From Dehalococcoidia bacterium (GTDB taxonomy: Bacteria > Chloroflexota > Dehalococcoidia > SM23-28-2 > RBG-16-64-32), in contig JAUSFE010000104.1 in the NCBI GenBank assembly GCA_030649945.1, forward strand, positions 97,383 to 161,382: DNA of 64,000 nucleotides, in the 5' to 3' direction. The notes below the pieces were generated by a model. The model searched no databases. It was not told where the DNA came from and saw only the letters and a program-made list of their open reading frames with translations. Below, one piece after another: positions 1-64,000 of the stretch. The position numbers and the translations under genes are program-made. How positions within the stretch are numbered: the stretch's first letter is position 1; each line of letters starts with the position of its first letter.

Positions 1-14
1 GGGCGCAGGCATTT

Positions 15-40
15 GGACAGACCTGAAGGTCTGTCCCTAC
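15..40. repeat. REP-like hairpin with TGAA loop and CTAC tail
   Basis: GGACAGACC-TGAA-GGTCTGTCC-CTAC, followed by GTCCCTAC repeats; reads GTAG+palindrome on the minus strand. Confidence 0.7.
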
Positions 41-70
41 GTCCCTACTACGTCCCTACGACCCGGGGGC

Positions 71-898
71 CTAGCCTGCGGCGGCCTTCCGCCGTCGTGC
101 GGGGCGCTCTTCCTCGTCCGGCTCTTCGCTCCGGCCCTTGCGCGCGGCCTCCACGCTGGCCTTCAGCGCAGACATCAGGTCGGTCACCTTCGCGGGTCGC
201 GGCGCGGCTGCTTCCGCCAGTTCCTGGCCCTCCAGCTTCGCCTCAATCACCCGCATCAGCGCCTCGCGGTACGCGTCCCCGTACTTCTGCGGGTCGAAGT
301 CTTTCGCCAGCAGGTCGATGAGCGTGAACGCCATGCCCAGCTCTTTCTCGGAGACGTCCACATCCGGGATCTCCGCCGGCGCCTCCCGGATCTCGTCCGG
401 GTAGAACAGCGTCTCCAGCACCAGCGTGCCGTCCATGGGCCGCAGGGCGCACAGCTGCTCCTTGTTGCGGACAGCGATCTTGGCCAGGCCCGTCAGGCCC
501 TTCTCCCGCAGCGCCCGCATCAGCAGCGCGAACGGTTTCACGGCCTTCGCGTCCGGCTCCAGGTAGTAGGTCTTCTCGTAGTAGATGGGGTCAATCTGCT
601 GCGCGTCCACGAACGCGGTCAGCTCCACCGTCTGCTTGCTGGGCAGGGGCAGCTTCGCGAAGTCCTCGTCCGTCATGATCACGTGCTCATCGCGTGCGTG
701 CTCGTACCCCCGCGCGATCTCGCCCCACTCCACCTCGCGCTCGTGGTAGGGGCACCAGCGCAGCTGCTTGAGGCGCGTGCCGCATTCCTTGTGCAGCAGG
801 TGGAAGCTCACGTCCTTGCTCTCGGTCGCGGTGTAGAGCTTCACCGGGATGCTCACCATCCCGAAGCTGATAACGCCGTTCCAGATTGACCTTGGCAT
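71..898 (-). CDS. ku: Ku protein (non-homologous end joining)
   Basis: MPRSIWNGVISFGMVSIPVKLY N-terminus, KTYYLEPD, VTDLMSALKASVE and basic tail; AGGCGG upstream of ATG 898. Confidence 0.95.
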   Translation of the reverse strand: MPRSIWNGVISFGMVSIPVKLYTATESKDVSFHLLHKECGTRLKQLRWCPYHEREVEWGEIARGYEHARDEHVIMTDEDFAKLPLPSKQTVELTAFVDAQQIDPIYYEKTYYLEPDAKAVKPFALLMRALREKGLTGLAKIAVRNKEQLCALRPMDGTLVLETLFYPDEIREAPAEIPDVDVSEKELGMAFTLIDLLAKDFDPQKYGDAYREALMRVIEAKLEGQELAEAAAPRPAKVTDLMSALKASVEAARKGRSEEPDEEERPARRRKAAAG

Positions 899-1093
899 TG
901 GCCCGCCTCCGTTCGCCGAATCCCGCGTGCGGGACACCATATTATCTTACCCCACGAGATAGACGCGCGAAAACGCGACGGGTTATGCGGGGGGTGCAGG
1001 AGGCGTGCCGATTCAGGTGGGGACGATCAGGCAATCAAGCGATCAAGCAAACGACGGGCAGAGGCCGGCGCGCAGTTCACCTGGCGATGACAC

Positions 1094-1195
1094 CCCTTCC
1101 CGCTCATGGTGAGGTACTCGTACCATGAGCGGAGCGACCACGGCGGAATGCCGCACCCCGCTCATCCTACGAGAGCCTCAGGATGAGCGGGAAGG
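1094..1195. repeat. Inverted pair of CCGCTC..GAGCGG palindromic REP-like elements
   Basis: CCGCTCATGGT-GAGGTACTCGT-ACCATGAGCGG (~1099-1132) and CCGCTCATCCT-ACGAGAGCCTC-AGGATGAGCGG (1158-1190, opposite orientation). Confidence 0.8.
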
Positions 1196-1310
1196 AGCGC
1201 AGGGCGTCCTCCTACACTCCAATGCTCAAATGTTCCAATGCTCCATTGCTCTAGCCCGCCGCCGCCCGCGCTATCATATGCGCAGCATCACCACCGCAAA
1301 GGAGCCGCCC

Positions 1311-1874
1311 ATGGACCGCGAAGAAGCCTGGCACATCCTCTGTGAGTTCACGCAGACAGAGCCCCTGCGCAAGCACGCCCGGGCCGTGGAGGCCGCCATG
1401 CGCGCCTACGCCCGGCGGTACGGCGGGGACGAGGAGCAGTGGGCCTGCGTGGGTCTCCTCCACGACTTCGACTTCGAGATGCACCCGAACCCCGAAGAGC
1501 ACCCGGCGAAGGGCGCCGCCATCCTGCGCGGGCGCGGCGTGCCCGAGGACATCGTCTACGCCGTCCTCTGCCACGCCGATTACCTGGGCCTGGACCGCAA
1601 GACCCCCATGGACCGCGCCATCTACGCCGTCGATGAGCTGGCCAGCTTCATCATCGCCGTCGCCCTCGTCCGCCCCAGCAAGAGCATTCACGAGGTGGAC
1701 GTGGCCGCCGTGCGCAAGAAGATGAAGGACAAGGGCTTCGCCCGCGCCGTCAACCGGGACGACATCCTGAAAGGCGCCGAGCAGTTGGGCGTGGCCCTGG
1801 ACGAGCACATCGCCTTCGTCATCGAGGCGCTGAAGCCGGCGGCGGCGGATTTGGGGATCGCCGGGACGGCTTAG
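1311..1874 (+). CDS. HD/HDIG-domain metal-dependent phosphohydrolase
   Basis: LRKH..VE, GLLHDFD, EEHP, HA and AVDEL motifs; AAGGAG RBS before ATG 1311. Confidence 0.9.
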   Translation: MDREEAWHILCEFTQTEPLRKHARAVEAAMRAYARRYGGDEEQWACVGLLHDFDFEMHPNPEEHPAKGAAILRGRGVPEDIVYAVLCHADYLGLDRKTPMDRAIYAVDELASFIIAVALVRPSKSIHEVDVAAVRKKMKDKGFARAVNRDDILKGAEQLGVALDEHIAFVIEALKPAAADLGIAGTA

Positions 1875-1900
1875 TACAGAGCCGCAGCGCGGGGGTTGTT

Positions 1901-2210
1901 ACCACTAAGACACAAAGGCACAAAGATTCAGCACTACTAAGAATTCTTCGCGTCTTAGTGCCTTTGTGTTTTCCGGGACGTTATCTCCCGAAGAGCCACC
2001 GGCTCTTACCACATAAGGCACCAAGACACAAAGATTGAGGATTATTAGGGATTCTTCGTGTCTTACTGTCTTCGTGTCTTACAGGACATTGTCTCCCGAA
2101 GAGCCACCGGCTCTTACCACATAAGACACAAAGACACGAAGATTCAGGATTATTAGGGATTTTTCGTGCCTTAGTGCCTTCGTGGTTTACAGGACACTGT
2201 CTCCCGAAGA
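1901..2210. repeat. Tandem ~108-bp units, each with a long imperfect hairpin (ACCAC.AAG.CAC.AAG ... CTT.GTG.CTT.GTG)
   Basis: TCTCCCGAAGA recurs at ~1984, 2092 and 2200; three hairpins separated by a linker containing AAGAGCC-ACC-GGCTCTT. Confidence 0.85.
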
Positions 2211-2246
2211 ACCTCTGTGCCTGACCCCCGGCCCTTCGCTGCGCGC

Positions 2247-3101
2247 CTACGGCCAGAACCGCGCCTGCACGGCCAGCACCCGCTCCACGTACCCCTGCGC
2301 GCCATCGTAGAGCACGCCGGCCTGCGTCGGCGCCAGCCCCTGGTAGTAGGAAGCGATGGCCATCTGCGCGTCCCCGCCGGTGGCGTCCAGCAGGATGCGC
2401 AGGAACGCCGTCCCCATCTTGATGTTGTCGTACGCGCTCGTGTCCTCGTTCAGCCCGTAGCCGAAGATGGCCGTCTCCAGCCACAGCGCCGTGTCCGGCA
2501 TCACCTGCATCACCCCCAGCGCGCCCGCCGGGCTCACGGCCCCCTGGTTCCAGCTGCTCTCCACCCAGGCCAGGGCCTTTACCAGCCCCGGGTCTATCCC
2601 CTCCGCCAGCGCCATCTCCTCCAGCAGCGCCTCCAGCTCCGGGTTCTGCGGCGCGGTCTCCGGCAGCCAGCCGGGCGCCGCGTGGGGCGCCGGGCCCGGT
2701 ATCGCCAGCACCTGGCCGATGATCAGGAAGTCCGGGTCCGCAAGGCCGTTCGGCGACATCAGCTCCTCTGCCGTCAGCCCGAACTCCGCCGCGATCCCGC
2801 TCAACGTATCGCCCGGCTGCACCTCGTACGAACGGGCGCCCGGCGCTACCGGCTCGCTCGCGTGGCCGCCGAAGCCGGGGATGCGCAAGACCTGCCCGGG
2901 GAAGATCACGTCCGGGTCCGCGATCGCGTTCAGGTCCACGATCTCGCCCACGGTGACGGCGTACACCTGGGCCAGGTACGAGAGCGTCTCGTCCGCGCCC
3001 ACCGTATGACGCAGCCCTTCCGCCTGCGCGGCCCCCGCGACGGCGATGGCCAGCACGGCGGCGATCGCGGCCACGATGAGGCCGCGCGCTGATTGCGGCA
3101 T
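2247..3101 (-). CDS. Secreted LysM x2 + lytic transglycosylase (SLT) protein
   Basis: Signal peptide; HTVGADETLS and YEVQPGDTLSGIA LysM repeats; ESSWNQGAVSPAGALGVMQVMP SLT motif. Confidence 0.9.
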   Translation of the reverse strand: MPQSARGLIVAAIAAVLAIAVAGAAQAEGLRHTVGADETLSYLAQVYAVTVGEIVDLNAIADPDVIFPGQVLRIPGFGGHASEPVAPGARSYEVQPGDTLSGIAAEFGLTAEELMSPNGLADPDFLIIGQVLAIPGPAPHAAPGWLPETAPQNPELEALLEEMALAEGIDPGLVKALAWVESSWNQGAVSPAGALGVMQVMPDTALWLETAIFGYGLNEDTSAYDNIKMGTAFLRILLDATGGDAQMAIASYYQGLAPTQAGVLYDGAQGYVERVLAVQARFWP

Positions 3102-3340
3102 CAATACTTCTCCTTCGACCTACAAGACGCCCGGAGCAGAGATGCGTTACGTGCAGAGCGGGGAGAGAAGTGCCGCCGCCCCATACCGTGTAGAATCGAT
3201 AACAGCGACTGCGCCGGCGCACGACCGGCCGCAGCGATCAGGAAGGAAGGAAGAACGGTCTGAGGCCCAATACCACTGCAACCAGCGCGCCATCCAGAAG
3301 TGCGGCGCCGACCGCCCTGGCGGCCCTCGGCCTCCTGGCG

Positions 3341-5299
3341 TTGCTCGTTGCCTTCCTGGCCACCTTCTCCCCGTCGGCAGATCCGGCTGAAGCCGGCCGT
3401 GGCACTGAGCTTCTCGCCGCCCCAAAGCGCGTTGTCGTCAGGGACCTGCCGACCGCCACCGGCCCTCGCGCCCGGGCCGCCGCTGAGCGCGTCGCTCCGC
3501 CCAGGCGCAGGCCGGTTATCCCCGCCACGACCGCGCAACTGTCAGGCGTCCCGGCCGCGAACGCCGCCGCCAGCGCGGCGGCCGCATCAGGTCCGGAGGT
3601 GCTCGCCAGCGCGTTCGAAGGCATTGACAACAACGACAACGCCTCCGTGGCCGGGTTCACCGTGACGCCTCCCGACCCACAGGTGGCCGCCGGGCCCGGC
3701 CACGTGCTGGAGATGACGAACGTGACCGGCCGCATCTTCGACAAGAAAGGCGCCACCCTCCAGACCTTCCTCCTCCGCGACTTCTTCGAAGTGCCCGCCG
3801 GCTGGTTTGACACCGACCCCAGAGTAATCTACGACGCGCTGGCGGGCCGCTGGTTCGCCAGCTACGCCTCGTTGACCGATAACCCCGGCGCGGCCACCGA
3901 TCTCGGCCGCCTGCACATCGCCGTCTCCCAGACAGACGACCCCACCGGCGCCTGGAACATCTACTTCCTCGAATACACGGACGTGTTCCCGGACTACCCC
4001 GGCATCGGCCTCACAGACGATAAGTTCACCGCCTCTGTGAACATCTTCGACATCGACGAAGCCCGCCTGGACCCTCCCTGCGCTCGCCCCTTCGCATTCT
4101 GCGGGGAGCAGACCGTGGTGGTGGAGAAGGCGGACCTCCTGGCCGGCGTCGCCGCGCCCTCGTTCTCCTTCCCTCTCAACACTAACCGCTTCACCGTCCG
4201 CCCGGCGCACTCGCTCTCTTCCATCAACGACCAGTACCTGGCCACATTCGACCTCACCTCGGGCCTGCCCTCCACAAGTCTCACGCTCATCCGCGTCACC
4301 GGCAGGCCGGGCGCCGGCAACGTCACGGAGGCCTCTGCGGATATCCTGCCTATCCTCTCCCAGTCGGATCCGCCGCTTTCACAGACTGCCGGCGGCGGCA
4401 CCATAGACTCCGGCGACTTCCGCCTGCTGGACGCCTCCTGGCGCAACGGCACCCTGTGGGCGTCCGCCTCCGCCCGCTGCGTTCCGGCAGGCGATACCAG
4501 CGTCCGTTCGTGCGCGCACCTGGTCGCCGTCAATGCCGCTGCCGCGACCGTCACGCAGGACATCATGTTCGGCGAGCCCGGCCAGCACTACTCATGGCCC
4601 GCGGTGCGCACTGACCCCTCCGGGAACCTGTTCGTCTCTCTCACCCACACCAACTCCACCATCTTCGCGGAGGCCGTCGCCGCCGGCCGCCGGGCGTCGG
4701 ACCCGGTCAACACCCTGGGCGGCGTCAGCCTCCTGCGGGCGGGAGACGTCGTGCACACGTCATCGCGCTGGGGGGACTACCTCTCCGTCGCCGTGGACCC
4801 CGCGGACCCCGCCTGCGTGTGGATAACGGGAGAGTACGCAAAGGCCACCGCCGGGCACGACTGGGGCACCTACATCGCCGCCGTCCACTACGACACGGGC
4901 TGCGATCGCGACGCCGACGGATGGCTGAACAGCGCCGACAACTGCCCCGACTGGGCGAACGCGGCGCAATCCCTGCCCGCCTGGCCCATACCGGCCGGCG
5001 ATGGGGACTGCGACGGCTTCTCCAGCGCCGACGAGGCCCTCACCGGCACAGACCCCGCCACCCACTGCGCGGCCACGCCCGACGCCAGCGACGAACCGCC
5101 TCCTGACGCCTGGCCCTTCGACTTCAACGACGACCGTCGCGCCACCTTGACCGATGTCCTGTCCTTCACGTCTGTCTTCAACTCCACTGCCGCAGACCCG
5201 CAGTACAACCCCCGCTACGACCTGCGGCCGGACGGAATCATCGGCCTCTCTGACATCCTCCTCTTCATCCGCGTCTTCAACGGCACCTGCGCCGGCTGA
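3341..5299 (+). CDS. Secreted/surface protein (PPDP..AAGP.H beta-rich domain, TSP3-like Ca motifs, C-terminal EF-hand/dockerin-like pair); start may be CTG 3260
   Basis: Hydrophobic N-terminus continues upstream in frame; SRWGDY motif; DADGWLNSADNCP; DFNDDRRATLTD and DLRPDGIIGLSD. Confidence 0.75.
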   Translation: MLVAFLATFSPSADPAEAGRGTELLAAPKRVVVRDLPTATGPRARAAAERVAPPRRRPVIPATTAQLSGVPAANAAASAAAASGPEVLASAFEGIDNNDNASVAGFTVTPPDPQVAAGPGHVLEMTNVTGRIFDKKGATLQTFLLRDFFEVPAGWFDTDPRVIYDALAGRWFASYASLTDNPGAATDLGRLHIAVSQTDDPTGAWNIYFLEYTDVFPDYPGIGLTDDKFTASVNIFDIDEARLDPPCARPFAFCGEQTVVVEKADLLAGVAAPSFSFPLNTNRFTVRPAHSLSSINDQYLATFDLTSGLPSTSLTLIRVTGRPGAGNVTEASADILPILSQSDPPLSQTAGGGTIDSGDFRLLDASWRNGTLWASASARCVPAGDTSVRSCAHLVAVNAAAATVTQDIMFGEPGQHYSWPAVRTDPSGNLFVSLTHTNSTIFAEAVAAGRRASDPVNTLGGVSLLRAGDVVHTSSRWGDYLSVAVDPADPACVWITGEYAKATAGHDWGTYIAAVHYDTGCDRDADGWLNSADNCPDWANAAQSLPAWPIPAGDGDCDGFSSADEALTGTDPATHCAATPDASDEPPPDAWPFDFNDDRRATLTDVLSFTSVFNSTAADPQYNPRYDLRPDGIIGLSDILLFIRVFNGTCAG

Positions 5300-5407
5300 T
5301 TCTCCGCTTGTCTAACGAGATATCGCTCGCCCGCCGCCGGTAACGCAATCCCCTTCACCGCGTCTTTGCTAATCGGGGGCCAGTGTCACCAGGGTCCACC
5401 GTTAGCT

Positions 5408-7825
5408 ATGTCAACCCGGCCGAAATCGCAGAACAACAACAAGGGGCGACCGCCGGCTCAGCGCCGTCCCGCGCCGGACCTCCTCCAGGAGGCCCGCGCT
5501 CTCAAGCGCTGGGTGCGGCTTGGCGTCTACCTCACCATCGTCGCCTTCATGCCCTTTGATTTCTTCGTCATCCGGCAATCCCTTTCAGAGCTGGTGGTGA
5601 ACAACACCCTCTACCTCGTAGTTGCCACGCTCGCCATAGAAGTCTCCTTCGCGCATATCTTCCGCCTGCGCAAGCGCATCGCCTTCCCCGGCGCCCTCAT
5701 CCTGCAGATCGGCGGCCTGCAGACCGTCGCGGAGGCCTCGCAGCTTGGCCTTCACGTCCTGCGCGGCTTTATGGGCTTTGATGCGGCTTTCCTGGCCCTG
5801 CGCGGCCCGGCCGGCGACCCCGCTCCCGTAGCGGTCACCGGCATGACCACGGATAGTGCCCGCCGCATCTGTGAGTTGACCACTGTGGAGATGCGGCGGG
5901 CGATGGCGGCGCGCCAGCCCATCCAGGCCGGGAGCGTGCGCAACTATCGCCTCGTCCTCGTCCCGCTGGTATCCGGCAGCGACACGATCGGCGTGCTCGC
6001 CCTCAGCGGCGAGCGCACGAACCGCGATCTCCTCGACAAACAGATCCTCCTCAGCGTGGGCGCCGCCTTCGGACTCTTCCTGGAGGGCCTCTCGCAGAAG
6101 GAACAGCTCCGCCGCAGCGAGGCCCGCAACCGGGCCCTCCTCAACGCCATCCCAGACACCATGGTGCGCATGGACAGGCGGGGCGTGATCCTTGATTTCC
6201 TCTCGAAGCGGCCGCCGCGCAGGCAGCGGTTGTTCCCGGACCAGCCGGCCGGCGCCGTTGTCTTTGACCTCCTGCCGGACGAAGTCGCAGAGAAGGCCAG
6301 GAACAGCCTGGAGCAGACTCTCCGCACCGGCGCCGTCCAGATGTTCGAGTTCACCTACCCCAGCGAGGGTGAGACGCAGCATCGCGAGGTGCGCGTCGTC
6401 CCGGCCGGCAAAGACGAGGTTCTGGCCATCATCCGCGACGTCACGGAGCGCAAGCGGGCGGAGGAGACCGTGCACCGGCTGGCCTTCCACGATGCCCTCA
6501 CCGGCCTGCCCAACCGCCCGCTCTTCCGTGACCGCCTGGAGCTGGCGCTGGCCCAGTCCCGCCGCAGCGGCCAGATGGCCGCCGTCATGTTCCTGGACCT
6601 GGACCGCTTCAAGGTCGTCAACGACACCGTGGGCCACGCCGAGGGCGATACGCTGCTCCGCCAGGTGGCCGGCCAGCTTACCGGCCTGGTGCGCGAGGGC
6701 GACACTGTGGCCCGTCTGGGTGGCGACGAGTTCACGATCCTTTTACCGACGATCGGCGGCCCGGAGGACGCCATCCGCATAGCGGAGCGCATCCTTAATA
6801 CGCTGAAGCGCCCCCAGGTCATTTGCGGCAGGGAGTACCTGGCCACGGGCAGCATCGGCATCACCATCTATCCCGGCGACGGCGCGGACGCCGACACGCT
6901 CCTGCGCAACGCGGACGTGGCCATGTACCGGGCGAAAGACCTGGGCCGCAACCAGTATCAGATGTACACCCCGGCCATGAACGCCGAGGTCTCGGATCGC
7001 CTGGCGCTGGAGACCAGCATGCGCCACGCCCTGGAGCGCGGCCACTTCGCCATCTACTACCAGCCGCAGGTGAACACGCAGACCATGAGCGTCGTCGGCA
7101 TGGAGGCGCTCCTGCGCTGGCGGCACCCGGTGCGCGGACTCATCCTTCCCGCAGACTTCATTCACACGGCGGAGGAGACGGGCCTGATCATCCCCCTCGG
7201 CGAGTGGGTGCTGCGGACGGCCTGCGCTCAGAACAAGGCCTGGCAGGATGCCGGTTACCCGCCCCTGCGCATCGCCGTCAACCTCTCGGCGCGCCAGTTC
7301 CGCCAGCGCAGCCTCATTGAGACGGTGCGCAACGCCCTTCGAGAGACGGGACTGGAGCCGCAATACCTGCAACTGGAGATCACCGAGGCACTCGCCATGC
7401 ACGACGCCGAGCTGACGATAACCATGCTGCGCGACCTGAAGGAGATGGGCGTCCAGATAGCGGTGGACGATTTCGGCATCGGCCACTCATCGTTGAACTA
7501 CCTCAAGCGCTTCCCCATCGATGCCGTCAAGATCGACTGCTCCTTTGTGAGAGGGCTCACCGTGGACCCGGTAGACGCCGCCCTCGTCACAGCCATCATC
7601 GCCATGTCCCACAGCCTGGGCCTCAAGGTCATCGCCGAAGGTGTGGAGACGGAAGAACAGCTGGCCTTTCTGAAGAACCCTCAGAGCCACCTGCCGGCCC
7701 TCAAGCACCGCCAGTGCGACGAGTTCCAGGGCTACCTCTTCAGCCACCCGCTGCCGCCCGAGGAGCTGGAGGCCATTCTGACGCGCCGGGAGCGCCCGCG
7801 CGCCCGCTCCGGGACCCGCCGTTAG
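5408..7825 (+). CDS. Membrane GAF-PAS-GGDEF-EAL diguanylate cyclase/phosphodiesterase
   Basis: Two TM segments; HDALTGLPNR, RLGGDEF, MEALLRW, VDDFGIG and AEGVET motifs. Confidence 0.95.
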   Translation: MSTRPKSQNNNKGRPPAQRRPAPDLLQEARALKRWVRLGVYLTIVAFMPFDFFVIRQSLSELVVNNTLYLVVATLAIEVSFAHIFRLRKRIAFPGALILQIGGLQTVAEASQLGLHVLRGFMGFDAAFLALRGPAGDPAPVAVTGMTTDSARRICELTTVEMRRAMAARQPIQAGSVRNYRLVLVPLVSGSDTIGVLALSGERTNRDLLDKQILLSVGAAFGLFLEGLSQKEQLRRSEARNRALLNAIPDTMVRMDRRGVILDFLSKRPPRRQRLFPDQPAGAVVFDLLPDEVAEKARNSLEQTLRTGAVQMFEFTYPSEGETQHREVRVVPAGKDEVLAIIRDVTERKRAEETVHRLAFHDALTGLPNRPLFRDRLELALAQSRRSGQMAAVMFLDLDRFKVVNDTVGHAEGDTLLRQVAGQLTGLVREGDTVARLGGDEFTILLPTIGGPEDAIRIAERILNTLKRPQVICGREYLATGSIGITIYPGDGADADTLLRNADVAMYRAKDLGRNQYQMYTPAMNAEVSDRLALETSMRHALERGHFAIYYQPQVNTQTMSVVGMEALLRWRHPVRGLILPADFIHTAEETGLIIPLGEWVLRTACAQNKAWQDAGYPPLRIAVNLSARQFRQRSLIETVRNALRETGLEPQYLQLEITEALAMHDAELTITMLRDLKEMGVQIAVDDFGIGHSSLNYLKRFPIDAVKIDCSFVRGLTVDPVDAALVTAIIAMSHSLGLKVIAEGVETEEQLAFLKNPQSHLPALKHRQCDEFQGYLFSHPLPPEELEAILTRRERPRARSGTRR

Positions 7826-7861
7826 CGGCGGCGGCCGCAGCTCCTGGCGCCCGCCCTCGCG

Positions 7862-9058
7862 TTACCGCGCCGGCGCGGTGCGAGTAGCAGCCGAATAGTT
7901 CACCGGGTACTCCACCATCCCCCGGAAGAAGGGCGTGAGGCGCCACTCCACCTCGTACCCCTCCTGGAGCGTCAGCGTCTCGAAGCGGTCCAGCACCGCA
8001 TTGATCGCGATACCGGCCTCTATCCGCGCCAGGTTGGCGCCCAGGCAGTAGTGGATGCCCTTGCCGAAGGCCAGGTGGTCCCGGCGCGCCCTGTCCAGGC
8101 TGAACTCCGCCGGGCAGTCGAACTCCCGCTGGTCCCTGTTGCCGGCCCCGTACAGGACGCACAGCGCGTCCCCCGCGCGGACCTGTTTGCCGCCCACCTC
8201 CACGTCCCGCCGCGCCTTCCGGTAGAAGCCCTGGATGGGCGCCTCGTAGCGTAGCGACTCCTCGATCAGGTTCCACACCAGGGAGCGGTCCTCGCGCAAC
8301 CTCCGCATCAGCCCGGGGTCCTCCGCCAGCACGCGGACCGCGCTACCGATAAGGTTCGTCGTCGTCTCGTTGCCGGCGACCAGCAGCAGCACCAGGAACG
8401 CCTGCAGCTCCGCCAGCGTCAACCGCTCGCCGTCCACCTCCGCCTCCAGCAGGCGCGTGAACAGGTCGTCCCGCGGCTGCCGGCGGCGCAGCTCCATCTG
8501 CTGGTAGAAGTACGTGGAAAGCTCCATGATCGCCGTCTGGAACTCCGCCGGGTTCGCGACGTGCTCCGCCGGCACACCGATGCGCTTCACGATCTCGTCG
8601 GACCAGTACTTGAACTGCGGGAACCTCTCGGACTCCACGCCGATGATCTCAGCGATCATGCGCACCGGCAGCGGGTAAGCCAGGTCGCCCACGACGTTGA
8701 ACGTCGCGGCGTCGATGCCGTCCAGCTGTTCGTCCACAATGCGCTGGATGCGCGGCGCCCAGTCCCGCTCGATGGACTTTGGGGTGAACGCTTTCGCCGC
8801 CAGCGCCCGCAGCTTCTTGTGGCGCGGCTCGTCGGTATTGATGATCGAGGGGAAGCCCCCCACGTTCTCCGCCTGCGGCGAGAAGACGCTGTTGGCGGAG
8901 GAGAAGGCCCGGTGGTCGTCCAGCACGGACACCGCCTCGCGGTAACCCAGCACCAGCCAGGCGCCCATCTCGGCGTTCCAGAGCACGGGGCTCTCGTCCC
9001 GCCAGCGGTCGTAGTGTGGATACGGACACTGCTTCATCTCAGGCGAAAACGGATGCAT
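7862..9058 (-). CDS. Cytochrome P450
   Basis: AGNETT I-helix, EESLR (ExxR), FGKGIHYCLG heme-ligand motif. Confidence 0.95.
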   Translation of the reverse strand: MHPFSPEMKQCPYPHYDRWRDESPVLWNAEMGAWLVLGYREAVSVLDDHRAFSSANSVFSPQAENVGGFPSIINTDEPRHKKLRALAAKAFTPKSIERDWAPRIQRIVDEQLDGIDAATFNVVGDLAYPLPVRMIAEIIGVESERFPQFKYWSDEIVKRIGVPAEHVANPAEFQTAIMELSTYFYQQMELRRRQPRDDLFTRLLEAEVDGERLTLAELQAFLVLLLVAGNETTTNLIGSAVRVLAEDPGLMRRLREDRSLVWNLIEESLRYEAPIQGFYRKARRDVEVGGKQVRAGDALCVLYGAGNRDQREFDCPAEFSLDRARRDHLAFGKGIHYCLGANLARIEAGIAINAVLDRFETLTLQEGYEVEWRLTPFFRGMVEYPVNYSAATRTAPAR

Positions 9059-9279
9059 CTGATCGTTGTCCCTTCCTGCGCGCCGCGCCACCGGCGCTTC
9101 AGCGGCGACTGTGGAGGCCGGCGAACTCCGAAAACAGCCGCAGCCGTCTGCTTGCCGGCCTTGCGAGCATTTTAGCAACCGCTTAGTTATCTTTCAACGC
9201 AGATATGGTGTTTGCATTGCCCGGATGGTGCGCTTCCTGTACACTGCGTCCTATCGGGCCACAGGGGGAGCAACCGTTC

Positions 9280-11001
9280 GTGAAGTCTCTGCGCATTCCC
9301 AGGACCAGCCTGGCGCGGGCATCCGCCCCGCGCCGGCCAGCATGGCGCAGCGGTCTGCCGGTGGCCGCGCTGGCGGCGGCGGCGCTGGCCCTGGTGCTGG
9401 CCGTCCTGCTCCTGCCCGGCAGGGCCGGCGCCGGGCAGGACGCAGAGGAGCAGCAGTTCCTGAGGATCATCAACACCTACCGCGCGGCCAACGGCGTGGG
9501 GCCGCTGGCGCTGGAGCCCCGGCTCAACAACGCCGCCATCTTCATGGCCGATGACATGGCCACCAACGACTACATGGATCACACGGACACCCTGCGCCGG
9601 AGCATGACGGCCCGTCTCCAGGCAATCGCCACGCCCTTCCTCTATACCGCCTGGGGCGAAAACGTGGCGGGCGGTTACATCGCCGCCAATGATGTCTTCG
9701 AGGGTTGGCGGACCTCCACCCTCGGCCACAACAGAAACATGCTGAACCCCGCGTATAACGTCATCGGCATCGCCCGCGCCTCTCGTGCCCGCACCACGTT
9801 TGGCACCTACTGGGTCACGGACTTCGGCTTCCTGCCCGGCTTCGTTCCCGGCCCCACCGTTGCGCCCACCATAACCGTTACGCCGTCGCCGTCGCCGTCC
9901 CCCTCGCCGTCGCCGGCCGCTTCGCCCACACCCCCGCCCACCAACACACCCACCGCACAGCCCACTCAGACCCCAACGTCCACACCCGTCGCCTCCGTCA
10001 CGGCGTCACCATCCCCCTCGCCATCGCCGTCCCCCTCGCCCACCCCCTCAACGCCACCCTCTCCCCCGCGGAACCCGCCGTCCGGGCGCTCCACCCTCGC
10101 CGCCAACGCCGCCGCCGACTCCACGCAGATCACAGTCGTCAGCCTGGAGGCGCTCGGCCTGAAAGCCGGCGACGTCATCGTCATCAACCCTGATGGACCC
10201 AACAAGGAGGTCAACACCGTCGCGGGCGTCGGCCCCCCCCTCACCCTTTCAAACCGGCTCTCCTCGCCGCACTCCTCCGGCGAGCCCGTCATCAAGCTGG
10301 AGAACGGCGACATAACCTGCGACGCCCGCGTCAACGCCACGGACTCTCTCTTCATCCTCCTCGAATCGCAGGGGGCGCACACCGGCGTCCGCTGCCTGGA
10401 CCTGGCCGACGTGAACTGCGACGAGGCCATCAATCCGACGGACACCCTGGGCATCCTGCGCGACCTCGCGCTCCTCTCCGTAGCCGCCAGCGCCGGCTGC
10501 CCGCTCGTCGGCGGCCCCAACCCGGCCTCAACGCTTCTGTCCCAGGGCGCCGGCGCCGGCGACACAATCATCCACGTCAGCGACCAGACCGGGTTCCTCC
10601 CGGGCGACACCATCCGCCTCAACCCAGGCGGCGCCAACGAGGAGGAGAACGTCATTGTCGCCCTCGGCTCCTTCCACCTCCAGACCGGCCTCCAGTTCGA
10701 TCACGAGGCCGGCGAGCTCATCGTGAAGGTGCTGGTCGTCCCGCCCCTGGTCTCGCCGACCCCAACTCCGACGCCGTCGCCGACCGAGACGCCGACGCCC
10801 ACTCCCACCGAGACACCGACGCCCACCCCCACCGGAACGCCAACGCCAACGCCATCGCCATCGCCATCGCCATCGCCATCGCCATCGCCATCGCCAACGC
10901 CATCGCCATCGCCGACGCCATCGCCAACGCCATCGCCAACGCCATCGCCAACGCCATCGCCATCGCCCAGCCCGACACCCACCGTAAGTCCTCCCGACTA
11001 A
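9280..11001 (+). CDS. Secreted CAP/SCP-domain protein with Pro/Ser/Thr linkers and Cys-dockerin-like domain
   Basis: INTYR, GENVA, GHNRNML and YWVTDFG CAP motifs; [13 protein letters not shown] and [13 protein letters not shown] repeats; PS/PT tracts. Confidence 0.85.
10753..10985 (+). repeat. Coding hexanucleotide tandem repeat (TCGCCA/ACGCCA; PS/PT linker)
   Basis: Repeated TCGCCA and ACGCCA units encoding (SP)n/(TP)n. Confidence 0.9.
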
Positions 11002-11073
11002 GCAGCGTACTCATCCGCTGCAGACGCCGTCTGAGGCGCGCGCCCAACGGGGCGACGCGTGGATTGCCGACCG

Positions 11074-11403
11074 CTACGGCGCCACCCCGAAGCGCCCGTG
11101 GCGCCCTGTCCCCTCGCCCCACTCCACCTTCACCGCGTCCACCCGCCCAAGGCGGGGCCCCTCCTGCAGGTACTCGATAAGCTGCTCCAGGGCGTCGCGC
11201 GTGCCTTCCGCCACCACCTCCACGGACCGCCCGTCCGGCAGGTTCCGCGCGTACCCCGTAAGGCTCAGCCACCGCGCCCGGCTGCACACGAAATCGCGAA
11301 AGCCCACGCCCTGCACCCGGCCGCGGACGACGGCACGGACGGAGACCGTTTCGGCTCCCGGCTGCGCCCCGGAGCCACACGGAGTCTCACTCCCCTGCGA
11401 CAT
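11074..11403 (-). CDS. acyP: Acylphosphatase
   Basis: GRVQGVGFR and [14 protein letters not shown] motifs. Confidence 0.92.
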
Positions 11404-11417
11404 CACGTAAACCAATC

Positions 11418-11478
11418 GCGCCGCAAAGACACTAAGGCACGAAATGCAAGATTCTTTGTGTCCTTGTGCCTTCGTGGT
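11418..11478. repeat. Single copy of the AAG.CAC.AAG...CTT.GTG.CTT palindrome family
   Basis: GCAAAGACACTAAGGCACGAA ... TTTGTGTCCTTGTGCCTTCGTGG, related to the 1901-2210 units. Confidence 0.65.
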
Positions 11479-11504
11479 ACGCGTGGTCTGCCAGGAGCCA
11501 ACAG

Positions 11505-13226
11505 CTACCTCAGCACCTCGTCCAGCCCCGCCTCCACCACATCCGCCGGCACGTCGTCCCGCATCACCGGCCGGCCGATGCCCTCCAGCAGCACCCAGCG
11601 GATCGCCCCGGCCTCCACCTTCTTGTCCAGCGCCATCGCCGCGCGCAGGCGCTCCCGGTCCAGCCCCTCGGCCCGCACGGGCAGCCGGTAGCGCTCCAGC
11701 AGCCGCCGCTGCCGCTCCGCCACTGCCGGCGGCACCAGCCCCAGGCGCACGCTCATCGCCGCCGCCGCCATCATCCCAATCGCTACCGCTTCGCCGTGCA
11801 GGAAGCGCGTGTAGCCAGTCGTCGCTTCCATGGCGTGCGCCAGCGTGTGGCCGTAGTTCAGCGTCGTCCGCGGGCCCAGCGTCTCGAACTCGTCCTCGCT
11901 CACCACCTGGGCCTTAATGCAGACGCTGCGCCGTATCGCCTCCGTCGTCGCCTCCGGGTCCAGCCGCCCGATGTGCTCCGCCCTGTCCTCCAGGAACGTC
12001 ACCAGCGACTCGGCCGCGATGAACCCGTGCTTGACCACCTCCGCCCAGCCGGACCAGAGCTCGCGCGGCGGCAGCGTGCGCAGCGCCGCCACGCCGGCCA
12101 GCACGAACCGCGGCTGGTAGAAGGCGCCGATCATGTTCTTCGCCTGCGGGTGGTTCACGCCCACCTTCCCGCCGATCGCCGCGTCCACCATGGCCAGCAG
12201 GCTCGTGGGCACGTGGACCAGCGGCAGCCCCCGCGCATAGGTCGCCGCCACGTAGCCTGCCAGGTCCGTCACCACTCCTCCACCGATCGCCACGATGGCA
12301 TGACCGCGCTCCGCCCGGCGCTGAATGAGCCAGTCATAGAGGCCCGCCGCCGTCTTCAAGGACTTGCTCGCCTCGCCGGGCGGGATCGTGTAGCTGTCGA
12401 AGGGGACATCGGCCGACCGCAGCGACTTCTCTACCTCGCCGCCCAGGTGGTGGAACACGGCTTCGTCGCTGATGACGTACGCATAGCGCCCGAGGCCGGC
12501 GTCGCGCAGGCGCCGGCCCAGCTCCGCCAGAGCGTCCCAGCCCACGAGCACCGGGTATTCCCGCACGGCCGTGCGCACCATGCAGGCCGCGCCCTGCGGG
12601 ATGGCGTGCAGCGTGGTTGTCGGCGCCCGGGCTTCCGGCGAGGCGATGGCCTCCACGCGCCCCGGCTGCGCGAGGGCGGCGCCGGACATACTCTCGTACG
12701 CCCGCAGCACCTCGACCGCGATCTCCTCCGCCGTCAGCGCATCCGTCTGCACGGCCCAGTCGCAGAGGGCGTACAGGTGCTGGCGGCCCTCCTTCAGCTC
12801 GCGGATGCGCGGCAGCGGGTCGGCGGTGGCCAGCAGCGGCCGGTCCAGCGGATCTTCGCCGGAGCGCGCCTGCAGCCGCGCCAGGATCGTCTCCGGCAGC
12901 GCCTCCAGGCAGACGACGAACCCGCCCTCCGCCATCGTCCGCCGGTTCTCGGGGCGTAGGACGGCCCCACCGCCGGTGGCGAGCACGATGCGCTCGCGGG
13001 CGCACACCTCACGCACGGCCTCCGCCTCCAGGTCGCGGAACGCCTGCTCGCCGTCGTCGCGGAAGATATCGAGGATGGGCTTGCCGGCGCGCCGCTCGAC
13101 CAGCGCGTCGGTGTCCACCGCCTCCCAGCCCAGCCGCGCCGCCAGGATGGGCGCGACGGCGCTCTTGCCGGTGCCGGAGAAGCCGGTGAGGATGATGCGA
13201 GAAGGTAGGCTAGTAGGCTTCGACAT
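11505..13226 (-). CDS. aroKB: Bifunctional shikimate kinase / 3-dehydroquinate synthase
   Basis: GFSGTGKS Walker A and ATGGG (AroK); [26 protein letters not shown] and LNYGHT (AroB). Confidence 0.95.
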
Positions 13227-13596
13227 TGGGATAGAAGCGCTGAAAGTCACGCGGGTTGCGGGTGTAAACCGTAGCGCCGAGCGACGTGGCAGTGGCCGCG
13301 ATCATGGCGTCGGCGGCCAGGCGCAGGCGTTGTGACCTGCTGAGGGCGCGCAGCCACGCAGCGACTTGTCGGGCGAGAACCGCCGTAAAAGGAACCTCTT
13401 CCAGCGCAAGCAGCATCGAGGCGTGGACAAGCTCCTCGGCCCGGCTCATGCGACGTAGCCAAATTTCGTAAGCAGTCACCGGCGAATAGGCGGCCAACAA
13501 TCGTCCATTCACGGCGGCGTCCAACCGAGCGATGGCTCCCGCACGTCCTCGATAGGCGTCGATAAACACCGTCGTGTCGAAGACGGCGTCAGTCAT
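13210..13596 (-). CDS. vapC: PIN-domain VapC toxin
   Basis: FDTTVFID, E, DAMIAATA and YTRNPRDF PIN residues. Confidence 0.88.
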   Translation of the reverse strand: MTDAVFDTTVFIDAYRGRAGAIARLDAAVNGRLLAAYSPVTAYEIWLRRMSRAEELVHASMLLALEEVPFTAVLARQVAAWLRALSRSQRLRLAADAMIAATATSLGATVYTRNPRDFQRFYPNVEAY

Positions 13597-13861
13597 CCGC
13601 GTCTGGGGCCGGGCGCTCCAGCAGCGCCCCGGACTCTCGCCTGATCTTCCTCAGCTCTCGCAAATCGCGCTCGGCTTTCTCAGGGTCGTATGGGCGAGGG
13701 TTATCGAGGTGATGCTGGAGGATGGCGCGCGCCTCCTCCTGACTAAGCTCAATCGGCGCGCCGGCGGGCTGCGAGAGGATCTCCTTGAGGTGGGGCGTGT
13801 CCCAGATCGACGCCTTCGCCCGCTGGGGCCGTGAGTGCCGCGCGCGTCTTTCCCTGACCAT
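13589..13861 (-). CDS. Putative antitoxin (small ORF overlapping vapC start)
   Basis: 90 aa, directly upstream and overlapping the PIN gene; TAAACT -10 box 9 nt before ATG. Confidence 0.65.
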   Translation of the reverse strand: MVRERRARHSRPQRAKASIWDTPHLKEILSQPAGAPIELSQEEARAILQHHLDNPRPYDPEKAERDLRELRKIRRESGALLERPAPDADD

Positions 13862-13928
13862 AGCTCTATCAGTTTACCCCGCCCGGCGGGATTCAGGCAG
13901 TGGCGCGGTTCTGCATGACGCCGACCCG

Positions 13929-15098
13929 CTATTTCCCCCGCGGCCCTATCGTCTTCTGGTAAGCCTTGTAGTTGCGGCGCGTTTCGTCCAGCGAGTCGCC
14001 GCCGAACTTCTCCAGCAGCGCCCGCGCCAGCACGATCGCCACCATCGCCTCGCCCACGACGCCCGCCGCCGGCACGGTGCAGACGTCCGAGCGCTCGTAG
14101 TGCGCCTGGATCACCTCGCCGGTGTGCAGGTCCACGGAGGGCAGCGGCTTGGAGAGCGTCGATATCGGCTTCAGCGCCCCGCGCACGACCACGGGCTCGC
14201 CGTTGGTGATGCCGCCTTCCAGGCCGCCGGCGTGGTTCGTCGCCCGGCGCCAGGGCCGGCCGTCCCACTGCTCCGGTGGCAGGATCACGTCGTGCGCCTG
14301 GGAGCCCGGGCCCGCCGCCACCGCGAACCCGCGGCCGATCTCCACCCCCTTGCAGGCGTGGATGCTCATCACCGCCTGCGCCAACTGGCCGTCCAGCTTG
14401 CGGTCCCACTGGATGTGCGAGCCGAGACCGATGGGCACGCCCGTCGCCCACATCTCGAACGTCCCGCCCAGCGTGTCCCCCGCCTCCTGCGCCGCCTCGA
14501 TCGCCCGCACCATGCGCTCGCCCGCCTCCGCGTCCGCGCAGCGCACCGGCGACTCCTCCACCGCCTCCCAGTCCGGCTCCCCCTCGACGCGCGCGCAGAT
14601 GTCGCTGATGCCAGTCGTGTGCGAGTGCACGACGATCCCGAACTCCTCCAGCAGCCGCCGGCAGACGGCGCCCACGGCCACCCGCGCCGCGGTCTCCCGC
14701 GCCGAGGCCCTCTCCAGGACGTTGCGCACGTCGTCAAAGCCATACTTCATGGCGCCGGCCAGGTCCGCGTGCCCCGGGCGCAGGCGGGTCACCTTCTTCG
14801 GCTCGCCCTCGTACGGCGCCACCTGCATCACCTCCTGCCAGTCCTCCCATACGCGGTTGGCGATGAGCATGGCGATGGGGCTGCCCAGGGTGCGCCCGTG
14901 ACGGACGCCGCCGATGAACTCCGCCCGGTCCTGCTCGATCTGCTGCCGGCGAGAGCGGCCGTATCCACCCTGGCGGCGGCGCAGGTCCAGCGCTATGAAG
15001 TCCTCCGTGATCTCCAGCCCGGCGGGTATGCCCTCCAGCAGGGCCAGCAGGCCCTTGCCGTGCGACTCGCCACCGGTCAGCAGCCGCAGCCCGCTCAT
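13929..15098 (-). CDS. aroC: Chorismate synthase
   Basis: LTGGESHG, RPGHAD, ERASARETAARVA, KPISTL and ERSDVC motifs. Confidence 0.97.
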   Translation of the reverse strand: MSGLRLLTGGESHGKGLLALLEGIPAGLEITEDFIALDLRRRQGGYGRSRRQQIEQDRAEFIGGVRHGRTLGSPIAMLIANRVWEDWQEVMQVAPYEGEPKKVTRLRPGHADLAGAMKYGFDDVRNVLERASARETAARVAVGAVCRRLLEEFGIVVHSHTTGISDICARVEGEPDWEAVEESPVRCADAEAGERMVRAIEAAQEAGDTLGGTFEMWATGVPIGLGSHIQWDRKLDGQLAQAVMSIHACKGVEIGRGFAVAAGPGSQAHDVILPPEQWDGRPWRRATNHAGGLEGGITNGEPVVVRGALKPISTLSKPLPSVDLHTGEVIQAHYERSDVCTVPAAGVVGEAMVAIVLARALLEKFGGDSLDETRRNYKAYQKTIGPRGK

Positions 15099-15742
15099 GG
15101 CTGCGCCGCCGCCCGCGCGCCGCCGGGCGCCGCCGCCTGGGACGGCGCTGCCACCTCTACCGGCAGCGGACGGCCACCATCGCCCAGGCGGTAGCGTCCG
15201 CCCAGCCCGTCCACTATCTCCTCCGCCGTCCACTCGTCCCAGTCCACCCGGCGCGCCGCCTCGCGCGTCGCGTCCGTGGAGAGGATGCAGACAAGCTGCG
15301 GCGGCGCATCGGCCTCCCGGAAGCTGGTGTAGACATCTATCTGCACTCGCCGCGGCCGGAGGTGGCCCAGCTCGTAGAACAGCATCTCCGCCGCCTTCGC
15401 CGTCACGCCAAAACCCTCCTGCAGGGGGTTTCTGATCTCCTGCCAGCGCCCGTCCACCTGCCGGTACTCGCCTTCCGCCTGGCAGGACACCCGCACGAAG
15501 CCCGGGCCGGCGTCCACGGCCTGCGCGCTCTGTAGCCCGCGCCAGACCTCCACCGGTATCGTCCCCGGCCGTTTGACGGACCGCCAGCCGTTGAGCGCGT
15601 CCTCCAGGATGTCGCGGATCACCTTGGCGTCGCCGGACTCCGCCGCCTTGCGCCAGGCCAGCGCCGCGCGCGTCCCCTGGATCACGATGTAGGCCACGAT
15701 CACGAACAGGACCGCCAGCCCCAGCAGCGCCCACTGCATCAT
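15095..15742 (-). CDS. Hypothetical membrane-anchored protein in the aro operon
   Basis: N-terminal TM helix; 4-nt overlaps with aroE and aroC; coding-like codon bias. Confidence 0.75.
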   Translation of the reverse strand: MMQWALLGLAVLFVIVAYIVIQGTRAALAWRKAAESGDAKVIRDILEDALNGWRSVKRPGTIPVEVWRGLQSAQAVDAGPGFVRVSCQAEGEYRQVDGRWQEIRNPLQEGFGVTAKAAEMLFYELGHLRPRRVQIDVYTSFREADAPPQLVCILSTDATREAARRVDWDEWTAEEIVDGLGGRYRLGDGGRPLPVEVAAPSQAAAPGGARAAAQP

Positions 15743-16602
15743 CGGCCGGCCTCCTCCGCCAGCGCCTTCTGCGCCGCTGCCAGCATGATGCCGGCCGGCG
15801 CCTCCCGCCCGGTCCAGATGCGGAACGACTCCGCGCCCTGGTAGATGAGCATCGGCAGGCCGCCTAGCACCTGTGCGCCGCGCCCGCGGGCGGCGGCCAG
15901 CAGCGGCGTCTCCGCCGGGCGATAGATGAGGTCGTAAACCAGCATACCGGGGTGTATCACGTCCACGGGCACGGGGGACTCACTCTCTTCGGCGCTCCCC
16001 GCCGAACCGACCGACGTACAGTTTACCAGAAGATCGCAGCCGGACACGGCCGCAGCCCACGCCGCGCCCCCCGCCGACAGCGCATCGAGCACCGTGTGCT
16101 CCGCCACGCTCCGCAGGTCCGCCACGAGCTTCGCCGCCCGCTCCGGCGTGCGGTTGATCACCGTGATGCTCGTCGCGCCGGCCTGGCACAGCGCCACCAC
16201 CACGGCCCGTGCCGCGCCGCCGGCCCCCGCGATGACGGCGCGCCGGCCGGCGGGATCGAACCCCGCATCATCCCGAAGCGCTCTCAGGAACCCGGCCACG
16301 TCCGTGTTGTACGCGCGCAGCAGCCCCTCGCGGTTCGCGATGGTGTTCAGCGCGCCGACTTTCCGCGCGAGATCGTCCACCTCGTCCACGAGCGCCAGGG
16401 CCGCCTCCTTATGCGGGATCGTCACGTTCGCGCCCAGGACCGCCGGCGCGCGCAGCCCCTTCACCCGCGCCGCCAGCCCCTCCTCCGTCGTCGGCCACGC
16501 CTCGTACACGATATCCAGCCCCAGCTGATCGATCGCCGCCTGCTGAAAGAACGGCGAAAGCGACCGCTTCAACGGATGCCCAATGACCCCGAGATATCTC
16601 AT
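15739..16602 (-). CDS. aroE: Shikimate dehydrogenase
   Basis: SLSP, GANVTIPHK, NTD, GAGGAARA, DLIYRP and MLIYQG motifs. Confidence 0.95.
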   Translation of the reverse strand: MRYLGVIGHPLKRSLSPFFQQAAIDQLGLDIVYEAWPTTEEGLAARVKGLRAPAVLGANVTIPHKEAALALVDEVDDLARKVGALNTIANREGLLRAYNTDVAGFLRALRDDAGFDPAGRRAVIAGAGGAARAVVVALCQAGATSITVINRTPERAAKLVADLRSVAEHTVLDALSAGGAAWAAAVSGCDLLVNCTSVGSAGSAEESESPVPVDVIHPGMLVYDLIYRPAETPLLAAARGRGAQVLGGLPMLIYQGAESFRIWTGREAPAGIMLAAAQKALAEEAGR

Positions 16603-16714
16603 CGCCACCTTGTGACCCTGACCAGACCTTCCTGGTTCCTAGTGCACTGAGTCAGAATTGCTTTGATTAACCGTTCGCCGAAGGACCAAGGTTTCCCTCC
16701 CCACCCCGAAAATC

Positions 16715-16782
16715 AAAAGGGGAATCTGGGGGACACCCCCAGACCCCCGCCGAAGGGGCTCTGCCCCTCTGGACTCCCCGTA
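16715..16782. repeat. GGGG..CTGGGGGACACCCCCAGACCCCC REP/MITE-like structured element
   Basis: Nested inverted repeats CTGGGGG/CCCCCAG and AGGGGC/GCCCCT closed by GGGGAAT/ACTCCCC, in the mltG-aroE gap. Confidence 0.6.
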
Positions 16783-16903
16783 TTTCCTCACCTTACCTCC
16801 TGCGGTCTTCGTGCTACGCGAACTGGCCGAGGACCGCATTTCGTAAAGACTATTCTGACTCACTGCACTAGTTCCTTTCTTCCTTTCTTCCTTCTTCCTA
16901 CCC

Positions 16904-17977
16904 CTACTCTCCTCCCCCTCCATACTTCCTCACGTTCTCAATGTGCTCCTCCAGCGTCTCCGCGAAGGCGTGCGACCCGTCTGGCTTCGCCACGAAGTAC
17001 AGGTAATCCGTATCCGCCGGCTGCGCCACGGCGATGATGGAGTCCAGCCCCGGGCTGCAGATGGGCCCCGGCGGCACACCGTAGTACTGGTACGTGTTGT
17101 ACAGCGAATCCGTCTGCAGGTCAGCCGCCGTCAGACCCTGCTTCCAGTACCCGAACTGCCGGACGTTCCGCGCCTCGGAGCCCAGCGCGTACTGCACGGT
17201 GGGGTCCGCCTCCAGCGGTATCCCCAGCCGCAGCCGCCGCAGGAACACCTGCGCCATAACCGGCCGCTCCTCCGGCAGACGCGCCTCCCGCTCGATGATC
17301 GAGGCCAGCGTCACCATGTCGCTCAGGCTCAGCCCCAGGTTTGCTCCTGAATCGCGCAGGCCTGCGGGCACTCGCTCGTCGAACGCCTGCAGCATGCGCC
17401 GCACCAGGTCCGCCGGCTTGTCGCTGGACCGGATCGGGTACGTCGCCGGGTACAGGAAGCCCTCCAGGCTCTGGCCCCGCGGCAGCTCCTTCACGAAATC
17501 GAAGTCGTAGTCGCGGCTCTCCGCCGCCGCCAGGAACGCCTCGCGGTCCACTCCCTGCGCGGCCACGGCGTCCGCTATCTCCTCCAGGCGCCAACCCTCC
17601 ACCACCGTCACGGAGCGCGGCGAGAGGACCCCCCGCCGCATGCGGTACACCACCTGCAGCGCCGGCGTCCCCGTCTGGAACTCGTACTCGCCCGCCTGCA
17701 GCAGCCGGTCGTACCCCATGAGCGAGACCAACACCTCGAACTGCTCAGCGGACTGGATGACGCCGGAGTCCTGCAGCAGCCGCCCTATCTGCTCGGGCCC
17801 CTGCCCGCCCGCCACAGTGACCGGCACGGGACTCCCCGGCCCGCCTGGGGCGGGCGCCGCGTAGGGCGCCACTTCATCGATGCTCCCGGGGCTCTCCACG
17901 ATCAGCCACACGGCCGCAGCCGTCAGGCCCAGGGCGATCAGGGCGCCAGCGGCGAACAGCAGGCGCGCGCTAACCAT
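16904..17977 (-). CDS. mltG: Endolytic transglycosylase MltG
   Basis: N-terminal TM; LEGFLYPATY, LASIIEREA, LEADPTVQY, PPGPICSPG and YLYFV motifs. Confidence 0.95.
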   Translation of the reverse strand: MVSARLLFAAGALIALGLTAAAVWLIVESPGSIDEVAPYAAPAPGGPGSPVPVTVAGGQGPEQIGRLLQDSGVIQSAEQFEVLVSLMGYDRLLQAGEYEFQTGTPALQVVYRMRRGVLSPRSVTVVEGWRLEEIADAVAAQGVDREAFLAAAESRDYDFDFVKELPRGQSLEGFLYPATYPIRSSDKPADLVRRMLQAFDERVPAGLRDSGANLGLSLSDMVTLASIIEREARLPEERPVMAQVFLRRLRLGIPLEADPTVQYALGSEARNVRQFGYWKQGLTAADLQTDSLYNTYQYYGVPPGPICSPGLDSIIAVAQPADTDYLYFVAKPDGSHAFAETLEEHIENVRKYGGGGE

Positions 17978-18386
17978 GTGGCCGCTGGCTGTCCAGGTAC
18001 GCCTGGAGCATGATCGCCGCCGCCGCCGCGTCCCGGTGGCCGCCGCGCTGGCCCCCCCGGCCGCGCCCCGGCGCCACGGGCCCACGCCTGGCCTGGGCCG
18101 TCGTCAGCCGCTCGTCGTACGTCCGCACCGGTATCGCCACCCGCCGCGCGATCTCCTCGACGGCCCGGCGCACGCGCTGCGCCTGCGGCCCTTCCGCTCC
18201 CGTTAGCGATAGCGGCATGCCCACGACCAGTTCATCCGCCCGCTGCTCCAGGGCGATGCCTACCACCGCCTCCACGGGATCGCCGTCCACGTGCGCGATC
18301 TCCACGGGCACAGCCACCCGCAGGCGGTCGTCCGCGGCCGCCACGCCAATGCGCTTCTCCCCGAAGTCGATGCCGATGATCCGCAT
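17970..18386 (-). CDS. ruvX: Holliday junction resolvase-like / pre-16S nuclease YqgF
   Basis: IGIDFGEKRIGVA, VVGMP, DERLTT and DAAAAAIMLQAYLD motifs; located after alaS. Confidence 0.95.
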   Translation of the reverse strand: MRIIGIDFGEKRIGVAAADDRLRVAVPVEIAHVDGDPVEAVVGIALEQRADELVVGMPLSLTGAEGPQAQRVRRAVEEIARRVAIPVRTYDERLTTAQARRGPVAPGRGRGGQRGGHRDAAAAAIMLQAYLDSQRPHG

Positions 18387-18387
18387 C

Positions 18388-21156
18388 TCAGCCCCGGCCC
18401 GCTCCCAGCATGTGGCGCACGGCGTCCGGGACCGCGGCCAGCGCCTCGTCTATCTTCGCCGCGTCCTTGCCTCCGCCCTGGGCCATATCCGGCCGGCCAC
18501 CGCCGCCACCCCCCGCCAGGGACGCGACGAGCTTCACCAGCTTCCCCGCGTGCACGCCGCGTCCCAGCAGGTCCTGGCTAACTATAGCGATAAACTGCGG
18601 CGCGCCTTCGACTTCCGCCGCCAACACCGCCACGCCGCTGGCCATCTCCTTGCGCAGCGCGTCGGCCACATAGCGCAGCGCGTCCACGCTCGTCGCCTCC
18701 ACCCGCGCCGCCAGCACGGCCACGCCGTCCACGCTCTCCGCGCTCTCCAGCAATCGGCCGGTAGCCGGCGCCGAGGCCAGAGACCGTTCCATCTTCTCGA
18801 TCCTCTTGCGCAGGGCGTCCGCTTCCGCCAGCAGCGCCTCCACCTTCGCCGCCAGCGCGTCTCTCGGTGCGCCCAGCCGCCGCGCGATCTCATCCACGTC
18901 CCGGCGCTGCCGCCGCACGTAGTCCTCCGCGCCGCGACCTGTCAGCGCCTCGATCCGCCGCATGCCGGAGCCGATTGACGATTCGCCCGTTATGACAACC
19001 ATCCCGATCTCGCCCGTGTGATGGCAGTGCGTACCTCCGCACAGCTCCGCGCTGAATCTGGGCACGACGCTGTTGACCTCCACCACGCGCACTTCCTCGC
19101 CGTACTTGTCGCCGAAGAAGGCGAGCGCGCCCCCGGACAGCGCCTCGTCAAAGCTCGTGGTGCGCGTCTGGACGGCGAGGTCCTGGCGCACCTTCTCGTT
19201 CACCAGCGACTCCACCTCCGCCAGCTGCTCCGCCGTCACCGCCTCCGTGTGCGTGAAGTCGAAGCGCAGGTGGTCCGGCGCGACGAGCGAGCCGGCCTGC
19301 CGCACGTGCGCGCCCAGCACCTGCCGCAGCGCCGCGTGCAGGAGGTGCGTGGCGGTGTGGTTGCGCATGGTGTCCGCGCGGTGCTGCGGGTCCACCCGCG
19401 CCGTCACCTCATCCCCCACGGCGATGCGGCCTTCGCTGACCCGGCCCCGGTGCACGATCAGCCGTTCCGCCACCCGCCGCGTGTCCTCCACAACCAGGCG
19501 ACCGTGCGGGCCGGCGATCTCGCCGCGGTCGCCCACCTGGCCGCCGCCCTCCGGGTAGAAGGGCGTCTCCGCGATGAACACCTCTACCTCGGCCGGTGCC
19601 TCGGCGATCTGTAGGGGCGCGGGCACCCCGGCTTGCTGCGCCCCCGCGCCGGTACCGCTTTTCGTCTCGGCTTGAACATCCCTTCCCGCTCGTCCTGAGG
19701 CACTCGTAGGACGAGCGGAGACCAACGCCACCACCTTCGACTGCGCCTCCAGCGTCTCGTACCCCAGGAACAACGTCGCCTCCGGCGCCAGCGACGCGTA
19801 CAGGGCGTCGGCCGCTACCTCTCCGGCCCCGCCGGCGTGCGCCCGCGCCCGCTCCCGCTGCCGCTCCATCTCTTGCTCGAATCCCGCCTCGTCCACGGTG
19901 AAACCGTGCTCGGCCGCGATCTCGCGCGTCAGCTCGATGGGGAAGCCGTATGTGTCATGGAGGAGGAACACGTCCGCCCCGCACAGCCTCTCTCCAGGCT
20001 GCTGTCTCGATAGCACCTCGTCCAGTAGCTCCACACCCCGGCTCAGCGTCTCGTCGAACCGCCGTTCCTCGGGCTCCAGTATGTCCAGCACGAACGCGCG
20101 GGTCCGCTCCAGCTCGGGGTGGGACTCCGCCATCGTCTCGATCACCACCTGCGCCAGCTCCGTCATGACCGGCTGCTCGATACCCAGTTGCCGCCGCGCA
20201 AAGTAGACCGCCCGCCGCAGCAGCCGCCGCGCCACGTATCCCCGCTCCTCGTTCGAGGGCACCACCGGCGTCCGCTCGTCCCCCACCAGGAACGTCACCG
20301 CCCGCGCGTGCTCCGCCACAATGCGCATCGCCCGGTCCGTCGCGTCGTTATCGCCGTAGCGCTTTCCGCACAGCTCCTCGATCTTCGCAATGATCGGCCG
20401 GAACAGCTCCGTGTCGTACACGGACGGCAGGCGGCTGCGGTCCCACTCCGGGCTCTCGAACAGCAGCACGGAGGCCACGCGCTCAAGCCCGGACCCCGTG
20501 TCGATGTTGCGCGAGGGCAGCGGCGTCCGCTTCTCCCCATCGCAGTAGAAAGACATGAACACCAGGTTCCAGATCTCCAGGAAACGCCCGCAGTCGTGCG
20601 AGGGCTCGCATCCTTCCCCGGAAGGACAGAACTGCTCGCCGAAGTCGTAGTAGATCTCGGAGCAGGGCCCGCACGGCCCCACCGCGCCGGAGAACCAGTA
20701 GTTGTGCTCCTCGCCGTAGCGCCGGATGCGCCCCTCCGGCACACCGGCCTGCCGCCACAGCTCGTAAGATTCGTCGTCGTCCAGGTACACCGCCGGCCAC
20801 AGCCGGCCCGCGTCCAGCTTCAGGACCTTCGTCACGAACTCCCACGCCCAGGGGATTACCTCCGCCTTGAAGTAGTCCCCCACCGAGAAGTTGCCCAGCA
20901 TCTCGAAGAACGTCAGGTGCGATGTGTCCCCCACAGACTCGATATCGCTGGTGCGGAAGCACTTCTGCACCGTGGTCAGGCGGCTGTGCGGCGGCTTCGA
21001 CTGGCCCAGGAAATAGGGCTTGAACTGCACCATCCCGGCGCTCGTGAAGAGCAGCGTCGGATCGCCCGGCGGCACTATCGGCGCGCCGGGCAGGCGGCGG
21101 TGGCCGCGCTCCTCGAAGAAGCGCAGGAACGTCTCGCGTAACTCGTGGGCGTCCAA
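18388..21156 (-). CDS. alaS: Alanine--tRNA ligase (with in-frame repeat-derived insert)
   Basis: DPTLLFTSAGMVQFKPYF, TFFEMLGNFS, HTATHLLH, ELCGGTH and GGGGRPDMAQGGG; TTG start 9 nt after TATAAT. Confidence 0.97.
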   Translation of the reverse strand: MDAHELRETFLRFFEERGHRRLPGAPIVPPGDPTLLFTSAGMVQFKPYFLGQSKPPHSRLTTVQKCFRTSDIESVGDTSHLTFFEMLGNFSVGDYFKAEVIPWAWEFVTKVLKLDAGRLWPAVYLDDDESYELWRQAGVPEGRIRRYGEEHNYWFSGAVGPCGPCSEIYYDFGEQFCPSGEGCEPSHDCGRFLEIWNLVFMSFYCDGEKRTPLPSRNIDTGSGLERVASVLLFESPEWDRSRLPSVYDTELFRPIIAKIEELCGKRYGDNDATDRAMRIVAEHARAVTFLVGDERTPVVPSNEERGYVARRLLRRAVYFARRQLGIEQPVMTELAQVVIETMAESHPELERTRAFVLDILEPEERRFDETLSRGVELLDEVLSRQQPGERLCGADVFLLHDTYGFPIELTREIAAEHGFTVDEAGFEQEMERQRERARAHAGGAGEVAADALYASLAPEATLFLGYETLEAQSKVVALVSARPTSASGRAGRDVQAETKSGTGAGAQQAGVPAPLQIAEAPAEVEVFIAETPFYPEGGGQVGDRGEIAGPHGRLVVEDTRRVAERLIVHRGRVSEGRIAVGDEVTARVDPQHRADTMRNHTATHLLHAALRQVLGAHVRQAGSLVAPDHLRFDFTHTEAVTAEQLAEVESLVNEKVRQDLAVQTRTTSFDEALSGGALAFFGDKYGEEVRVVEVNSVVPRFSAELCGGTHCHHTGEIGMVVITGESSIGSGMRRIEALTGRGAEDYVRRQRRDVDEIARRLGAPRDALAAKVEALLAEADALRKRIEKMERSLASAPATGRLLESAESVDGVAVLAARVEATSVDALRYVADALRKEMASGVAVLAAEVEGAPQFIAIVSQDLLGRGVHAGKLVKLVASLAGGGGGGRPDMAQGGGKDAAKIDEALAAVPDAVRHMLGAGRG

Positions 21157-21342
21157 TTCGAGCCGATTATATCGTGCGAGGGGAGCCACGAGACAGGAGA
21201 CAGGAATGGAGAAGGGGATAGGGATGCCCCAACCTTCAGGTTGGGTGGCGTGCCCCTACGACCCCGGGTCCGAGGAGACCGGGGCTCTGACAGCGGCGTG
21301 GCAGGAGGACCAACTCGGCGATTCCGGTCCGCCTCAGGCGGA

Positions 21343-22809
21343 TCAGAAATCGGGCCCCGGCGCCGCGCCCGCGGGCGCCAGGGCAGGCTCCGGCGGCCGG
21401 GACAGCCGGAAGTCCGCCGGGAAGCGGTGGACGAAGAGGGCGGCGACGCAGCCCAGGGCCGACATGACGACCAGCACCGCGAAGATGAGCTGGAAAAGGC
21501 CGATGCCGGGCGCCGCCGCGCCGCTATTGAGGACGGCGCCCAGGATGCCCGCGCCGACGATGCTGCCGATGTAGCGCATCATGGAGTTGGCGCCGGCCGC
21601 GGCGCCCGCCAGCTCGCGGGGCGAGGACTCGATGGCGGCGGCGCTGCCGGGCCCGACGCTGAGGCCCAGCCCGGCGCCCATGAGCGCCAGTGCGCCCGCG
21701 AGGAACGCGTACGGGACATCCTGGCGGATGCCGGCCAGCAGGGCGGCGACGCCGGCGAGGACGAGCAGGCCGCCCACCAGGACGAGAGGCCGCCGGCCAA
21801 AGGAATCGGACAGCCGCCCGCCCAGCGGCGCCAGGGCGGCGACGGGAAGGGATACGGCGCCGAGGAGGCTGCCGGTGACCAGGTGGCCCTTGCCCTGGAC
21901 CTCTTCCAGGAAAAAGGGCAAGGTGAGGATCGTCGTGTACATCACGAGATTGCTGAACAGGATATACGCCGTGGCGGCGGAGTAGGAGCGGATGCGGAAG
22001 AGCCGCCATTCGGCCATGGGACTGGGCGCCGAGAACTGGCGGTAGATGAAGGCGAGGAGGAGGACGGGGAGCGCGATCAGGGCGGCGGCCACGGCGGCAT
22101 CGCTCTGCTGCCCGCGCAGCGCGTTGAGCAGGAGGGTCACGGCCACGAGGAGGGCGGCGAACGCCAGCGCGCCCACCCAGTCCAGCGAGAGCGGCGCCCG
22201 CCTGAGGCGGGCGCCGGGGTAGCGCAGGAGTGCGAGCGACACAAAGGCGGCGGCGACGAGAGGCACGTTCATGAGGAAGAGCAGGCGCCACGAGCCCAGC
22301 GCGAGCAGGCCGGCGCCGAGGAGCGGCCCCACGGCAGCGGCGATGGACATGGCGGAGCCGGTGAGGCCGTTGGAGCGGCCCAGGCGGTTGACGGGCACAG
22401 ACTCGCGGAGCATGGCCATGCCGTTAGGGATGACGGCGGCGCCGACAAGCGCCTGGCCGGTCCTCATGAGGATGAGGAGGTGGAACGACGGGGCGAGGGC
22501 GGCGCCGAGCGAGAGGAGGAGGAAGAGGACGAGCCCGGCGCGAAAGACGGGGACCCGGCCGGCTTGATCGCCGAGACGGCCCCCCAGGGGCTGCGCAACA
22601 GCCATGGCGATGAGATACGCCGAGACGAGCCAGGCGATCTCCGCGTGGCCAACGTGGAACTGCCGCCGCAGCTCCGGGAGGGCCACGGCAAGCATGGTGG
22701 AGTTGAGGGGGGCCAGGACTCCGCCCAGCGAGACAGTGAGCAGGAGGAGCCGATAGTTGACGGAGGGGCCCCGGGCGCGGGCGTCAGACGTCATGTAGGG
22801 GCGAGGCAT
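21343..22809 (-). CDS. MFS transporter, DHA2-like (~14 TM)
   Basis: LNSTMLAVALP, GRLGDQAGR motif A, GPLLG, WRLLFLMNVP and GRLSDSFGRR. Confidence 0.9.
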   Translation of the reverse strand: MPRPYMTSDARARGPSVNYRLLLLTVSLGGVLAPLNSTMLAVALPELRRQFHVGHAEIAWLVSAYLIAMAVAQPLGGRLGDQAGRVPVFRAGLVLFLLLSLGAALAPSFHLLILMRTGQALVGAAVIPNGMAMLRESVPVNRLGRSNGLTGSAMSIAAAVGPLLGAGLLALGSWRLLFLMNVPLVAAAFVSLALLRYPGARLRRAPLSLDWVGALAFAALLVAVTLLLNALRGQQSDAAVAAALIALPVLLLAFIYRQFSAPSPMAEWRLFRIRSYSAATAYILFSNLVMYTTILTLPFFLEEVQGKGHLVTGSLLGAVSLPVAALAPLGGRLSDSFGRRPLVLVGGLLVLAGVAALLAGIRQDVPYAFLAGALALMGAGLGLSVGPGSAAAIESSPRELAGAAAGANSMMRYIGSIVGAGILGAVLNSGAAAPGIGLFQLIFAVLVVMSALGCVAALFVHRFPADFRLSRPPEPALAPAGAAPGPDF

Positions 22810-22818
22810 GCCTCGCCC

Positions 22819-24486
22819 CTAGTCCTCCAGCTTGACGGTGCCGGCTGTGCCGTCGACCGTAATCCTCTGGCCGTCCTGGATGATGGCCGTGCCAACCTTG
22901 GTCCCAACGACGGCCGGGATGCGGTACTCGCGGGCGACGATGGCGGTGTGGGAAAGGATGCCGCCGTGGTCCGTGACGACGGCCGAGGCAATCGCGAAGA
23001 GCGGCGTCCAGGGCGGCATCGTAGCCGGGCAGACCAGGACCTCGCCGCGGCCCAGGCGGTGGGCCTCGTCCAGGGTGAGGATGACACGGGCGGTGGCGGT
23101 CACCTTGCCGGCCGAGGCGGCGTTGCCGTTGATGATGCGCGGATCCGGGTGCTCGGCCGGCTGCGCCCCGAAGAACTTGCTCACCATGGGGTTCTCTTGC
23201 TCCAGCACCTCGGGTGGCGGCAGGGTACCGATGGCGGGCGGCGGAGTTATCCGCCGGAACTCCTCGCGCTCACGGCGGCGGCGTTCCACGATCTCGCGGA
23301 GGCTACCGTGGCCGTCGCGCAGGGCCTCCTGCAGTTCTTCGTAGTGCAGGAGGAAGACATCGTCCGCGCTGTCGATGCAGCCGGCGGCTTGCAGACGGCA
23401 CGCCGCCTCCAGTACGGGGACGCGCTGGACGCAGACGCCCTGCTGGTCAATCCAGAAGTTGTGGTCTTCCTGCACGGGCAGATACTGCTGGGCAGCGGAG
23501 AGCATGAAGTCGAACATCTGCAGTTGGTTCCCGGACACCTTCCGGCGCAGCGCATCCTCGCGCGCCCTCCGCGCCGCCACCAGCGACTTGAACTCCTCTT
23601 CGGGGTCATAGTCGTCGCGGGCGGCGTACTCGCGGACCAGGTTGTAGACGGGGGCCGGCTGCTCCTTCCAGGTGGGCTCGGCCACGTCGAGCTCGTTCGC
23701 CCGCCAGCCGTAGCGGTCCAGGAACTCCTCGACGGCGCCGCGAAAGGCGCTCCCCTGTTCGGCTTCTGACAACGCGGCGTGGGCCTGCGCGGGCGGCACC
23801 TCGTGCAGGACCTTCATGACCTGCGGGCGCTTGCGGGCCTCCGTGGCTAGGCGCCAGAGGGCATCGCCCACCTCCACGCTCTTATTGCGGAACCCCTGCA
23901 GCAGTTGCAGATGCTCGCCGGCGCGGGGGGCGCCGAACAGCTGCGTGTACGTCTCCTCGAAGCCCATCACGGCGCCCCCGGCGGGGAAGACCGCCAAGAA
24001 GTGGAGGAGCCCCTCGCGCTCGCGCTTGTCGCAGACCTTCTCCAGTAGCGCGGAGAGGTCGGCGTCGCTGAGCTGCGAGTAGTCGCCCTTCAGCGTCTCG
24101 TCGTTGATGGCGCGTACCTCGGGCTCGTACTCGTTGTACCAGCGCTCCAGCAGGCCGGGGATGTGCTTTGTCATCGCCTCCCGCATCTCTTGCATGCGCC
24201 CCTCCATCTCGGTGGGGTCATATGACCAGGGGGAGAATCTCGTGTAGACGTAGCCGTTGACATGCTTGAAGCCGACGTCGCGGAAGGGCATCCGCAGCTC
24301 CTGGCCGGCCTGGGCCAGCCCGCGGCCGAAGGCGGGCATGTCCATGGTGGCGGAAAGCGGCGAAAGGCCGTGGGGCCAGTGCATCAGGTCCGCAGTCCAG
24401 AATCCGGCTGCCTCCTCTGGCGACTCCCAATGAACCGGGAAGTTGTCCGGGACGGGCAGCATCTGCGGCTGCTGTGACGCGGTCAT
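22819..24486 (-). CDS. PEP-utilising mobile (phospho-His) domain protein, rifampicin-phosphotransferase-like without ATP-grasp domain
   Basis: C-terminal TMPPWTPLF..GGILSHTAIVAREY; FLDRYGWR..E and W.E.P motifs of the RPH-like central domain. Confidence 0.8.
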   Translation of the reverse strand: MTASQQPQMLPVPDNFPVHWESPEEAAGFWTADLMHWPHGLSPLSATMDMPAFGRGLAQAGQELRMPFRDVGFKHVNGYVYTRFSPWSYDPTEMEGRMQEMREAMTKHIPGLLERWYNEYEPEVRAINDETLKGDYSQLSDADLSALLEKVCDKREREGLLHFLAVFPAGGAVMGFEETYTQLFGAPRAGEHLQLLQGFRNKSVEVGDALWRLATEARKRPQVMKVLHEVPPAQAHAALSEAEQGSAFRGAVEEFLDRYGWRANELDVAEPTWKEQPAPVYNLVREYAARDDYDPEEEFKSLVAARRAREDALRRKVSGNQLQMFDFMLSAAQQYLPVQEDHNFWIDQQGVCVQRVPVLEAACRLQAAGCIDSADDVFLLHYEELQEALRDGHGSLREIVERRRREREEFRRITPPPAIGTLPPPEVLEQENPMVSKFFGAQPAEHPDPRIINGNAASAGKVTATARVILTLDEAHRLGRGEVLVCPATMPPWTPLFAIASAVVTDHGGILSHTAIVAREYRIPAVVGTKVGTAIIQDGQRITVDGTAGTVKLED

Positions 24487-25145
24487 GGTCTACTCCCTTC
24501 CTCCTGACTTCCTTCCTCTGGAGCCAGGGTCTGCTGTTTCCTGCGCTTCAAGTCCTCGATCAGCGTGCGGATGGCCCAGCTCACGGCGCGGCCGGACTCG
24601 TGCCCGTCCATGCCGAACTCTTCCCGGAAGGTCTTCCAGGCCCACGAGCTATGCAGATAAGAAATGATAGCATGCGCCTGCCGCCCCTCCTCGCGGCTCA
24701 GTCCGGCGAGAAGGCCCGCTAGGGCCGCCCGGTAAATCTCGAGGCGGCGCTCGCGTCCTCTGTTCCGGACGTCGCGCCCAGCCTCTGTCGCCCACTGGGC
24801 CAGGATGACATCCTCGGTCCGGTCGAACTCCGGGAACAGCTGCTCGGGCGCGGCCGCCAGGTCATCGGGCGTGAGGATCGGCGGCATGGCGACGACCTGA
24901 TCGTCCAGCCACTCAGCGAAGGCGCTGAACAGCGCGTCCTTCGTGGGGAAATAGCGGTAGACGGTGCGCACAGAGACACCCGCCCGGCGGGCCAGCCGCG
25001 GCATGCTGAAGTCCCTCAGGCCGTCCGCCGCCATCTCCTGCATGAGTGCCTGAAGGACCATCTCGCGGGTCTGCTGCACCTGCCGCTCTCGCAGGGGGCT
25101 GCTGTAGGAGCGGGACCCGTCCCTCGACCGTGTCGCTGCTTTCAT
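24483..25145 (-). CDS. TetR/AcrR family transcriptional regulator
   Basis: LARRAGVSVRTVYRYFPTKDAL HTH. Confidence 0.92.
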   Translation of the reverse strand: MKAATRSRDGSRSYSSPLRERQVQQTREMVLQALMQEMAADGLRDFSMPRLARRAGVSVRTVYRYFPTKDALFSAFAEWLDDQVVAMPPILTPDDLAAAPEQLFPEFDRTEDVILAQWATEAGRDVRNRGRERRLEIYRAALAGLLAGLSREEGRQAHAIISYLHSSWAWKTFREEFGMDGHESGRAVSWAIRTLIEDLKRRKQQTLAPEEGSQEEGSRP

Positions 25146-25152
25146 GGCGGGT

Positions 25153-25182
25153 AGCATGCCACTAATACATGAGCCGTGTCAA
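25153..25182 (-). promoter_or_regulatory. sigma70-like promoter of the tetR operon with overlapping imperfect palindrome (candidate TetR operator)
   Basis: TTGACA-N18-CATGCT, 7 nt before ATG 25145; TGCCAC-N13-GTGTCA inverted repeat. Confidence 0.55.
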
Positions 25183-25229
25183 GCAGTCGAGAACACGTCT
25201 TTGCCAAACAAACTCGGCGCGGCTTCCCG

Positions 25230-25814
25230 CTACTCGGCGAGCCGCGCCCTGGCGAAGTAGCTGAGGGCCAGGCGGACCTTCTCCTCCACCGGGGCGTCCG
25301 CAGGCAGCTCGCTGCGGGCGACGGCATCCAGGGCTTCGGCCTGGGAGTAGCCGAGGGCCATGAGAGCCGCGACGATCTCTTCGGACTCGACGCCCGGCAC
25401 GGCGACGGGACCGGCGCCCGTCATCTTCTCCCGCAGCTCCAGGACGATGCGGGAGGCGAGTTTCTGGCCGACGCCGGGCGCGCGGGCGAGGGCGGCGGCG
25501 TTCCCCGAGGCGATGGCGAAGGAGAGCGCGTCTGCGTCCATGATGGAGAGCAGGGCGAGGGCGACCTTGGGACCGACGCCGCTGACGCCGATGAGCGTCT
25601 GGAAAAGGCGCTGCTGGTGCGCTTCCAGGAAGCCGTAGAGCGTCATGCCGTCTTCGCGGACGACGAGGTGTGTGTGGAGGGCAATCTCGGCGCCGGATTT
25701 CGCGCCGGCGATGGTATCCGCCGGGCCATAGACCAGGAAGCCGACGCCGCCGACGTCTACGATGAGGTGGTCCGCGCCGCGATCGACGACGGTGCCGCGC
25801 AGGCGGGCGATCAT
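25230..25814 (-). CDS. ruvA: Holliday junction branch migration protein RuvA
   Basis: MIARLRG, DVGGVGF, LYGF, VSGVGPKVAL, PGVGQKLASRI and ALMALGY. Confidence 0.96.
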   Translation of the reverse strand: MIARLRGTVVDRGADHLIVDVGGVGFLVYGPADTIAGAKSGAEIALHTHLVVREDGMTLYGFLEAHQQRLFQTLIGVSGVGPKVALALLSIMDADALSFAIASGNAAALARAPGVGQKLASRIVLELREKMTGAGPVAVPGVESEEIVAALMALGYSQAEALDAVARSELPADAPVEEKVRLALSYFARARLAE

Positions 25815-26434
25815 GGCGAGGGCTCCGCTGTGGAGGCTGGAGGTTGGAGATTGGAGATTGGAAGCCTTCTGGCGGCACCGGGCGCGGCCGGGCTGAAGCC
25901 CGACCCTCCGTGGGTGGCGGTGAGCGGACTGCCCCGGCGCAGGTGGTGGCAGAGAGCCACGGCGAGGGCGTCCGCGGCGTCGGCGGGTTGGGGGGGTTCG
26001 GGGAGGCCGAGGAGGGCCTGGACCATCATCGCCACCTGCTCCTTGGAGCCGCGGCCGTAGGAGGTGACGAACTGCTTGACCTCCAGCGGCTTGTACAGGG
26101 AGACCGGAAGGCCGGCCAGCGCGGCTGCGAGCAGGGCGACGGCGCGAGCCTCGCCGACGGCGACGGCGGCGCGGACGTAGCCGACGATAAAGTCCTCGAC
26201 AGCGACCTCGTCCGGGCGGGCTTCACGGATCACGTCGCAGAGGGCTTCGTGGATGCGTAGGAGGCGCTCGGCGCGGGGAGCGGCCGCAGGCGGGGCCACG
26301 ACACCGAACCCCAGGGCCTGATAGCGATCGCCCTCGGCGCGGACGAGGCCGTAGCCGGTGACCCTGAGGCCGGGGTCGATACCGAGGACGATGAGGGCCG
26401 TCCGCCCGAGGCGGACCATGGGCGGGCGCACCAT
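25811..26434 (-). CDS. ruvC: Crossover junction endodeoxyribonuclease RuvC (with C-terminal extension)
   Basis: LGIDPGLRVTGYG, VAVE, KEQV and DAADALAVALCH. Confidence 0.95.
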   Translation of the reverse strand: MVRPPMVRLGRTALIVLGIDPGLRVTGYGLVRAEGDRYQALGFGVVAPPAAAPRAERLLRIHEALCDVIREARPDEVAVEDFIVGYVRAAVAVGEARAVALLAAALAGLPVSLYKPLEVKQFVTSYGRGSKEQVAMMVQALLGLPEPPQPADAADALAVALCHHLRRGSPLTATHGGSGFSPAAPGAARRLPISNLQPPASTAEPSP

Positions 26435-26444
26435 CCTTCCCTGC

Positions 26445-27206
26445 TCAGGAAGGATGGGCGGCGTACTCCATGAGGACGGACTCCGGGAAGTCCGCGTTGG
26501 AGTAGACTTTCTGGACGTCGTCCAGGTCTTCGATCTGGTCCAGGAGCTTGAGGGCGTGGGTGGCGGCCTTCTCGTCCAGAGGCATGGTGTTCTTGGGGAG
26601 CATGGAGAGCTCCGCCGAGGAGATGTTGAAGCCTGCCTCTACCAGCTGCTTTCTCACTTTGTCCAGGTCCGTCGGCGCGGTATACACTTCCACGAAGTTG
26701 CCCTCCACGCGCACGTCCTCGGCGCCGGCATCGATGGCGAGCAGAGCCACTTCCTCCGGGTCGGGGCCGTCGGGCTCGATGATGATCAGGCCCCTGCTGT
26801 CGAACTGCCAGGCGACTGTGCCGGACTCGCCCAATGTGCCGCCGCCGCGGGTGAGCGTGGTGCGCAGGTCGGACACGGTGCGGTTGCGGTTATCGGTGAG
26901 GGTCTGCACGAGGATGGCGACGCCGCCCGGGCCGTAGCCCTCGAAGGTGATCTCCTGGAGAGCGGCCGCGCCCTCGCCGCCGCCGGCGCCCCGCTCGATA
27001 GCGCGCTTGATGGTGTCCATGGGCATATTGCCCTCGCGGGCCTTGTCCACCGCCAGACGCAGGCGGGGGTTCATGGCGGGATCGCCGCCCCCTTCGCGAG
27101 CGGCGATGGTGACCTCGCGCGCGAGCTTGGTGAAGAGCTGGCCACGCTTGGCGTCCGAGGCGCCCTTCTGGCGCTTGATGGTAGACCAGTGAGAGTGTCC
27201 GCCCAT
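26445..27206 (-). CDS. yebC: YebC/PmpR family protein
   Basis: MGGHSHWSTIKRQKG, EGYGPGGVA, TDNRNRT and DDVQKVYSN. Confidence 0.97.
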   Translation of the reverse strand: MGGHSHWSTIKRQKGASDAKRGQLFTKLAREVTIAAREGGGDPAMNPRLRLAVDKAREGNMPMDTIKRAIERGAGGGEGAAALQEITFEGYGPGGVAILVQTLTDNRNRTVSDLRTTLTRGGGTLGESGTVAWQFDSRGLIIIEPDGPDPEEVALLAIDAGAEDVRVEGNFVEVYTAPTDLDKVRKQLVEAGFNISSAELSMLPKNTMPLDEKAATHALKLLDQIEDLDDVQKVYSNADFPESVLMEYAAHPS

Positions 27207-27305
27207 ACGTTCTGAGGTATTGTAACGTGGGTGGGTCAGAGGGGTCAAAGGGTCAAATGGGCAGAGAGTTATTGGGCCAATGAGAGAGTGCTGGAGGAAG
27301 CGCGC

Positions 27306-27788
27306 ATGATGATCAGCTTCGACACGGAGGGCGGCACCTTCCAGTACCGCGTGGCGGCGATCATCCTGCGCGGCGACGAGGTGCTGCTGCACACGTGGGC
27401 GGATGAAGATTTCTGGTGCCTTCCCGGCGGGCGCGTGGAGATGCACGAGCCGGGCGACGTTGCGCTGCTGCGCGAGCTGGCGGAAGAGATGGCCGAGCAA
27501 GCGCGCATCGAGCGGCTGGTCTGGGTCGTCGATAACCTCTACGAGCACCGCGGCGTCCGGCACCACGAGGCGAGCCTCTACTTCCTCGTGTCGCTGCCGG
27601 AGGACTCGCCAGCCTATCTGGCGAAGGAGCCGTGGACCGAGACGGAGGTGGACGGGACGGTGCTTCTGTTCCGGTGGTTCCGGCTGGAGGGACTCGAGTC
27701 GGTCAACCTGCTGCCCAGCTTCCTGCGCACCGCGCTGGCGGCACTGCCGGAGGGGATTGAGTACGTGGTCCACCGCGACGGGGTGTAA
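27306..27788 (+). CDS. NUDIX hydrolase
   Basis: LPGGRVEMHE...ALLRELAEE Nudix box; GGAGG RBS. Confidence 0.9.
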   Translation: MMISFDTEGGTFQYRVAAIILRGDEVLLHTWADEDFWCLPGGRVEMHEPGDVALLRELAEEMAEQARIERLVWVVDNLYEHRGVRHHEASLYFLVSLPEDSPAYLAKEPWTETEVDGTVLLFRWFRLEGLESVNLLPSFLRTALAALPEGIEYVVHRDGV

Positions 27789-27887
27789 CCCAAGGGGCCG
27801 CGCGCTGTCAATCGGGCGGCGGCCTACAAAGCAGAAGCGCCCGGCGCCCGGCCGGCCAGCGCAGCGATGGGCGCGGCGACGGCGCCC

Positions 27888-28307
27888 TTACGCCGGGGCC
27901 TCAGGTTCCAGGCGGCGGATGCCCTCGAGGCGGTCGAAGTCCGTGTCCCAGGTGTAGATCTCGGTGATGCCGCTGGCGCGCATGAGGGCGGCGTTGAAGG
28001 CGTCGGCGAATGAGATGCGCTTCTCAGCGTACAGATCGAGCGCGCGGTGATACGTCTGCTTACCCGCCAGGCGGAGGCCGCGGAGCGAGAGGAGACCGGC
28101 CATGTCGTCCCTGATCTTCGTTCTGGGGACCCCGTAGCTCTTCTCTAGAATGAAGACAGCCTCGAAGACAACCATCGGCGAGACCGCCACCTGTTCTTCA
28201 CCTCGCTCCACGCGCAGGAGCAGGGCCAGGGCACCGGCGGCCTTCTCTTCGTCATCCCGTGTCAGGAGACGGATGAGGATATTGGTATCGAGGAAGCGGA
28301 GCGCCAT
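27888..28307 (-). CDS. vapC: PIN-domain VapC toxin
   Basis: FLDTNILIR, E, SFADA and YTWDTDFD. Confidence 0.92.
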   Translation of the reverse strand: MALRFLDTNILIRLLTRDDEEKAAGALALLLRVERGEEQVAVSPMVVFEAVFILEKSYGVPRTKIRDDMAGLLSLRGLRLAGKQTYHRALDLYAEKRISFADAFNAALMRASGITEIYTWDTDFDRLEGIRRLEPEAPA

Positions 28308-28309
28308 GA

Positions 28310-28567
28310 TCAGCGCTCGTCCTCAGACAGCGCTTCCTCCGCTACTCCCTGCTCGAACTCGTCGCGCAATCTGCGAAAGTCCTCGGGCCTGGTCCGCGGT
28401 TGTACCGAGCCGTACATGTCCAGGATCCGGGACTTAGACTTCCTGAGCGTCGCGGCATCCCCTTCGACCTCGAAGCGGACCTTGTCGCGGGGCTTAAGGC
28501 CCAGGCGTTTACGGACCTCGGCTGGGATCGTTACCTGTCCCTTCGTGGTAATGGTCGTCTCTCGCAT
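28310..28567 (-). CDS. AbrB/MazE/SpoVT family antitoxin
   Basis: ITTKGQVTIPAEVRKRLGL motif; directly upstream of vapC. Confidence 0.92.
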   Translation of the reverse strand: MRETTITTKGQVTIPAEVRKRLGLKPRDKVRFEVEGDAATLRKSKSRILDMYGSVQPRTRPEDFRRLRDEFEQGVAEEALSEDER

Positions 28568-28644
28568 AGATACCTCGCAGCGATTGTAACACACGGCGTG
28601 CAAGGTAATACCAGCAGCGCTGCGAAATCTTTCGGCCGGCCGGC

Positions 28645-28681
28645 CTACAAAACAGAAGCGCCCTGCCGTTGGCAGGGCGCT
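28645..28681 (-). terminator. Intrinsic terminator of the ferritin-like gene
   Basis: 11-bp perfect stem AGCGCCCTGCC/GGCAGGGCGCT followed by TCTGTTTTG on the minus strand. Confidence 0.75.
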
Positions 28682-28709
28682 CCCGCCGCCTCGGAGGGGG
28701 TATGAGGCG

Positions 28710-29795
28710 TTAGTTGTCGAGGAACTGCCGCAGCATCGGGCTCATGCGCTGGCGGCGGTCGCCGAGGCCGGCGACGGTGAGGCGGTGCATGTACTCGTTG
28801 ACGCGTTTCTTCTGGACCTGCATGGACATCTGGATGCCCTTGTCCAGGTTCTTGACGCCGCCGGCCATGAGGATCGCCAGCGCCTCGAACAGCGCGAAGT
28901 TCGTGCCATCGCTGTTCATCGGGTCCGGCACCAGGGTCGTCTCCACCTTGTCCAGGTAGTGGTGGATCTCTTCACGGCGCCAGGGCTCGTTGTCCATCAC
29001 GTACTTCAGGTGCATGACGCCGAAGCCCAGGTGGCGGCTCTCGTCCTGGCCGCACATGCGGAAGATGCGCTTCTCGGCGTCGTTCTGGCCGATGTATTCG
29101 CCCATGCGGAACATGGACTGGACGAAGCCCTCGGCGGCCACGTGCATGATGGCGGACATCTCCGTGAAATCCTTGGCGTCGATGATCACGCGCAGGCCGT
29201 CCTGCGGGAGCGAGGAGAGCAGGCCGCCGCCGTTGGCGAAGGCCCGCTTGCGGAAGACGTCCAGGTGGCGGGCCTCGTCCATGATCTGGCTGAGGAGGAA
29301 GAGCTTGACCTCGTGGTGTTCGCTGTTGATCTTCGGCAGCCACTGGCCGGGGGTATCGCCGGCGATGAACTCGACCTCGGTGAGGAAGGTGCAGAGCTGG
29401 CACATGGCGCGCTCAATGTCGTCCGGCAGGGGCTGGATGCCCTCCCAGGGGATATCGGTGGCGGAGGACCACTGGCGCTGCACGGCCTCTTCATAGAGGA
29501 GGCGGGTGTTCTCCGAGTAGACGTCCGCGCGGCCGGCGTAGGCGCCCGGGACGCGCATGGCGTCGTGGCGGGGCACAGAGCCGCGGACGCGGGCGGCGCG
29601 GTTATCGGACTGGACCGGGACCTCACCCGCGGGGCCGATCTCGATCTCGTCGAGGGTGAGGCCGCGCTTGCCGGGCTTGGCGCGCATGCCCCAGGGATGG
29701 CCGTTCTCGTCAAGGTTGAGCCAGGTCAGGTCAAGGGGAGCCGGCTCAGCTGACTCCTCACGCAGTTTCTGCAGGGTATCAACGTCAATTGCCAT
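28710..29795 (-). CDS. Ferritin-like di-iron domain protein
   Basis: E...DEARH and E...DESRH di-iron motifs; TTGACA-N17-TACAAA promoter at 29851-29879. Confidence 0.85.
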   Translation of the reverse strand: MAIDVDTLQKLREESAEPAPLDLTWLNLDENGHPWGMRAKPGKRGLTLDEIEIGPAGEVPVQSDNRAARVRGSVPRHDAMRVPGAYAGRADVYSENTRLLYEEAVQRQWSSATDIPWEGIQPLPDDIERAMCQLCTFLTEVEFIAGDTPGQWLPKINSEHHEVKLFLLSQIMDEARHLDVFRKRAFANGGGLLSSLPQDGLRVIIDAKDFTEMSAIMHVAAEGFVQSMFRMGEYIGQNDAEKRIFRMCGQDESRHLGFGVMHLKYVMDNEPWRREEIHHYLDKVETTLVPDPMNSDGTNFALFEALAILMAGGVKNLDKGIQMSMQVQKKRVNEYMHRLTVAGLGDRRQRMSPMLRQFLDN

Positions 29796-30036
29796 GACTC
29801 GGATCCCTTCCTCTCTCGCGCCGTGTCTTAGCGGAGACTAAGCTAAGGGTTTTGTACCACGAAACGCCCGCGCTGTCAATGGAATTCCCCACAGTTATGA
29901 GGGGGAAAACATTACAGCCCTCACCCCCCGTGGTGTGGGGGAGCGGATGCGGTGTTGGGGGACGGGTCCACTGGAGCGCACGGGTTCGCTGTTGGCGCAC
30001 GGGTTGCGACCCCTCTGGTGCTAAACTGGATGCGCG

Positions 30037-30366
30037 ATGCGCGAACGCAAGCGCTGGGAGCACGGCGACATCACCGGCGAGACCCGCGGCGATTTCACGG
30101 ACTGGGACAACCCCGAGGACGAAGAGGACCCGGAGGACGCGCCGGAGGGCTACTATCCTCCTGAGGCGGACCGGCGCGGCGACGAGGAGGACGACTCCTA
30201 CGTGCCGGGCCCCGGCGACCCGGACTATGACCTCTCCGAGGCGGCGGGCTATGCCGGCTGGAAGTCGCCGGGCCGGACGGGCGTCCTGCCGCGCTGGGTC
30301 ATCGTGCTGGCGTCGCTGTTGCTGATCCTGGCGATGCTGACGCCGCTGCTCATACGGTTGAGCTGA
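30037..30366 (+). CDS. Hypothetical acidic protein with C-terminal TM helix
   Basis: D/E-rich ORF with strong codon bias; TAAACT 9 nt upstream. Confidence 0.7.
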   Translation: MRERKRWEHGDITGETRGDFTDWDNPEDEEDPEDAPEGYYPPEADRRGDEEDDSYVPGPGDPDYDLSEAAGYAGWKSPGRTGVLPRWVIVLASLLLILAMLTPLLIRLS

Positions 30367-30500
30367 CGGCGGCACGCCCGGGCGGAAAGCTACGCGGGAA
30401 TACCTGGATGTGGGGCGATACCCGATGGCGTGGCCGCGGGCGGCCGGAGTATCTTATGGAGCACGTATGGAGCACGGGCGGGCCGGAGGGAGAGGTACAG

Positions 30501-32156
30501 ATGGACAACAACGGCTGGGACGCGATCGTCATCGGCTCCGGCCTCGGCGGACTAACCGCCGCCGCCTACCTGGCGACCAACGGCAAGCGTACGCTCGTGC
30601 TTGAGCAGCACTACGTGGCCGGCGGGAACACGCACGTCTTCCGGCGCAAAGCGCAGCACGGAAAGCTGCAGTTCGAGTTCGACGTCGGCGTGCACTACCT
30701 CGGCGACTGCGGACCCGACGGCGGAATCCCGACGATCCTCCGCGGCGTGGGCCTGGGGGACAAGGTCGAGTTCCTGGAGCTGGACCCGGAGGGGTTCAGC
30801 ACGCTCATGTTTCCCGGCCTCACCTTCAAGGTGCCGAAGGGCTGGGACAAGTACCGCGAGCGCCTGGTAGCGGCGCTCCCCGACGACGAGACCGGCCTGC
30901 ACCGCTGCCTCGACGTGCTCGAGGGCATGGCCCAGGAGTTCCGCAAGATATCGTTGCCCGTGAAGCCGGAAGACGTGCCGCGCATGATGCAGGAAGCCCC
31001 GAACTTCATGCGCTGGGGCATGCGTACCCTGGGGGCGCTATTCGACGACTGCGGGCTCGGCCAGAAGGCCCGCGCCGTGCTGACCGGAGAGTCGGGCGAC
31101 TACGCCCTGCCGCCCTCCAGGACGCCGGTGCTTCTCCACGCAATGCTGACTGACCACTACATGCACGGCGCGTTCTACCCCAAGGGCGGAGGCCAGGTGC
31201 TGCCGGCCCACCTGGTGGACGTCGTCCGCGCCAACGGCGGCGAGTTGCGGACGAAGGCCCGCGTCGAGCGCATCATCGTGGAGGACGGCAAGGCCCTGGG
31301 CGTTCGCCTGGCTGAGGGCGAGGAGATCCGGGCGCCTATTGTGGTCTCCAACGCTGACATCAAGCGCACGTACATGGAGATGGTGGGAGAAGAGCACCTT
31401 TCCCCCGGCACGGTGTCTCGCGTGAACCAGTGGCGCATGGCGTTGCCCATCTTCTGCGTCTACCTGGGACTGGACGTCGACCTGAACGACCGCATACCGA
31501 ACACGAACTACTTCCTATTCACGGGCTTCGACAGTGAGGGCATGTACCGCGACTGCGAAGAAGGCCGGATGCCCACGGAACTGTGGACGTACATGACTGC
31601 CGCCTCCGTCAAGGACCCACACACAGAAGCCATCGCGCCCAGGGGTCACTCCGCCGTCGAGATCATGACGCTGGTGCCGGCGGACTACCGCCTGTGGGCG
31701 ATCGAGCAGGGGCCGGCGGCGGGAGAGAAGTACCACCGCAAGCCGGAGTACCGCTCCTTCAAGGAGCAGCTAACGGAGGCGATGATCAACGCCGCGGAGC
31801 GCGTGATCCCGGACATCCGGGAGCACATCGTCTGGAGGGAGGCGGCGACGCCGATAACGCAGGAGCGCTTCACGTTCTCGACCGGCGGCACGTCCTATGG
31901 CATCGAGTTGTCACCGGGGCAGTTCGGACCTTCCCGGCCCGACCCCACGACGGAGATCGAGGGGCTGTACCTGACGGGGGCGAGCACGGTCTTCGGCCAC
32001 GGCATCGCCGGCGTGATGCGAGGAGGCGTGGGAACCGCCGCCGCCGTGCTGCACCGCGACCTGATGTCGGAGGTCTACGCTGGGCGCGTGTTTGGCGACC
32101 CGTCGAAACTGACGGCGCCGGGGCCGGACTGGGATCCCTGGAAGGCGAGCCGCTGA
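30501..32156 (+). CDS. Phytoene desaturase-family FAD oxidoreductase
   Basis: IGSGLGGL dinucleotide motif; FDVGVHY, YPKGG, ATP.T and GLYLTGAS. Confidence 0.9.
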   Translation: MDNNGWDAIVIGSGLGGLTAAAYLATNGKRTLVLEQHYVAGGNTHVFRRKAQHGKLQFEFDVGVHYLGDCGPDGGIPTILRGVGLGDKVEFLELDPEGFSTLMFPGLTFKVPKGWDKYRERLVAALPDDETGLHRCLDVLEGMAQEFRKISLPVKPEDVPRMMQEAPNFMRWGMRTLGALFDDCGLGQKARAVLTGESGDYALPPSRTPVLLHAMLTDHYMHGAFYPKGGGQVLPAHLVDVVRANGGELRTKARVERIIVEDGKALGVRLAEGEEIRAPIVVSNADIKRTYMEMVGEEHLSPGTVSRVNQWRMALPIFCVYLGLDVDLNDRIPNTNYFLFTGFDSEGMYRDCEEGRMPTELWTYMTAASVKDPHTEAIAPRGHSAVEIMTLVPADYRLWAIEQGPAAGEKYHRKPEYRSFKEQLTEAMINAAERVIPDIREHIVWREAATPITQERFTFSTGGTSYGIELSPGQFGPSRPDPTTEIEGLYLTGASTVFGHGIAGVMRGGVGTAAAVLHRDLMSEVYAGRVFGDPSKLTAPGPDWDPWKASR

Positions 32157-32159
32157 GCC

Positions 32160-32183
32160 GCTCGGGCTGAAGGCCCGAGCTAC
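32160..32183. repeat. REP-like hairpin (TGAAG loop, CTAC tail)
   Basis: GCTCGGGC-TGAAG-GCCCGAGC-TAC between convergent genes. Confidence 0.7.
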
Positions 32184-32431
32184 GAGAGGGGTTCGCCGGC
32201 GGGAGCAACGGCGGCGGGCTGCTCCGCGGCGCCGGGCGCAGTGTCCTCCGCTATCTCCACCTGGATGTACGGGGCGCCGTAGCGGTCGCGCATCACCTCG
32301 GCGGCGGTAACGCGCCCGCGCAGGAGCCTCCTGTCGCTATCCCAGTAGGACATAATCTGGCCGACCAGCGTGGGGGCCAGCACCTTGATGCCCTTCTCGT
32401 CCATGGCGAAGCGCAGCTCTTTCGTGGTCAT
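32180..32431 (-). CDS. Small hypothetical protein
   Basis: 83-aa ORF with good codon bias; TATGAT box upstream. Confidence 0.65.
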   Translation of the reverse strand: MTTKELRFAMDEKGIKVLAPTLVGQIMSYWDSDRRLLRGRVTAAEVMRDRYGAPYIQVEIAEDTAPGAAEQPAAVAPAGEPLS

Positions 32432-32728
32432 CTTGCAGGCACATCATAGCGGAGCGGGGGCGCAGAACCAACCGTCGGCGCGGGAGTGATAGGGCCGGAT
32501 ACCTGCCGGGCGGCAGCGAGACGGGTGAGCGGACGGGGTTTCTCCCGCGGCATGCGGCGCGCTATAATGGCAGGCGGCAACCCCGCCGCCCCGCGATGTG
32601 GCGACGAGGGGTCTCGGCCGTTTCGCTTGAAGCGCCAACTGAATACGCAATGTGTCTTTCGTCACCGGGTGTGAGGCGGCAGCAGTGGCGGCGAGAGTAT
32701 TGCCCTGGAGTTTGATGGAGGACGGTTT

Positions 32729-33847
32729 ATGAAGGTCCTGCAGATCGCCCCCCTGTGGGAAACGGTGCCGCCGGGCGCATACGGTGGCACAGAGGCCGTG
32801 GTTCACGTGCTGGTGGAAGAGCTGGTGCGCCGGGGACACGATGTCACCCTCTGGGCCTCCGGAGACTCCCGCACGTCCGCCCGGTTGCAATCGTGCTTCC
32901 CGCGCAGCCTGCGCACGGCGCACGACCTGGAGTGCAAATCCGTCTACTCGTGGCAGCACGCGGCGCTGGCCCTGAAGGACGCGGCGGACTACGACATCAT
33001 CCACAACCACGGCGGCGAGGAAGTGATGGCGCTCTCCCACCTGGCGCCGGGCGCGCCGATGCTGACGACGATGCACTGCCTGATCACGCCGGACACGAGG
33101 TTCGTGTGGGACCGCTACAGCGGGTACTACAACACGATCAGCTGGGCCCAGAGGCGGGCGATGCCGGAGGTGGCGGGAGGCGTGTTCGCCGGCGTGACGC
33201 ACAACGGGATCGACGTGGCCAGCTTCCCGTACGCGGAGAAGAAGGACGATTACCTGCTCTTCCTGGCGCGGATTTCGCCGGAGAAGGGGCCACATCTGGC
33301 CGTGGAGGTGGCGCGCCGGACCGGGCGGCGGCTGATTATGGCGGGCAAGGTGGACCCGGCGGACTTCAACTTCTTCCTCACGGCCGTAGCGCCGCTGATC
33401 GACGGCGACCAGGTGCGATTTGTGGGCGAGGCGGACGCGAAGCTGAAGCGGCAGCTGTACAGGAACGCCTACTGTGTGCTGAACCCGATAGTGTGGGACG
33501 AGCCGTTTGGCCTGGTGATGGCGGAGGCGCAGGCTTGCGGGACGCCGGTGCTTTCGTTCAGCCGCGGCGCTGCGCCGGAGATCATCCGCGATGGCGTGAC
33601 GGGGTTCCTGGTGGAGGACGTGGAGCAGATGGCGGCGGCGGTGAGTCGGGCGCCGCAGATTGACCCGCGGGCCTGTCGCAGCCACGTGGAGCGGCACTTT
33701 GATGCGCCGGTGATGGCCGCTAGCTATCTGCGGATGTATGAGTCCATCCTGCACAGCAGCGCCGCCCAGAGCACCCGGAGCGCGGCGGCGGGCCGGGCGC
33801 TGATGGTGCGTGAAGCGAACGGCGTTGGCTCCACGCAGGTAGCCTGA
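32729..33847 (+). CDS. Glycosyltransferase family 4
   Basis: VPPGAYGGTE, RISPEKG and EPFGLVMAEAQACGTPV. Confidence 0.93.
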   Translation: MKVLQIAPLWETVPPGAYGGTEAVVHVLVEELVRRGHDVTLWASGDSRTSARLQSCFPRSLRTAHDLECKSVYSWQHAALALKDAADYDIIHNHGGEEVMALSHLAPGAPMLTTMHCLITPDTRFVWDRYSGYYNTISWAQRRAMPEVAGGVFAGVTHNGIDVASFPYAEKKDDYLLFLARISPEKGPHLAVEVARRTGRRLIMAGKVDPADFNFFLTAVAPLIDGDQVRFVGEADAKLKRQLYRNAYCVLNPIVWDEPFGLVMAEAQACGTPVLSFSRGAAPEIIRDGVTGFLVEDVEQMAAAVSRAPQIDPRACRSHVERHFDAPVMAASYLRMYESILHSSAAQSTRSAAAGRALMVREANGVGSTQVA

Positions 33848-33882
33848 CGATCAGACCCTCCAAGCGACCCCCGACAGGAGCG

Positions 33883-36126
33883 GTGGAAGACCGCGCGCGT
33901 CTCTCGGGTGCGCAGCCGGCATCCGGCCTGCGGCTCCTGCCCGAAGCGGAGCCAATGGCCATCCAGGACATCCGTGATGCCCTGGTGATCCGCGAGCGCG
34001 ACCTTTTCCTGCTGACAGACACCGCCGGGGAGGTGCCGCCCGGCAACACGAACGGCTACGGCATGTACCATCGCGATACGCGGTACCTTTCGGGATACCA
34101 GTTCACGTTCTCGCCGGTGAAGCCGCTGATGCTCCTTTCGACAGCGGAGATGGGGTACGGATCCGAGCACGTACTGACCAACCCGGCGATGATAGACTTG
34201 GCGAACCGCCGCGTGCCGCGGGGGACCGTGCAAGTGCGGCGGCTGCGGGTGGTGGAGGACGCGCTGGAGGAGCGGCTGTGGATCGTCAACCACAACTCGT
34301 ACCCGGTGGAGCTGGAGCTGATGTTCCAGTTGGCGGCGGACTTCGCGGACATCTTCGAGGTGCGGGGATACGAGCCGTCCCAGCGCGGCGAAGCGCGCCC
34401 GCCGCGCTGGGACGGCGCCACCCTGACCATGAGCTACGAGGGCCGGGACGGGCGCACGCGTCAGACTGTGGTGCGGTTCTCCTCGCCGCCAGCAGCCACG
34501 CAGACGGAGGTGGACGGCGCGTGCGCGCTGTTCCGCGTGTCGCTGGCCCCCCAGGAGGAGACATCGATTTCCCTCGTAATCTGCGTGGACGGGCGGCTGG
34601 AGACCCGTACGGGCGAGCGGGCCGGGATCGCGGCCGGGCGCTACCGCTCCTGGCTGGGGGGCGCCACCCGCATCTCGTCCGACAACGCCTTCCTCGATAC
34701 GGTGATCGAGCGCTCCCTGGGAGACCTGCGGATGCTCTGGAACGACGACGGCGCGGGGCCGGGCTACCCGGCCGCGGGGACGCCCTGGTTCGACACGCTG
34801 TTCGGCCGGGACACAGCCATCGTGGGCATGCAGACGCTGGCGTTCAAGCCGGAGATCGCGCGGGACGGACTGGCCTCCCTGGCGCGCTACCAGGGGAAGA
34901 AGTTTGACTCCTGGCGAGACGAGGAGCCGGGAAAGGTCCTGCACGAGCTGCGGCAGGGGGAGCTGACACAGACAGGAGAACTGCCCTTCTCTCCCTACTA
35001 CGGCAGCATCGACTCCACGCCGCTGTTCCTGTGGCTGGCGGGCGAGTACTACGAGTGGACGGGCGACCTGGAACTGCTCTCGCAGCTGGAGACGAACCTG
35101 CGCGCCGGGCTGCACTGGCTGCGCCACTACGGAGACATGAACGGCGACGGGTACATCGAGTATGAGAAGCGGTCCAGCAAGGGGCTCGTGAACCAGGGCT
35201 GGAAGGACTCCGCGGACGCTCTGATCCACAAGGACGGGGGCTCTATCCAGCCGCCCATCGCGCTCGTCGAGGTGCAGGCATACTCATACGCGGCACAGCT
35301 GAAGTTGGCGCCGGTGTTCGAGGCGCTGGGAGACGGGGAGACGGCGGTGGCGCTGCGGGCGGGCGCGGCAGAGCTTGGGCGGCGCTTCAACCGCGACTTC
35401 TGGGTGGCGGAGGAGAACTGTTACGCCCTGGCGCTGGACGGCCGGGGCAGGCCTTCCGCCGCTGTGACATCGAACGCCGCCCACGCGCTCTGGGGCGGCA
35501 TCGCCGGCAGTGGACAGGCGGCGCAGACGGTGAAGCGGCTGATGGCGCCCGACATGTTCTCCGGCTGGGGGATACGGACGCTGACCTCGCTATCGCCGTG
35601 CTTCAACCCGCTCGGCTATCACCTGGGGACGATCTGGCCGCACGACAACTCGATAGCGGCGATGGGGTTCAAGCGCTACGGGTTCGAGACGGAGCTGAAT
35701 GTGCTGGCGAGCGCACTGTTCGAGGCCGCGCGCATGTTCCCGTACTACCGCCTGCCGGAACTCTTTGCCGGGAGCGAGCTTTCACCGCACCAGACGCCGG
35801 TGCCGTACCCGGTGGCGTGCCGGCCGCAGGCCTGGGCGGCGGGCTCGTTCCTGTTGATGATGCAGGCGGTGATGGGCCTGCGCGCCGATGCGCCGAACCG
35901 GACGCTGTCCATTGTGCGGCCGGTGCTCCCGCCTTTCCTGCAGCGGCTGCGGGTGGAGGGGCTGCGGGTGGGCCAGGCGGCGGTGGACCTGCTGTACGAG
36001 CGGCGGGGCGCGCGCACGACGGCGCGGGTGCTGGACGTGCGGGGCGACCTGCGCGTGGAGAAGCTACGGCGCTGGCCGCTGCCGGGGGCGCAGGAGCGGC
36101 GGCGCACGCCGGCCGCCAAGCCTTGA
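33883..36126 (+). CDS. Amylo-alpha-1,6-glucosidase / glycogen debranching family (GDE_N + (alpha/alpha)6 barrel)
   Basis: AGTPWFDTLFGRD, EEPGKVLHE, YYGSIDSTPL, NQGWKDS, YHLGTIWPHDNS and PQAWAAG. Confidence 0.92.
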   Translation: MEDRARLSGAQPASGLRLLPEAEPMAIQDIRDALVIRERDLFLLTDTAGEVPPGNTNGYGMYHRDTRYLSGYQFTFSPVKPLMLLSTAEMGYGSEHVLTNPAMIDLANRRVPRGTVQVRRLRVVEDALEERLWIVNHNSYPVELELMFQLAADFADIFEVRGYEPSQRGEARPPRWDGATLTMSYEGRDGRTRQTVVRFSSPPAATQTEVDGACALFRVSLAPQEETSISLVICVDGRLETRTGERAGIAAGRYRSWLGGATRISSDNAFLDTVIERSLGDLRMLWNDDGAGPGYPAAGTPWFDTLFGRDTAIVGMQTLAFKPEIARDGLASLARYQGKKFDSWRDEEPGKVLHELRQGELTQTGELPFSPYYGSIDSTPLFLWLAGEYYEWTGDLELLSQLETNLRAGLHWLRHYGDMNGDGYIEYEKRSSKGLVNQGWKDSADALIHKDGGSIQPPIALVEVQAYSYAAQLKLAPVFEALGDGETAVALRAGAAELGRRFNRDFWVAEENCYALALDGRGRPSAAVTSNAAHALWGGIAGSGQAAQTVKRLMAPDMFSGWGIRTLTSLSPCFNPLGYHLGTIWPHDNSIAAMGFKRYGFETELNVLASALFEAARMFPYYRLPELFAGSELSPHQTPVPYPVACRPQAWAAGSFLLMMQAVMGLRADAPNRTLSIVRPVLPPFLQRLRVEGLRVGQAAVDLLYERRGARTTARVLDVRGDLRVEKLRRWPLPGAQERRRTPAAKP

Positions 36127-36157
36127 CCGTCGCAGCGGCAGCAATCATAGTTGTCGC

Positions 36158-36925
36158 ATGACTTCACGGGACAAGCCTCTGGAGGGGCAGGTGGCGGTGG
36201 TGACCGGGGCCAGCCGCGGCATCGGACGGCAGATCGCTATCGACTTTGCGAAGGCGGGGGCAGACGTGGTGGTGACGGCGCGGACCTCGGAGGCGGCTCC
36301 GTCCAGGCTGCCGGGCACGATTGAGCAGACGGCGCGCGAAGTCGAAGCGCTGGGCCGGCGGGCGCTGGCGATCGCGACGGACGTGACGCGGGAGGACCAG
36401 GTGGAGGAGATGGCGCAGCGCACGCTGAAGGAGTTCGGACGCTGCGACATCCTGGTGAACAACGCGGGCATCAGCGCTCCGGCGCCGTTTCACGAGACGC
36501 CGCTGAGGCGCTGGGACCTGGTGCTGAACGTGAACCTGCGCGGGCCGGCCATGTGCATGCAGGCGTTTCTGCCGCAGATGATCCAGCGGCGCAGCGGACG
36601 CATCATCAACATCTCGTCGTTCCTGGCGGAGGTGATGCTGCCCGGGATGGTGTCTTACTCCGTATCGAAGATAGCGCTGGAGAAGCTGACGCAGTACAGC
36701 GGGCAGGAGCTGCAGCAATTCCAGATCCCGGTGAACGCCCTGCGCATCGAGCTGAACATAGCCACGGAAGGGTGGATGTTCCGCAACCCGGGGATGGACT
36801 TCTCCGGGTGGGACAGGCCGGAAGCGGCGTCCGAGGCGGCGCTCTGGATGGCCACTCAGCCGGTCTCCTGGACGGGCAAGGTGGTGACGATAGGCGAGGT
36901 GCGCGCGGCGCTGGGGCGGGGTTAG
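36158..36925 (+). CDS. Short-chain dehydrogenase/reductase
   Basis: TGASRGIG, NNAG and YSVSK. Confidence 0.93.
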   Translation: MTSRDKPLEGQVAVVTGASRGIGRQIAIDFAKAGADVVVTARTSEAAPSRLPGTIEQTAREVEALGRRALAIATDVTREDQVEEMAQRTLKEFGRCDILVNNAGISAPAPFHETPLRRWDLVLNVNLRGPAMCMQAFLPQMIQRRSGRIINISSFLAEVMLPGMVSYSVSKIALEKLTQYSGQELQQFQIPVNALRIELNIATEGWMFRNPGMDFSGWDRPEAASEAALWMATQPVSWTGKVVTIGEVRAALGRG

Positions 36926-37191
36926 CCGCCGCCCCCAGGTTTCGCCGCAGGTTCTCGCTTGCTCGCCCCACTTCGCCGCCCGGTTTAGCCACAGATGGAC
37001 ACTGCGGCGCCCCACTTCGCCTCCACCAGTTTAACCACAGATGGACACAGATTCTCACTGATTGTCCGGGGGCCACCGCATCCTCCCCCCTTTTGCCGCG
37101 GAGGAGCGCGGATTCTCGCTGAACTTCCCGCGCCTGCGGCGCGCGTTCCCCCCTCCTTCCTCCTTCCTGCTTCCTCCTTCCCGCTTCCCGC

Positions 37192-38091
37192 CTACTCCGG
37201 CCACATCTCGCGGAAGGCGTACCACTGCTCCGGGTAGCGGCGGACGAAGCCCTCGAAGGTGGCGGCGAGCCGTTCGGTCAGGCGGCGGGCGTCCTCTTCG
37301 GGAGTGAGCTTGCGGTCGGAGAAGAGGGGCGGGCAGATGTGGGCGATGAACCTGCCGCCGGGGCGGCGCGCGGCGAGGCCGAAGACGATGGGGGCGCCGC
37401 TGAGGCGGGCGAGGCGCGCCGGGCCGGCGGGGAAGACGGTGCGCCGGCCGAAGAAGGTGACGGGCACGACGTCGGGGACATCGAGGCCGGCGTCCACGAT
37501 CAGTGCCACCATCTCCCCGCGGCGGAGGGCACGCAGGAGGCGGATGCCGGCCCGCTGGACGGGCAGCAGGGTGATGCCGGCGTCCGCGCGGGAGGCGACG
37601 GCCCAGTCCATGAAGAACTGCGGACGGATCTGCTGTGAGACGGCGGTGATCTTGAAGCCGAAGTGGACGGCGAGCTTGGCGGCGATCTCTGTGCTGCCCA
37701 TGTGAGCGCTGACGAAGATCACGCCCTTGCCGTGGGACTCCGCCGCCGCGAAGTGCTCCTCGCCTTCGATCTGGAGGCGGTCGAGGAGGGTCTCGGTATC
37801 CCAGCCCTGGACATGTATGAGCTCCGCTATGTAGCGGGCGAACTGGCGGAAGCAGGCGCGCGCCAGGCGCTGGACGGCGGGGTCGTCCACGCTGCGGCCC
37901 AGGATGCGCGCGTAGTTGCGGCGTGCGGTCTCGCGCGTCCGGGGCCGGGTGTAGTAGAAGAGGTCCGCGAGGGGGAGAGCAAGGCGGTATACGGCCTCCA
38001 GCGGCACCAGGGGGATGCCGTATTTGTTGAGGACGTAGGGCCAGGGGCCGGGCAGCTCCGGCCGCCAGGAGAGCAGGCGCCTGAGGGTCAT
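37192..38091 (-). CDS. Lysophospholipid/lipid A-type acyltransferase (PatA/LpxL-like)
   Basis: GKGVIFVSAHMGSTE, VTFFG, GPARLA and YPEQW. Confidence 0.88.
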   Translation of the reverse strand: MTLRRLLSWRPELPGPWPYVLNKYGIPLVPLEAVYRLALPLADLFYYTRPRTRETARRNYARILGRSVDDPAVQRLARACFRQFARYIAELIHVQGWDTETLLDRLQIEGEEHFAAAESHGKGVIFVSAHMGSTEIAAKLAVHFGFKITAVSQQIRPQFFMDWAVASRADAGITLLPVQRAGIRLLRALRRGEMVALIVDAGLDVPDVVPVTFFGRRTVFPAGPARLARLSGAPIVFGLAARRPGGRFIAHICPPLFSDRKLTPEEDARRLTERLAATFEGFVRRYPEQWYAFREMWPE

Positions 38092-38208
38092 TCCACCTCC
38101 GGATAGACTTTGGGTTCGTGGAAGATGCTACGCGATGAAGGGGGCGGGCGGAAGGCGGCGGCGGGCGCTTCTGATGCGGGCGCGCGGCCGATATAATGGG
38201 TGGCGGGA

Positions 38209-38283
38209 GCGGGCGTAGCTCAGTGGTAGAGCATCTGCCTTCCAAGCAGAGGGTCGTGGGTTCGATCCCCATCGCCCGCTCCA
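38209..38283 (+). tRNA. tRNA-Gly (TCC)
   Basis: Cloverleaf GCGGGCG...CGCCCGCTCCA; anticodon arm TCTGC-CTTCCAA-GCAGA; encoded CCA; TATAAT upstream. Confidence 0.98.
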
Positions 38284-38424
38284 GATACGAACTCGAGCAC
38301 TTCTGACAGCCCCAAAAGGCGGTCTTCTTCATGGGAGCCAGCTGGCTTGTGGGTCTGGCTTCCCGTATCTGTCACTCCCGACCAATTACACGTTCGTAGA
38401 TACGATTCTTAGGCCATAAGCTAG

Positions 38425-39384
38425 TCAGCTGCCGTCTCCAACCCGGCACTGGATTGAGGACGCGCCTGACCGTGCCATAACGGGCGACTGAGGCCGACCG
38501 GCACGCGTCATGCGGCTCTCGCCCAGCGATGGCCACGAGGGATTGGGGTTGGCGATCAGGAACCTATCATCTGGAGGATTCCACCATGTCCGAGGTGGCG
38601 TGAAGCCGGGGGAGCCGATGCGCTTCCAAACCTCTTGCGTGTTTTTCAACGGAATGTCGTCTCGCTTGATCAACTCCGGTAAGTCGTGACAGCAGAGCCT
38701 CTCCGTCGGCCAGCCCCTAGCTCTCAACCGACGTGCGAAGGAGTCGAGGATACCCACCTTTGCCTCAGGTTCAACCACCAAGATCATCTTGTCGATATTG
38801 TCCTCATAACCGCCCAGGGCGTCCAACAACGGAGCCCATTCATCGAACCGGTATGGGAAAGAGGCCGAGAAGACTAGCAGATCGAAAGTTTCAAGAGTAA
38901 GGCCCCTCAGAGTGCCGTCGCTCACTGAGCCTTCCTCATAGCGGGCGGAAACACGTGCTCGATACCGTGAAGACTCAGCGAAAGCTATCATCTCGCGGCT
39001 GGGTTCGATTCCGAGGAGACTGATGTGACGAGGGGAGTTCAGCAGGTCGAGCGCAAGAGCCGTCGAACCCGTTCCGCTTCCAATGTCTAAGACAGATGCT
39101 GGGTGACGGTCACCGAGAACGAGAAGTAGTGAACCAAGAGTGGAGATGACCCTTCTCGGCATGTACTTGAGGGCGTAGACAAGGGGCAGGCCGGGTTTGT
39201 CATAGTCAGGCTCTCTCTGCAATCTGAGCTCATCCAGCTCATCACTCCACCTGTTCGGATCAATGCGGATGTGGCGGCTTGTGAGCCGCTGAAAGTAGAG
39301 ACGAGCAGCTTCCGCGACCGCTCTGTCGAGCTTCTCGACTAGCCGCCGCCATTCGAAGACCGAAAGCCTATCGGATGGGAGCAT
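38425..39384 (-). CDS. Class I SAM-dependent methyltransferase
   Basis: VLDIGSGTG motif I, GIEPSREM, FDLLV and ILVVEP; overlaps the end of the radical SAM gene. Confidence 0.8.
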   Translation of the reverse strand: MLPSDRLSVFEWRRLVEKLDRAVAEAARLYFQRLTSRHIRIDPNRWSDELDELRLQREPDYDKPGLPLVYALKYMPRRVISTLGSLLLVLGDRHPASVLDIGSGTGSTALALDLLNSPRHISLLGIEPSREMIAFAESSRYRARVSARYEEGSVSDGTLRGLTLETFDLLVFSASFPYRFDEWAPLLDALGGYEDNIDKMILVVEPEAKVGILDSFARRLRARGWPTERLCCHDLPELIKRDDIPLKNTQEVWKRIGSPGFTPPRTWWNPPDDRFLIANPNPSWPSLGESRMTRAGRPQSPVMARSGASSIQCRVGDGS

Positions 39385-40246
39385 ATCCGCTGGCACCTTC
39401 GTATAATTTTCGGCCTTCGCCCAGAACCCTTGCCAGTGATTCCCGCGCTCGGCTGTACTCCCTGATCCCCCAGGCATCCTCTTGCGCCTTCTTGAGCACT
39501 TCGCTGGTGCTCCCTGCCCCAAACGATGACCTTTCTGGCTTCAGGTATTGAGTGGAGTAACCATCGGCATTCAGCCCAGCAAGCCGAATGCCGAATGCTT
39601 CGATGTCCCTGATGGGGAGCATGGGAGTGATCGAGATGCCGATCCGTACGCCCGCGTCGGCGACCTTGGCCGCTGCCTTGAGGCGCACGGCTATGGACGG
39701 AGCATGCGGCTCGTAGCGCAGCCGGACGTCTTCAGAGTCTGTGGGAATGGAGAAGTTCACGCGAACCTTGTCGAATCGGCGGAGCAGATCTATGTCGCGT
39801 GTAACTATGGGGCTTCGCGTTTGAATGGTCAGACGCGGTTGGACACCGCATTCGAGCATCGCCTCGAGGATGGCCCTCGTCAGCCCAAGGCGCTGCTCAA
39901 CTGGTTGATATGGGTCGGTGACGCTGGACATGTAAATTGCGTCGCCCGTCTTCAATGCCCCAGAACGGCAAGCTTTGGCCATCAGTTCCCGCGCATTCCT
40001 CTTCGCCGAGACCCACTGCCCCCATGATTCCCGCTGCTTAGCAGAGGGAGCGAAGAACCTCGCGTAGCAGTATTCGCAGCCGAACCCGCATCCCGAATAG
40101 GGGTTCAGGGTGAAATCGTACCGGCTCAGAAAGCCAGAAGCGCGGGTCAGAATCGACTTTGAATCAATGTACTGAACCGACGTTCGGCTGAACACTGACC
40201 GCCCGATCGACTGTCGGATCTCCCTGATCGCCACATCGGGGCTCAT
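39368..40246 (-). CDS. Radical SAM protein, spore-photoproduct-lyase-like (Rv2578c-type)
   Basis: LNPYSGCGFGCEYCYA (CxxxCxxC), SSVTDPYQPVE, QTRS and YEP. Confidence 0.9.
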   Translation of the reverse strand: MSPDVAIREIRQSIGRSVFSRTSVQYIDSKSILTRASGFLSRYDFTLNPYSGCGFGCEYCYARFFAPSAKQRESWGQWVSAKRNARELMAKACRSGALKTGDAIYMSSVTDPYQPVEQRLGLTRAILEAMLECGVQPRLTIQTRSPIVTRDIDLLRRFDKVRVNFSIPTDSEDVRLRYEPHAPSIAVRLKAAAKVADAGVRIGISITPMLPIRDIEAFGIRLAGLNADGYSTQYLKPERSSFGAGSTSEVLKKAQEDAWGIREYSRARESLARVLGEGRKLYEGASGYAPIR

Positions 40247-40527
40247 GGTCGGAAGGTATCGCTTGAGCGGAACAGCGGTAAGAGGCTAATGGCACACTTC
40301 GATTGTTGGACCTACGCAGAGGGTCGTGGGTTCGATCCCCATCGCCCGCTCCAGATACGATTTCGAACGCCGTTGACCGCCGGGAGGCGGTCTTCCCTTC
40401 TGGAAGCTGAGGGCTCGCGTTGGTTCCGGCTGCTCGGAGTCTGCGGACGAGTCGAGCCCCCGTGTCGGGAAAAACCGGATTGACAGTGGGAAGTCAGCCG
40501 CGATAAGAAGGTTCTGTCACTCAGTTC

Positions 40528-40767
40528 ATGACAGAATCTATGGGCAAGCACGTTTCGCCAAGAACGCAGCGCGAGGAGATTCTGGACGCAGCCATGGCCT
40601 GCTTCACGGAGCTTGGCTACGAGGGAACCTCTATCGACGCCATCGCCGCCAGATCCGGCCTGCCCAAGAGTGCTATCTCCCAGCACTTCGCTGGTAAAGC
40701 CGAGATTCGAAATGCGCTTCTTACCATGTGGTCAGAGCGCCTTTCGGGATGGATGCTATCGGCTTGA
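40528..40767 (+). CDS. Short TetR-type HTH protein (HTH domain only)
   Basis: ILDAAMACFTELGYEGTSIDAIAARSGL..HFAGKAE; 79 aa. Confidence 0.75.
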   Translation: MTESMGKHVSPRTQREEILDAAMACFTELGYEGTSIDAIAARSGLPKSAISQHFAGKAEIRNALLTMWSERLSGWMLSA

Positions 40768-41078
40768 GGCCGCGTTGCGCGCTGGTGAGGTTCGTTCATG
40801 AACCAGCGGCGGCCGGCGAACCACCCGCACCCCGATCTGGCAACCTGGCACGGCGCTGGCTCTTCGTGGCGACGGCAAGGACGCGACGGCGGTATATCTC
40901 CCTCTGAAGCGTCACCGTTAGCCCGGTGAAGAAAGCTGTCGCGGCGACAAGTACGGCGGGGCTAGGTCGACGAGCCGCCCACCGCGTCCAGGTTCAGTAA
41001 ACCTTGGATTCCGATGTCCATCTCTCCCTTAGGTCATGGGACCTCAGCCACACAGCGGCTCACGGAGACGGCGCGCTC

Positions 41079-41636
41079 CTAGCCGCCGGTTGCGGCCGGA
41101 CGCCCGCCGGCGGCGCCTTCGCTCAGCGCGCGCCACATCTCGCGGTCCGACTGGAGGAAGCGCAGCACCTGACTGGTGGTGAGGCCGAGAGCGCGGGCGG
41201 CCCCGGCGTAGCTGCCGGCCGCCGACGCCAGGGCATCCAGCACGGTGGCCACCACAAGCGGGTAGTCCGGGTTGCGCGGGTTCACGGCCAGGGCGCCGCG
41301 GGGACCGCGGTGGGCCAGGAACTCCGGCGCCAGGGCCGGCGCGGATGGGTCGAAGGGCTCGCGGACGGCGAGCGCGATGCGCGCCCGTAGGCGGCGCAGG
41401 GCGCGGCGGCGGTTCTCCTCCGGCGAGCGGGACTCCTCGGCCGCGGCCGAGAGACCGCTGGGCCCGTGGTGCAGGCGGACGGCCGTCTCCACCTTGTTGC
41501 GCCGCTGGCCACCGGGGCCACCGGCCCGGTAGCGCTCCTGCCGGCACTGGCCAAGGAGGGCGGCATCGTCCAGCCGGAGCCAGGCATCGCGCCGGCCGAC
41601 GGGAACCTGGCCGGGGCCTCTCGCAGATGACCGCAC
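41079..41636 (-). CDS. Peptide chain release factor-like protein (RF-1 domain); start uncertain
   Basis: GGPGGQRRNKVETAVRL and EESRS.EENRRRAL. Confidence 0.85.
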   Translation of the reverse strand: MRSSARGPGQVPVGRRDAWLRLDDAALLGQCRQERYRAGGPGGQRRNKVETAVRLHHGPSGLSAAAEESRSPEENRRRALRRLRARIALAVREPFDPSAPALAPEFLAHRGPRGALAVNPRNPDYPLVVATVLDALASAAGSYAGAARALGLTTSQVLRFLQSDREMWRALSEGAAGGRPAATGG

Positions 41637-41739
41637 GTCCGCATCATACCCCCGGCTCGCAGCCCGGCGCGAAGGTGTCGGGATGTATGATGGCTGCGGG
41701 CGTGCCCCCGAGGCGCCCGGCGGAGAGAGGCGCAGACTT

Positions 41740-42648
41740 TTGATTCTCGTAGCAGGCGGTACCGGCTTCGTGGGCGCCGGCATCGTGCGCGAGCTGGCGC
41801 GGCGCGGCAAGCGTGTCGCCGTGCTCACGCGCGACGCCGTGCGGGCGCTGGACCGCTTCCCCGGCATCGAGGTGGAGTACCGGCAGGGCGACGTGCGGGA
41901 CGAGGCGTCGCTGGCGGCGGCGGTGCAGGGGGCGGAGACGGTGATCGGGAGCCAGCAGTTCCCGCAGTCGCCGGTGGAGGACCGGAAGCGCGGCCACACG
42001 TTCGAGGAGGTGGACGCACGCGGGACGGAAAAGCTGGTGCGCGCGGCGCAGGCGGCGGGGGTCAGGCGCTACGTCTACCTGAGCGGGGCGGGCGCTGCGC
42101 CGGACGCCGCGTACCACTGGTTCCGCGCTAAGTGGCGGGCGGAAGCGGCCGTGCGCGAGAGCGGCATGACTTATGTCATCTTCCGCCCTTCCTGGGTCTA
42201 CGGCCCGGAGGACAACGCCCTCAACCGCTTCATCGCCATGTCCCGCTTCCTGCCGTTCGTGCCGCTGATCGGCAACGCGGCCGGGCAGCGCCTGCAGCCG
42301 GTGTTCATCGACGACCTGGCGCGGGCGGTGGCGGAGGCGGTGGACAACCCGGCGGCGGACAACCAGACGCTGGAGATCGGCGGGCCGGATGTGCTGACGA
42401 TGAAGGAGGTGGTACGCGCGGCGCTGCAAGCGGCCGGGCGCCGACGCCTCCTGCTGCCGGTGCCGAAAAGCGTGATGAAAGCGGCCGCTTCCCTCCTGCA
42501 GTTCATGCCCGGGCGGCCGCTGACGCCGGACGCGGTGGAGTTCGTAACGATGGACGCGCTGGCGGACCCATCGGAGGTACGCCGGAAGCTGGGCGTGAGG
42601 CTGACGGCGCTGCGAGACGGGCTGGGGACGTATGTGGGAAGAGGGTAG
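41740..42648 (+). CDS. NAD(P)H-binding atypical SDR (NDUFA9-like)
   Basis: ILVAGGTGFVG, FRPSWVYG and QPVFIDDLA. Confidence 0.9.
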   Translation: MILVAGGTGFVGAGIVRELARRGKRVAVLTRDAVRALDRFPGIEVEYRQGDVRDEASLAAAVQGAETVIGSQQFPQSPVEDRKRGHTFEEVDARGTEKLVRAAQAAGVRRYVYLSGAGAAPDAAYHWFRAKWRAEAAVRESGMTYVIFRPSWVYGPEDNALNRFIAMSRFLPFVPLIGNAAGQRLQPVFIDDLARAVAEAVDNPAADNQTLEIGGPDVLTMKEVVRAALQAAGRRRLLLPVPKSVMKAAASLLQFMPGRPLTPDAVEFVTMDALADPSEVRRKLGVRLTALRDGLGTYVGRG

Positions 42649-42763
42649 GAGTTGGAGGTTGGAGCTTGGAGGACCCTTTGGCACATGCCGGCGAGCGTGC
42701 ACCGGCGGCAGCCGTTCGGTATTCTAGGGGCGATTCAGCGTGAATCGCGCGGAGGACCCCCCG

Positions 42764-44488
42764 ATGACCACTGAGAAGACCGAAAGCGAAGCCCTGGCCG
42801 GCGCGCGCCGGCTGAGCGCCGTGGCGGCAGAGACCGCGGAGAGCGCGGTGGCGGCCGCGGCGCGCCTGACCGAGGGCGGCAAGCTGATTGACCAGCACCA
42901 GGTTCACGCCGAGCGCATCGCGCAGCTGGCGACGCAGGCGCGGGCGGCGGCGGAGCTGCTGGCTTACGCCGAAGGCCAGGCCAACGCCGGCCGGCGGGAC
43001 GAACTGGCGGAGGAGGAGGCATTCGCCTTCGCGGCAGAGGTGGTGCACAACGCCCGTTCCGCGGCGGAGGCCGACCCGGACGCCTTCGGGCTGCCCGCCG
43101 GCCTGCGCCAGCGACTGGAAGGGGCCGACCTCAGGGCGCTGGTGCGGGCGGGACTGGCCGAATCGCGCTGGCGGCGGATCGGCGCGAAGGTGCTCGAGGC
43201 GCGCGGGGCGTTCACGGCGGCGCTGGACGACGACATCGCGAACATGACGCGGGACCACGCGCGCTCTTTCGCCCGCACGGAGGTCGCGCCCATCGCGCAG
43301 GAGCTGCACCGCCAGGACCTGCTGGTGCCGGAGGAGCTGATCCGGAAGATGGCGGCGATGGGGCTGTTCGGCTCCTCGATCCCGGAGTCCTACGGCGGCA
43401 CCGGGATGGGGTACCTGACGATGGTGGTGCTGACGGAGGAGCTATCGGCCGTTTCGCTGGTGGCGGGCAGCCTGATCACGCGCTCTGAGATCCTGACGCG
43501 CGCGCTGGTGCAGGGCGGGACGGAGGAACAGCGCCGCCAGTGGCTGCCGCGAATGGCCTCCGGCGAGCTGATGGTGGGTATCGCCGTGACGGAGCCGGAC
43601 ATCGGGTCGGACGTGGCGTCGGTCACGTGCCGGGCGGCGCCGGGGGAGCACAGCGGCAAGCGGGGGTGGTTCATCGAAGGGCCAAAGGCCTGGGCCACGT
43701 TCGCGGGGCGCGCCAACATCCTGGCGCTGCTGGCCCGCACGAACCCCGATGCGTCGCTGGGCGCGCGCGGGCTATCGCTGTTCATCGTGCCGAAAGAGCC
43801 GTACGAGGGGCACCACTTCGCGCACGCACAGCCGGAAGGCGGGACGATCACGGGCACGGCAAACCCGACGCCCGGGTACCGGGGCATGCACTCGTTCACG
43901 CTGGCCATCGACCGCTACTTTGTGCCGGAGGAGAACCTGGTGGGCGGCGAGGCCGGGCTGGGCAAGGGGTTCTACCTGCAAATGGGCGGGTTCGCCGCCG
44001 GGCGGCTGCAGACGGGCGGCCGGGCCACGGGCGTGGGACAGGCAGCGCTGGAGAAGGCCTGCAACTACGCCAGCGACCGACGTCAGTTCGGCCGGCCGAT
44101 AGCGGACTACCAGCTGACGCAGCACAAGATCGGGAGAATGGCCACGCACGTGGCGGCCGGCCGGCACCTGACGTACGCAGCGGCGCGGGCGATGGAGGCG
44201 GACCCTTCGGCTCCGGCTAGCGCCGGGCTCAGGGCAGGCTCTTCGACTCCGGCTAACGCCGGGCTCAGGATGAGCGGAGGGCTTGAAGCGGCGATGTGCA
44301 AGCTGTTCGCATCCGACGTCGCGGTGTGGGTGAGCCAGGAGGCGCAGCTGATCCACGGCGGCTGGGGCTATTCGGAAGAGGACCCGGTCGCGCGTTATGT
44401 CGCGGACGCGCTGGTGCTGCCGATCTTCGAGGGCGTGAAGCCAATCCTCGAGCTGAAGGTCATCGCGCGGCAGTTGCTGGCGGGATAG
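42764..44488 (+). CDS. Acyl-CoA dehydrogenase (with in-frame repeat insert)
   Basis: PESYGGTG, AVTEPDIGSD, RRQFGRPI, QLIHGGWGY and IFEG. Confidence 0.93.
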   Translation: MTTEKTESEALAGARRLSAVAAETAESAVAAAARLTEGGKLIDQHQVHAERIAQLATQARAAAELLAYAEGQANAGRRDELAEEEAFAFAAEVVHNARSAAEADPDAFGLPAGLRQRLEGADLRALVRAGLAESRWRRIGAKVLEARGAFTAALDDDIANMTRDHARSFARTEVAPIAQELHRQDLLVPEELIRKMAAMGLFGSSIPESYGGTGMGYLTMVVLTEELSAVSLVAGSLITRSEILTRALVQGGTEEQRRQWLPRMASGELMVGIAVTEPDIGSDVASVTCRAAPGEHSGKRGWFIEGPKAWATFAGRANILALLARTNPDASLGARGLSLFIVPKEPYEGHHFAHAQPEGGTITGTANPTPGYRGMHSFTLAIDRYFVPEENLVGGEAGLGKGFYLQMGGFAAGRLQTGGRATGVGQAALEKACNYASDRRQFGRPIADYQLTQHKIGRMATHVAAGRHLTYAAARAMEADPSAPASAGLRAGSSTPANAGLRMSGGLEAAMCKLFASDVAVWVSQEAQLIHGGWGYSEEDPVARYVADALVLPIFEGVKPILELKVIARQLLAG

Positions 44489-44490
44489 CG

Positions 44491-44922
44491 GTGCCTCAGA
44501 AAAGGGCCCTGGCTCTGGCGCTCGGCGACGTCGCGTCTCTCGTCGCGTTCGGCGTGCTGGGGCTGGCGAGCCACGAACGGGAGTTCACTGCCGCCGCCTT
44601 CGCGCGGGCGGTGCTGCCGTTCGCGGCCGCGTGGCTGGCGCTCGGCTGGCCGCTCGGCGCTTTCGGGCTGCACGACGGGCGGCCGGCGCTCACCGGCTGG
44701 CGCTTCGCCGCGGCCTGGCTGGTCTGCGGGACGGCTGCTCTAGGCGCGCGGGCGCTCGTCTTCGACCGCCACCTCCTGAACGCGTTCTTCGTGATCGCGC
44801 TCGCCGGCAACGGCCTCAGTCTGGCGGCGTGGCGGCTGGCGTTCGACCGTCTCTGGAGCCGGCGGACCGCATCGCGCGGCGGCGCGGGCGCGGCAACTGC
44901 CGAGGGAGTGAAATCATGGTGA
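44491..44922 (+). CDS. DUF3054-like membrane protein
   Basis: GD....F...G..SH, PF and W motifs; 4 TM segments. Confidence 0.75.
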   Translation: MPQKRALALALGDVASLVAFGVLGLASHEREFTAAAFARAVLPFAAAWLALGWPLGAFGLHDGRPALTGWRFAAAWLVCGTAALGARALVFDRHLLNAFFVIALAGNGLSLAAWRLAFDRLWSRRTASRGGAGAATAEGVKSW

Positions 44923-45041
44923 AAGACCGGGACGGCGCGGGCGACACGATCGTCCGGCTGCTGATCAACCTGGCCGGACTGGGCCTGACCGCTGGCGTGG
45001 TGGCTCTCGTCGTCGCCACCATCGTCCACGAAGCCGGCTAG
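44916..45041 (+). CDS. Small single-TM protein (41 aa)
   Basis: GAGGGAG RBS; MVKDRDGAGDTIVRLLINLAGLGLTAGVVALVVATIVHEAG; overlaps the upstream gene. Confidence 0.55.
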   Translation: MVKDRDGAGDTIVRLLINLAGLGLTAGVVALVVATIVHEAG

Positions 45042-46333
45042 GCGTAGAACGCCGGCAGGTACGGCCGGTGGACGGCGAGGACTTCGTCCAGGAAGGCCTC
45101 TGCCGCGCGGGCGCTGTGGACTACCGGGTCGATGAGGAGCGCCTGGAGGGCCAGCGCGCGGGAGCCTTCGACGGCGGCGCGCACGGCCAGCTCCTGGACC
45201 TCGATCTCGTGCTGGACCAGGGCGGCGACGGGACCGGGCAGCGGGCCGACCGGGACGCCGCGCCACCGCCCCTCCGCGATGAGACCCGGCACCTCGACAA
45301 CGGCGTCCTCGGGCAGGTTCGCCACGCACCCCTGGTTCGGGATGATGAACGACGGCCTGGGCAGCGTGGCGCCGGCGAGCAGCCCGGCCATGATCTGCGT
45401 CACGCCGTGGCCGAGCCGCGATTCCCGCGAGGGCTTCGCTAGGAGCGAGGCGACAGGTTTCGCGCCGGCGCCCCAGGCCTCGATGTTCGCCCGGCTGAGC
45501 CCCCGCAGTTGGCCGAAGCGCTCGAAGTCGTAGCCACGGGTGCCGACGATCTCCGCCGCCCAGGGGATGTACTCGCCGACGTGATTATCGCCGGTCGTGG
45601 GGAAGACGCCCAGCCTCTCGAAGAGCAGGCGGCAGAGGGGCCAGACGTCCGGTGGGAGGGTCGCCAGGCGCCGCTGCAACTCCGGGAGCAGGTCGCCGCC
45701 GTCCGGACGGGAGCGCAGAGCGGTGATCCAGGTGAAGTGGTTGACGCCGGCCGCGTGGAGGTCGATGTCCGGCGGATCGCAGCCGAGGACGCCCGCCGCG
45801 AAGTGCACCGTCTCCGCAACGCCGTGGCAGAGGCCGATGGCACGGACGCCGGTGTAGCGGTGGACGGCCAGGCAGACGCGATTCTCCGGATTCGTGTAGT
45901 TCAGCAGCAGGGCGTCCGGCGCGAGCCGCTCGATGTCGCGGGCGATGGCGACCATAGGCGGCACGGAGCGCAGCGTGTGGGAGAGCCCGCCGGGGCCGCC
46001 GTTCTCGCTGAGCACGCTGGGGAAGCCGTGCTTGACGGCGAGTTCGTGGTCCAGCCGCCAGGTGCGGTCGCGGTCTAGCTCGATGGACGTCACCACGAAG
46101 CGGGCACCGGGCAGGGCTTCAAGACGTTCCGTCGTCGCGCACACGCTTGCGTCCCACCCGGACGCCTCGTTCAGCCGGCGGGCGAGCGCTGCCATGCGCG
46201 CGAGCGCGGCTGCGTCCGTATCGACGAGCCAGAGCTCGGCGCCGCGCAGCTCGGGCGTTTGGAAAACGTCGCGCAGCAGCTCCACGCCGAAGACGGTGCT
46301 ACCGATGCCGATGGCGACGATCCTGGGGGCCAT
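45038..46333 (-). CDS. melA: Glycoside hydrolase family 4 (alpha-galactosidase/glucosidase)
   Basis: IGIGSTVF, ENGGPGG, LNYTNP, GLCH, GVNHFTW and ALLIDP. Confidence 0.88.
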   Translation of the reverse strand: MAPRIVAIGIGSTVFGVELLRDVFQTPELRGAELWLVDTDAAALARMAALARRLNEASGWDASVCATTERLEALPGARFVVTSIELDRDRTWRLDHELAVKHGFPSVLSENGGPGGLSHTLRSVPPMVAIARDIERLAPDALLLNYTNPENRVCLAVHRYTGVRAIGLCHGVAETVHFAAGVLGCDPPDIDLHAAGVNHFTWITALRSRPDGGDLLPELQRRLATLPPDVWPLCRLLFERLGVFPTTGDNHVGEYIPWAAEIVGTRGYDFERFGQLRGLSRANIEAWGAGAKPVASLLAKPSRESRLGHGVTQIMAGLLAGATLPRPSFIIPNQGCVANLPEDAVVEVPGLIAEGRWRGVPVGPLPGPVAALVQHEIEVQELAVRAAVEGSRALALQALLIDPVVHSARAAEAFLDEVLAVHRPYLPAFYA

Positions 46334-46405
46334 GCTGGGAATGTAGCAGGCGGGGTGGGTAGTGGATAGTGGATAGTGGATAGTGGATTGCGAGGAGTCG
46401 CTTGG

Positions 46406-46843
46406 TCAGCGCACGGTGCGGCCGGCGCGGCCGCTGTATTCGATGAGCTTGCGGGGGCGCAGGCGGATGGTGACGGCGTCTTCGCCGGAGGTGCGCTCCA
46501 CGTAGCGGCGGCCCAGGTCCTCTCCCAGGTAGCGGACGGCCATCCGCAACCGGTCCTCCGCCGACAGCGGCGGGCCGACGACGGCGCGGCCGCGGGCCAT
46601 GACGGCGTAGTAGGGAACGGTGCGGCTGTCGATCACCAGGGTCACTTCCGGGTTGACCTCGACGTTGCGGTGCTTCTGGGAGCCGTTGCCGGTGCTGATG
46701 GTGAACTCGCCGCCGTCGTAGAGGTACCAGACGGGAGCGGCGTGGGCGCGGCCGCGGCGGTCCACGCTGGCCAGCACGGCCACGTTGGCCCCGCCCAGGA
46801 AGCCTGTCCTGAGCTCGGTCGAAGGGTCGTCTCGCTCGCTCAT
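46406..46843 (-). CDS. PPOX-class (F420/FMN-binding split barrel) protein
   Basis: LASV..G..HAAPVWY, SQKHRNVEVNPEVTL and RY. Confidence 0.85.
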   Translation of the reverse strand: MSERDDPSTELRTGFLGGANVAVLASVDRRGRAHAAPVWYLYDGGEFTISTGNGSQKHRNVEVNPEVTLVIDSRTVPYYAVMARGRAVVGPPLSAEDRLRMAVRYLGEDLGRRYVERTSGEDAVTIRLRPRKLIEYSGRAGRTVR

Positions 46844-46886
46844 GGCGCCCATTCTACAGCATGCGCAGTGATATAATCCCTCCGCT

Positions 46887-48239
46887 GTGGCGACGGCCAA
46901 ACGGATCGAGGCAGAGGTGGACTTCGCGGCCCTGGAGACGGAGGCCGTGCGCCTGCTGCGCGACTACGTGACGATCGACACCACGAACCCGCCGGGCGAC
47001 GTCTCGAAGGCGGCGGACTGGGTAGAGGCAGCGCTGCGCGCGGAGGGCATCGAGACGCTGAGGCTGGGGCCGGCGCCGGAGAAGGCCAACGTGGTCGCGA
47101 CGATCGGCGAGGGAGACGCCCGGGGGAGGGGGCTGGTGCTGGCGCACCACATGGATGTGGTGCCGGCGGTACGGGAGGACTGGAGCGCTGAGCCCTTCGG
47201 CGGGGAACTGCGCGAGGGGTTCGTCTGGGGCCGCGGGACACTGGACATGAAGGGCTTCGGCGTTCTCAGCATGCTCTGCGCCCGCACCCTGAAGCGCCTG
47301 GGGCTTCCGTTATCGCGTCCGTTGCGCATTCTGGCGACCGCGGACGAGGAGGTGGGCGGCATCGGCGGGGCGAAGTGGCTGGCGGCGAACCACCTGGACG
47401 CCGTGGGAGGCGAGTTCCTGTTGACGGAGGGGAGCTTCGCGCGCGCCGGGCCGCGGGCCACGTACTACGCCGTGCAGGTGGCGGAGAAGGGCGTGAGCAC
47501 GGCAAAGCTGACGGCGCGCGGACAGCCGGGGCACGCGTCCTCGCCGCGAGAGGACAACGCCGTCGTGCGCATTGGCCGGGCCCTGGCGAAGATCGGTGAG
47601 TACCGCTCGCCGCCCGCGGCGCTGGATCTGGCGCGGCGCTACCTCTCGGCCTTCCCGCCCCGCGCCCTCAGGCTTCCGGAAGGAAGGACGGTGGGCGGCC
47701 TGAGCGACGTGGAGATGGAGGAGCTGCTGTACCGGCTGAGCGGTGGCAGCCGCATCCAGAATATGCTGCGCAACACGTTCTCGCCGACGATGGTGAACGC
47801 CGGGCTGGGGCAGAACGTGATCCCGCCGCTCTGCGAGGCATATGTGGACTGCCGTACGGTGCCGGGCGTGAGCAGCGAGGGCGTGCTGGAGGAGCTGGCC
47901 CAGGTTATCGGCGACCAGGAGGTTCAGCTGGAACTGGTGAAGTCCAGCGTAGGCACGGAGTCGCCGGCAGAGAGCGAACTGTTCGGGGCGATCCGCCAGG
48001 CGGTGCACGGCGAGCGGCCGGAGGCAATCGTGGTGCCGTACTTGACGAGCGGCGGGACGGACTGCAAGCACTTCCGCCCGCACGGGATAGTGTGCTACGG
48101 GCACATCCCGTTCGAGCTGGACGACAGCGAGGCGGAGCGCATCCACGGCGTGGATGAGCGCGTGTCGGTCGAGAACCTGGGGCGGGCGCTGCGGGTACTG
48201 TGGCGGGTGGTCGTGGGAATGTGTGCGGGGAATGGGTGA
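46887..48239 (+). CDS. M20/M25/M40 family metallopeptidase
   Basis: HMDVVP, GRGTLDMKG, DEEVGG, GHAS, GGTD and IHGVDE. Confidence 0.93.
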   Translation: MATAKRIEAEVDFAALETEAVRLLRDYVTIDTTNPPGDVSKAADWVEAALRAEGIETLRLGPAPEKANVVATIGEGDARGRGLVLAHHMDVVPAVREDWSAEPFGGELREGFVWGRGTLDMKGFGVLSMLCARTLKRLGLPLSRPLRILATADEEVGGIGGAKWLAANHLDAVGGEFLLTEGSFARAGPRATYYAVQVAEKGVSTAKLTARGQPGHASSPREDNAVVRIGRALAKIGEYRSPPAALDLARRYLSAFPPRALRLPEGRTVGGLSDVEMEELLYRLSGGSRIQNMLRNTFSPTMVNAGLGQNVIPPLCEAYVDCRTVPGVSSEGVLEELAQVIGDQEVQLELVKSSVGTESPAESELFGAIRQAVHGERPEAIVVPYLTSGGTDCKHFRPHGIVCYGHIPFELDDSEAERIHGVDERVSVENLGRALRVLWRVVVGMCAGNG

Positions 48240-48411
48240 TGGGCTGGTGGCGAGTCGCCCCGCCCCGTCCGGCGTCAGGCTGAAGTCTGACCCGCCGAGA
48301 GCCGGAAGGCGCCGGCGCCACTGACAGGACGCTGTCAGGCGCCGGCGTTAGGCTGGCGGCAGCTGAGCGAACCAGGAAGGGAAAATGCGGGCCACTTACA
48401 GCGAAAGGCGC

Positions 48412-48440
48412 TTGACAGCGTCCGGGAAGACGCATAGGAT
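48412..48440 (+). promoter_or_regulatory. sigma70-type promoter
   Basis: TTGACA-N17-TAGGAT. Confidence 0.75.
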
Positions 48441-48469
48441 AACCGCATCAGGTTTCGGTGCACAGCATT

Positions 48470-48562
48470 ATGATGAGCGTTATCTACATCAGCCCCGTGC
48501 GCGTGACCCCTATGGTCAGCGACCACCCGGGAGAGATTGCGTTCGGAAGCGGGCCACCCTGA
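48470..48562 (+). CDS. 30-aa leader or precursor peptide candidate (MMSVIYISPVRVTPMVSDHPGEIAFGSGPP)
   Basis: ORF lies between the promoter and the hairpin; no clear SD; not in the ORF track. Confidence 0.45.
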   Translation: MMSVIYISPVRVTPMVSDHPGEIAFGSGPP

Positions 48563-48585
48563 CACCTCGATAACCCACAACAGGC

Positions 48586-48625
48586 AGAGCCCGTTTCCGG
48601 CAGGAAGCGGGCTCTAGTGTTTCTT
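48586..48625 (+). terminator. Terminator/attenuator-like hairpin upstream of the GNAT gene
   Basis: AGAGCCCGTTTCC-GGCA-GGAAGCGGGCTCT followed by AGTGTTTCTT. Confidence 0.7.
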
Positions 48626-48636
48626 GGGGGAAGACG

Positions 48637-49932
48637 ATGACGATGAACACGGAAATGTCCATATTCGACAGGCCGGCAGAGGTGCCGGAAGACCTGCTAA
48701 AGCTGGCGGCCGAGAAGGGGTGGCCGGAGGACCTCATCCGCCGCGGGCTGGAGCTGCGCCTCCACCGGCGCGCGATGGAGTGGTGGATGACGACGGAGCG
48801 GCAGATGACGCCGGAGCTTGCCCGCCGCTTCCTGGACACCCGCGAGCAACTGCTGAACGGGACGATGCGCGTGCGCGAGGCGACCTGGACGGACTCCGAG
48901 GCGCTGGCGGACCTCTACGCCAGCTCTCCGGAGGAGATCGGCGACTGGGAGATCACCGTCGAGCGCGGCCCGTACGCGTTCGCGCAGTTCCGGCTGCAGG
49001 AACACGTGAGCGTTACGATCGTCGAAGACAAGGGGATCATCCTGGCTGCGACGGCCGATTCGTCCCGGAACACGGTCGTCGGCGGACAGCGCACGACGGC
49101 GCACATCGCCTCGGCCTGGCGAGTGCGGAAGGAGTGCCGGGGCCAGGGGCTGAGCCACTGGCTGCGGCTCATCGGCGGGCCGGGGTGCGGCTGGTTCGGA
49201 TGGTACAACTACTACTACGTGCGCCCGCAGAACTTCGCCGCCCTCGGCTGGATCAAGACCTTCCTGAAGGACGCCGTGGAAGGCCTGGCGGAAGTGGAAG
49301 GCGACGTGCCGGGGATGCGCGTGAGCGTGCTCCACTTCGCGCCACGGCCGCTGCGGAGGGACAGGACCGGAATCCGGCACGTAACCGAGGCCGACCTGCC
49401 GCAGTGCCTGCGTCTGATCAACCGCACGCACAAGGGCCGCGACCTGTTCCGGCCGTACAGCAGGGAGTTCCTGGAGGAGCGCCTGAACGACCCCTGCTGG
49501 GGCGAGAAGCCGCCCTTCTGGGAGCCGGTCTACGGCTGGCCGGACTACTACGTGGTGGAAGAGGAGGGGCGCGTGGTGGCCTGCGGCGGGCTGTGGGACA
49601 AGGGCGCGCACGGGCGCGAAGCCTGGCGCCACAAGGAGACCGGCGAGACGAAGACCATTGACTGCACGGCGCTGCTGGACTTCGGCTACGCCGCCGGGCG
49701 AGAGGAGGCGATGGCGCGGCTCATCGGCTTCTTCATCGGCAAGACGCACGCACTGGGGCGCAGCCACCTGGCTGCGGGCGTCGAGCACCTGCCGCGGCTG
49801 GTGAAGGCGCTGGCGCAACTGGAGCCGACGACGGAGACGCGGGCACTCCACTGGCAGCGCTACGACCCGGTAGCGGACCAGTGGGTGGCGGACGCGCTCC
49901 AGCGGCCGTACACGGACCTGGCCTACTGGTGA
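48637..49932 (+). CDS. Tandem GNAT-fold acyltransferase-like protein
   Basis: VREAT..D, WRVRKECRGQGLS acetyl-CoA motif; second IRHVTEADL...VVACGGLWD module. Confidence 0.7.
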   Translation: MTMNTEMSIFDRPAEVPEDLLKLAAEKGWPEDLIRRGLELRLHRRAMEWWMTTERQMTPELARRFLDTREQLLNGTMRVREATWTDSEALADLYASSPEEIGDWEITVERGPYAFAQFRLQEHVSVTIVEDKGIILAATADSSRNTVVGGQRTTAHIASAWRVRKECRGQGLSHWLRLIGGPGCGWFGWYNYYYVRPQNFAALGWIKTFLKDAVEGLAEVEGDVPGMRVSVLHFAPRPLRRDRTGIRHVTEADLPQCLRLINRTHKGRDLFRPYSREFLEERLNDPCWGEKPPFWEPVYGWPDYYVVEEEGRVVACGGLWDKGAHGREAWRHKETGETKTIDCTALLDFGYAAGREEAMARLIGFFIGKTHALGRSHLAAGVEHLPRLVKALAQLEPTTETRALHWQRYDPVADQWVADALQRPYTDLAYW

Positions 49933-49936
49933 TGCC

Positions 49937-51793
49937 GTGAGCCGCTGGTTCGACCCGAGCGCCCCACTGCCGCCTTCGGCCACGGTAGCCCCGGTGCAGC
50001 ACGTCTACAGGCGCATCCTGGGGCACATGCGCCTGTTCTGGCGCGGCATCGGCCTCAGCGTGGGGCTGGCCATGATCAGCTCGCTCTTCATCACGCTGCA
50101 ACCGTGGCCGATCAAGTTCATCATTGACGGCGTGCTGGTGAACAGCCGGCTGAACCTGGGGCCGCTGGGCCACGTTGTAAGCGACACGGACGACGACAAG
50201 CTGGTGGTGGGCGCGGCGCTGGCGGGCGCTTACCTGGTGATCACGGTTGTGGGAGTGCTGTTCAACGCCGCCAGCTTCTACGCCATCGCGCGGACGGCGC
50301 TGCTCATGATCCACAACCTGCGCTCGCGGCTGGTGGGGCACGTGCGCTCACTCTCCATGCGCTACCACGCGAACCAATCGGTGGGGGACACCATCTGGCG
50401 GGCGATCAACGATGCGCGGAGCATCCAGGAGGTGATGATCTTCGGCATCCGCACGTGGACGGTGCTGGTCTTCCGGCTGGTGATCATGGTCGGTTTCATG
50501 CTGCTGCTGGACCCGCTGCTGACGCTGGTCTCGCTGGCGGTGCTGCCGCTGCTCTTCATCACGATCCACCGGCTGACGGCGCGCATTCAGCGCACCTCGC
50601 AGGAGAGCCGGGAGCACATGAGCCGCATGACCTCGCTGATCGAGCAGACGATGGGCGCGATCCGGGCGGTGCAGGTGTTCGGGCGCGAGGGGATGGAGCA
50701 GCGGCGCTTTGAGACGACGAGCATGAACTTCGTGCAGGCGCAGCTGAAGTTCCGCCGCTCCGAGCAGGTGCTGAACGTGGCCACCGTCGTCATCACCGGC
50801 CTGGGCACGGCGGCGGTGCTGTTCTTCGCCTCGTACCGGGTGATCCACAGCGCGCTGACGGTGGGGTCGCTCTGGGTGTTCGTGAGCTACATGCAGTCGC
50901 TCTACCAGATGATGAACGAGATCATGTTCGTGTACGGACCGTTCCAGGACGCTGTCGTGGGCGTGGGCAGGGCGTTCCAGGTGCTGGACGAAGCGTCCGA
51001 CATCCGGGAGGCGCCGGACGCCATCGCGAAGACGTCGTTCGAGCGCTCGTTGCGGTTCCGGGACGTGCAGTTGCAGTACGAAAGCGGCCGGCCTGTGCTG
51101 CGCGGGGTGGACTTCGAGGTGTGCCGCGGCGAGAAGGTGGCGATTGTGGGGGAGACGGGCTCCGGCAAGACGAGCATCCTGAACCTCATACCGCGTCTCT
51201 ACGATGTGACGGGCGGGGCCGTGGAGATGGACGGGGTGGACGTGCGCAGGCTCAAAATTGCGGACCTGCGAGACCTGGTGAGCATGGTGCCGCAGGAGCC
51301 GCTGCTGTTCGCAGCGACAGCGCGGGAGAACATCCTCTACGGGCGGCTGGACGCTACCCCGGAGGAGGTGCGGGCGGCGGCGACGGCGGCGCGGGCGGAC
51401 GGCTTCATCCAGGAGCTGAGCGCGAAGTATGAGACGGAGGTGGGCGAGCGCGGCGTCAAGCTCTCCACCGGCCAGCAGCAGCGGATATCGATCGCGCGGG
51501 CGTTTCTCAAGAACGCGCCGATCCTGCTGCTGGACGAGCCGACGTCGGCGCTGGACCTGCGGACGGAGGCCGACTTCCTGGACGGCCTCTCGGAGCTGAT
51601 GGCGGGCCGCACGGTGATCATCGTTGCGCACCGGCTTTCGACGATCCGCAATGTGGACCGCATCTATTTCCTGGAGGACGGCGTCTTCGCGGAGTGCGGC
51701 AGCCACGAGGAGCTGATGCAGCAGAAGGGCCATTATTACGAGCTGTTCATGCGCCAGTTCGGGTCCGGCGCGGCGGAACCAGCGATCGTCTGA
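49937..51793 (+). CDS. ABC exporter, fused permease/ATPase
   Basis: TM domain; GETGSGKT, LSTGQQQR, LLLDEPTSALD and AHRLST. Confidence 0.95.
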   Translation: MSRWFDPSAPLPPSATVAPVQHVYRRILGHMRLFWRGIGLSVGLAMISSLFITLQPWPIKFIIDGVLVNSRLNLGPLGHVVSDTDDDKLVVGAALAGAYLVITVVGVLFNAASFYAIARTALLMIHNLRSRLVGHVRSLSMRYHANQSVGDTIWRAINDARSIQEVMIFGIRTWTVLVFRLVIMVGFMLLLDPLLTLVSLAVLPLLFITIHRLTARIQRTSQESREHMSRMTSLIEQTMGAIRAVQVFGREGMEQRRFETTSMNFVQAQLKFRRSEQVLNVATVVITGLGTAAVLFFASYRVIHSALTVGSLWVFVSYMQSLYQMMNEIMFVYGPFQDAVVGVGRAFQVLDEASDIREAPDAIAKTSFERSLRFRDVQLQYESGRPVLRGVDFEVCRGEKVAIVGETGSGKTSILNLIPRLYDVTGGAVEMDGVDVRRLKIADLRDLVSMVPQEPLLFAATARENILYGRLDATPEEVRAAATAARADGFIQELSAKYETEVGERGVKLSTGQQQRISIARAFLKNAPILLLDEPTSALDLRTEADFLDGLSELMAGRTVIIVAHRLSTIRNVDRIYFLEDGVFAECGSHEELMQQKGHYYELFMRQFGSGAAEPAIV

Positions 51794-51869
51794 GGGCCCG
51801 CTGAAGCGGCCCCGGCCGCACCCCCGGCGAGTTGAGAGAGCGAGGGGGCTCCGCTAATATAAGATGCGA

Positions 51870-51944
51870 GCGGGCGTAGCTCAGTGGTAGAGCATCTGCT
51901 TCCCAAGCAGAGGGTCGTGGGTTCGAGCCCCATCGCCCGCTCCA
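51870..51944 (+). tRNA. tRNA-Gly (CCC)
   Basis: Cloverleaf nearly identical to tRNA-Gly(TCC); anticodon loop TTCCCAA; encoded CCA. Confidence 0.98.
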
Positions 51945-52488
51945 GATACGGATTCGACACCTGATGACCGCCAAGAGACGGTCTTTTTTCGTGGAAGCTT
52001 AGGGCCTTGATCTATCTGTCGTCGCCTCGGAGCATCGATCTTAGACACGAAATCATGGCCCTCTGCCATGCAAGCTGATGGCCGCCGCGGTGGCTTGCTC
52101 CTCATCGCGTATAATTCGCGCCATGGAGCGTTGGGATCCGCTACTGCACGACGGAGGGTGGCGTCCGCGTCGCTTACTTACAAGGAGATGCACATGACAG
52201 ACTTGGAGAGGTACGAGACAGACGCGATCCGCGTGACCTACGACTCGGGCGTCTGCGTCCACGCCGCCGAATGCATTCGCGGCCTCCCCGAGGTCTTCAA
52301 CGCCGACGCCCAGCCCTGGATCCAGCCGCAACACGCGGACCCCAACGCCGTCGCCGAGCAGGTCAAGCGCTGCCCCAGCGGCGCGCTTCAGTACCAGTTC
52401 CTTAAGCAGCCTCAATAACTCCCATCGCCCCGGCGTCAGCGGCTACGGAGGGTCGTGGGTTCGAGCCCCATCGCCCGCTCCAGATACG
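51910..52488. mobile_element. Integrase-free 538-bp cassette at tRNA-Gly(CCC), bounded by 41-bp direct repeats
   Basis: 51910-51950 identical to 52448-52488 (GAGGGTCGTGGGTTCGAGCCCCATCGCCCGCTCCAGATACG). Confidence 0.85.
52194..52418 (+). CDS. Divergent 4Fe-4S mono-cluster protein (YjdI/Fer4_19-like)
   Basis: CVHAAECIRGLPEVF..PWI..CPSGAL; AAGGAG RBS. Confidence 0.88.
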   Translation: MTDLERYETDAIRVTYDSGVCVHAAECIRGLPEVFNADAQPWIQPQHADPNAVAEQVKRCPSGALQYQFLKQPQ

Positions 52489-52828
52489 ATTTTCTCTCCT
52501 CAAGCGCTACAGGCCGCGGACGTTACGTCGCTTGTCCCGGGGGGCCGGCCGCCGTTCATCCTGTCAAGGCGAGCCTGGCTCCGCAAGCTTGACGCTGGGC
52601 CGGTTGCCTCTATGAATAAGGGCCAAACGGACTGTGGGAACGTGACTCGACGCCCATTGTGGGCCCGTGTACGATGGGTCAGGATTGCATGTGACGGAGG
52701 GTACTGTATCGGCGGGAATAGCGTCGTGCTTCAGGGGCGGAGCGGCGGTTCATCCAGTGTGAACTCCGCTCCGTCAAATGGGGAGTCGGGCAGCCTGAGG
52801 CCCGAATAGAAGACTGGAAAGCACTCCA

Positions 52829-54124
52829 ATGAGCCTGCAGCGGCTGCGATGGGCGACGATCATCGTCGCGATAGCGTTCCTTGTCGTGGTGCAAGGCGTG
52901 GCGATGGGTTTCGTGATGCCGGCGTTCGGCCGTGCGTACGGCCACGCGGTGTCGATCATCGGATTTGGCGCCGGGATCATCGTGCTCGCGACGATCCTCT
53001 ACAACATCATTGACCGCATGCAGGCGCGCATTGTGCGACAGAATGAGGAGTCGGAAGCGCTGTACGAGATCGCGGTTGACATTGCGGCGCTCGACGATGA
53101 ACGGCAGGTGCTCCAGTCGATCATGGACCGAGCGCGGGAAATGCTGAGTGCTGACGCAGCGGTGCTGTGTCTGGCAGGGCCCAGCGGGGCGCATGTGGCC
53201 GCGGCTCACGCTGGTCTGCCCGAGGCGTTTCGCGTTCAGGGCGTAGTTGCAGATGAGGGGCCGGTGACCGTGGACGGGCAGTTTGGCGTGGACCGCTGTC
53301 CCTTTGTGAATCCAGCGTTCAACAGGATGTCGACTGACCTGATCTCGGGAGGCGAGCGGATCGGCGAGATATGCGTGTTGTCGGCCGTGCTACGAGTGTT
53401 TGGGGAGGACGAAGTGCGCCTGTTAAGGGCGATTGCGCACCTGGCGGCGATCGAGGTACAGAAGGGCAAGCTGATGGAACGGGACCGGCTGGTGGCGGTA
53501 CTGGAAGAGCGCGAACGGCTGGCTAGGGAGATGCACGACACTCTGGCCCAGGTTCTTGGGTACCTGCATCTCACGTCAGAGAGCGCGCGGGCGGGCCTGA
53601 ATGCAGGAGACTTGGCGAAGACAGAGGGGGCGCTGGCGGAGATATCGTCCGTGGCGCACGAGGCGTACGCCGATGTGCGGGAGGCGATCCTGGGACTGAG
53701 AGAGACGGTCTCTCAGCGACGGGGTTTTGTAGACGCGCTGCGGGAGTATGCCGTGAAGTTCAGCCAGCAGGCCGGTGTATCGACCCAGGTGGATATACAC
53801 GGCACAGAGGCGCTGAAACTGGCGCCGGAAGCTGAAGTGCAGCTGCTGCGCGTGATCCAGGAGGCGCTGACGAATGTGCGGAAGCACTCCGGCGCGCGGA
53901 AGGCGTGTGTGAGTCTCGATCAGCGGGACGGGCTGCGGATTACCATAGAGGACGATGGGAAGGGTTTTAACCCTGGTGAACTTGATGAAAACCGCGACCG
54001 GTTTGGCCTGTTTACGATGCGCGAGCGGGTGGAGCGCGTGGGTGGCCGGTTGGAGATTGATTCCGCCGTGGGCATGGGCACGAGGGTCTACGTGATATTC
54101 TCTGACGCGGAGGCTAAGCTATGA
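52829..54124 (+). CDS. Membrane GAF sensor histidine kinase (HisKA_3, NarX-like)
   Basis: 2 TM; EERERLAREMHDTLAQ, QEALTNVRKH, DDGKGF, FGL..MRER and GTRV. Confidence 0.95.
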   Translation: MSLQRLRWATIIVAIAFLVVVQGVAMGFVMPAFGRAYGHAVSIIGFGAGIIVLATILYNIIDRMQARIVRQNEESEALYEIAVDIAALDDERQVLQSIMDRAREMLSADAAVLCLAGPSGAHVAAAHAGLPEAFRVQGVVADEGPVTVDGQFGVDRCPFVNPAFNRMSTDLISGGERIGEICVLSAVLRVFGEDEVRLLRAIAHLAAIEVQKGKLMERDRLVAVLEERERLAREMHDTLAQVLGYLHLTSESARAGLNAGDLAKTEGALAEISSVAHEAYADVREAILGLRETVSQRRGFVDALREYAVKFSQQAGVSTQVDIHGTEALKLAPEAEVQLLRVIQEALTNVRKHSGARKACVSLDQRDGLRITIEDDGKGFNPGELDENRDRFGLFTMRERVERVGGRLEIDSAVGMGTRVYVIFSDAEAKL

Positions 54125-54798
54125 GCGCAGTCCGTGTAGTGCTGGTAGATGATCAGCAGCTGTTCCGCAAGGGTGTTCGCGCGCTACTGGAAGACGAAGA
54201 CGGGTTCGAGGTTGTGGGGGAGGCGGGCAACGGCGCGCAGGGGCTAGAGACTGTCCTTGCCACACACCCAGATGTCGTCCTGATGGATGTGCAGATGCCT
54301 GTCTGCACGGGTGTGGAGGCGACCCGGAACATCAAGGCCCAGCGTCCGGAAACCCGCGTGATCATGCTCACGGTGTCGGACGTGGACGACGACCTGTTCG
54401 ACGCCATCAAGGCCGGGGCGGACGGCTACCTGCTGAAGGACCTGAGGCCAGAAGAGCTGTTCCAGATGATCAGGTGCGTCATGGCTGGAGAAACGCCGAT
54501 CTCGCCGCCGGTGGCCAGCAAGCTACTCGGCGAGTTCCGGAAACGCCCGTGGCGCGAGACCGCCCAGGCGGCAGGATCGGAGCTAACACAGCGGGAGAAA
54601 GAGATCCTGCAACTTGTGGCGTCGGGGCTAAGCAACGCGGAGATCGCCGCGCGGCTGTATATCGTGGAGGGGACAGTGAAGAACCACATCCACAATATCC
54701 TGGAGAAGCTGCACCTACAGAACCGTGTGCAGGCGGCAGGCTTCGCGATCCGGGAGGGATTGGTACATCCGCCAGCCGAAACGCACGAGGGGCCCTAG
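54121..54798 (+). CDS. NarL/LuxR family response regulator
   Basis: VDDQ, DVVLMDVQMP, GYLLK and LTQREKEIL...SNAEIA..TVKNH. Confidence 0.96.
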   Translation: MSAVRVVLVDDQQLFRKGVRALLEDEDGFEVVGEAGNGAQGLETVLATHPDVVLMDVQMPVCTGVEATRNIKAQRPETRVIMLTVSDVDDDLFDAIKAGADGYLLKDLRPEELFQMIRCVMAGETPISPPVASKLLGEFRKRPWRETAQAAGSELTQREKEILQLVASGLSNAEIAARLYIVEGTVKNHIHNILEKLHLQNRVQAAGFAIREGLVHPPAETHEGP

Positions 54799-54945
54799 AC
54801 CCTCGCCTCCTGTATCCAGGCCTATATCCCTGCTGTATCGCTGAGTCCGGCAAAGACCTCAGGCTCCTGTTCCGCCAATCTACCCTGAAGCAACTGCACA
54901 GCGTTGGCCGGTGGCCGTAGTATACGGTCAGGAGCAACCAGGAGA

Positions 54946-55287
54946 ATGCGCAGGTCAAGGGTAGTGGTGCTGTATGTACATCCTCTGTTTGGTCAGGGGA
55001 TTGGGCAGCTCCTGCGATTACACAAGGACCTCGAGGTGACCTGCCTCCCGGTTTCTGAGGACCAGCACGAGGCGTTGCGGCGTCTGCGGCCCCGCGCCAT
55101 TGTGCTTGAGGCGACAGAGGACGGCCTCTCCCGGAAGACGCTGCAAGACCTGCCGCCGGCGATGGTGATCCGCGTGGGGCTGGACGAGAACACGATGGAC
55201 GTGTACCAGCGCCACCAGATCGTCAGCGCCGGTCCGGACAACCTGGTGGAAGCGATCCACTCCGGCCTGCGGCGCAAGGCCTCCTGA
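54946..55287 (+). CDS. Hypothetical protein resembling a degenerate receiver domain
   Basis: RVVVL..HPLFGQGIGQLL...LEV resembles a NarL REC N-terminus but lacks the acidic pair; AGGAG upstream. Confidence 0.6.
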   Translation: MRRSRVVVLYVHPLFGQGIGQLLRLHKDLEVTCLPVSEDQHEALRRLRPRAIVLEATEDGLSRKTLQDLPPAMVIRVGLDENTMDVYQRHQIVSAGPDNLVEAIHSGLRRKAS

Positions 55288-55409
55288 TCTCTTTCGTCTC
55301 TGTACTCTCTGTCCCATCACACATCGCCGCGTGTACCTAACATGTGACCGTAGGTTCATGTTGCCGGCCCTCTTGAACAGCAAGAGTTAGCTAGGTACGG
55401 AGGAGAGAG

Positions 55410-56447
55410 ATGTCAACCGGAGAGATAACCGACGCGAGCTCGATGGCAAATCCGAAGCGCGGCGGCGGCCACTTCATGGATTCGGGACTGAATCGGATGA
55501 TCATCTGGTCGGCGGCCCTCCTGGTGGTCTCCGTGGTGGGCTTCGCGGTCTACTACTACGTCGATCAGTCCGGGTCGGGCGATTCGGGGCTGGCGGGGCG
55601 GGAACTGGCAGTCGCCGAGCAGGCGGTGCGAGACGACCCCACCAACATCACAAACCGCCTCGTCCTGGCGGACGTTTACTTCGCGCGGCAGCGCTACGAA
55701 GACGCTGCGACACAGTATGAAGCGGCCCTGGCCATCAACGCCAAGAGCACGCTGGCCCACGTGGGCCTGGGGCGGGCGCTGATGCAGAGTGGGGACTTCG
55801 CCGGGGCTTCCGAAAGCTTCCAGACAGTCATTGACCTGTCCAAGGAAGAGGACATCTCCGGGAATCTGGTCCAGAGTTCTTACTACAACCTGGGCAACAT
55901 AGCGCTGGACCAGGGGAAGCCGGATGAGGCGGTGGAGCATTTCAAGCAGGCGACCACTCTCGAACGGAGCGACGCTGACTCCTGGTACCTCCTGGGCACC
56001 GCCTACCTGCAGAGCGGGAAGCTGGATGAAGCGATCGCAGCGCTGGGACAGGCGGTCCTGTTCGTTCCGAACTTCACTGAAGCCTACGAGGCGCTGGCCG
56101 GAGCGTTTGACCAGACAGGAGCGAGCGCGGGAGCGCTCTATGCGCGCGGCATGGCAGCCTACTCCAGGGGGAACCTTGGAGACGCCGCCGACAAACTCGA
56201 ATCTGCAATCGAATCCTCCCCAACCCTGGCGGAGGCACACGCCGGCCTGGGCCTGGTCCGCGAGATCCAGGGCCAGAAGGATGCGGCGATCGTCGCCTAC
56301 CAGCAAGCTCTGCAACTTAAGCCTGATGACTTCCTCGCCAGAAACGGCCTTGCCCGCCTGACCGGGGCATCGTCCGGGACGGGTCTCCCGGCGAACCACC
56401 CGACGGCAGCGAGCGGCGAGGGCGGTGAGCAAGGGGTGACGCCATGA
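55410..56447 (+). CDS. Membrane-anchored TPR protein
   Basis: N-terminal TM; repeated AHVGLG, YYNLG, WYLLG and AHAGLG TPR units. Confidence 0.9.
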   Translation: MSTGEITDASSMANPKRGGGHFMDSGLNRMIIWSAALLVVSVVGFAVYYYVDQSGSGDSGLAGRELAVAEQAVRDDPTNITNRLVLADVYFARQRYEDAATQYEAALAINAKSTLAHVGLGRALMQSGDFAGASESFQTVIDLSKEEDISGNLVQSSYYNLGNIALDQGKPDEAVEHFKQATTLERSDADSWYLLGTAYLQSGKLDEAIAALGQAVLFVPNFTEAYEALAGAFDQTGASAGALYARGMAAYSRGNLGDAADKLESAIESSPTLAEAHAGLGLVREIQGQKDAAIVAYQQALQLKPDDFLARNGLARLTGASSGTGLPANHPTAASGEGGEQGVTP

Positions 56448-57523
56448 CCAGTACCGAATGGCCTGAACAGGCTCCAGGATCGCCGGGCGGTGGATCCTCG
56501 GGATCCCGCTGGTCGACAGGGCTCAAGATCGGGATCCTTCTCCTCATACTGATCGCGCTGGGCTGGGTACTGCTGATCACCGGCCAGTACTGCAGTACCG
56601 GCAAGCCGATAAGTGAGCTTCCGGGCGTGCCGGGACCCGTGGACGACCTATTTGACAGCAGTTCGTTCACATACGTGTCGTCGATCGAGGGGCTGAACAA
56701 CCCCATGGGAGTTGCCGTTGGCCTGGACGGCAAGGTGTACGTCACAGAGACCGGCGGCGCGCACAAGATCCACATCTACGACAGCCTGGGGACGCAGGAG
56801 CTGGGGTCGTTTTCGTCGCCGGGAAGCGATACAGCGGATCGGGTGCCGATGTACGTTGCCGTGAACCCGGACGGCGACGTCTACGTCAGCGACCGCGGCG
56901 CCTCCAAACTATTCATCTTCTCCCCGGACGGAACGCCGAAGGGAGAGGTGGCTCCTCCTGAGGGAACTGAGAACTGGCACCCGCTAGGGCTGACCTTTGA
57001 CCAGGCTGGCAACCTCTATGTGGCAGATGTGACTCTCGGCAAGCACCGCGTCCTGGTTATGGATCCCGCCGGCAAGCTAAAGCTGAGCTTCGGGACTCAG
57101 GGGGAAGAAGAAGGGCAGTTCTCGTACCCGAACGGCATCGCCGTCGATGGCCAGGGCCGGATCTTCGTGACTGACAGCAACAACGGCCGCATGCAGGCGT
57201 TCGACAAGGACGGCAAGTTCTTGTTCCTCATCAGCCGAGGCATGAGCAAGGGTGACCTCGCAATGCCGCGAGGCATCGCTATCGACACCAAGGGCCGTCT
57301 GCTCATCGTCGACACCACCCGCGCGTCCATCCAGGCCTACAAGGTCTCCGATTCCGGAGGGGCCGATGCGAATGGCACGTCCGTGGAGTTCAAGGGCGTC
57401 TTCTACGGCGATTTGGACAGAAGGATCTCCTTCCAGTTTCCGAACGGTATGGCCCTGGACGGCCACAACAAGGTCTACATCGCGGATCGCGGTAACAACC
57501 GCGTCTCGATATGGGAGTACTGA
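56444..57523 (+). CDS. Membrane-anchored NHL-repeat beta-propeller
   Basis: PMGVAV..DGKVYV, FSYPNGIAVD.GRIFVTDSNNGR and VYIADRGNNRV. Confidence 0.92.
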   Translation: MTSTEWPEQAPGSPGGGSSGSRWSTGLKIGILLLILIALGWVLLITGQYCSTGKPISELPGVPGPVDDLFDSSSFTYVSSIEGLNNPMGVAVGLDGKVYVTETGGAHKIHIYDSLGTQELGSFSSPGSDTADRVPMYVAVNPDGDVYVSDRGASKLFIFSPDGTPKGEVAPPEGTENWHPLGLTFDQAGNLYVADVTLGKHRVLVMDPAGKLKLSFGTQGEEEGQFSYPNGIAVDGQGRIFVTDSNNGRMQAFDKDGKFLFLISRGMSKGDLAMPRGIAIDTKGRLLIVDTTRASIQAYKVSDSGGADANGTSVEFKGVFYGDLDRRISFQFPNGMALDGHNKVYIADRGNNRVSIWEY

Positions 57524-57636
57524 TCATGCGTAACCCAATTCGCCTTATCAAAAGCAACGGCAAGGGAGCCGAGTTCCAGGGGGCGTGGTCGAGGTTCTTT
57601 CTGCCTGGATGCCAGAAAAGGAAGGAGGTGAGAAAT

Positions 57637-58824
57637 ATGAGAAAGACGGCTCTCATCATCGGCCTGGTTGCCGGCATTGCCGTGGCGTTGCTGGCGGGTC
57701 TGGGCACGAGTTCAGAGACGGCTTCAGCGGATGCTGGGCCACACGTGTCCACGGGTTCAGACGCTACACCTGACAAGTGCGCCAGCTGCCACCGCCTGCA
57801 CTCCGGTCAAAACGAGTTCCTGCTGAAACAGGCAGGTTCAGTGGAAGATTTCTGCTTCGCCTGCCACGGCAACGGCGGGCCGGGATCTTACCTGGCGGTG
57901 GAGGAAGGGACATCCTACGGCGATGGGGCTCAGGGGTTGAGAGCGGGCGGCTTTGAAGAAGCCCGTATCGACACCACTGACCCGAACAGTGCCCGTCCGG
58001 CTCCGACTCCTATCGGGTACGCGGTGACCATCGGTGTGCTGGCAACGAAGCAGGAAGTCAAGTCCCAGCACGCGGTTGACGGATCGGCTGGGACGATGTG
58101 GGGATACGGCGTGCCAGGGACATCTGGTGCGGGCATCAGCAACGAGCTGGAGTGCACTTCGTGCCACGACCCGCACGGTAACGGCAACTATCGCATCCTG
58201 AGGAGCGTACCGACTGGATCCGACGCGGCCGGCTACACCATCCCTGACACCTACCCGAAGGCGGCGGCCAACTACACCACCAGCAACTACTTCAACATGA
58301 ACCACGATGTGGACGGCAACGGCGTTGGCGACGCCCTTCCGGGTGCTCTTCCGCTCGGCGCAACTCCTGCTCCGGGTCAGAGCATCTTTGTGGACACATC
58401 CCGGTGGTGCAGTCAGTGCCACACCCGCTACCTCGCGCAGCGGAACACTGTTGTTCCCACTCCTGTGGCTGGGTCGGTCGATCCCAATGCCAGCCGGATG
58501 GATAGCGGCGACGATATCTTCACGTTCCGCCACACCAGTGCCGGCTGGGGCCTAAATTCCAGCGCACCCTCGGGTGTGCCGGGTCCGAATTACGGGAAGG
58601 CCACGTTCAACAACCGCGCGTGTATCACCTGTCACGCCACGCACGGAAGCAACGCGAGCATGCCGGGCAAGCCCGCGGCCTCGCCCGCGCCTGCCACCCA
58701 TTACTCGTCCAGGGTCCCGTGGCCGGATGGCAGCACCATCAACCCGGAGAACGACCTTGAGCGCGCAAGCCTGCTGAAGATGAACAACCGCGGTATGTGC
58801 AAGAAGTGTCACTCGGCACAGTAG
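57637..58824 (+). CDS. Secreted hexaheme c-type cytochrome, OmcS-like
   Basis: Signal peptide; CASCH, CFACH, CTSCH, CSQCH, CITCH and CKKCH; AAGGAGGTG RBS. Confidence 0.92.
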   Translation: MRKTALIIGLVAGIAVALLAGLGTSSETASADAGPHVSTGSDATPDKCASCHRLHSGQNEFLLKQAGSVEDFCFACHGNGGPGSYLAVEEGTSYGDGAQGLRAGGFEEARIDTTDPNSARPAPTPIGYAVTIGVLATKQEVKSQHAVDGSAGTMWGYGVPGTSGAGISNELECTSCHDPHGNGNYRILRSVPTGSDAAGYTIPDTYPKAAANYTTSNYFNMNHDVDGNGVGDALPGALPLGATPAPGQSIFVDTSRWCSQCHTRYLAQRNTVVPTPVAGSVDPNASRMDSGDDIFTFRHTSAGWGLNSSAPSGVPGPNYGKATFNNRACITCHATHGSNASMPGKPAASPAPATHYSSRVPWPDGSTINPENDLERASLLKMNNRGMCKKCHSAQ

Positions 58825-58902
58825 TTTAGCGATCCGAACCGGGGGGAGGTTCAGCCTCCCCTCCCTCCGGCGGTCGCTTCCCCCGAGAAAGGAGGTGCAA
58901 GA

Positions 58903-59001
58903 ATGAAGATGGCGGCGCTCATGGGCCTTGTTGCGGGCGCCGCTTGGCAGCAAGAAGAAAACGCTAAACCGTGGAACCGGAGAGGAGACGAGGAGAGGTG
59001 A
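58903..59001 (+). other. 32-aa ORF with perfect RBS; relic of a cytochrome signal peptide, GTGA-coupled to the next gene
   Basis: AAAGGAGGTG-N5-ATG; MKMAALMGLVAGAA resembles MRKTALIIGLVAGIA. Confidence 0.5.
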
Positions 59002-60308
59002 GCGGGAAGCTGGTGCTGGTGGTCCTCATGGCAGGCCTGCTGGCGGCGGCTTTGGTCTCCCAGGGCCGCGGAGGTGTTGCCCTGGCGGATGGCGGGCCGC
59101 ACATCGCCACAGGCTCGGATGCGACGCCCGATAGGTGCGCGAGTTGCCACCGGATCCACACAGCGGAGACCGATACCCTCCTCACCTCCGGTCCCACAGA
59201 GATGGACTTCTGCTACACGTGTCACGGCACGGGCGGCACGGGGTCCGACCTTGACGTCCAGGGTGGCAAGCAGCGGTCCAACAACTCGGCCCTTCGCGCC
59301 GGCGGGTTCGACTTCGCTTCCATCAATACCACCGACCCAGCACCCGATTCGATCGGGGTGCTGGGTACGGCACAGGCGGTCACATCCTGGCACACGGCCG
59401 ACGGGACGACCGCCGGCACACTCTGGGGCAACGGCGCCCTGAACTCGGGTGCGGGGCCCAGCTTCACCCTGCGATGCAGCGCCTGCCATGACCCTCACGG
59501 CAACGGGCAATACCGGATTCTGAGGCCTATACCTGCGGGTTCCGGCGCGACGGAACCTGCCAACGTCACGGACGAGGCGGACCCCAAGGTGTACTCCACG
59601 ACGAACTACTTCGAACCGGGCCCGGTGTCCGGCATCCAGATGTCGAGCTGGTGCGCGACCTGCCACACCCGATACCTGGCGAGTTCCACCGCCAGCTCCG
59701 GCGACGCTATCTTCGCGAACCGGCACGTCAGCGACGGCACGTCCGGGCGCAGTTGCACTAAGTGCCATGCGTCGCACGGCACAAACGCGGGCGCGTCCGG
59801 GACATACTCATCAGTGGGCTATCCCGGCGGCGGTAGGGGCACTACCAACACGGCAGAGAGCAGGCTCCTCAAGATGGACAACCGGGGAATCTGCATCAAA
59901 TGCCACACGGAGGTACTAGCGCTGACCGTGCATGCGCTCGAGGCTCCCGCCCCAACGCCGGCCGCCGTTATGCTCCAGGGCGACGCCGATTGTGACGGCA
60001 AAGTCAACTCCGCGGACGCCTTTGTTATCGTCCGCGATGTCGCTGGTCTCAATGGTTCCTCTGCTTGCCTGGCCGCGGGCGACATCGACTGCGACGGGGA
60101 GCGCACCTCCCTGGACGCGCTCGGCATTCTGCGCTACGTAGCCCACCTTTCAGTCGATCAGCCGGCGGGCTGTCCGCCCATCGGAGCTGCGCGTACGGTG
60201 ACGCCCTCGCGCGGCGCTGAGACGTCAAGTCCCACAGTTGCGCCTTCACCCACACCAGAAGCCTCTGCGCCATCGGCGCGCGGGGCGACGAGTTCGCAGG
60301 CGTCTTGA
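58998..60308 (+). CDS. Secreted hexaheme c-type cytochrome (paralog) with C-terminal Cys-dockerin-like domain and S/T/P tail
   Basis: CASCH, CYTCH, CSACH, CATCH, CTKCH and CIKCH; GDADCDGKVNSAD and GDIDCDGERTSLD. Confidence 0.92.
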   Translation: MSGKLVLVVLMAGLLAAALVSQGRGGVALADGGPHIATGSDATPDRCASCHRIHTAETDTLLTSGPTEMDFCYTCHGTGGTGSDLDVQGGKQRSNNSALRAGGFDFASINTTDPAPDSIGVLGTAQAVTSWHTADGTTAGTLWGNGALNSGAGPSFTLRCSACHDPHGNGQYRILRPIPAGSGATEPANVTDEADPKVYSTTNYFEPGPVSGIQMSSWCATCHTRYLASSTASSGDAIFANRHVSDGTSGRSCTKCHASHGTNAGASGTYSSVGYPGGGRGTTNTAESRLLKMDNRGICIKCHTEVLALTVHALEAPAPTPAAVMLQGDADCDGKVNSADAFVIVRDVAGLNGSSACLAAGDIDCDGERTSLDALGILRYVAHLSVDQPAGCPPIGAARTVTPSRGAETSSPTVAPSPTPEASAPSARGATSSQAS

Positions 60309-60698
60309 ACAGACACGCGGAGTGCTCAGCCACAACCCGCATCCGTTGACTGCTGTCAGAACCGCTCCAACGGCGTCGGGCTGGCTGGCGTCCGGGCCCC
60401 CGGGCGGGACGGCTGGGGTTTGCAGCAACGGCGCCGCTCGCCCCGAACGTGCAGCCGTGATCGGGCGAGACAAGCCCGTTATAGTCCGGGCCAACGGGCA
60501 GGGCGTGCACGCTTTGTGTGTCACGGTAAGGACCACAGTGCGGAGATTCATTAGTCGCGGTTCGAGGCTTCAGTGTGCGAGAGCGATCCCTAACGGCAGA
60601 TACATACCGTCCGCTACGTGCTGTATCCCGAATGTACGTCCCGACGGATGGAACGCTGCGAGCGGCGAATCAGATGATTGTTTCAAAGAGAGGAAGAT

Positions 60699-61481
60699 GT
60701 GGCCGTATCACGACGCGATCTGCTGAAAGGGCTCGGCGGTGTCGCGGCACTGTTGCTCGCCGGCGCCGTTGGCATTGGCCGTTTTCCGCTATCGCTCGCC
60801 GGTGGACAGACCAGCCATAAGAAGGCGGACCGGCAGTGGGGGATGGTGGTGGACCTCCGCCGCTGCGACGGCTGTAAGGAATGCACGGGGGCGTGCCAGG
60901 TTACCCATTACCTCACGAACGACCAGGAATGGATCAAGGTGTACGAGGTGGAGACGGAGAATGGCGGCACGGTCTTCATGCCCCGCCCCTGCATGCATTG
61001 TGAGGAAGCGCCCTGTCTGAAGGTTTGCCCCGTCCGGGCGACTTACAAGAGCGATGAGGGAGTCATCCTCATCGACCAGGATTTGTGCATCGGCTGCCGG
61101 ATCTGCATGGCGGCATGTCCCTACGATGCTCGCTACTTCAACTGGTGGGACCCGCCGAAGCCGCCCGAGCCGTTTGACAATCCCATGCCGGAGTTCCCGG
61201 TGCCTCAACAGCGTGGCACGGTCGGGAAGTGCGTGCTCTGCGTGCATTACACGGCCGAAGGCCGGTTGCCTGCCTGCGTCGAGGCGTGCCGGATGGATGC
61301 GATTTACATCGCAGACCTGACAACCGGCGTGATGACCAACAGGTCAGGTGAGACGTACCAGCTTCGGCAGTATCTCCAGGAGAACGACGCTTTCCGTTAC
61401 AAGGAAGAGCTAAACACGAGCCCGAGGGTGTGGTACGTGACCGGGCACGGCCAATCGCTCGACAGGAAAAACCAGGGATAG
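60699..61481 (+). CDS. Tat-exported 4Fe-4S dicluster protein (NrfC/DsrO-like)
   Basis: SRRDLLK Tat motif; CDGCKEC..AC, CMHC..PC..VCP, CIGC.IC..ACP and KC.LC..PAC..AC. Confidence 0.93.
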   Translation: MAVSRRDLLKGLGGVAALLLAGAVGIGRFPLSLAGGQTSHKKADRQWGMVVDLRRCDGCKECTGACQVTHYLTNDQEWIKVYEVETENGGTVFMPRPCMHCEEAPCLKVCPVRATYKSDEGVILIDQDLCIGCRICMAACPYDARYFNWWDPPKPPEPFDNPMPEFPVPQQRGTVGKCVLCVHYTAEGRLPACVEACRMDAIYIADLTTGVMTNRSGETYQLRQYLQENDAFRYKEELNTSPRVWYVTGHGQSLDRKNQG

Positions 61482-61483
61482 CA

Positions 61484-62842
61484 ATGGACCGTCCGTTCGA
61501 GACGGAAGCACACGACATCAGGGCGGCCGCGGTGACGCCCATCCTGCAGCCGGGACCGTTGTTCTGGCCACTAACGCTATTCCTCTCTCTGATAGTCCTG
61601 GCGGGGGCGGTGGCCATGTTCCAGCAGCTCATGTTTGGCCTCGGTGTGACCGGCCTCAACAACCGGGTATCGTGGGGCTTCTATATTACCGATATGGTGT
61701 TCTTCATCGGGCTGAGCTATGGCGGCGCGGTGACTTCCGCTATCCTGCGGCTGACCAATGCGCCCTGGCGGGCGCCGATGGTGCGTCTTGCAGAGGCCAC
61801 GGCTCTCGTGACGCTCTTGATCGGCTCCCTGTTCCCGATCATCGACCTGGGGCGGCCCGACCGCATGCTGAACCTCCTCTTGCACGGACAGGTTGGTTCG
61901 CCCGTTCTGTGGGACGTCGTAGCCATAAACACCTACATGGTGGCCACGGTGATCTTCCTGTTTCTGCCACTCATTCCTGACATGGCGATCTGCAGGGACC
62001 ACCTGGGTCCGGCCGCGGGGCGCTTGCGGAAGCTGCTGTACGACCGGCTTTCGCTGGGCTGGCGCGGCACGCCAGGCGAGAAGAACATCCTGGAGCGGAA
62101 CATGACGGTCGTGGCGGTCGTCATCATCCCGCTGGCGGTGTCGGTCCACTCCGTCCTGGCGTGGCTGTTCGGGATGACAGTGAGGCCGGGGTGGAACAGC
62201 ACGATCTACGCGCCCTACTTCGTTGTGGGAGCACTGTTCTCAGGAGTGGCAGCAGTCATTGTCATCATTGCCGCGTTCAGGCAGGCATATCACCTGGAAG
62301 CCTTCATAACCGAGCAGCACTTCAAGTACCTGGCGAACATGCTGTTGGCGCTCGGAATGGCTTACGGATATTTCCTGTTCGCTGAGGTCCTCACGGAAGG
62401 GTACAAGATGGAGGGCGTGTCGATGGGCGAGGGCTCGGGGTCGCTGCTGCAGGAGATGCTGCTGGGCCGGTACGCCCTTCTGTTCTGGGGATTCGTCGCC
62501 GGGGGGTTGGTCATCCCGATCGCGCTCACCTCCCTGCCGCTGACACGAAACGTGCCGGGTATCGTCATTGCCGCGACCCTGGTCGTGGTGGCGATGTGGG
62601 TGAAGCGCTTTCTCATCGTTGTGCCGGCCATGGCCACGCCCCTGATGCCGATGGACTGGGGCGCCTACTGGCCGAGCCGGGTGGAGATAGCAATCACGCT
62701 GGCTGCCGTGGCGGCTGTTCCGCTGATGCTAATGCTCTTCTTCCGCATCTTTCCAATCCTTTCGATCTACGAGATGGAAGAATTCGCCGAACACGAGGAA
62801 CTGGAAACGGGCCCGGAGGCCTCCGGCGTGGCAGCCTGGTGA
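61484..62842 (+). CDS. NrfD/PsrC family polytopic membrane protein (quinol-interacting)
   Basis: GLGVTGL..VSWG.YI, DLGRPDR, SPVLWD, SVHSV and PYFVVGALFSG; ~10 TM. Confidence 0.93.
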   Translation: MDRPFETEAHDIRAAAVTPILQPGPLFWPLTLFLSLIVLAGAVAMFQQLMFGLGVTGLNNRVSWGFYITDMVFFIGLSYGGAVTSAILRLTNAPWRAPMVRLAEATALVTLLIGSLFPIIDLGRPDRMLNLLLHGQVGSPVLWDVVAINTYMVATVIFLFLPLIPDMAICRDHLGPAAGRLRKLLYDRLSLGWRGTPGEKNILERNMTVVAVVIIPLAVSVHSVLAWLFGMTVRPGWNSTIYAPYFVVGALFSGVAAVIVIIAAFRQAYHLEAFITEQHFKYLANMLLALGMAYGYFLFAEVLTEGYKMEGVSMGEGSGSLLQEMLLGRYALLFWGFVAGGLVIPIALTSLPLTRNVPGIVIAATLVVVAMWVKRFLIVVPAMATPLMPMDWGAYWPSRVEIAITLAAVAAVPLMLMLFFRIFPILSIYEMEEFAEHEELETGPEASGVAAW

Positions 62843-62845
62843 GCG

Positions 62846-64000
62846 ATGCGCGTCGCTGGGAGTGCCATCCTTGTTGCAGCGGTGGTGCTCTGTCTTCGGA
62901 CGGCCGCGGTACCGGTGCTGGCTGACGGCGACCGGCCAATCTCTCTGATTGCGCTTCCGCCCGAAGCAGGGGAAACCGCACACGAGAGCGTGGTGCTGTC
63001 TGCCCAGATCGAGAGCGACGAAGGGCCGGTCGGCGGGCTGTCCGTCAACTTCTACATCGTCACGACCGTGTTTGGCGAACGGCTAATGAAGGTGGGTGAG
63101 GCGCTCTCTGACGCTAGCGGAACGGTGTCGGTGGTGTACAGGCCCACGTGGACAGGCGACCACACCGTGGTGGCGCACTTCGACGGCGCGAGCGGCTATG
63201 CGGCAGCGGAGACGTCGTTCCATTTCGATGCTCAGGTCGCCGAATCGGCGTTCGAGCCCGCGGATTTTGGATTGAATCCTATCCGCCGCGTGCTCCCATT
63301 TGCCGTGGGTATGGCGGTGCTTGTCGTCTGGGCCAGCCTCGGCTTCGCGCTCGTGAACACGGCCATGGGTATCCGCTCGGCGGCCCGGGCTGCACCGGTG
63401 CCCTCACCGGTGCAGGCGTCAACGTATCCGGTGTTCATACCGCCTCCGCCAGTAGCGCAGGATCAGACCGCAAGACGCCTCGCGATGGTAGTGGCCCTGC
63501 TGGTGGTTGTGGCGGGAGTGCCGCTGATCTGGTTTACCTTGAATGTCTCCGACCGGGGTCATGAGACCGGCGTTGTTGCAGATGGTCTGATTCCGGGTGA
63601 TCACCACACGGAACCTGTGGCCGGGCAGCCGCTGCCGGCTACCCTGGTGAGGTCTGTCCAGACCGTGAAGTTCGACGAGAACGGCCAGCCCACATCGGGA
63701 TCCGTGCCGATACCGGCGGACCTGGCGATTACTGCCGGCCGTGTAAGAATACTGGATTCGACCGGTGGCCGCATTGTGACGGTCGCGCCAGACGGCGAGT
63801 TGATCCCGATCCAGCAGGGGCGCGGTGTGGACGGGACGTCGCTCAAGGGGTCACCGGCCATGTCGTCGCTGGGCGAGCGGTTGTTCGTAGTTAGCGCGCG
63901 CGGAGACCGGATCGTCGTTGTCGATGAGTCAGGCTTGATCGAGGGCTCGATCGTTCCTTCCCTGCCAGCGGGGCAGAACCCCGTCGCCGTCACCGGCATC
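62846..64000 (+). CDS. Partial ORF (runs off window): signal peptide, Ig-like domain, 2 TM, start of an NHL-like propeller
   Basis: Open frame from ATG 62846 to the window end (MRVAGSAILVAAVV...YRPTWTGDHTVVAHFDG...PADLAI..GRVRILDS); absent from the ORF track because there is no stop. Confidence 0.8.
   Translation, partial: MRVAGSAILVAAVVLCLRTAAVPVLADGDRPISLIALPPEAGETAHESVVLSAQIESDEGPVGGLSVNFYIVTTVFGERLMKVGEALSDASGTVSVVYRPTWTGDHTVVAHFDGASGYAAAETSFHFDAQVAESAFEPADFGLNPIRRVLPFAVGMAVLVVWASLGFALVNTAMGIRSAARAAPVPSPVQASTYPVFIPPPPVAQDQTARRLAMVVALLVVVAGVPLIWFTLNVSDRGHETGVVADGLIPGDHHTEPVAGQPLPATLVRSVQTVKFDENGQPTSGSVPIPADLAITAGRVRILDSTGGRIVTVAPDGELIPIQQGRGVDGTSLKGSPAMSSLGERLFVVSARGDRIVVVDESGLIEGSIVPSLPAGQNPVAVTGI

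What the first reader, a model, noticed from the sequence alone, without database searches (positions are those of the whole stretch)
38209..52500. Integrase-free gene cassettes at two tRNA-Gly genes with a shared att-like module: possible tRNA-anchored integron-like system
Seen: each tRNA-Gly is followed by a short cargo block (2070 bp; 538 bp) and a duplicate of its own 3' half. The T-loop variant matches the local tRNA (TTCGAT vs TTCGAG). All four copies continue past CCA with GATACG. Three continue with identical spacing as GATACG-N3-TCGA-N7-TGAC(C/A)GCC-N4-6-G(G/A)CGGTCTT (at 38284, 40354, 51945), while the N positions differ. Both partial copies are immediately preceded by CTAC. No recombinase gene is in the window. 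Knowledge: tyrosine integrases regenerate tRNA 3' ends, but such islands are normally large and encode the integrase. Inference: minimal one- or two-gene cassettes carrying a standard tRNA-3'+terminator module, moved by a trans-acting integrase and stacking in arrays.
Basis: partly seen in the sequence, partly recalled or inferred. Interest (0 to 1): 0.85.

Follow-up and report, generated by a model that had tools for sequence, protein, structure and literature searches.

The report
Integrase-free gene units at tRNA-Gly
Two glycine tRNA genes are each followed by a tiny foreign insert bounded by a copy of the tRNA's own tail; these are worn-down members of a family of small, integrase-less gene units that stack behind tRNA-Gly in a group of uncultured groundwater bacteria.

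Summary
Each tRNA-Gly gene is followed by an insert that ends in an exact copy of its own 3' part: 45 nt at 2070 bp spacing and 41 nt at 538 bp spacing. No recombinase gene lies on the contig.

The shared "att-like module" is real. A ~145-nt block directly follows the CCA end of full or partial tRNA-Gly copies in 23 of 43 genomes of the family, with 62 copies in all. Partial copies are preceded by a second conserved arm of about 110 nt, in at least 5 classes. Between the arms sit 1-2 intact accessory genes. Of 19 unit lengths measured, 18 are 0.5-4.1 kb. None of the ORFs annotated in 13 small units is an integrase.

Both window units are worn. Compared with a 91.5%-identical metagenome contig, unit 1 has lost 357 nt: the far arm and the anticodon-loop part of the repeat. 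Unit 2 keeps a 20-codon scrap of the family's commonest cargo gene. The cargo is under purifying selection (dN/dS 0.12).

Best reading: these are fixed, CIME-like remnants of tRNA-Gly-specific integrative units, stacked by serial integration. They are not an integron. Mobilisation in trans is plausible for the family but untested. This is a new variant of a known kind.

The parts
38209..38283 (+). tRNA-Gly(TCC), intact. It is the only TCC gene found in the assembly.
38246..38290 (+). left copy of direct repeat 1: 45 nt covering the tRNA 3' part plus GATACGA
38284..38440 (+). post-CCA module (near arm) of unit 1: GATACGA box, imperfect hairpin, CGTATCTG box, second AGATACGA box
   Evidence: nhmmer E 1.7e-20; R1 model; 86% identical to the L104 module
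38425..39522 (-). cargo gene: class I SAM methyltransferase. These are ORF limits; the true start is probably downstream of the TTG.
   Evidence: Pfam Methyltransf_25; 90% aa identity to L104
39368..40246 (-). cargo gene: radical SAM protein, spore-photoproduct-lyase-like / PA0069-like, below the family cut-offs
   Evidence: dN/dS 0.116 against L104
40316..40360 (+). right copy of direct repeat 1. This is a partial tRNA-Gly 3' copy that lacks the anticodon loop and the far arm. The deletion junction lies at CTACGC|AGAGGG.
40354..40414 (+). truncated module (model positions 1-60 only) behind the partial copy: the start of an older, decayed unit
   Evidence: nhmmer E 0.0016
40528..40767 (+). 79-aa TetR_N-only fragment lying in DNA whose low G+C persists to about 40900
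51870..51944 (+). tRNA-Gly(CCC), intact
51910..51950 (+). left copy of direct repeat 2 (41 nt)
51945..52089 (+). post-CCA module (near arm) of unit 2, with a terminator-like hairpin at 51966-51983 followed by a T-run
52110..52195 (+). TATAAT-like box (52110-52115), then ATG at 52123, then a frameshifted scrap (aa 5-25) of the alpha/beta-hydrolase-class III cyclase cargo gene
   Evidence: The promoter box was read by eye and is conserved in the C32 and C77 copies.
52194..52418 (+). cargo gene: small Fer4_19 (divergent 4Fe-4S mono-cluster) protein behind an AAGGAG ribosome-binding site
   Evidence: sequence read
52448..52488 (+). right copy of direct repeat 2. This is a partial tRNA-Gly 3' copy without anticodon loop, far arm or module.

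Best explanation
The two inserts are integrase-free units of a lineage-wide family of small integrative units that target tRNA-Gly.

Anatomy of an intact unit:
- a copy of the tRNA from the anticodon loop to CCA;
- a conserved ~145-nt near arm behind that copy (GATACGA box, its own terminator hairpin, further boxes, then a promoter);
- one or two cargo genes;
- a conserved ~110-nt or longer far arm.

Inferred mechanism: recombination in the anticodon-loop region of tRNA-Gly puts the unit behind a regenerated tRNA and leaves the displaced 3' part as a distal repeat. Repeated integration stacks units into arrays (accretion), and deletions then erode them.

In this genome both units have lost the anticodon-loop part of the distal repeat and the far arm. 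Their cargo is kept by selection. They therefore behave as fixed, captured genes, that is, decayed CIME-like islets.

Shown: the anatomy, its recurrence, the truncations and the selection on cargo. Inferred: site-specific integration, the crossover place and present immobility.
For: 1. Exact 45- and 41-nt repeats of the local tRNA 3' part flank the inserts. Unit 1 has a G+C of about 0.57, against about 0.70 in the flanks.

2. Module model R1 finds 62 copies in 23 of 43 family genomes. Ten of the 62 are the training copies. In the 30 loci inspected, 30 of 30 copies that start at model position 6 or earlier lie directly behind a tRNA-Gly 3' end: 12 behind full tRNAs and 18 behind partial copies.

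3. Of 32 distinct sequences upstream of partial copies, many fall into at least 5 conserved classes of about 110 nt, each abutting the anticodon loop. Class 1 lies next to at least 5 different cargos.

4. L249 holds an intact 1742-bp unit: core, module, full 447-aa cyclase-family gene, class-1 arm, next core.

5. Of 19 spacings between successive copies, 18 are 0.5-4.1 kb. The ORFs annotated in 13 small units include no integrase: the 2 window units, 3 units of G015 and G016, and the largest ORFs of 8 further units.

6. Contig L104 carries the same unit at tRNA-Gly(TCC), 91.5% identical over 1841 nt. It has 357 extra nt holding the class-1 arm and the anticodon-loop part, so the window copy is a deletion derivative with GC microhomology at the junction.

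7. Decay is visible in G000:
- cyclase scraps survive in window unit 2 (aa 5-25), C32 (aa 1-73 and 416-447) and C24 (the last 15 aa);
- a TetR_N fragment sits behind a half module;
- a 21-aa integrase remnant lies just upstream of the C77 partial copy.

8. The rSAM cargo has dN/dS 0.116 and dS 0.37 against L104.

9. The partial copies on C77 and at C32:153782 carry the tRNA-Gly sequence type of other genera, not of G000's own genes. This suggests import from other lineages.
Against: - No recombinase specific for these units was identified.
- The only integrase seen directly beside a partial copy plus module (G033:C46) has no relative closer than 46% identity in G000.
- No excised circle or empty site was seen. 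Only contigs were available, and cassette depths (20.0 and 20.9) equal those of the flanks (21.2-22.5).
- The crossover place is inferred only from where partial copies begin.
- The near arm also precedes a full-length cyclase-family gene directly behind an intact tRNA in G030. It could therefore be native intergenic DNA that was later copied.
- MAG fragmentation may hide large integrase-bearing parents. Many tRNA-Gly copies lie at contig ends.
Confidence: 0.62

Rival explanations
1. These are classical decay products. Large integrase-bearing islands or prophages integrated at tRNA-Gly, and each was later reduced by deletion to one or two genes. On this reading the small size has no mechanistic meaning.
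For: - An integrase C-terminus ends 45 nt before a partial copy plus module in G033:C46.
- A 21-aa remnant of that integrase clade sits upstream of the C77 partial copy in G000.
- G008 has a 19.7-kb interval between copies, with integrases in and beside it.
- Gene scraps and truncated arms are present in G000.
- A 357-nt deletion is shown for window unit 1.
Against: - Units are compact, with intact genes filling the space between two conserved arms. Examples are the 1742-bp unit in L249 and the G016 unit of TetR plus MMPL.
- The same arm classes flank different cargos in different genera.
- A blastx against 15 tyrosine integrases of one clade found no integrase beside any class-1 arm or behind any module in the loci held, apart from the G033 case. 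That database is not sensitive to all recombinases.
- No parent island was found for the rSAM-MTase unit among 16 metagenome loci.
Confidence: 0.2
2. The window units are still mobile cassettes. They are excised and re-inserted by an integrase encoded elsewhere in the genome.
For: - The flanking repeats are perfect.
- G000 has 10 tyrosine and 2 serine recombinase genes elsewhere in the genome.
- The family-level pattern is one of standard arms with variable cargo.
Against: - Both distal repeats lack the anticodon-loop segment and the far arm that nearly all other partial copies keep.
- The same cargo sits at the same tRNA in a relative with dS 0.37.
- G000 has no close relative of the one tRNA-Gly-linked integrase.
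Confidence: 0.08
3. No site-specific recombinase is involved. The repeated block of tRNA 3' part plus module (about 200 nt) serves as homology for RecA-type recombination, which inserts, deletes and swaps units between arrays, or the arrays grew by segmental duplication of the native trailer.
For: - Each cargo is flanked by similar core-plus-module blocks.
- The module precedes a full-length gene behind an intact tRNA in G030, as native DNA would.
- The rSAM-MTase pair occurs in both orientations relative to the tRNA copies, and once with no tRNA piece nearby.
Against: - Module copies within one genome are only about 60-80% alike, which is poor substrate for homologous recombination.
- The distinct far arms are conserved over about 110 nt and end exactly at the anticodon loop, a hallmark of attP-type sites.
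- Partial copies start at one defined place in the tRNA.
Confidence: 0.08

Closest known systems
Cis-mobilizable elements (CIMEs) and tandem accretion at tRNA genes (ICESt1-type elements of streptococci). Seen here as passages of the review PMC5704250.
   Same: The element has no integration or transfer genes and is bounded by attL and attR at the 3' end of a tRNA gene. Arrays form by integration of a new element into a resident att site.
   Different: - Units here are much smaller (0.5-4 kb, one or two genes).
- They share long conserved arms across genera.
- No parent ICE or IME is known.
- The two window copies have a truncated attR, so 'retains functional att sites' is not met for them.
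Dehalococcoides ssrA genomic islands (PMC3146451; passages read)
   Same: - By record titles, probably the same phylum.
- Tandem islands lie behind a small stable-RNA gene, each bounded by a repeat of its 3' end.
- There is extra conserved sequence beside the repeats.
- 15 islands lack an integration module, and the authors suggested these are CIMEs.
   Different: - The target there is ssrA, with a 20-bp repeat.
- The recombinase is a serine integrase inside a 6-gene module in 16 islands.
- Islands are larger, and their cargo is reductive dehalogenase genes.
- Here the target is tRNA-Gly from the anticodon loop onward, and no linked recombinase module was found.
Integron gene cassettes (recalled, not read here)
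   Same: Arrays of one- or two-gene, recombinase-less units with a standard recombination site; variable accessory cargo.
   Different: - There is no intI or attI platform next to the array.
- Sites are tRNA copies with arms, not attC hairpins.
- Cargo lies in either orientation and has its own promoter.
tRNA/tmRNA genomic islands as catalogued by Islander (PMC4383910, abstract in a search listing), and 'gene capture' by decayed integrated elements in archaeal chromosomes (recalled)
   Same: Integration splits the tRNA gene, the island restores it, and the displaced fragment marks the far end. Decayed elements leave captured genes behind.
   Different: By that definition an island encodes its own tyrosine integrase. 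These units do not.

Membership tests
tRNA-targeting genomic island (tyrosine-integrase type) | intact tRNA gene at one end, regenerated by island sequence | tested here: met
   both tRNAs score 72-74 bits against RF00005 and are called by ARAGORN
tRNA-targeting genomic island (tyrosine-integrase type) | direct repeat of the tRNA 3' fragment at the other end | tested here: met
   exact repeats of 45 and 41 nt
tRNA-targeting genomic island (tyrosine-integrase type) | integrase gene inside the island | tested here: not met
   Pfam on the cargo ORFs; no PF00589 or PF00239 match on C59; blastx of the units against 15 integrases gave nothing below E 0.1
CIME (cis-mobilizable element) | [quoted passage not shown] | tested here: met
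CIME (cis-mobilizable element) | retains functional attL and attR | tested here: inconclusive
   The repeats are perfect. However, the distal copies lack the anticodon-loop part and the far arm present in L104 and in most relatives. Function cannot be tested in silico.
CIME (cis-mobilizable element) | derived from an ICE or IME by deletion, and mobilised together with a related element | not testable with these tools
   no parent element found
Integron | intI integrase with attI and a Pc promoter at the head of the array | tested here: not met
   no recombinase on C59; the head of the array is a tRNA gene
Integron | attC-type site at the end of each cassette | tested here: not met
   unit ends are tRNA-Gly 3' copies with arms; no conserved fold beyond the terminator hairpin
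Integron | arrays of recombinase-less cassettes of one or two genes | tested here: met
   18 of 19 unit lengths are 0.5-4.1 kb; cargo annotated in 13 small units
Known RNA family for the module | match to an Rfam model | tested here: not met
   only tRNA hits, plus one sub-threshold YrlA hit

The most novel reading that the evidence does not exclude
A tRNA-Gly-anchored gene-cassette system exists in a family of uncultured groundwater bacteria, probably Chloroflexota. Units of 0.5-4 kb have no integrase. Each is built from a tRNA 3' core, a standard ~145-nt near arm carrying a terminator and promoter, one or two genes, and one of several standard far arms. On this reading the units are cut out and inserted as such by a recombinase encoded elsewhere in the genome. 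They stack in arrays, move between genera, and have helped to multiply a family of alpha/beta-hydrolase-adenylate cyclase genes to 20-40 matches per genome. The two window units would be dead members of that system.
Probability: 0.35. Interest if true: 0.85.

Novelty: new variant of a known kind. Interest (0 to 1): 0.58.

Why it matters
If the units move as such, this would be a second, tRNA-anchored route to integron-like stockpiling of single genes. It would operate in a poorly known, uncultured lineage and would tie gene-family expansion (the cyclases) to an att-site system.

Even on the conservative reading, the finding gives three things:
- a clean example of gene capture at tRNA genes;
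- a ready sequence model for finding such units: the module, plus the far arms, which are described here but have no model yet;
- a warning that island finders which require an integrase will miss this whole class.

Tried and rejected
1. Rfam. The window at gathering thresholds and six module loci at E up to 1 gave only tRNA, plus one sub-threshold YrlA hit. RNAalifold on 10 modules found 7 weak pairs at -3.45 kcal/mol, so a structured-RNA reading is not supported.

2. Sequencing runs.
- One probable source run (X1) and three other groundwater runs were laid as contigs only.
- In X1 the unitigs break at the repeats. Depths are 20.0 and 20.9 for the units against 21.2-22.5 for the flanks.
- No joint across either unit is among the 15 joints listed. 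A further 22 joints and 1542 loose ends were not shown.
- Contigs cannot show rare forms, so this says nothing about excision.
- In X2 and X4, contigs about 90% alike hold cargo 1 and run on unlike the window for 346-377 nt beyond 40317. That fits the L104 arrangement.

3. XerC-like integrases beside an orphan partial copy in G008. Their best G000 matches are 28-32% identical, and that partial copy has no module, so the lead was dropped.

4. Fer4_19 cargo. In 65 genomes of the order the best non-self match is 48% identical, so no orthologous unit was found.

5. G022 against G016 as an empty-site test. The upstream flank, tRNA and module align, and G022's module is closer (89%) to G016's distal module. 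The DNA behind the module differs in both, so this is not a clean empty site.

6. Viral contigs. There were 0 matches to the core-plus-GATAC pattern.

7. The 20-nt pattern in named genomes matches many phyla by chance. Only 20 of the 80 loci returned (111 stretches matched) hold the module.

8. PADLOC and NCBIfam gave only sub-threshold names for the cargo.

9. Supplements of the papers were not available. Additional files of PMC3146451 may show island maps relevant to the comparison.
Full report
**Observation.**
- The window holds two tRNA genes: tRNA-Gly(TCC) at 38209-38283 and tRNA-Gly(CCC) at 51870-51944 (Rfam tRNA at 74.4 and 71.8 bits).
- Each is followed by an exact copy of its own 3' part. 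38246-38290 equals 40316-40360 (45 nt), and 51910-51950 equals 52448-52488 (41 nt). The spacings are 2070 and 538 bp.
- The single T-loop difference between the two tRNAs is mirrored in the local copy. All four copies run on into GATACG. CTACG precedes both partial copies.
- Neither PF00589 (10 matches in the genome) nor PF00239 (2 matches) hits contig C59.

**Cargo.**
- Unit 1 carries, on the minus strand, a radical SAM protein (39368-40246) and a class I SAM methyltransferase (38425-39522).
- NCBIfam gives only sub-threshold relatives for the radical SAM protein: PA0069 family, 'radical SAM mobile pair protein B', and spore photoproduct lyase.
- G+C is about 0.57 in unit 1, against about 0.70 in the flanks. 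It stays low to about 40900.
- Unit 2 carries one small Fer4_19 gene, 52194-52418.

**The module.**
- The motif after CCA is the head of a ~145-nt block.
- Its parts, in order: GATACGA; a hairpin of variable sequence with a T-run; (A/G)AG(T/C)NAGAGGGCC; CTATCTG; a second CAGATACGA; and a hairpin GAGGCCATCTGC..GCAGATGGCC.
- A sequence-only model built from 10 copies finds 62 copies in 23 of 43 genomes of the family, up to 8 per genome. Ten of the 62 are the training copies.
- In the 30 loci returned, 30 of 30 copies that begin at model position 6 or earlier sit directly behind a tRNA-Gly 3' end: 12 behind full tRNAs and 18 behind partial copies.
- In G000 the module follows both full tRNAs of the window. 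A 60-nt stump of it follows the first partial copy. Full copies follow further partial copies on C32 and C77.
- It matches no Rfam family and has no conserved fold beyond the hairpin.
- In a scan of named genome records, the module is present in 20 of the 80 loci returned. Their titles are nearly all Chloroflexota or Dehalococcoidia MAGs, so the lineage is probably Chloroflexota. This is an inference from titles.

**The other arm.**
- I compared the sequence upstream of 32 distinct partial copies. Most begin their likeness to the tRNA at the anticodon stem or loop.
- They are preceded by conserved blocks of about 110 nt, which fall into at least five classes.
- Class 1 (AATCAGATGCTCAGCACG..CTGAGTCAGATGC..GGCAAGRAAAGCGACC) lies next to a PLD-like gene, an APH-type kinase, the rSAM-MTase pair and a cyclase-family gene, in different genomes.
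- Two long conserved non-coding arms that end exactly at a defined place in a tRNA are what attP-derived sites of integrative elements look like. This rests on established knowledge of tyrosine-integrase islands and is an inference here.

**Units and arrays.**
- Successive same-strand copies on one contig give 19 spacings:

| Source | Spacing (bp) |
|---|---|
| Window | 2070, 538 |
| G000 C32 | 1630 |
| G000 C77 | 1077 |
| G000 C23 | 4052 |
| G015 | 1671, 1047 |
| G016 | 3449 |
| G034 | 2511 |
| G005 | 2659 |
| G066 | 822 |
| L104 | 2610 |
| L107 | 3371 |
| L169 | 1177, 3058 |
| L195 | 1712, 1826 |
| L249 | 1742 |
| G008 | 19,696 |

- Eighteen of the 19 are at most 4.1 kb.
- Annotated cargo, besides the window's: TetR plus MMPL; an AAA_33 kinase; a hypothetical protein; M23 peptidase; DUF2652/SRPBCC; APH; glyoxalase; DUF3558; methyltransferase; PLD; CoA-transferase; and chromate transporter (the 10 largest ORFs of 8 units). 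No integrase is among them.
- L249 shows the intact form: core, module, a full 447-aa alpha/beta-hydrolase-class III cyclase gene, class-1 arm, next core, 1742 bp in all.
- That gene family is hugely expanded. It has 28 matches in G000 and up to 44 in other genomes, and it is present in 42 of 43 genomes.

**Decay in the window and in G000.**
- A metagenome contig (L104) carries the same unit 1 behind tRNA-Gly(TCC), 91.5% identical over 1841 nt.
- Between the rSAM start and the partial copy, L104 has 357 nt more. These hold the class-1 arm and the anticodon-loop part of the repeat. The window joins CTACGC to AGAGGG with a GC microhomology.
- So the CTAC of unit 1 is cargo-side DNA left by a deletion, and its distal site is truncated.
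- Behind it come a half module and a 79-aa TetR_N fragment in low-G+C DNA. This looks like the stump of an older unit.
- Unit 2 keeps, behind its module and a TATAAT box, a frameshifted scrap (aa 5-25) of the cyclase-family gene. C32 keeps aa 1-73 and 416-447. An orphan class-1 arm on C24 keeps the last 15 aa.
- Upstream of the C77 partial copy lies a 21-aa remnant, 71% identical, of the integrase that in G033:C46 ends 45 nt before a partial copy plus module.
- G000 has no relative of that integrase closer than 46%.
- None of the far-arm class words I searched for occurs in the 217 nt upstream of either window partial copy.

**Age and selection.** Against L104 the rSAM gene has dS 0.37 and dN/dS 0.116. 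The DNA beyond the distal repeat is unrelated in the two. The unit is therefore old and maintained.

**The same gene pair in other settings.**
- It lies between tRNA-Gly copies in the opposite orientation in L106, L107 and L113.
- It lies between a PALP-enzyme gene and dnaN, with no tRNA piece nearby, in L105.
- The partial copies on C77 and at C32:153782 have the tRNA-Gly sequence type of other genera, not of G000's own genes. This points to import.

**Reads.** Only contigs could be laid. In the probable source run the units have the same depth as the flanks, and no skipping joint is listed. This cannot exclude rare excision.

**Mechanism.** The best-supported reading has four steps:
1. Units with an arm-core-arm site recombined with the anticodon-loop region of tRNA-Gly. 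The incoming core and near arm, with its own terminator, then completed the tRNA.
2. Further units were added in the same way.
3. Deletions trimmed them.
4. Useful genes were kept.

Whether the small units ever moved on their own, served by a recombinase encoded elsewhere, is open.
- For it: the compact, intact, arm-to-arm units and the re-use of arms with different cargo.
- Against it: the scraps in G000, the one integrase-adjacent case, and the lack of any identified recombinase.
- I put the conservative reading (fixed CIME-like remnants of a tRNA-Gly-specific unit family) at 0.62.
- I put pure decay of large islands at 0.20, present-day mobility of these two units at 0.08, and a recombinase-free origin at 0.08.

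**Comparison with known systems.**
- The nearest described systems are CIMEs with tandem accretion at tRNA genes (PMC5704250, passages) and the tandem ssrA islands of Dehalococcoides, 15 of which lack an integration module (PMC3146451, passages).
- Integrons share only the array of recombinase-less small cassettes. Their defining platform and attC sites are absent.
- My two literature searches listed no description of small standard-armed, integrase-free units at tRNA-Gly. That is no proof that none exists.

**Verdict.** The window copies are worn and fixed. The family behind them is a new variant of a known kind and is worth a proper study.

Noticed in passing
G000:C32:155412-155486 (-), outside the window: A tRNA-Gly-like pseudogene with an 8-nt anticodon loop (CTTCCCAA) and a broken acceptor 5' strand. 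It is followed by a full module and an internally deleted cyclase-family gene.
   Followed up: partly
L071, L078, L082, L089; G000:C23:3337-3400: Several partial tRNA-Gly copies carry a short GC-rich hairpin insertion inside the T-loop (cccggacgggc..gcccgtctggg type). This may be a tiny inserted repeat.
   Followed up: no
module copies, e.g. L241:12284-12422 and 9773-9911: The distal hairpin of the module copies the tRNA-Gly anticodon stem (GAGCATCTGC..GCAGAGGGCC) but with a different loop. CAGATG- and AGATACGA-like words recur in both arms. These could be recombinase half-sites or relics of older partial copies.
   Followed up: partly
whole family; G000 has 28 matches: The alpha/beta-hydrolase plus class III adenylate/guanylate cyclase fusion genes are hugely expanded, with up to 44 matches per genome. 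Several sit directly behind a module.
   Followed up: partly
window 40312-40316 and 52443-52447: CTACG precedes both partial copies. For the first it is cargo-side sequence at a deletion junction. The match at the second is unexplained and may be chance.
   Followed up: partly
L088 (a G034:C1 locus): A tRNA-Gly 5' half, then half a class-1 arm, then the 3' half. The tRNA is split by about 55 nt, as if all the cargo of a unit had been deleted.
   Followed up: no
G000:C61, C73, C77, C91, C24: Five of the 10 tyrosine integrase genes of the genome lie next to other tRNA genes (SeC, Glu/Gln, Gln, Leu, Leu). These are ordinary integrase-bearing islands in the same genome.
   Followed up: no
L105:2187-3984: The rSAM-methyltransferase pair (82% and 75% aa identity) lies between a PALP-enzyme gene and dnaN with no tRNA piece nearby. 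The pair therefore also exists outside tRNA-Gly units.
   Followed up: partly
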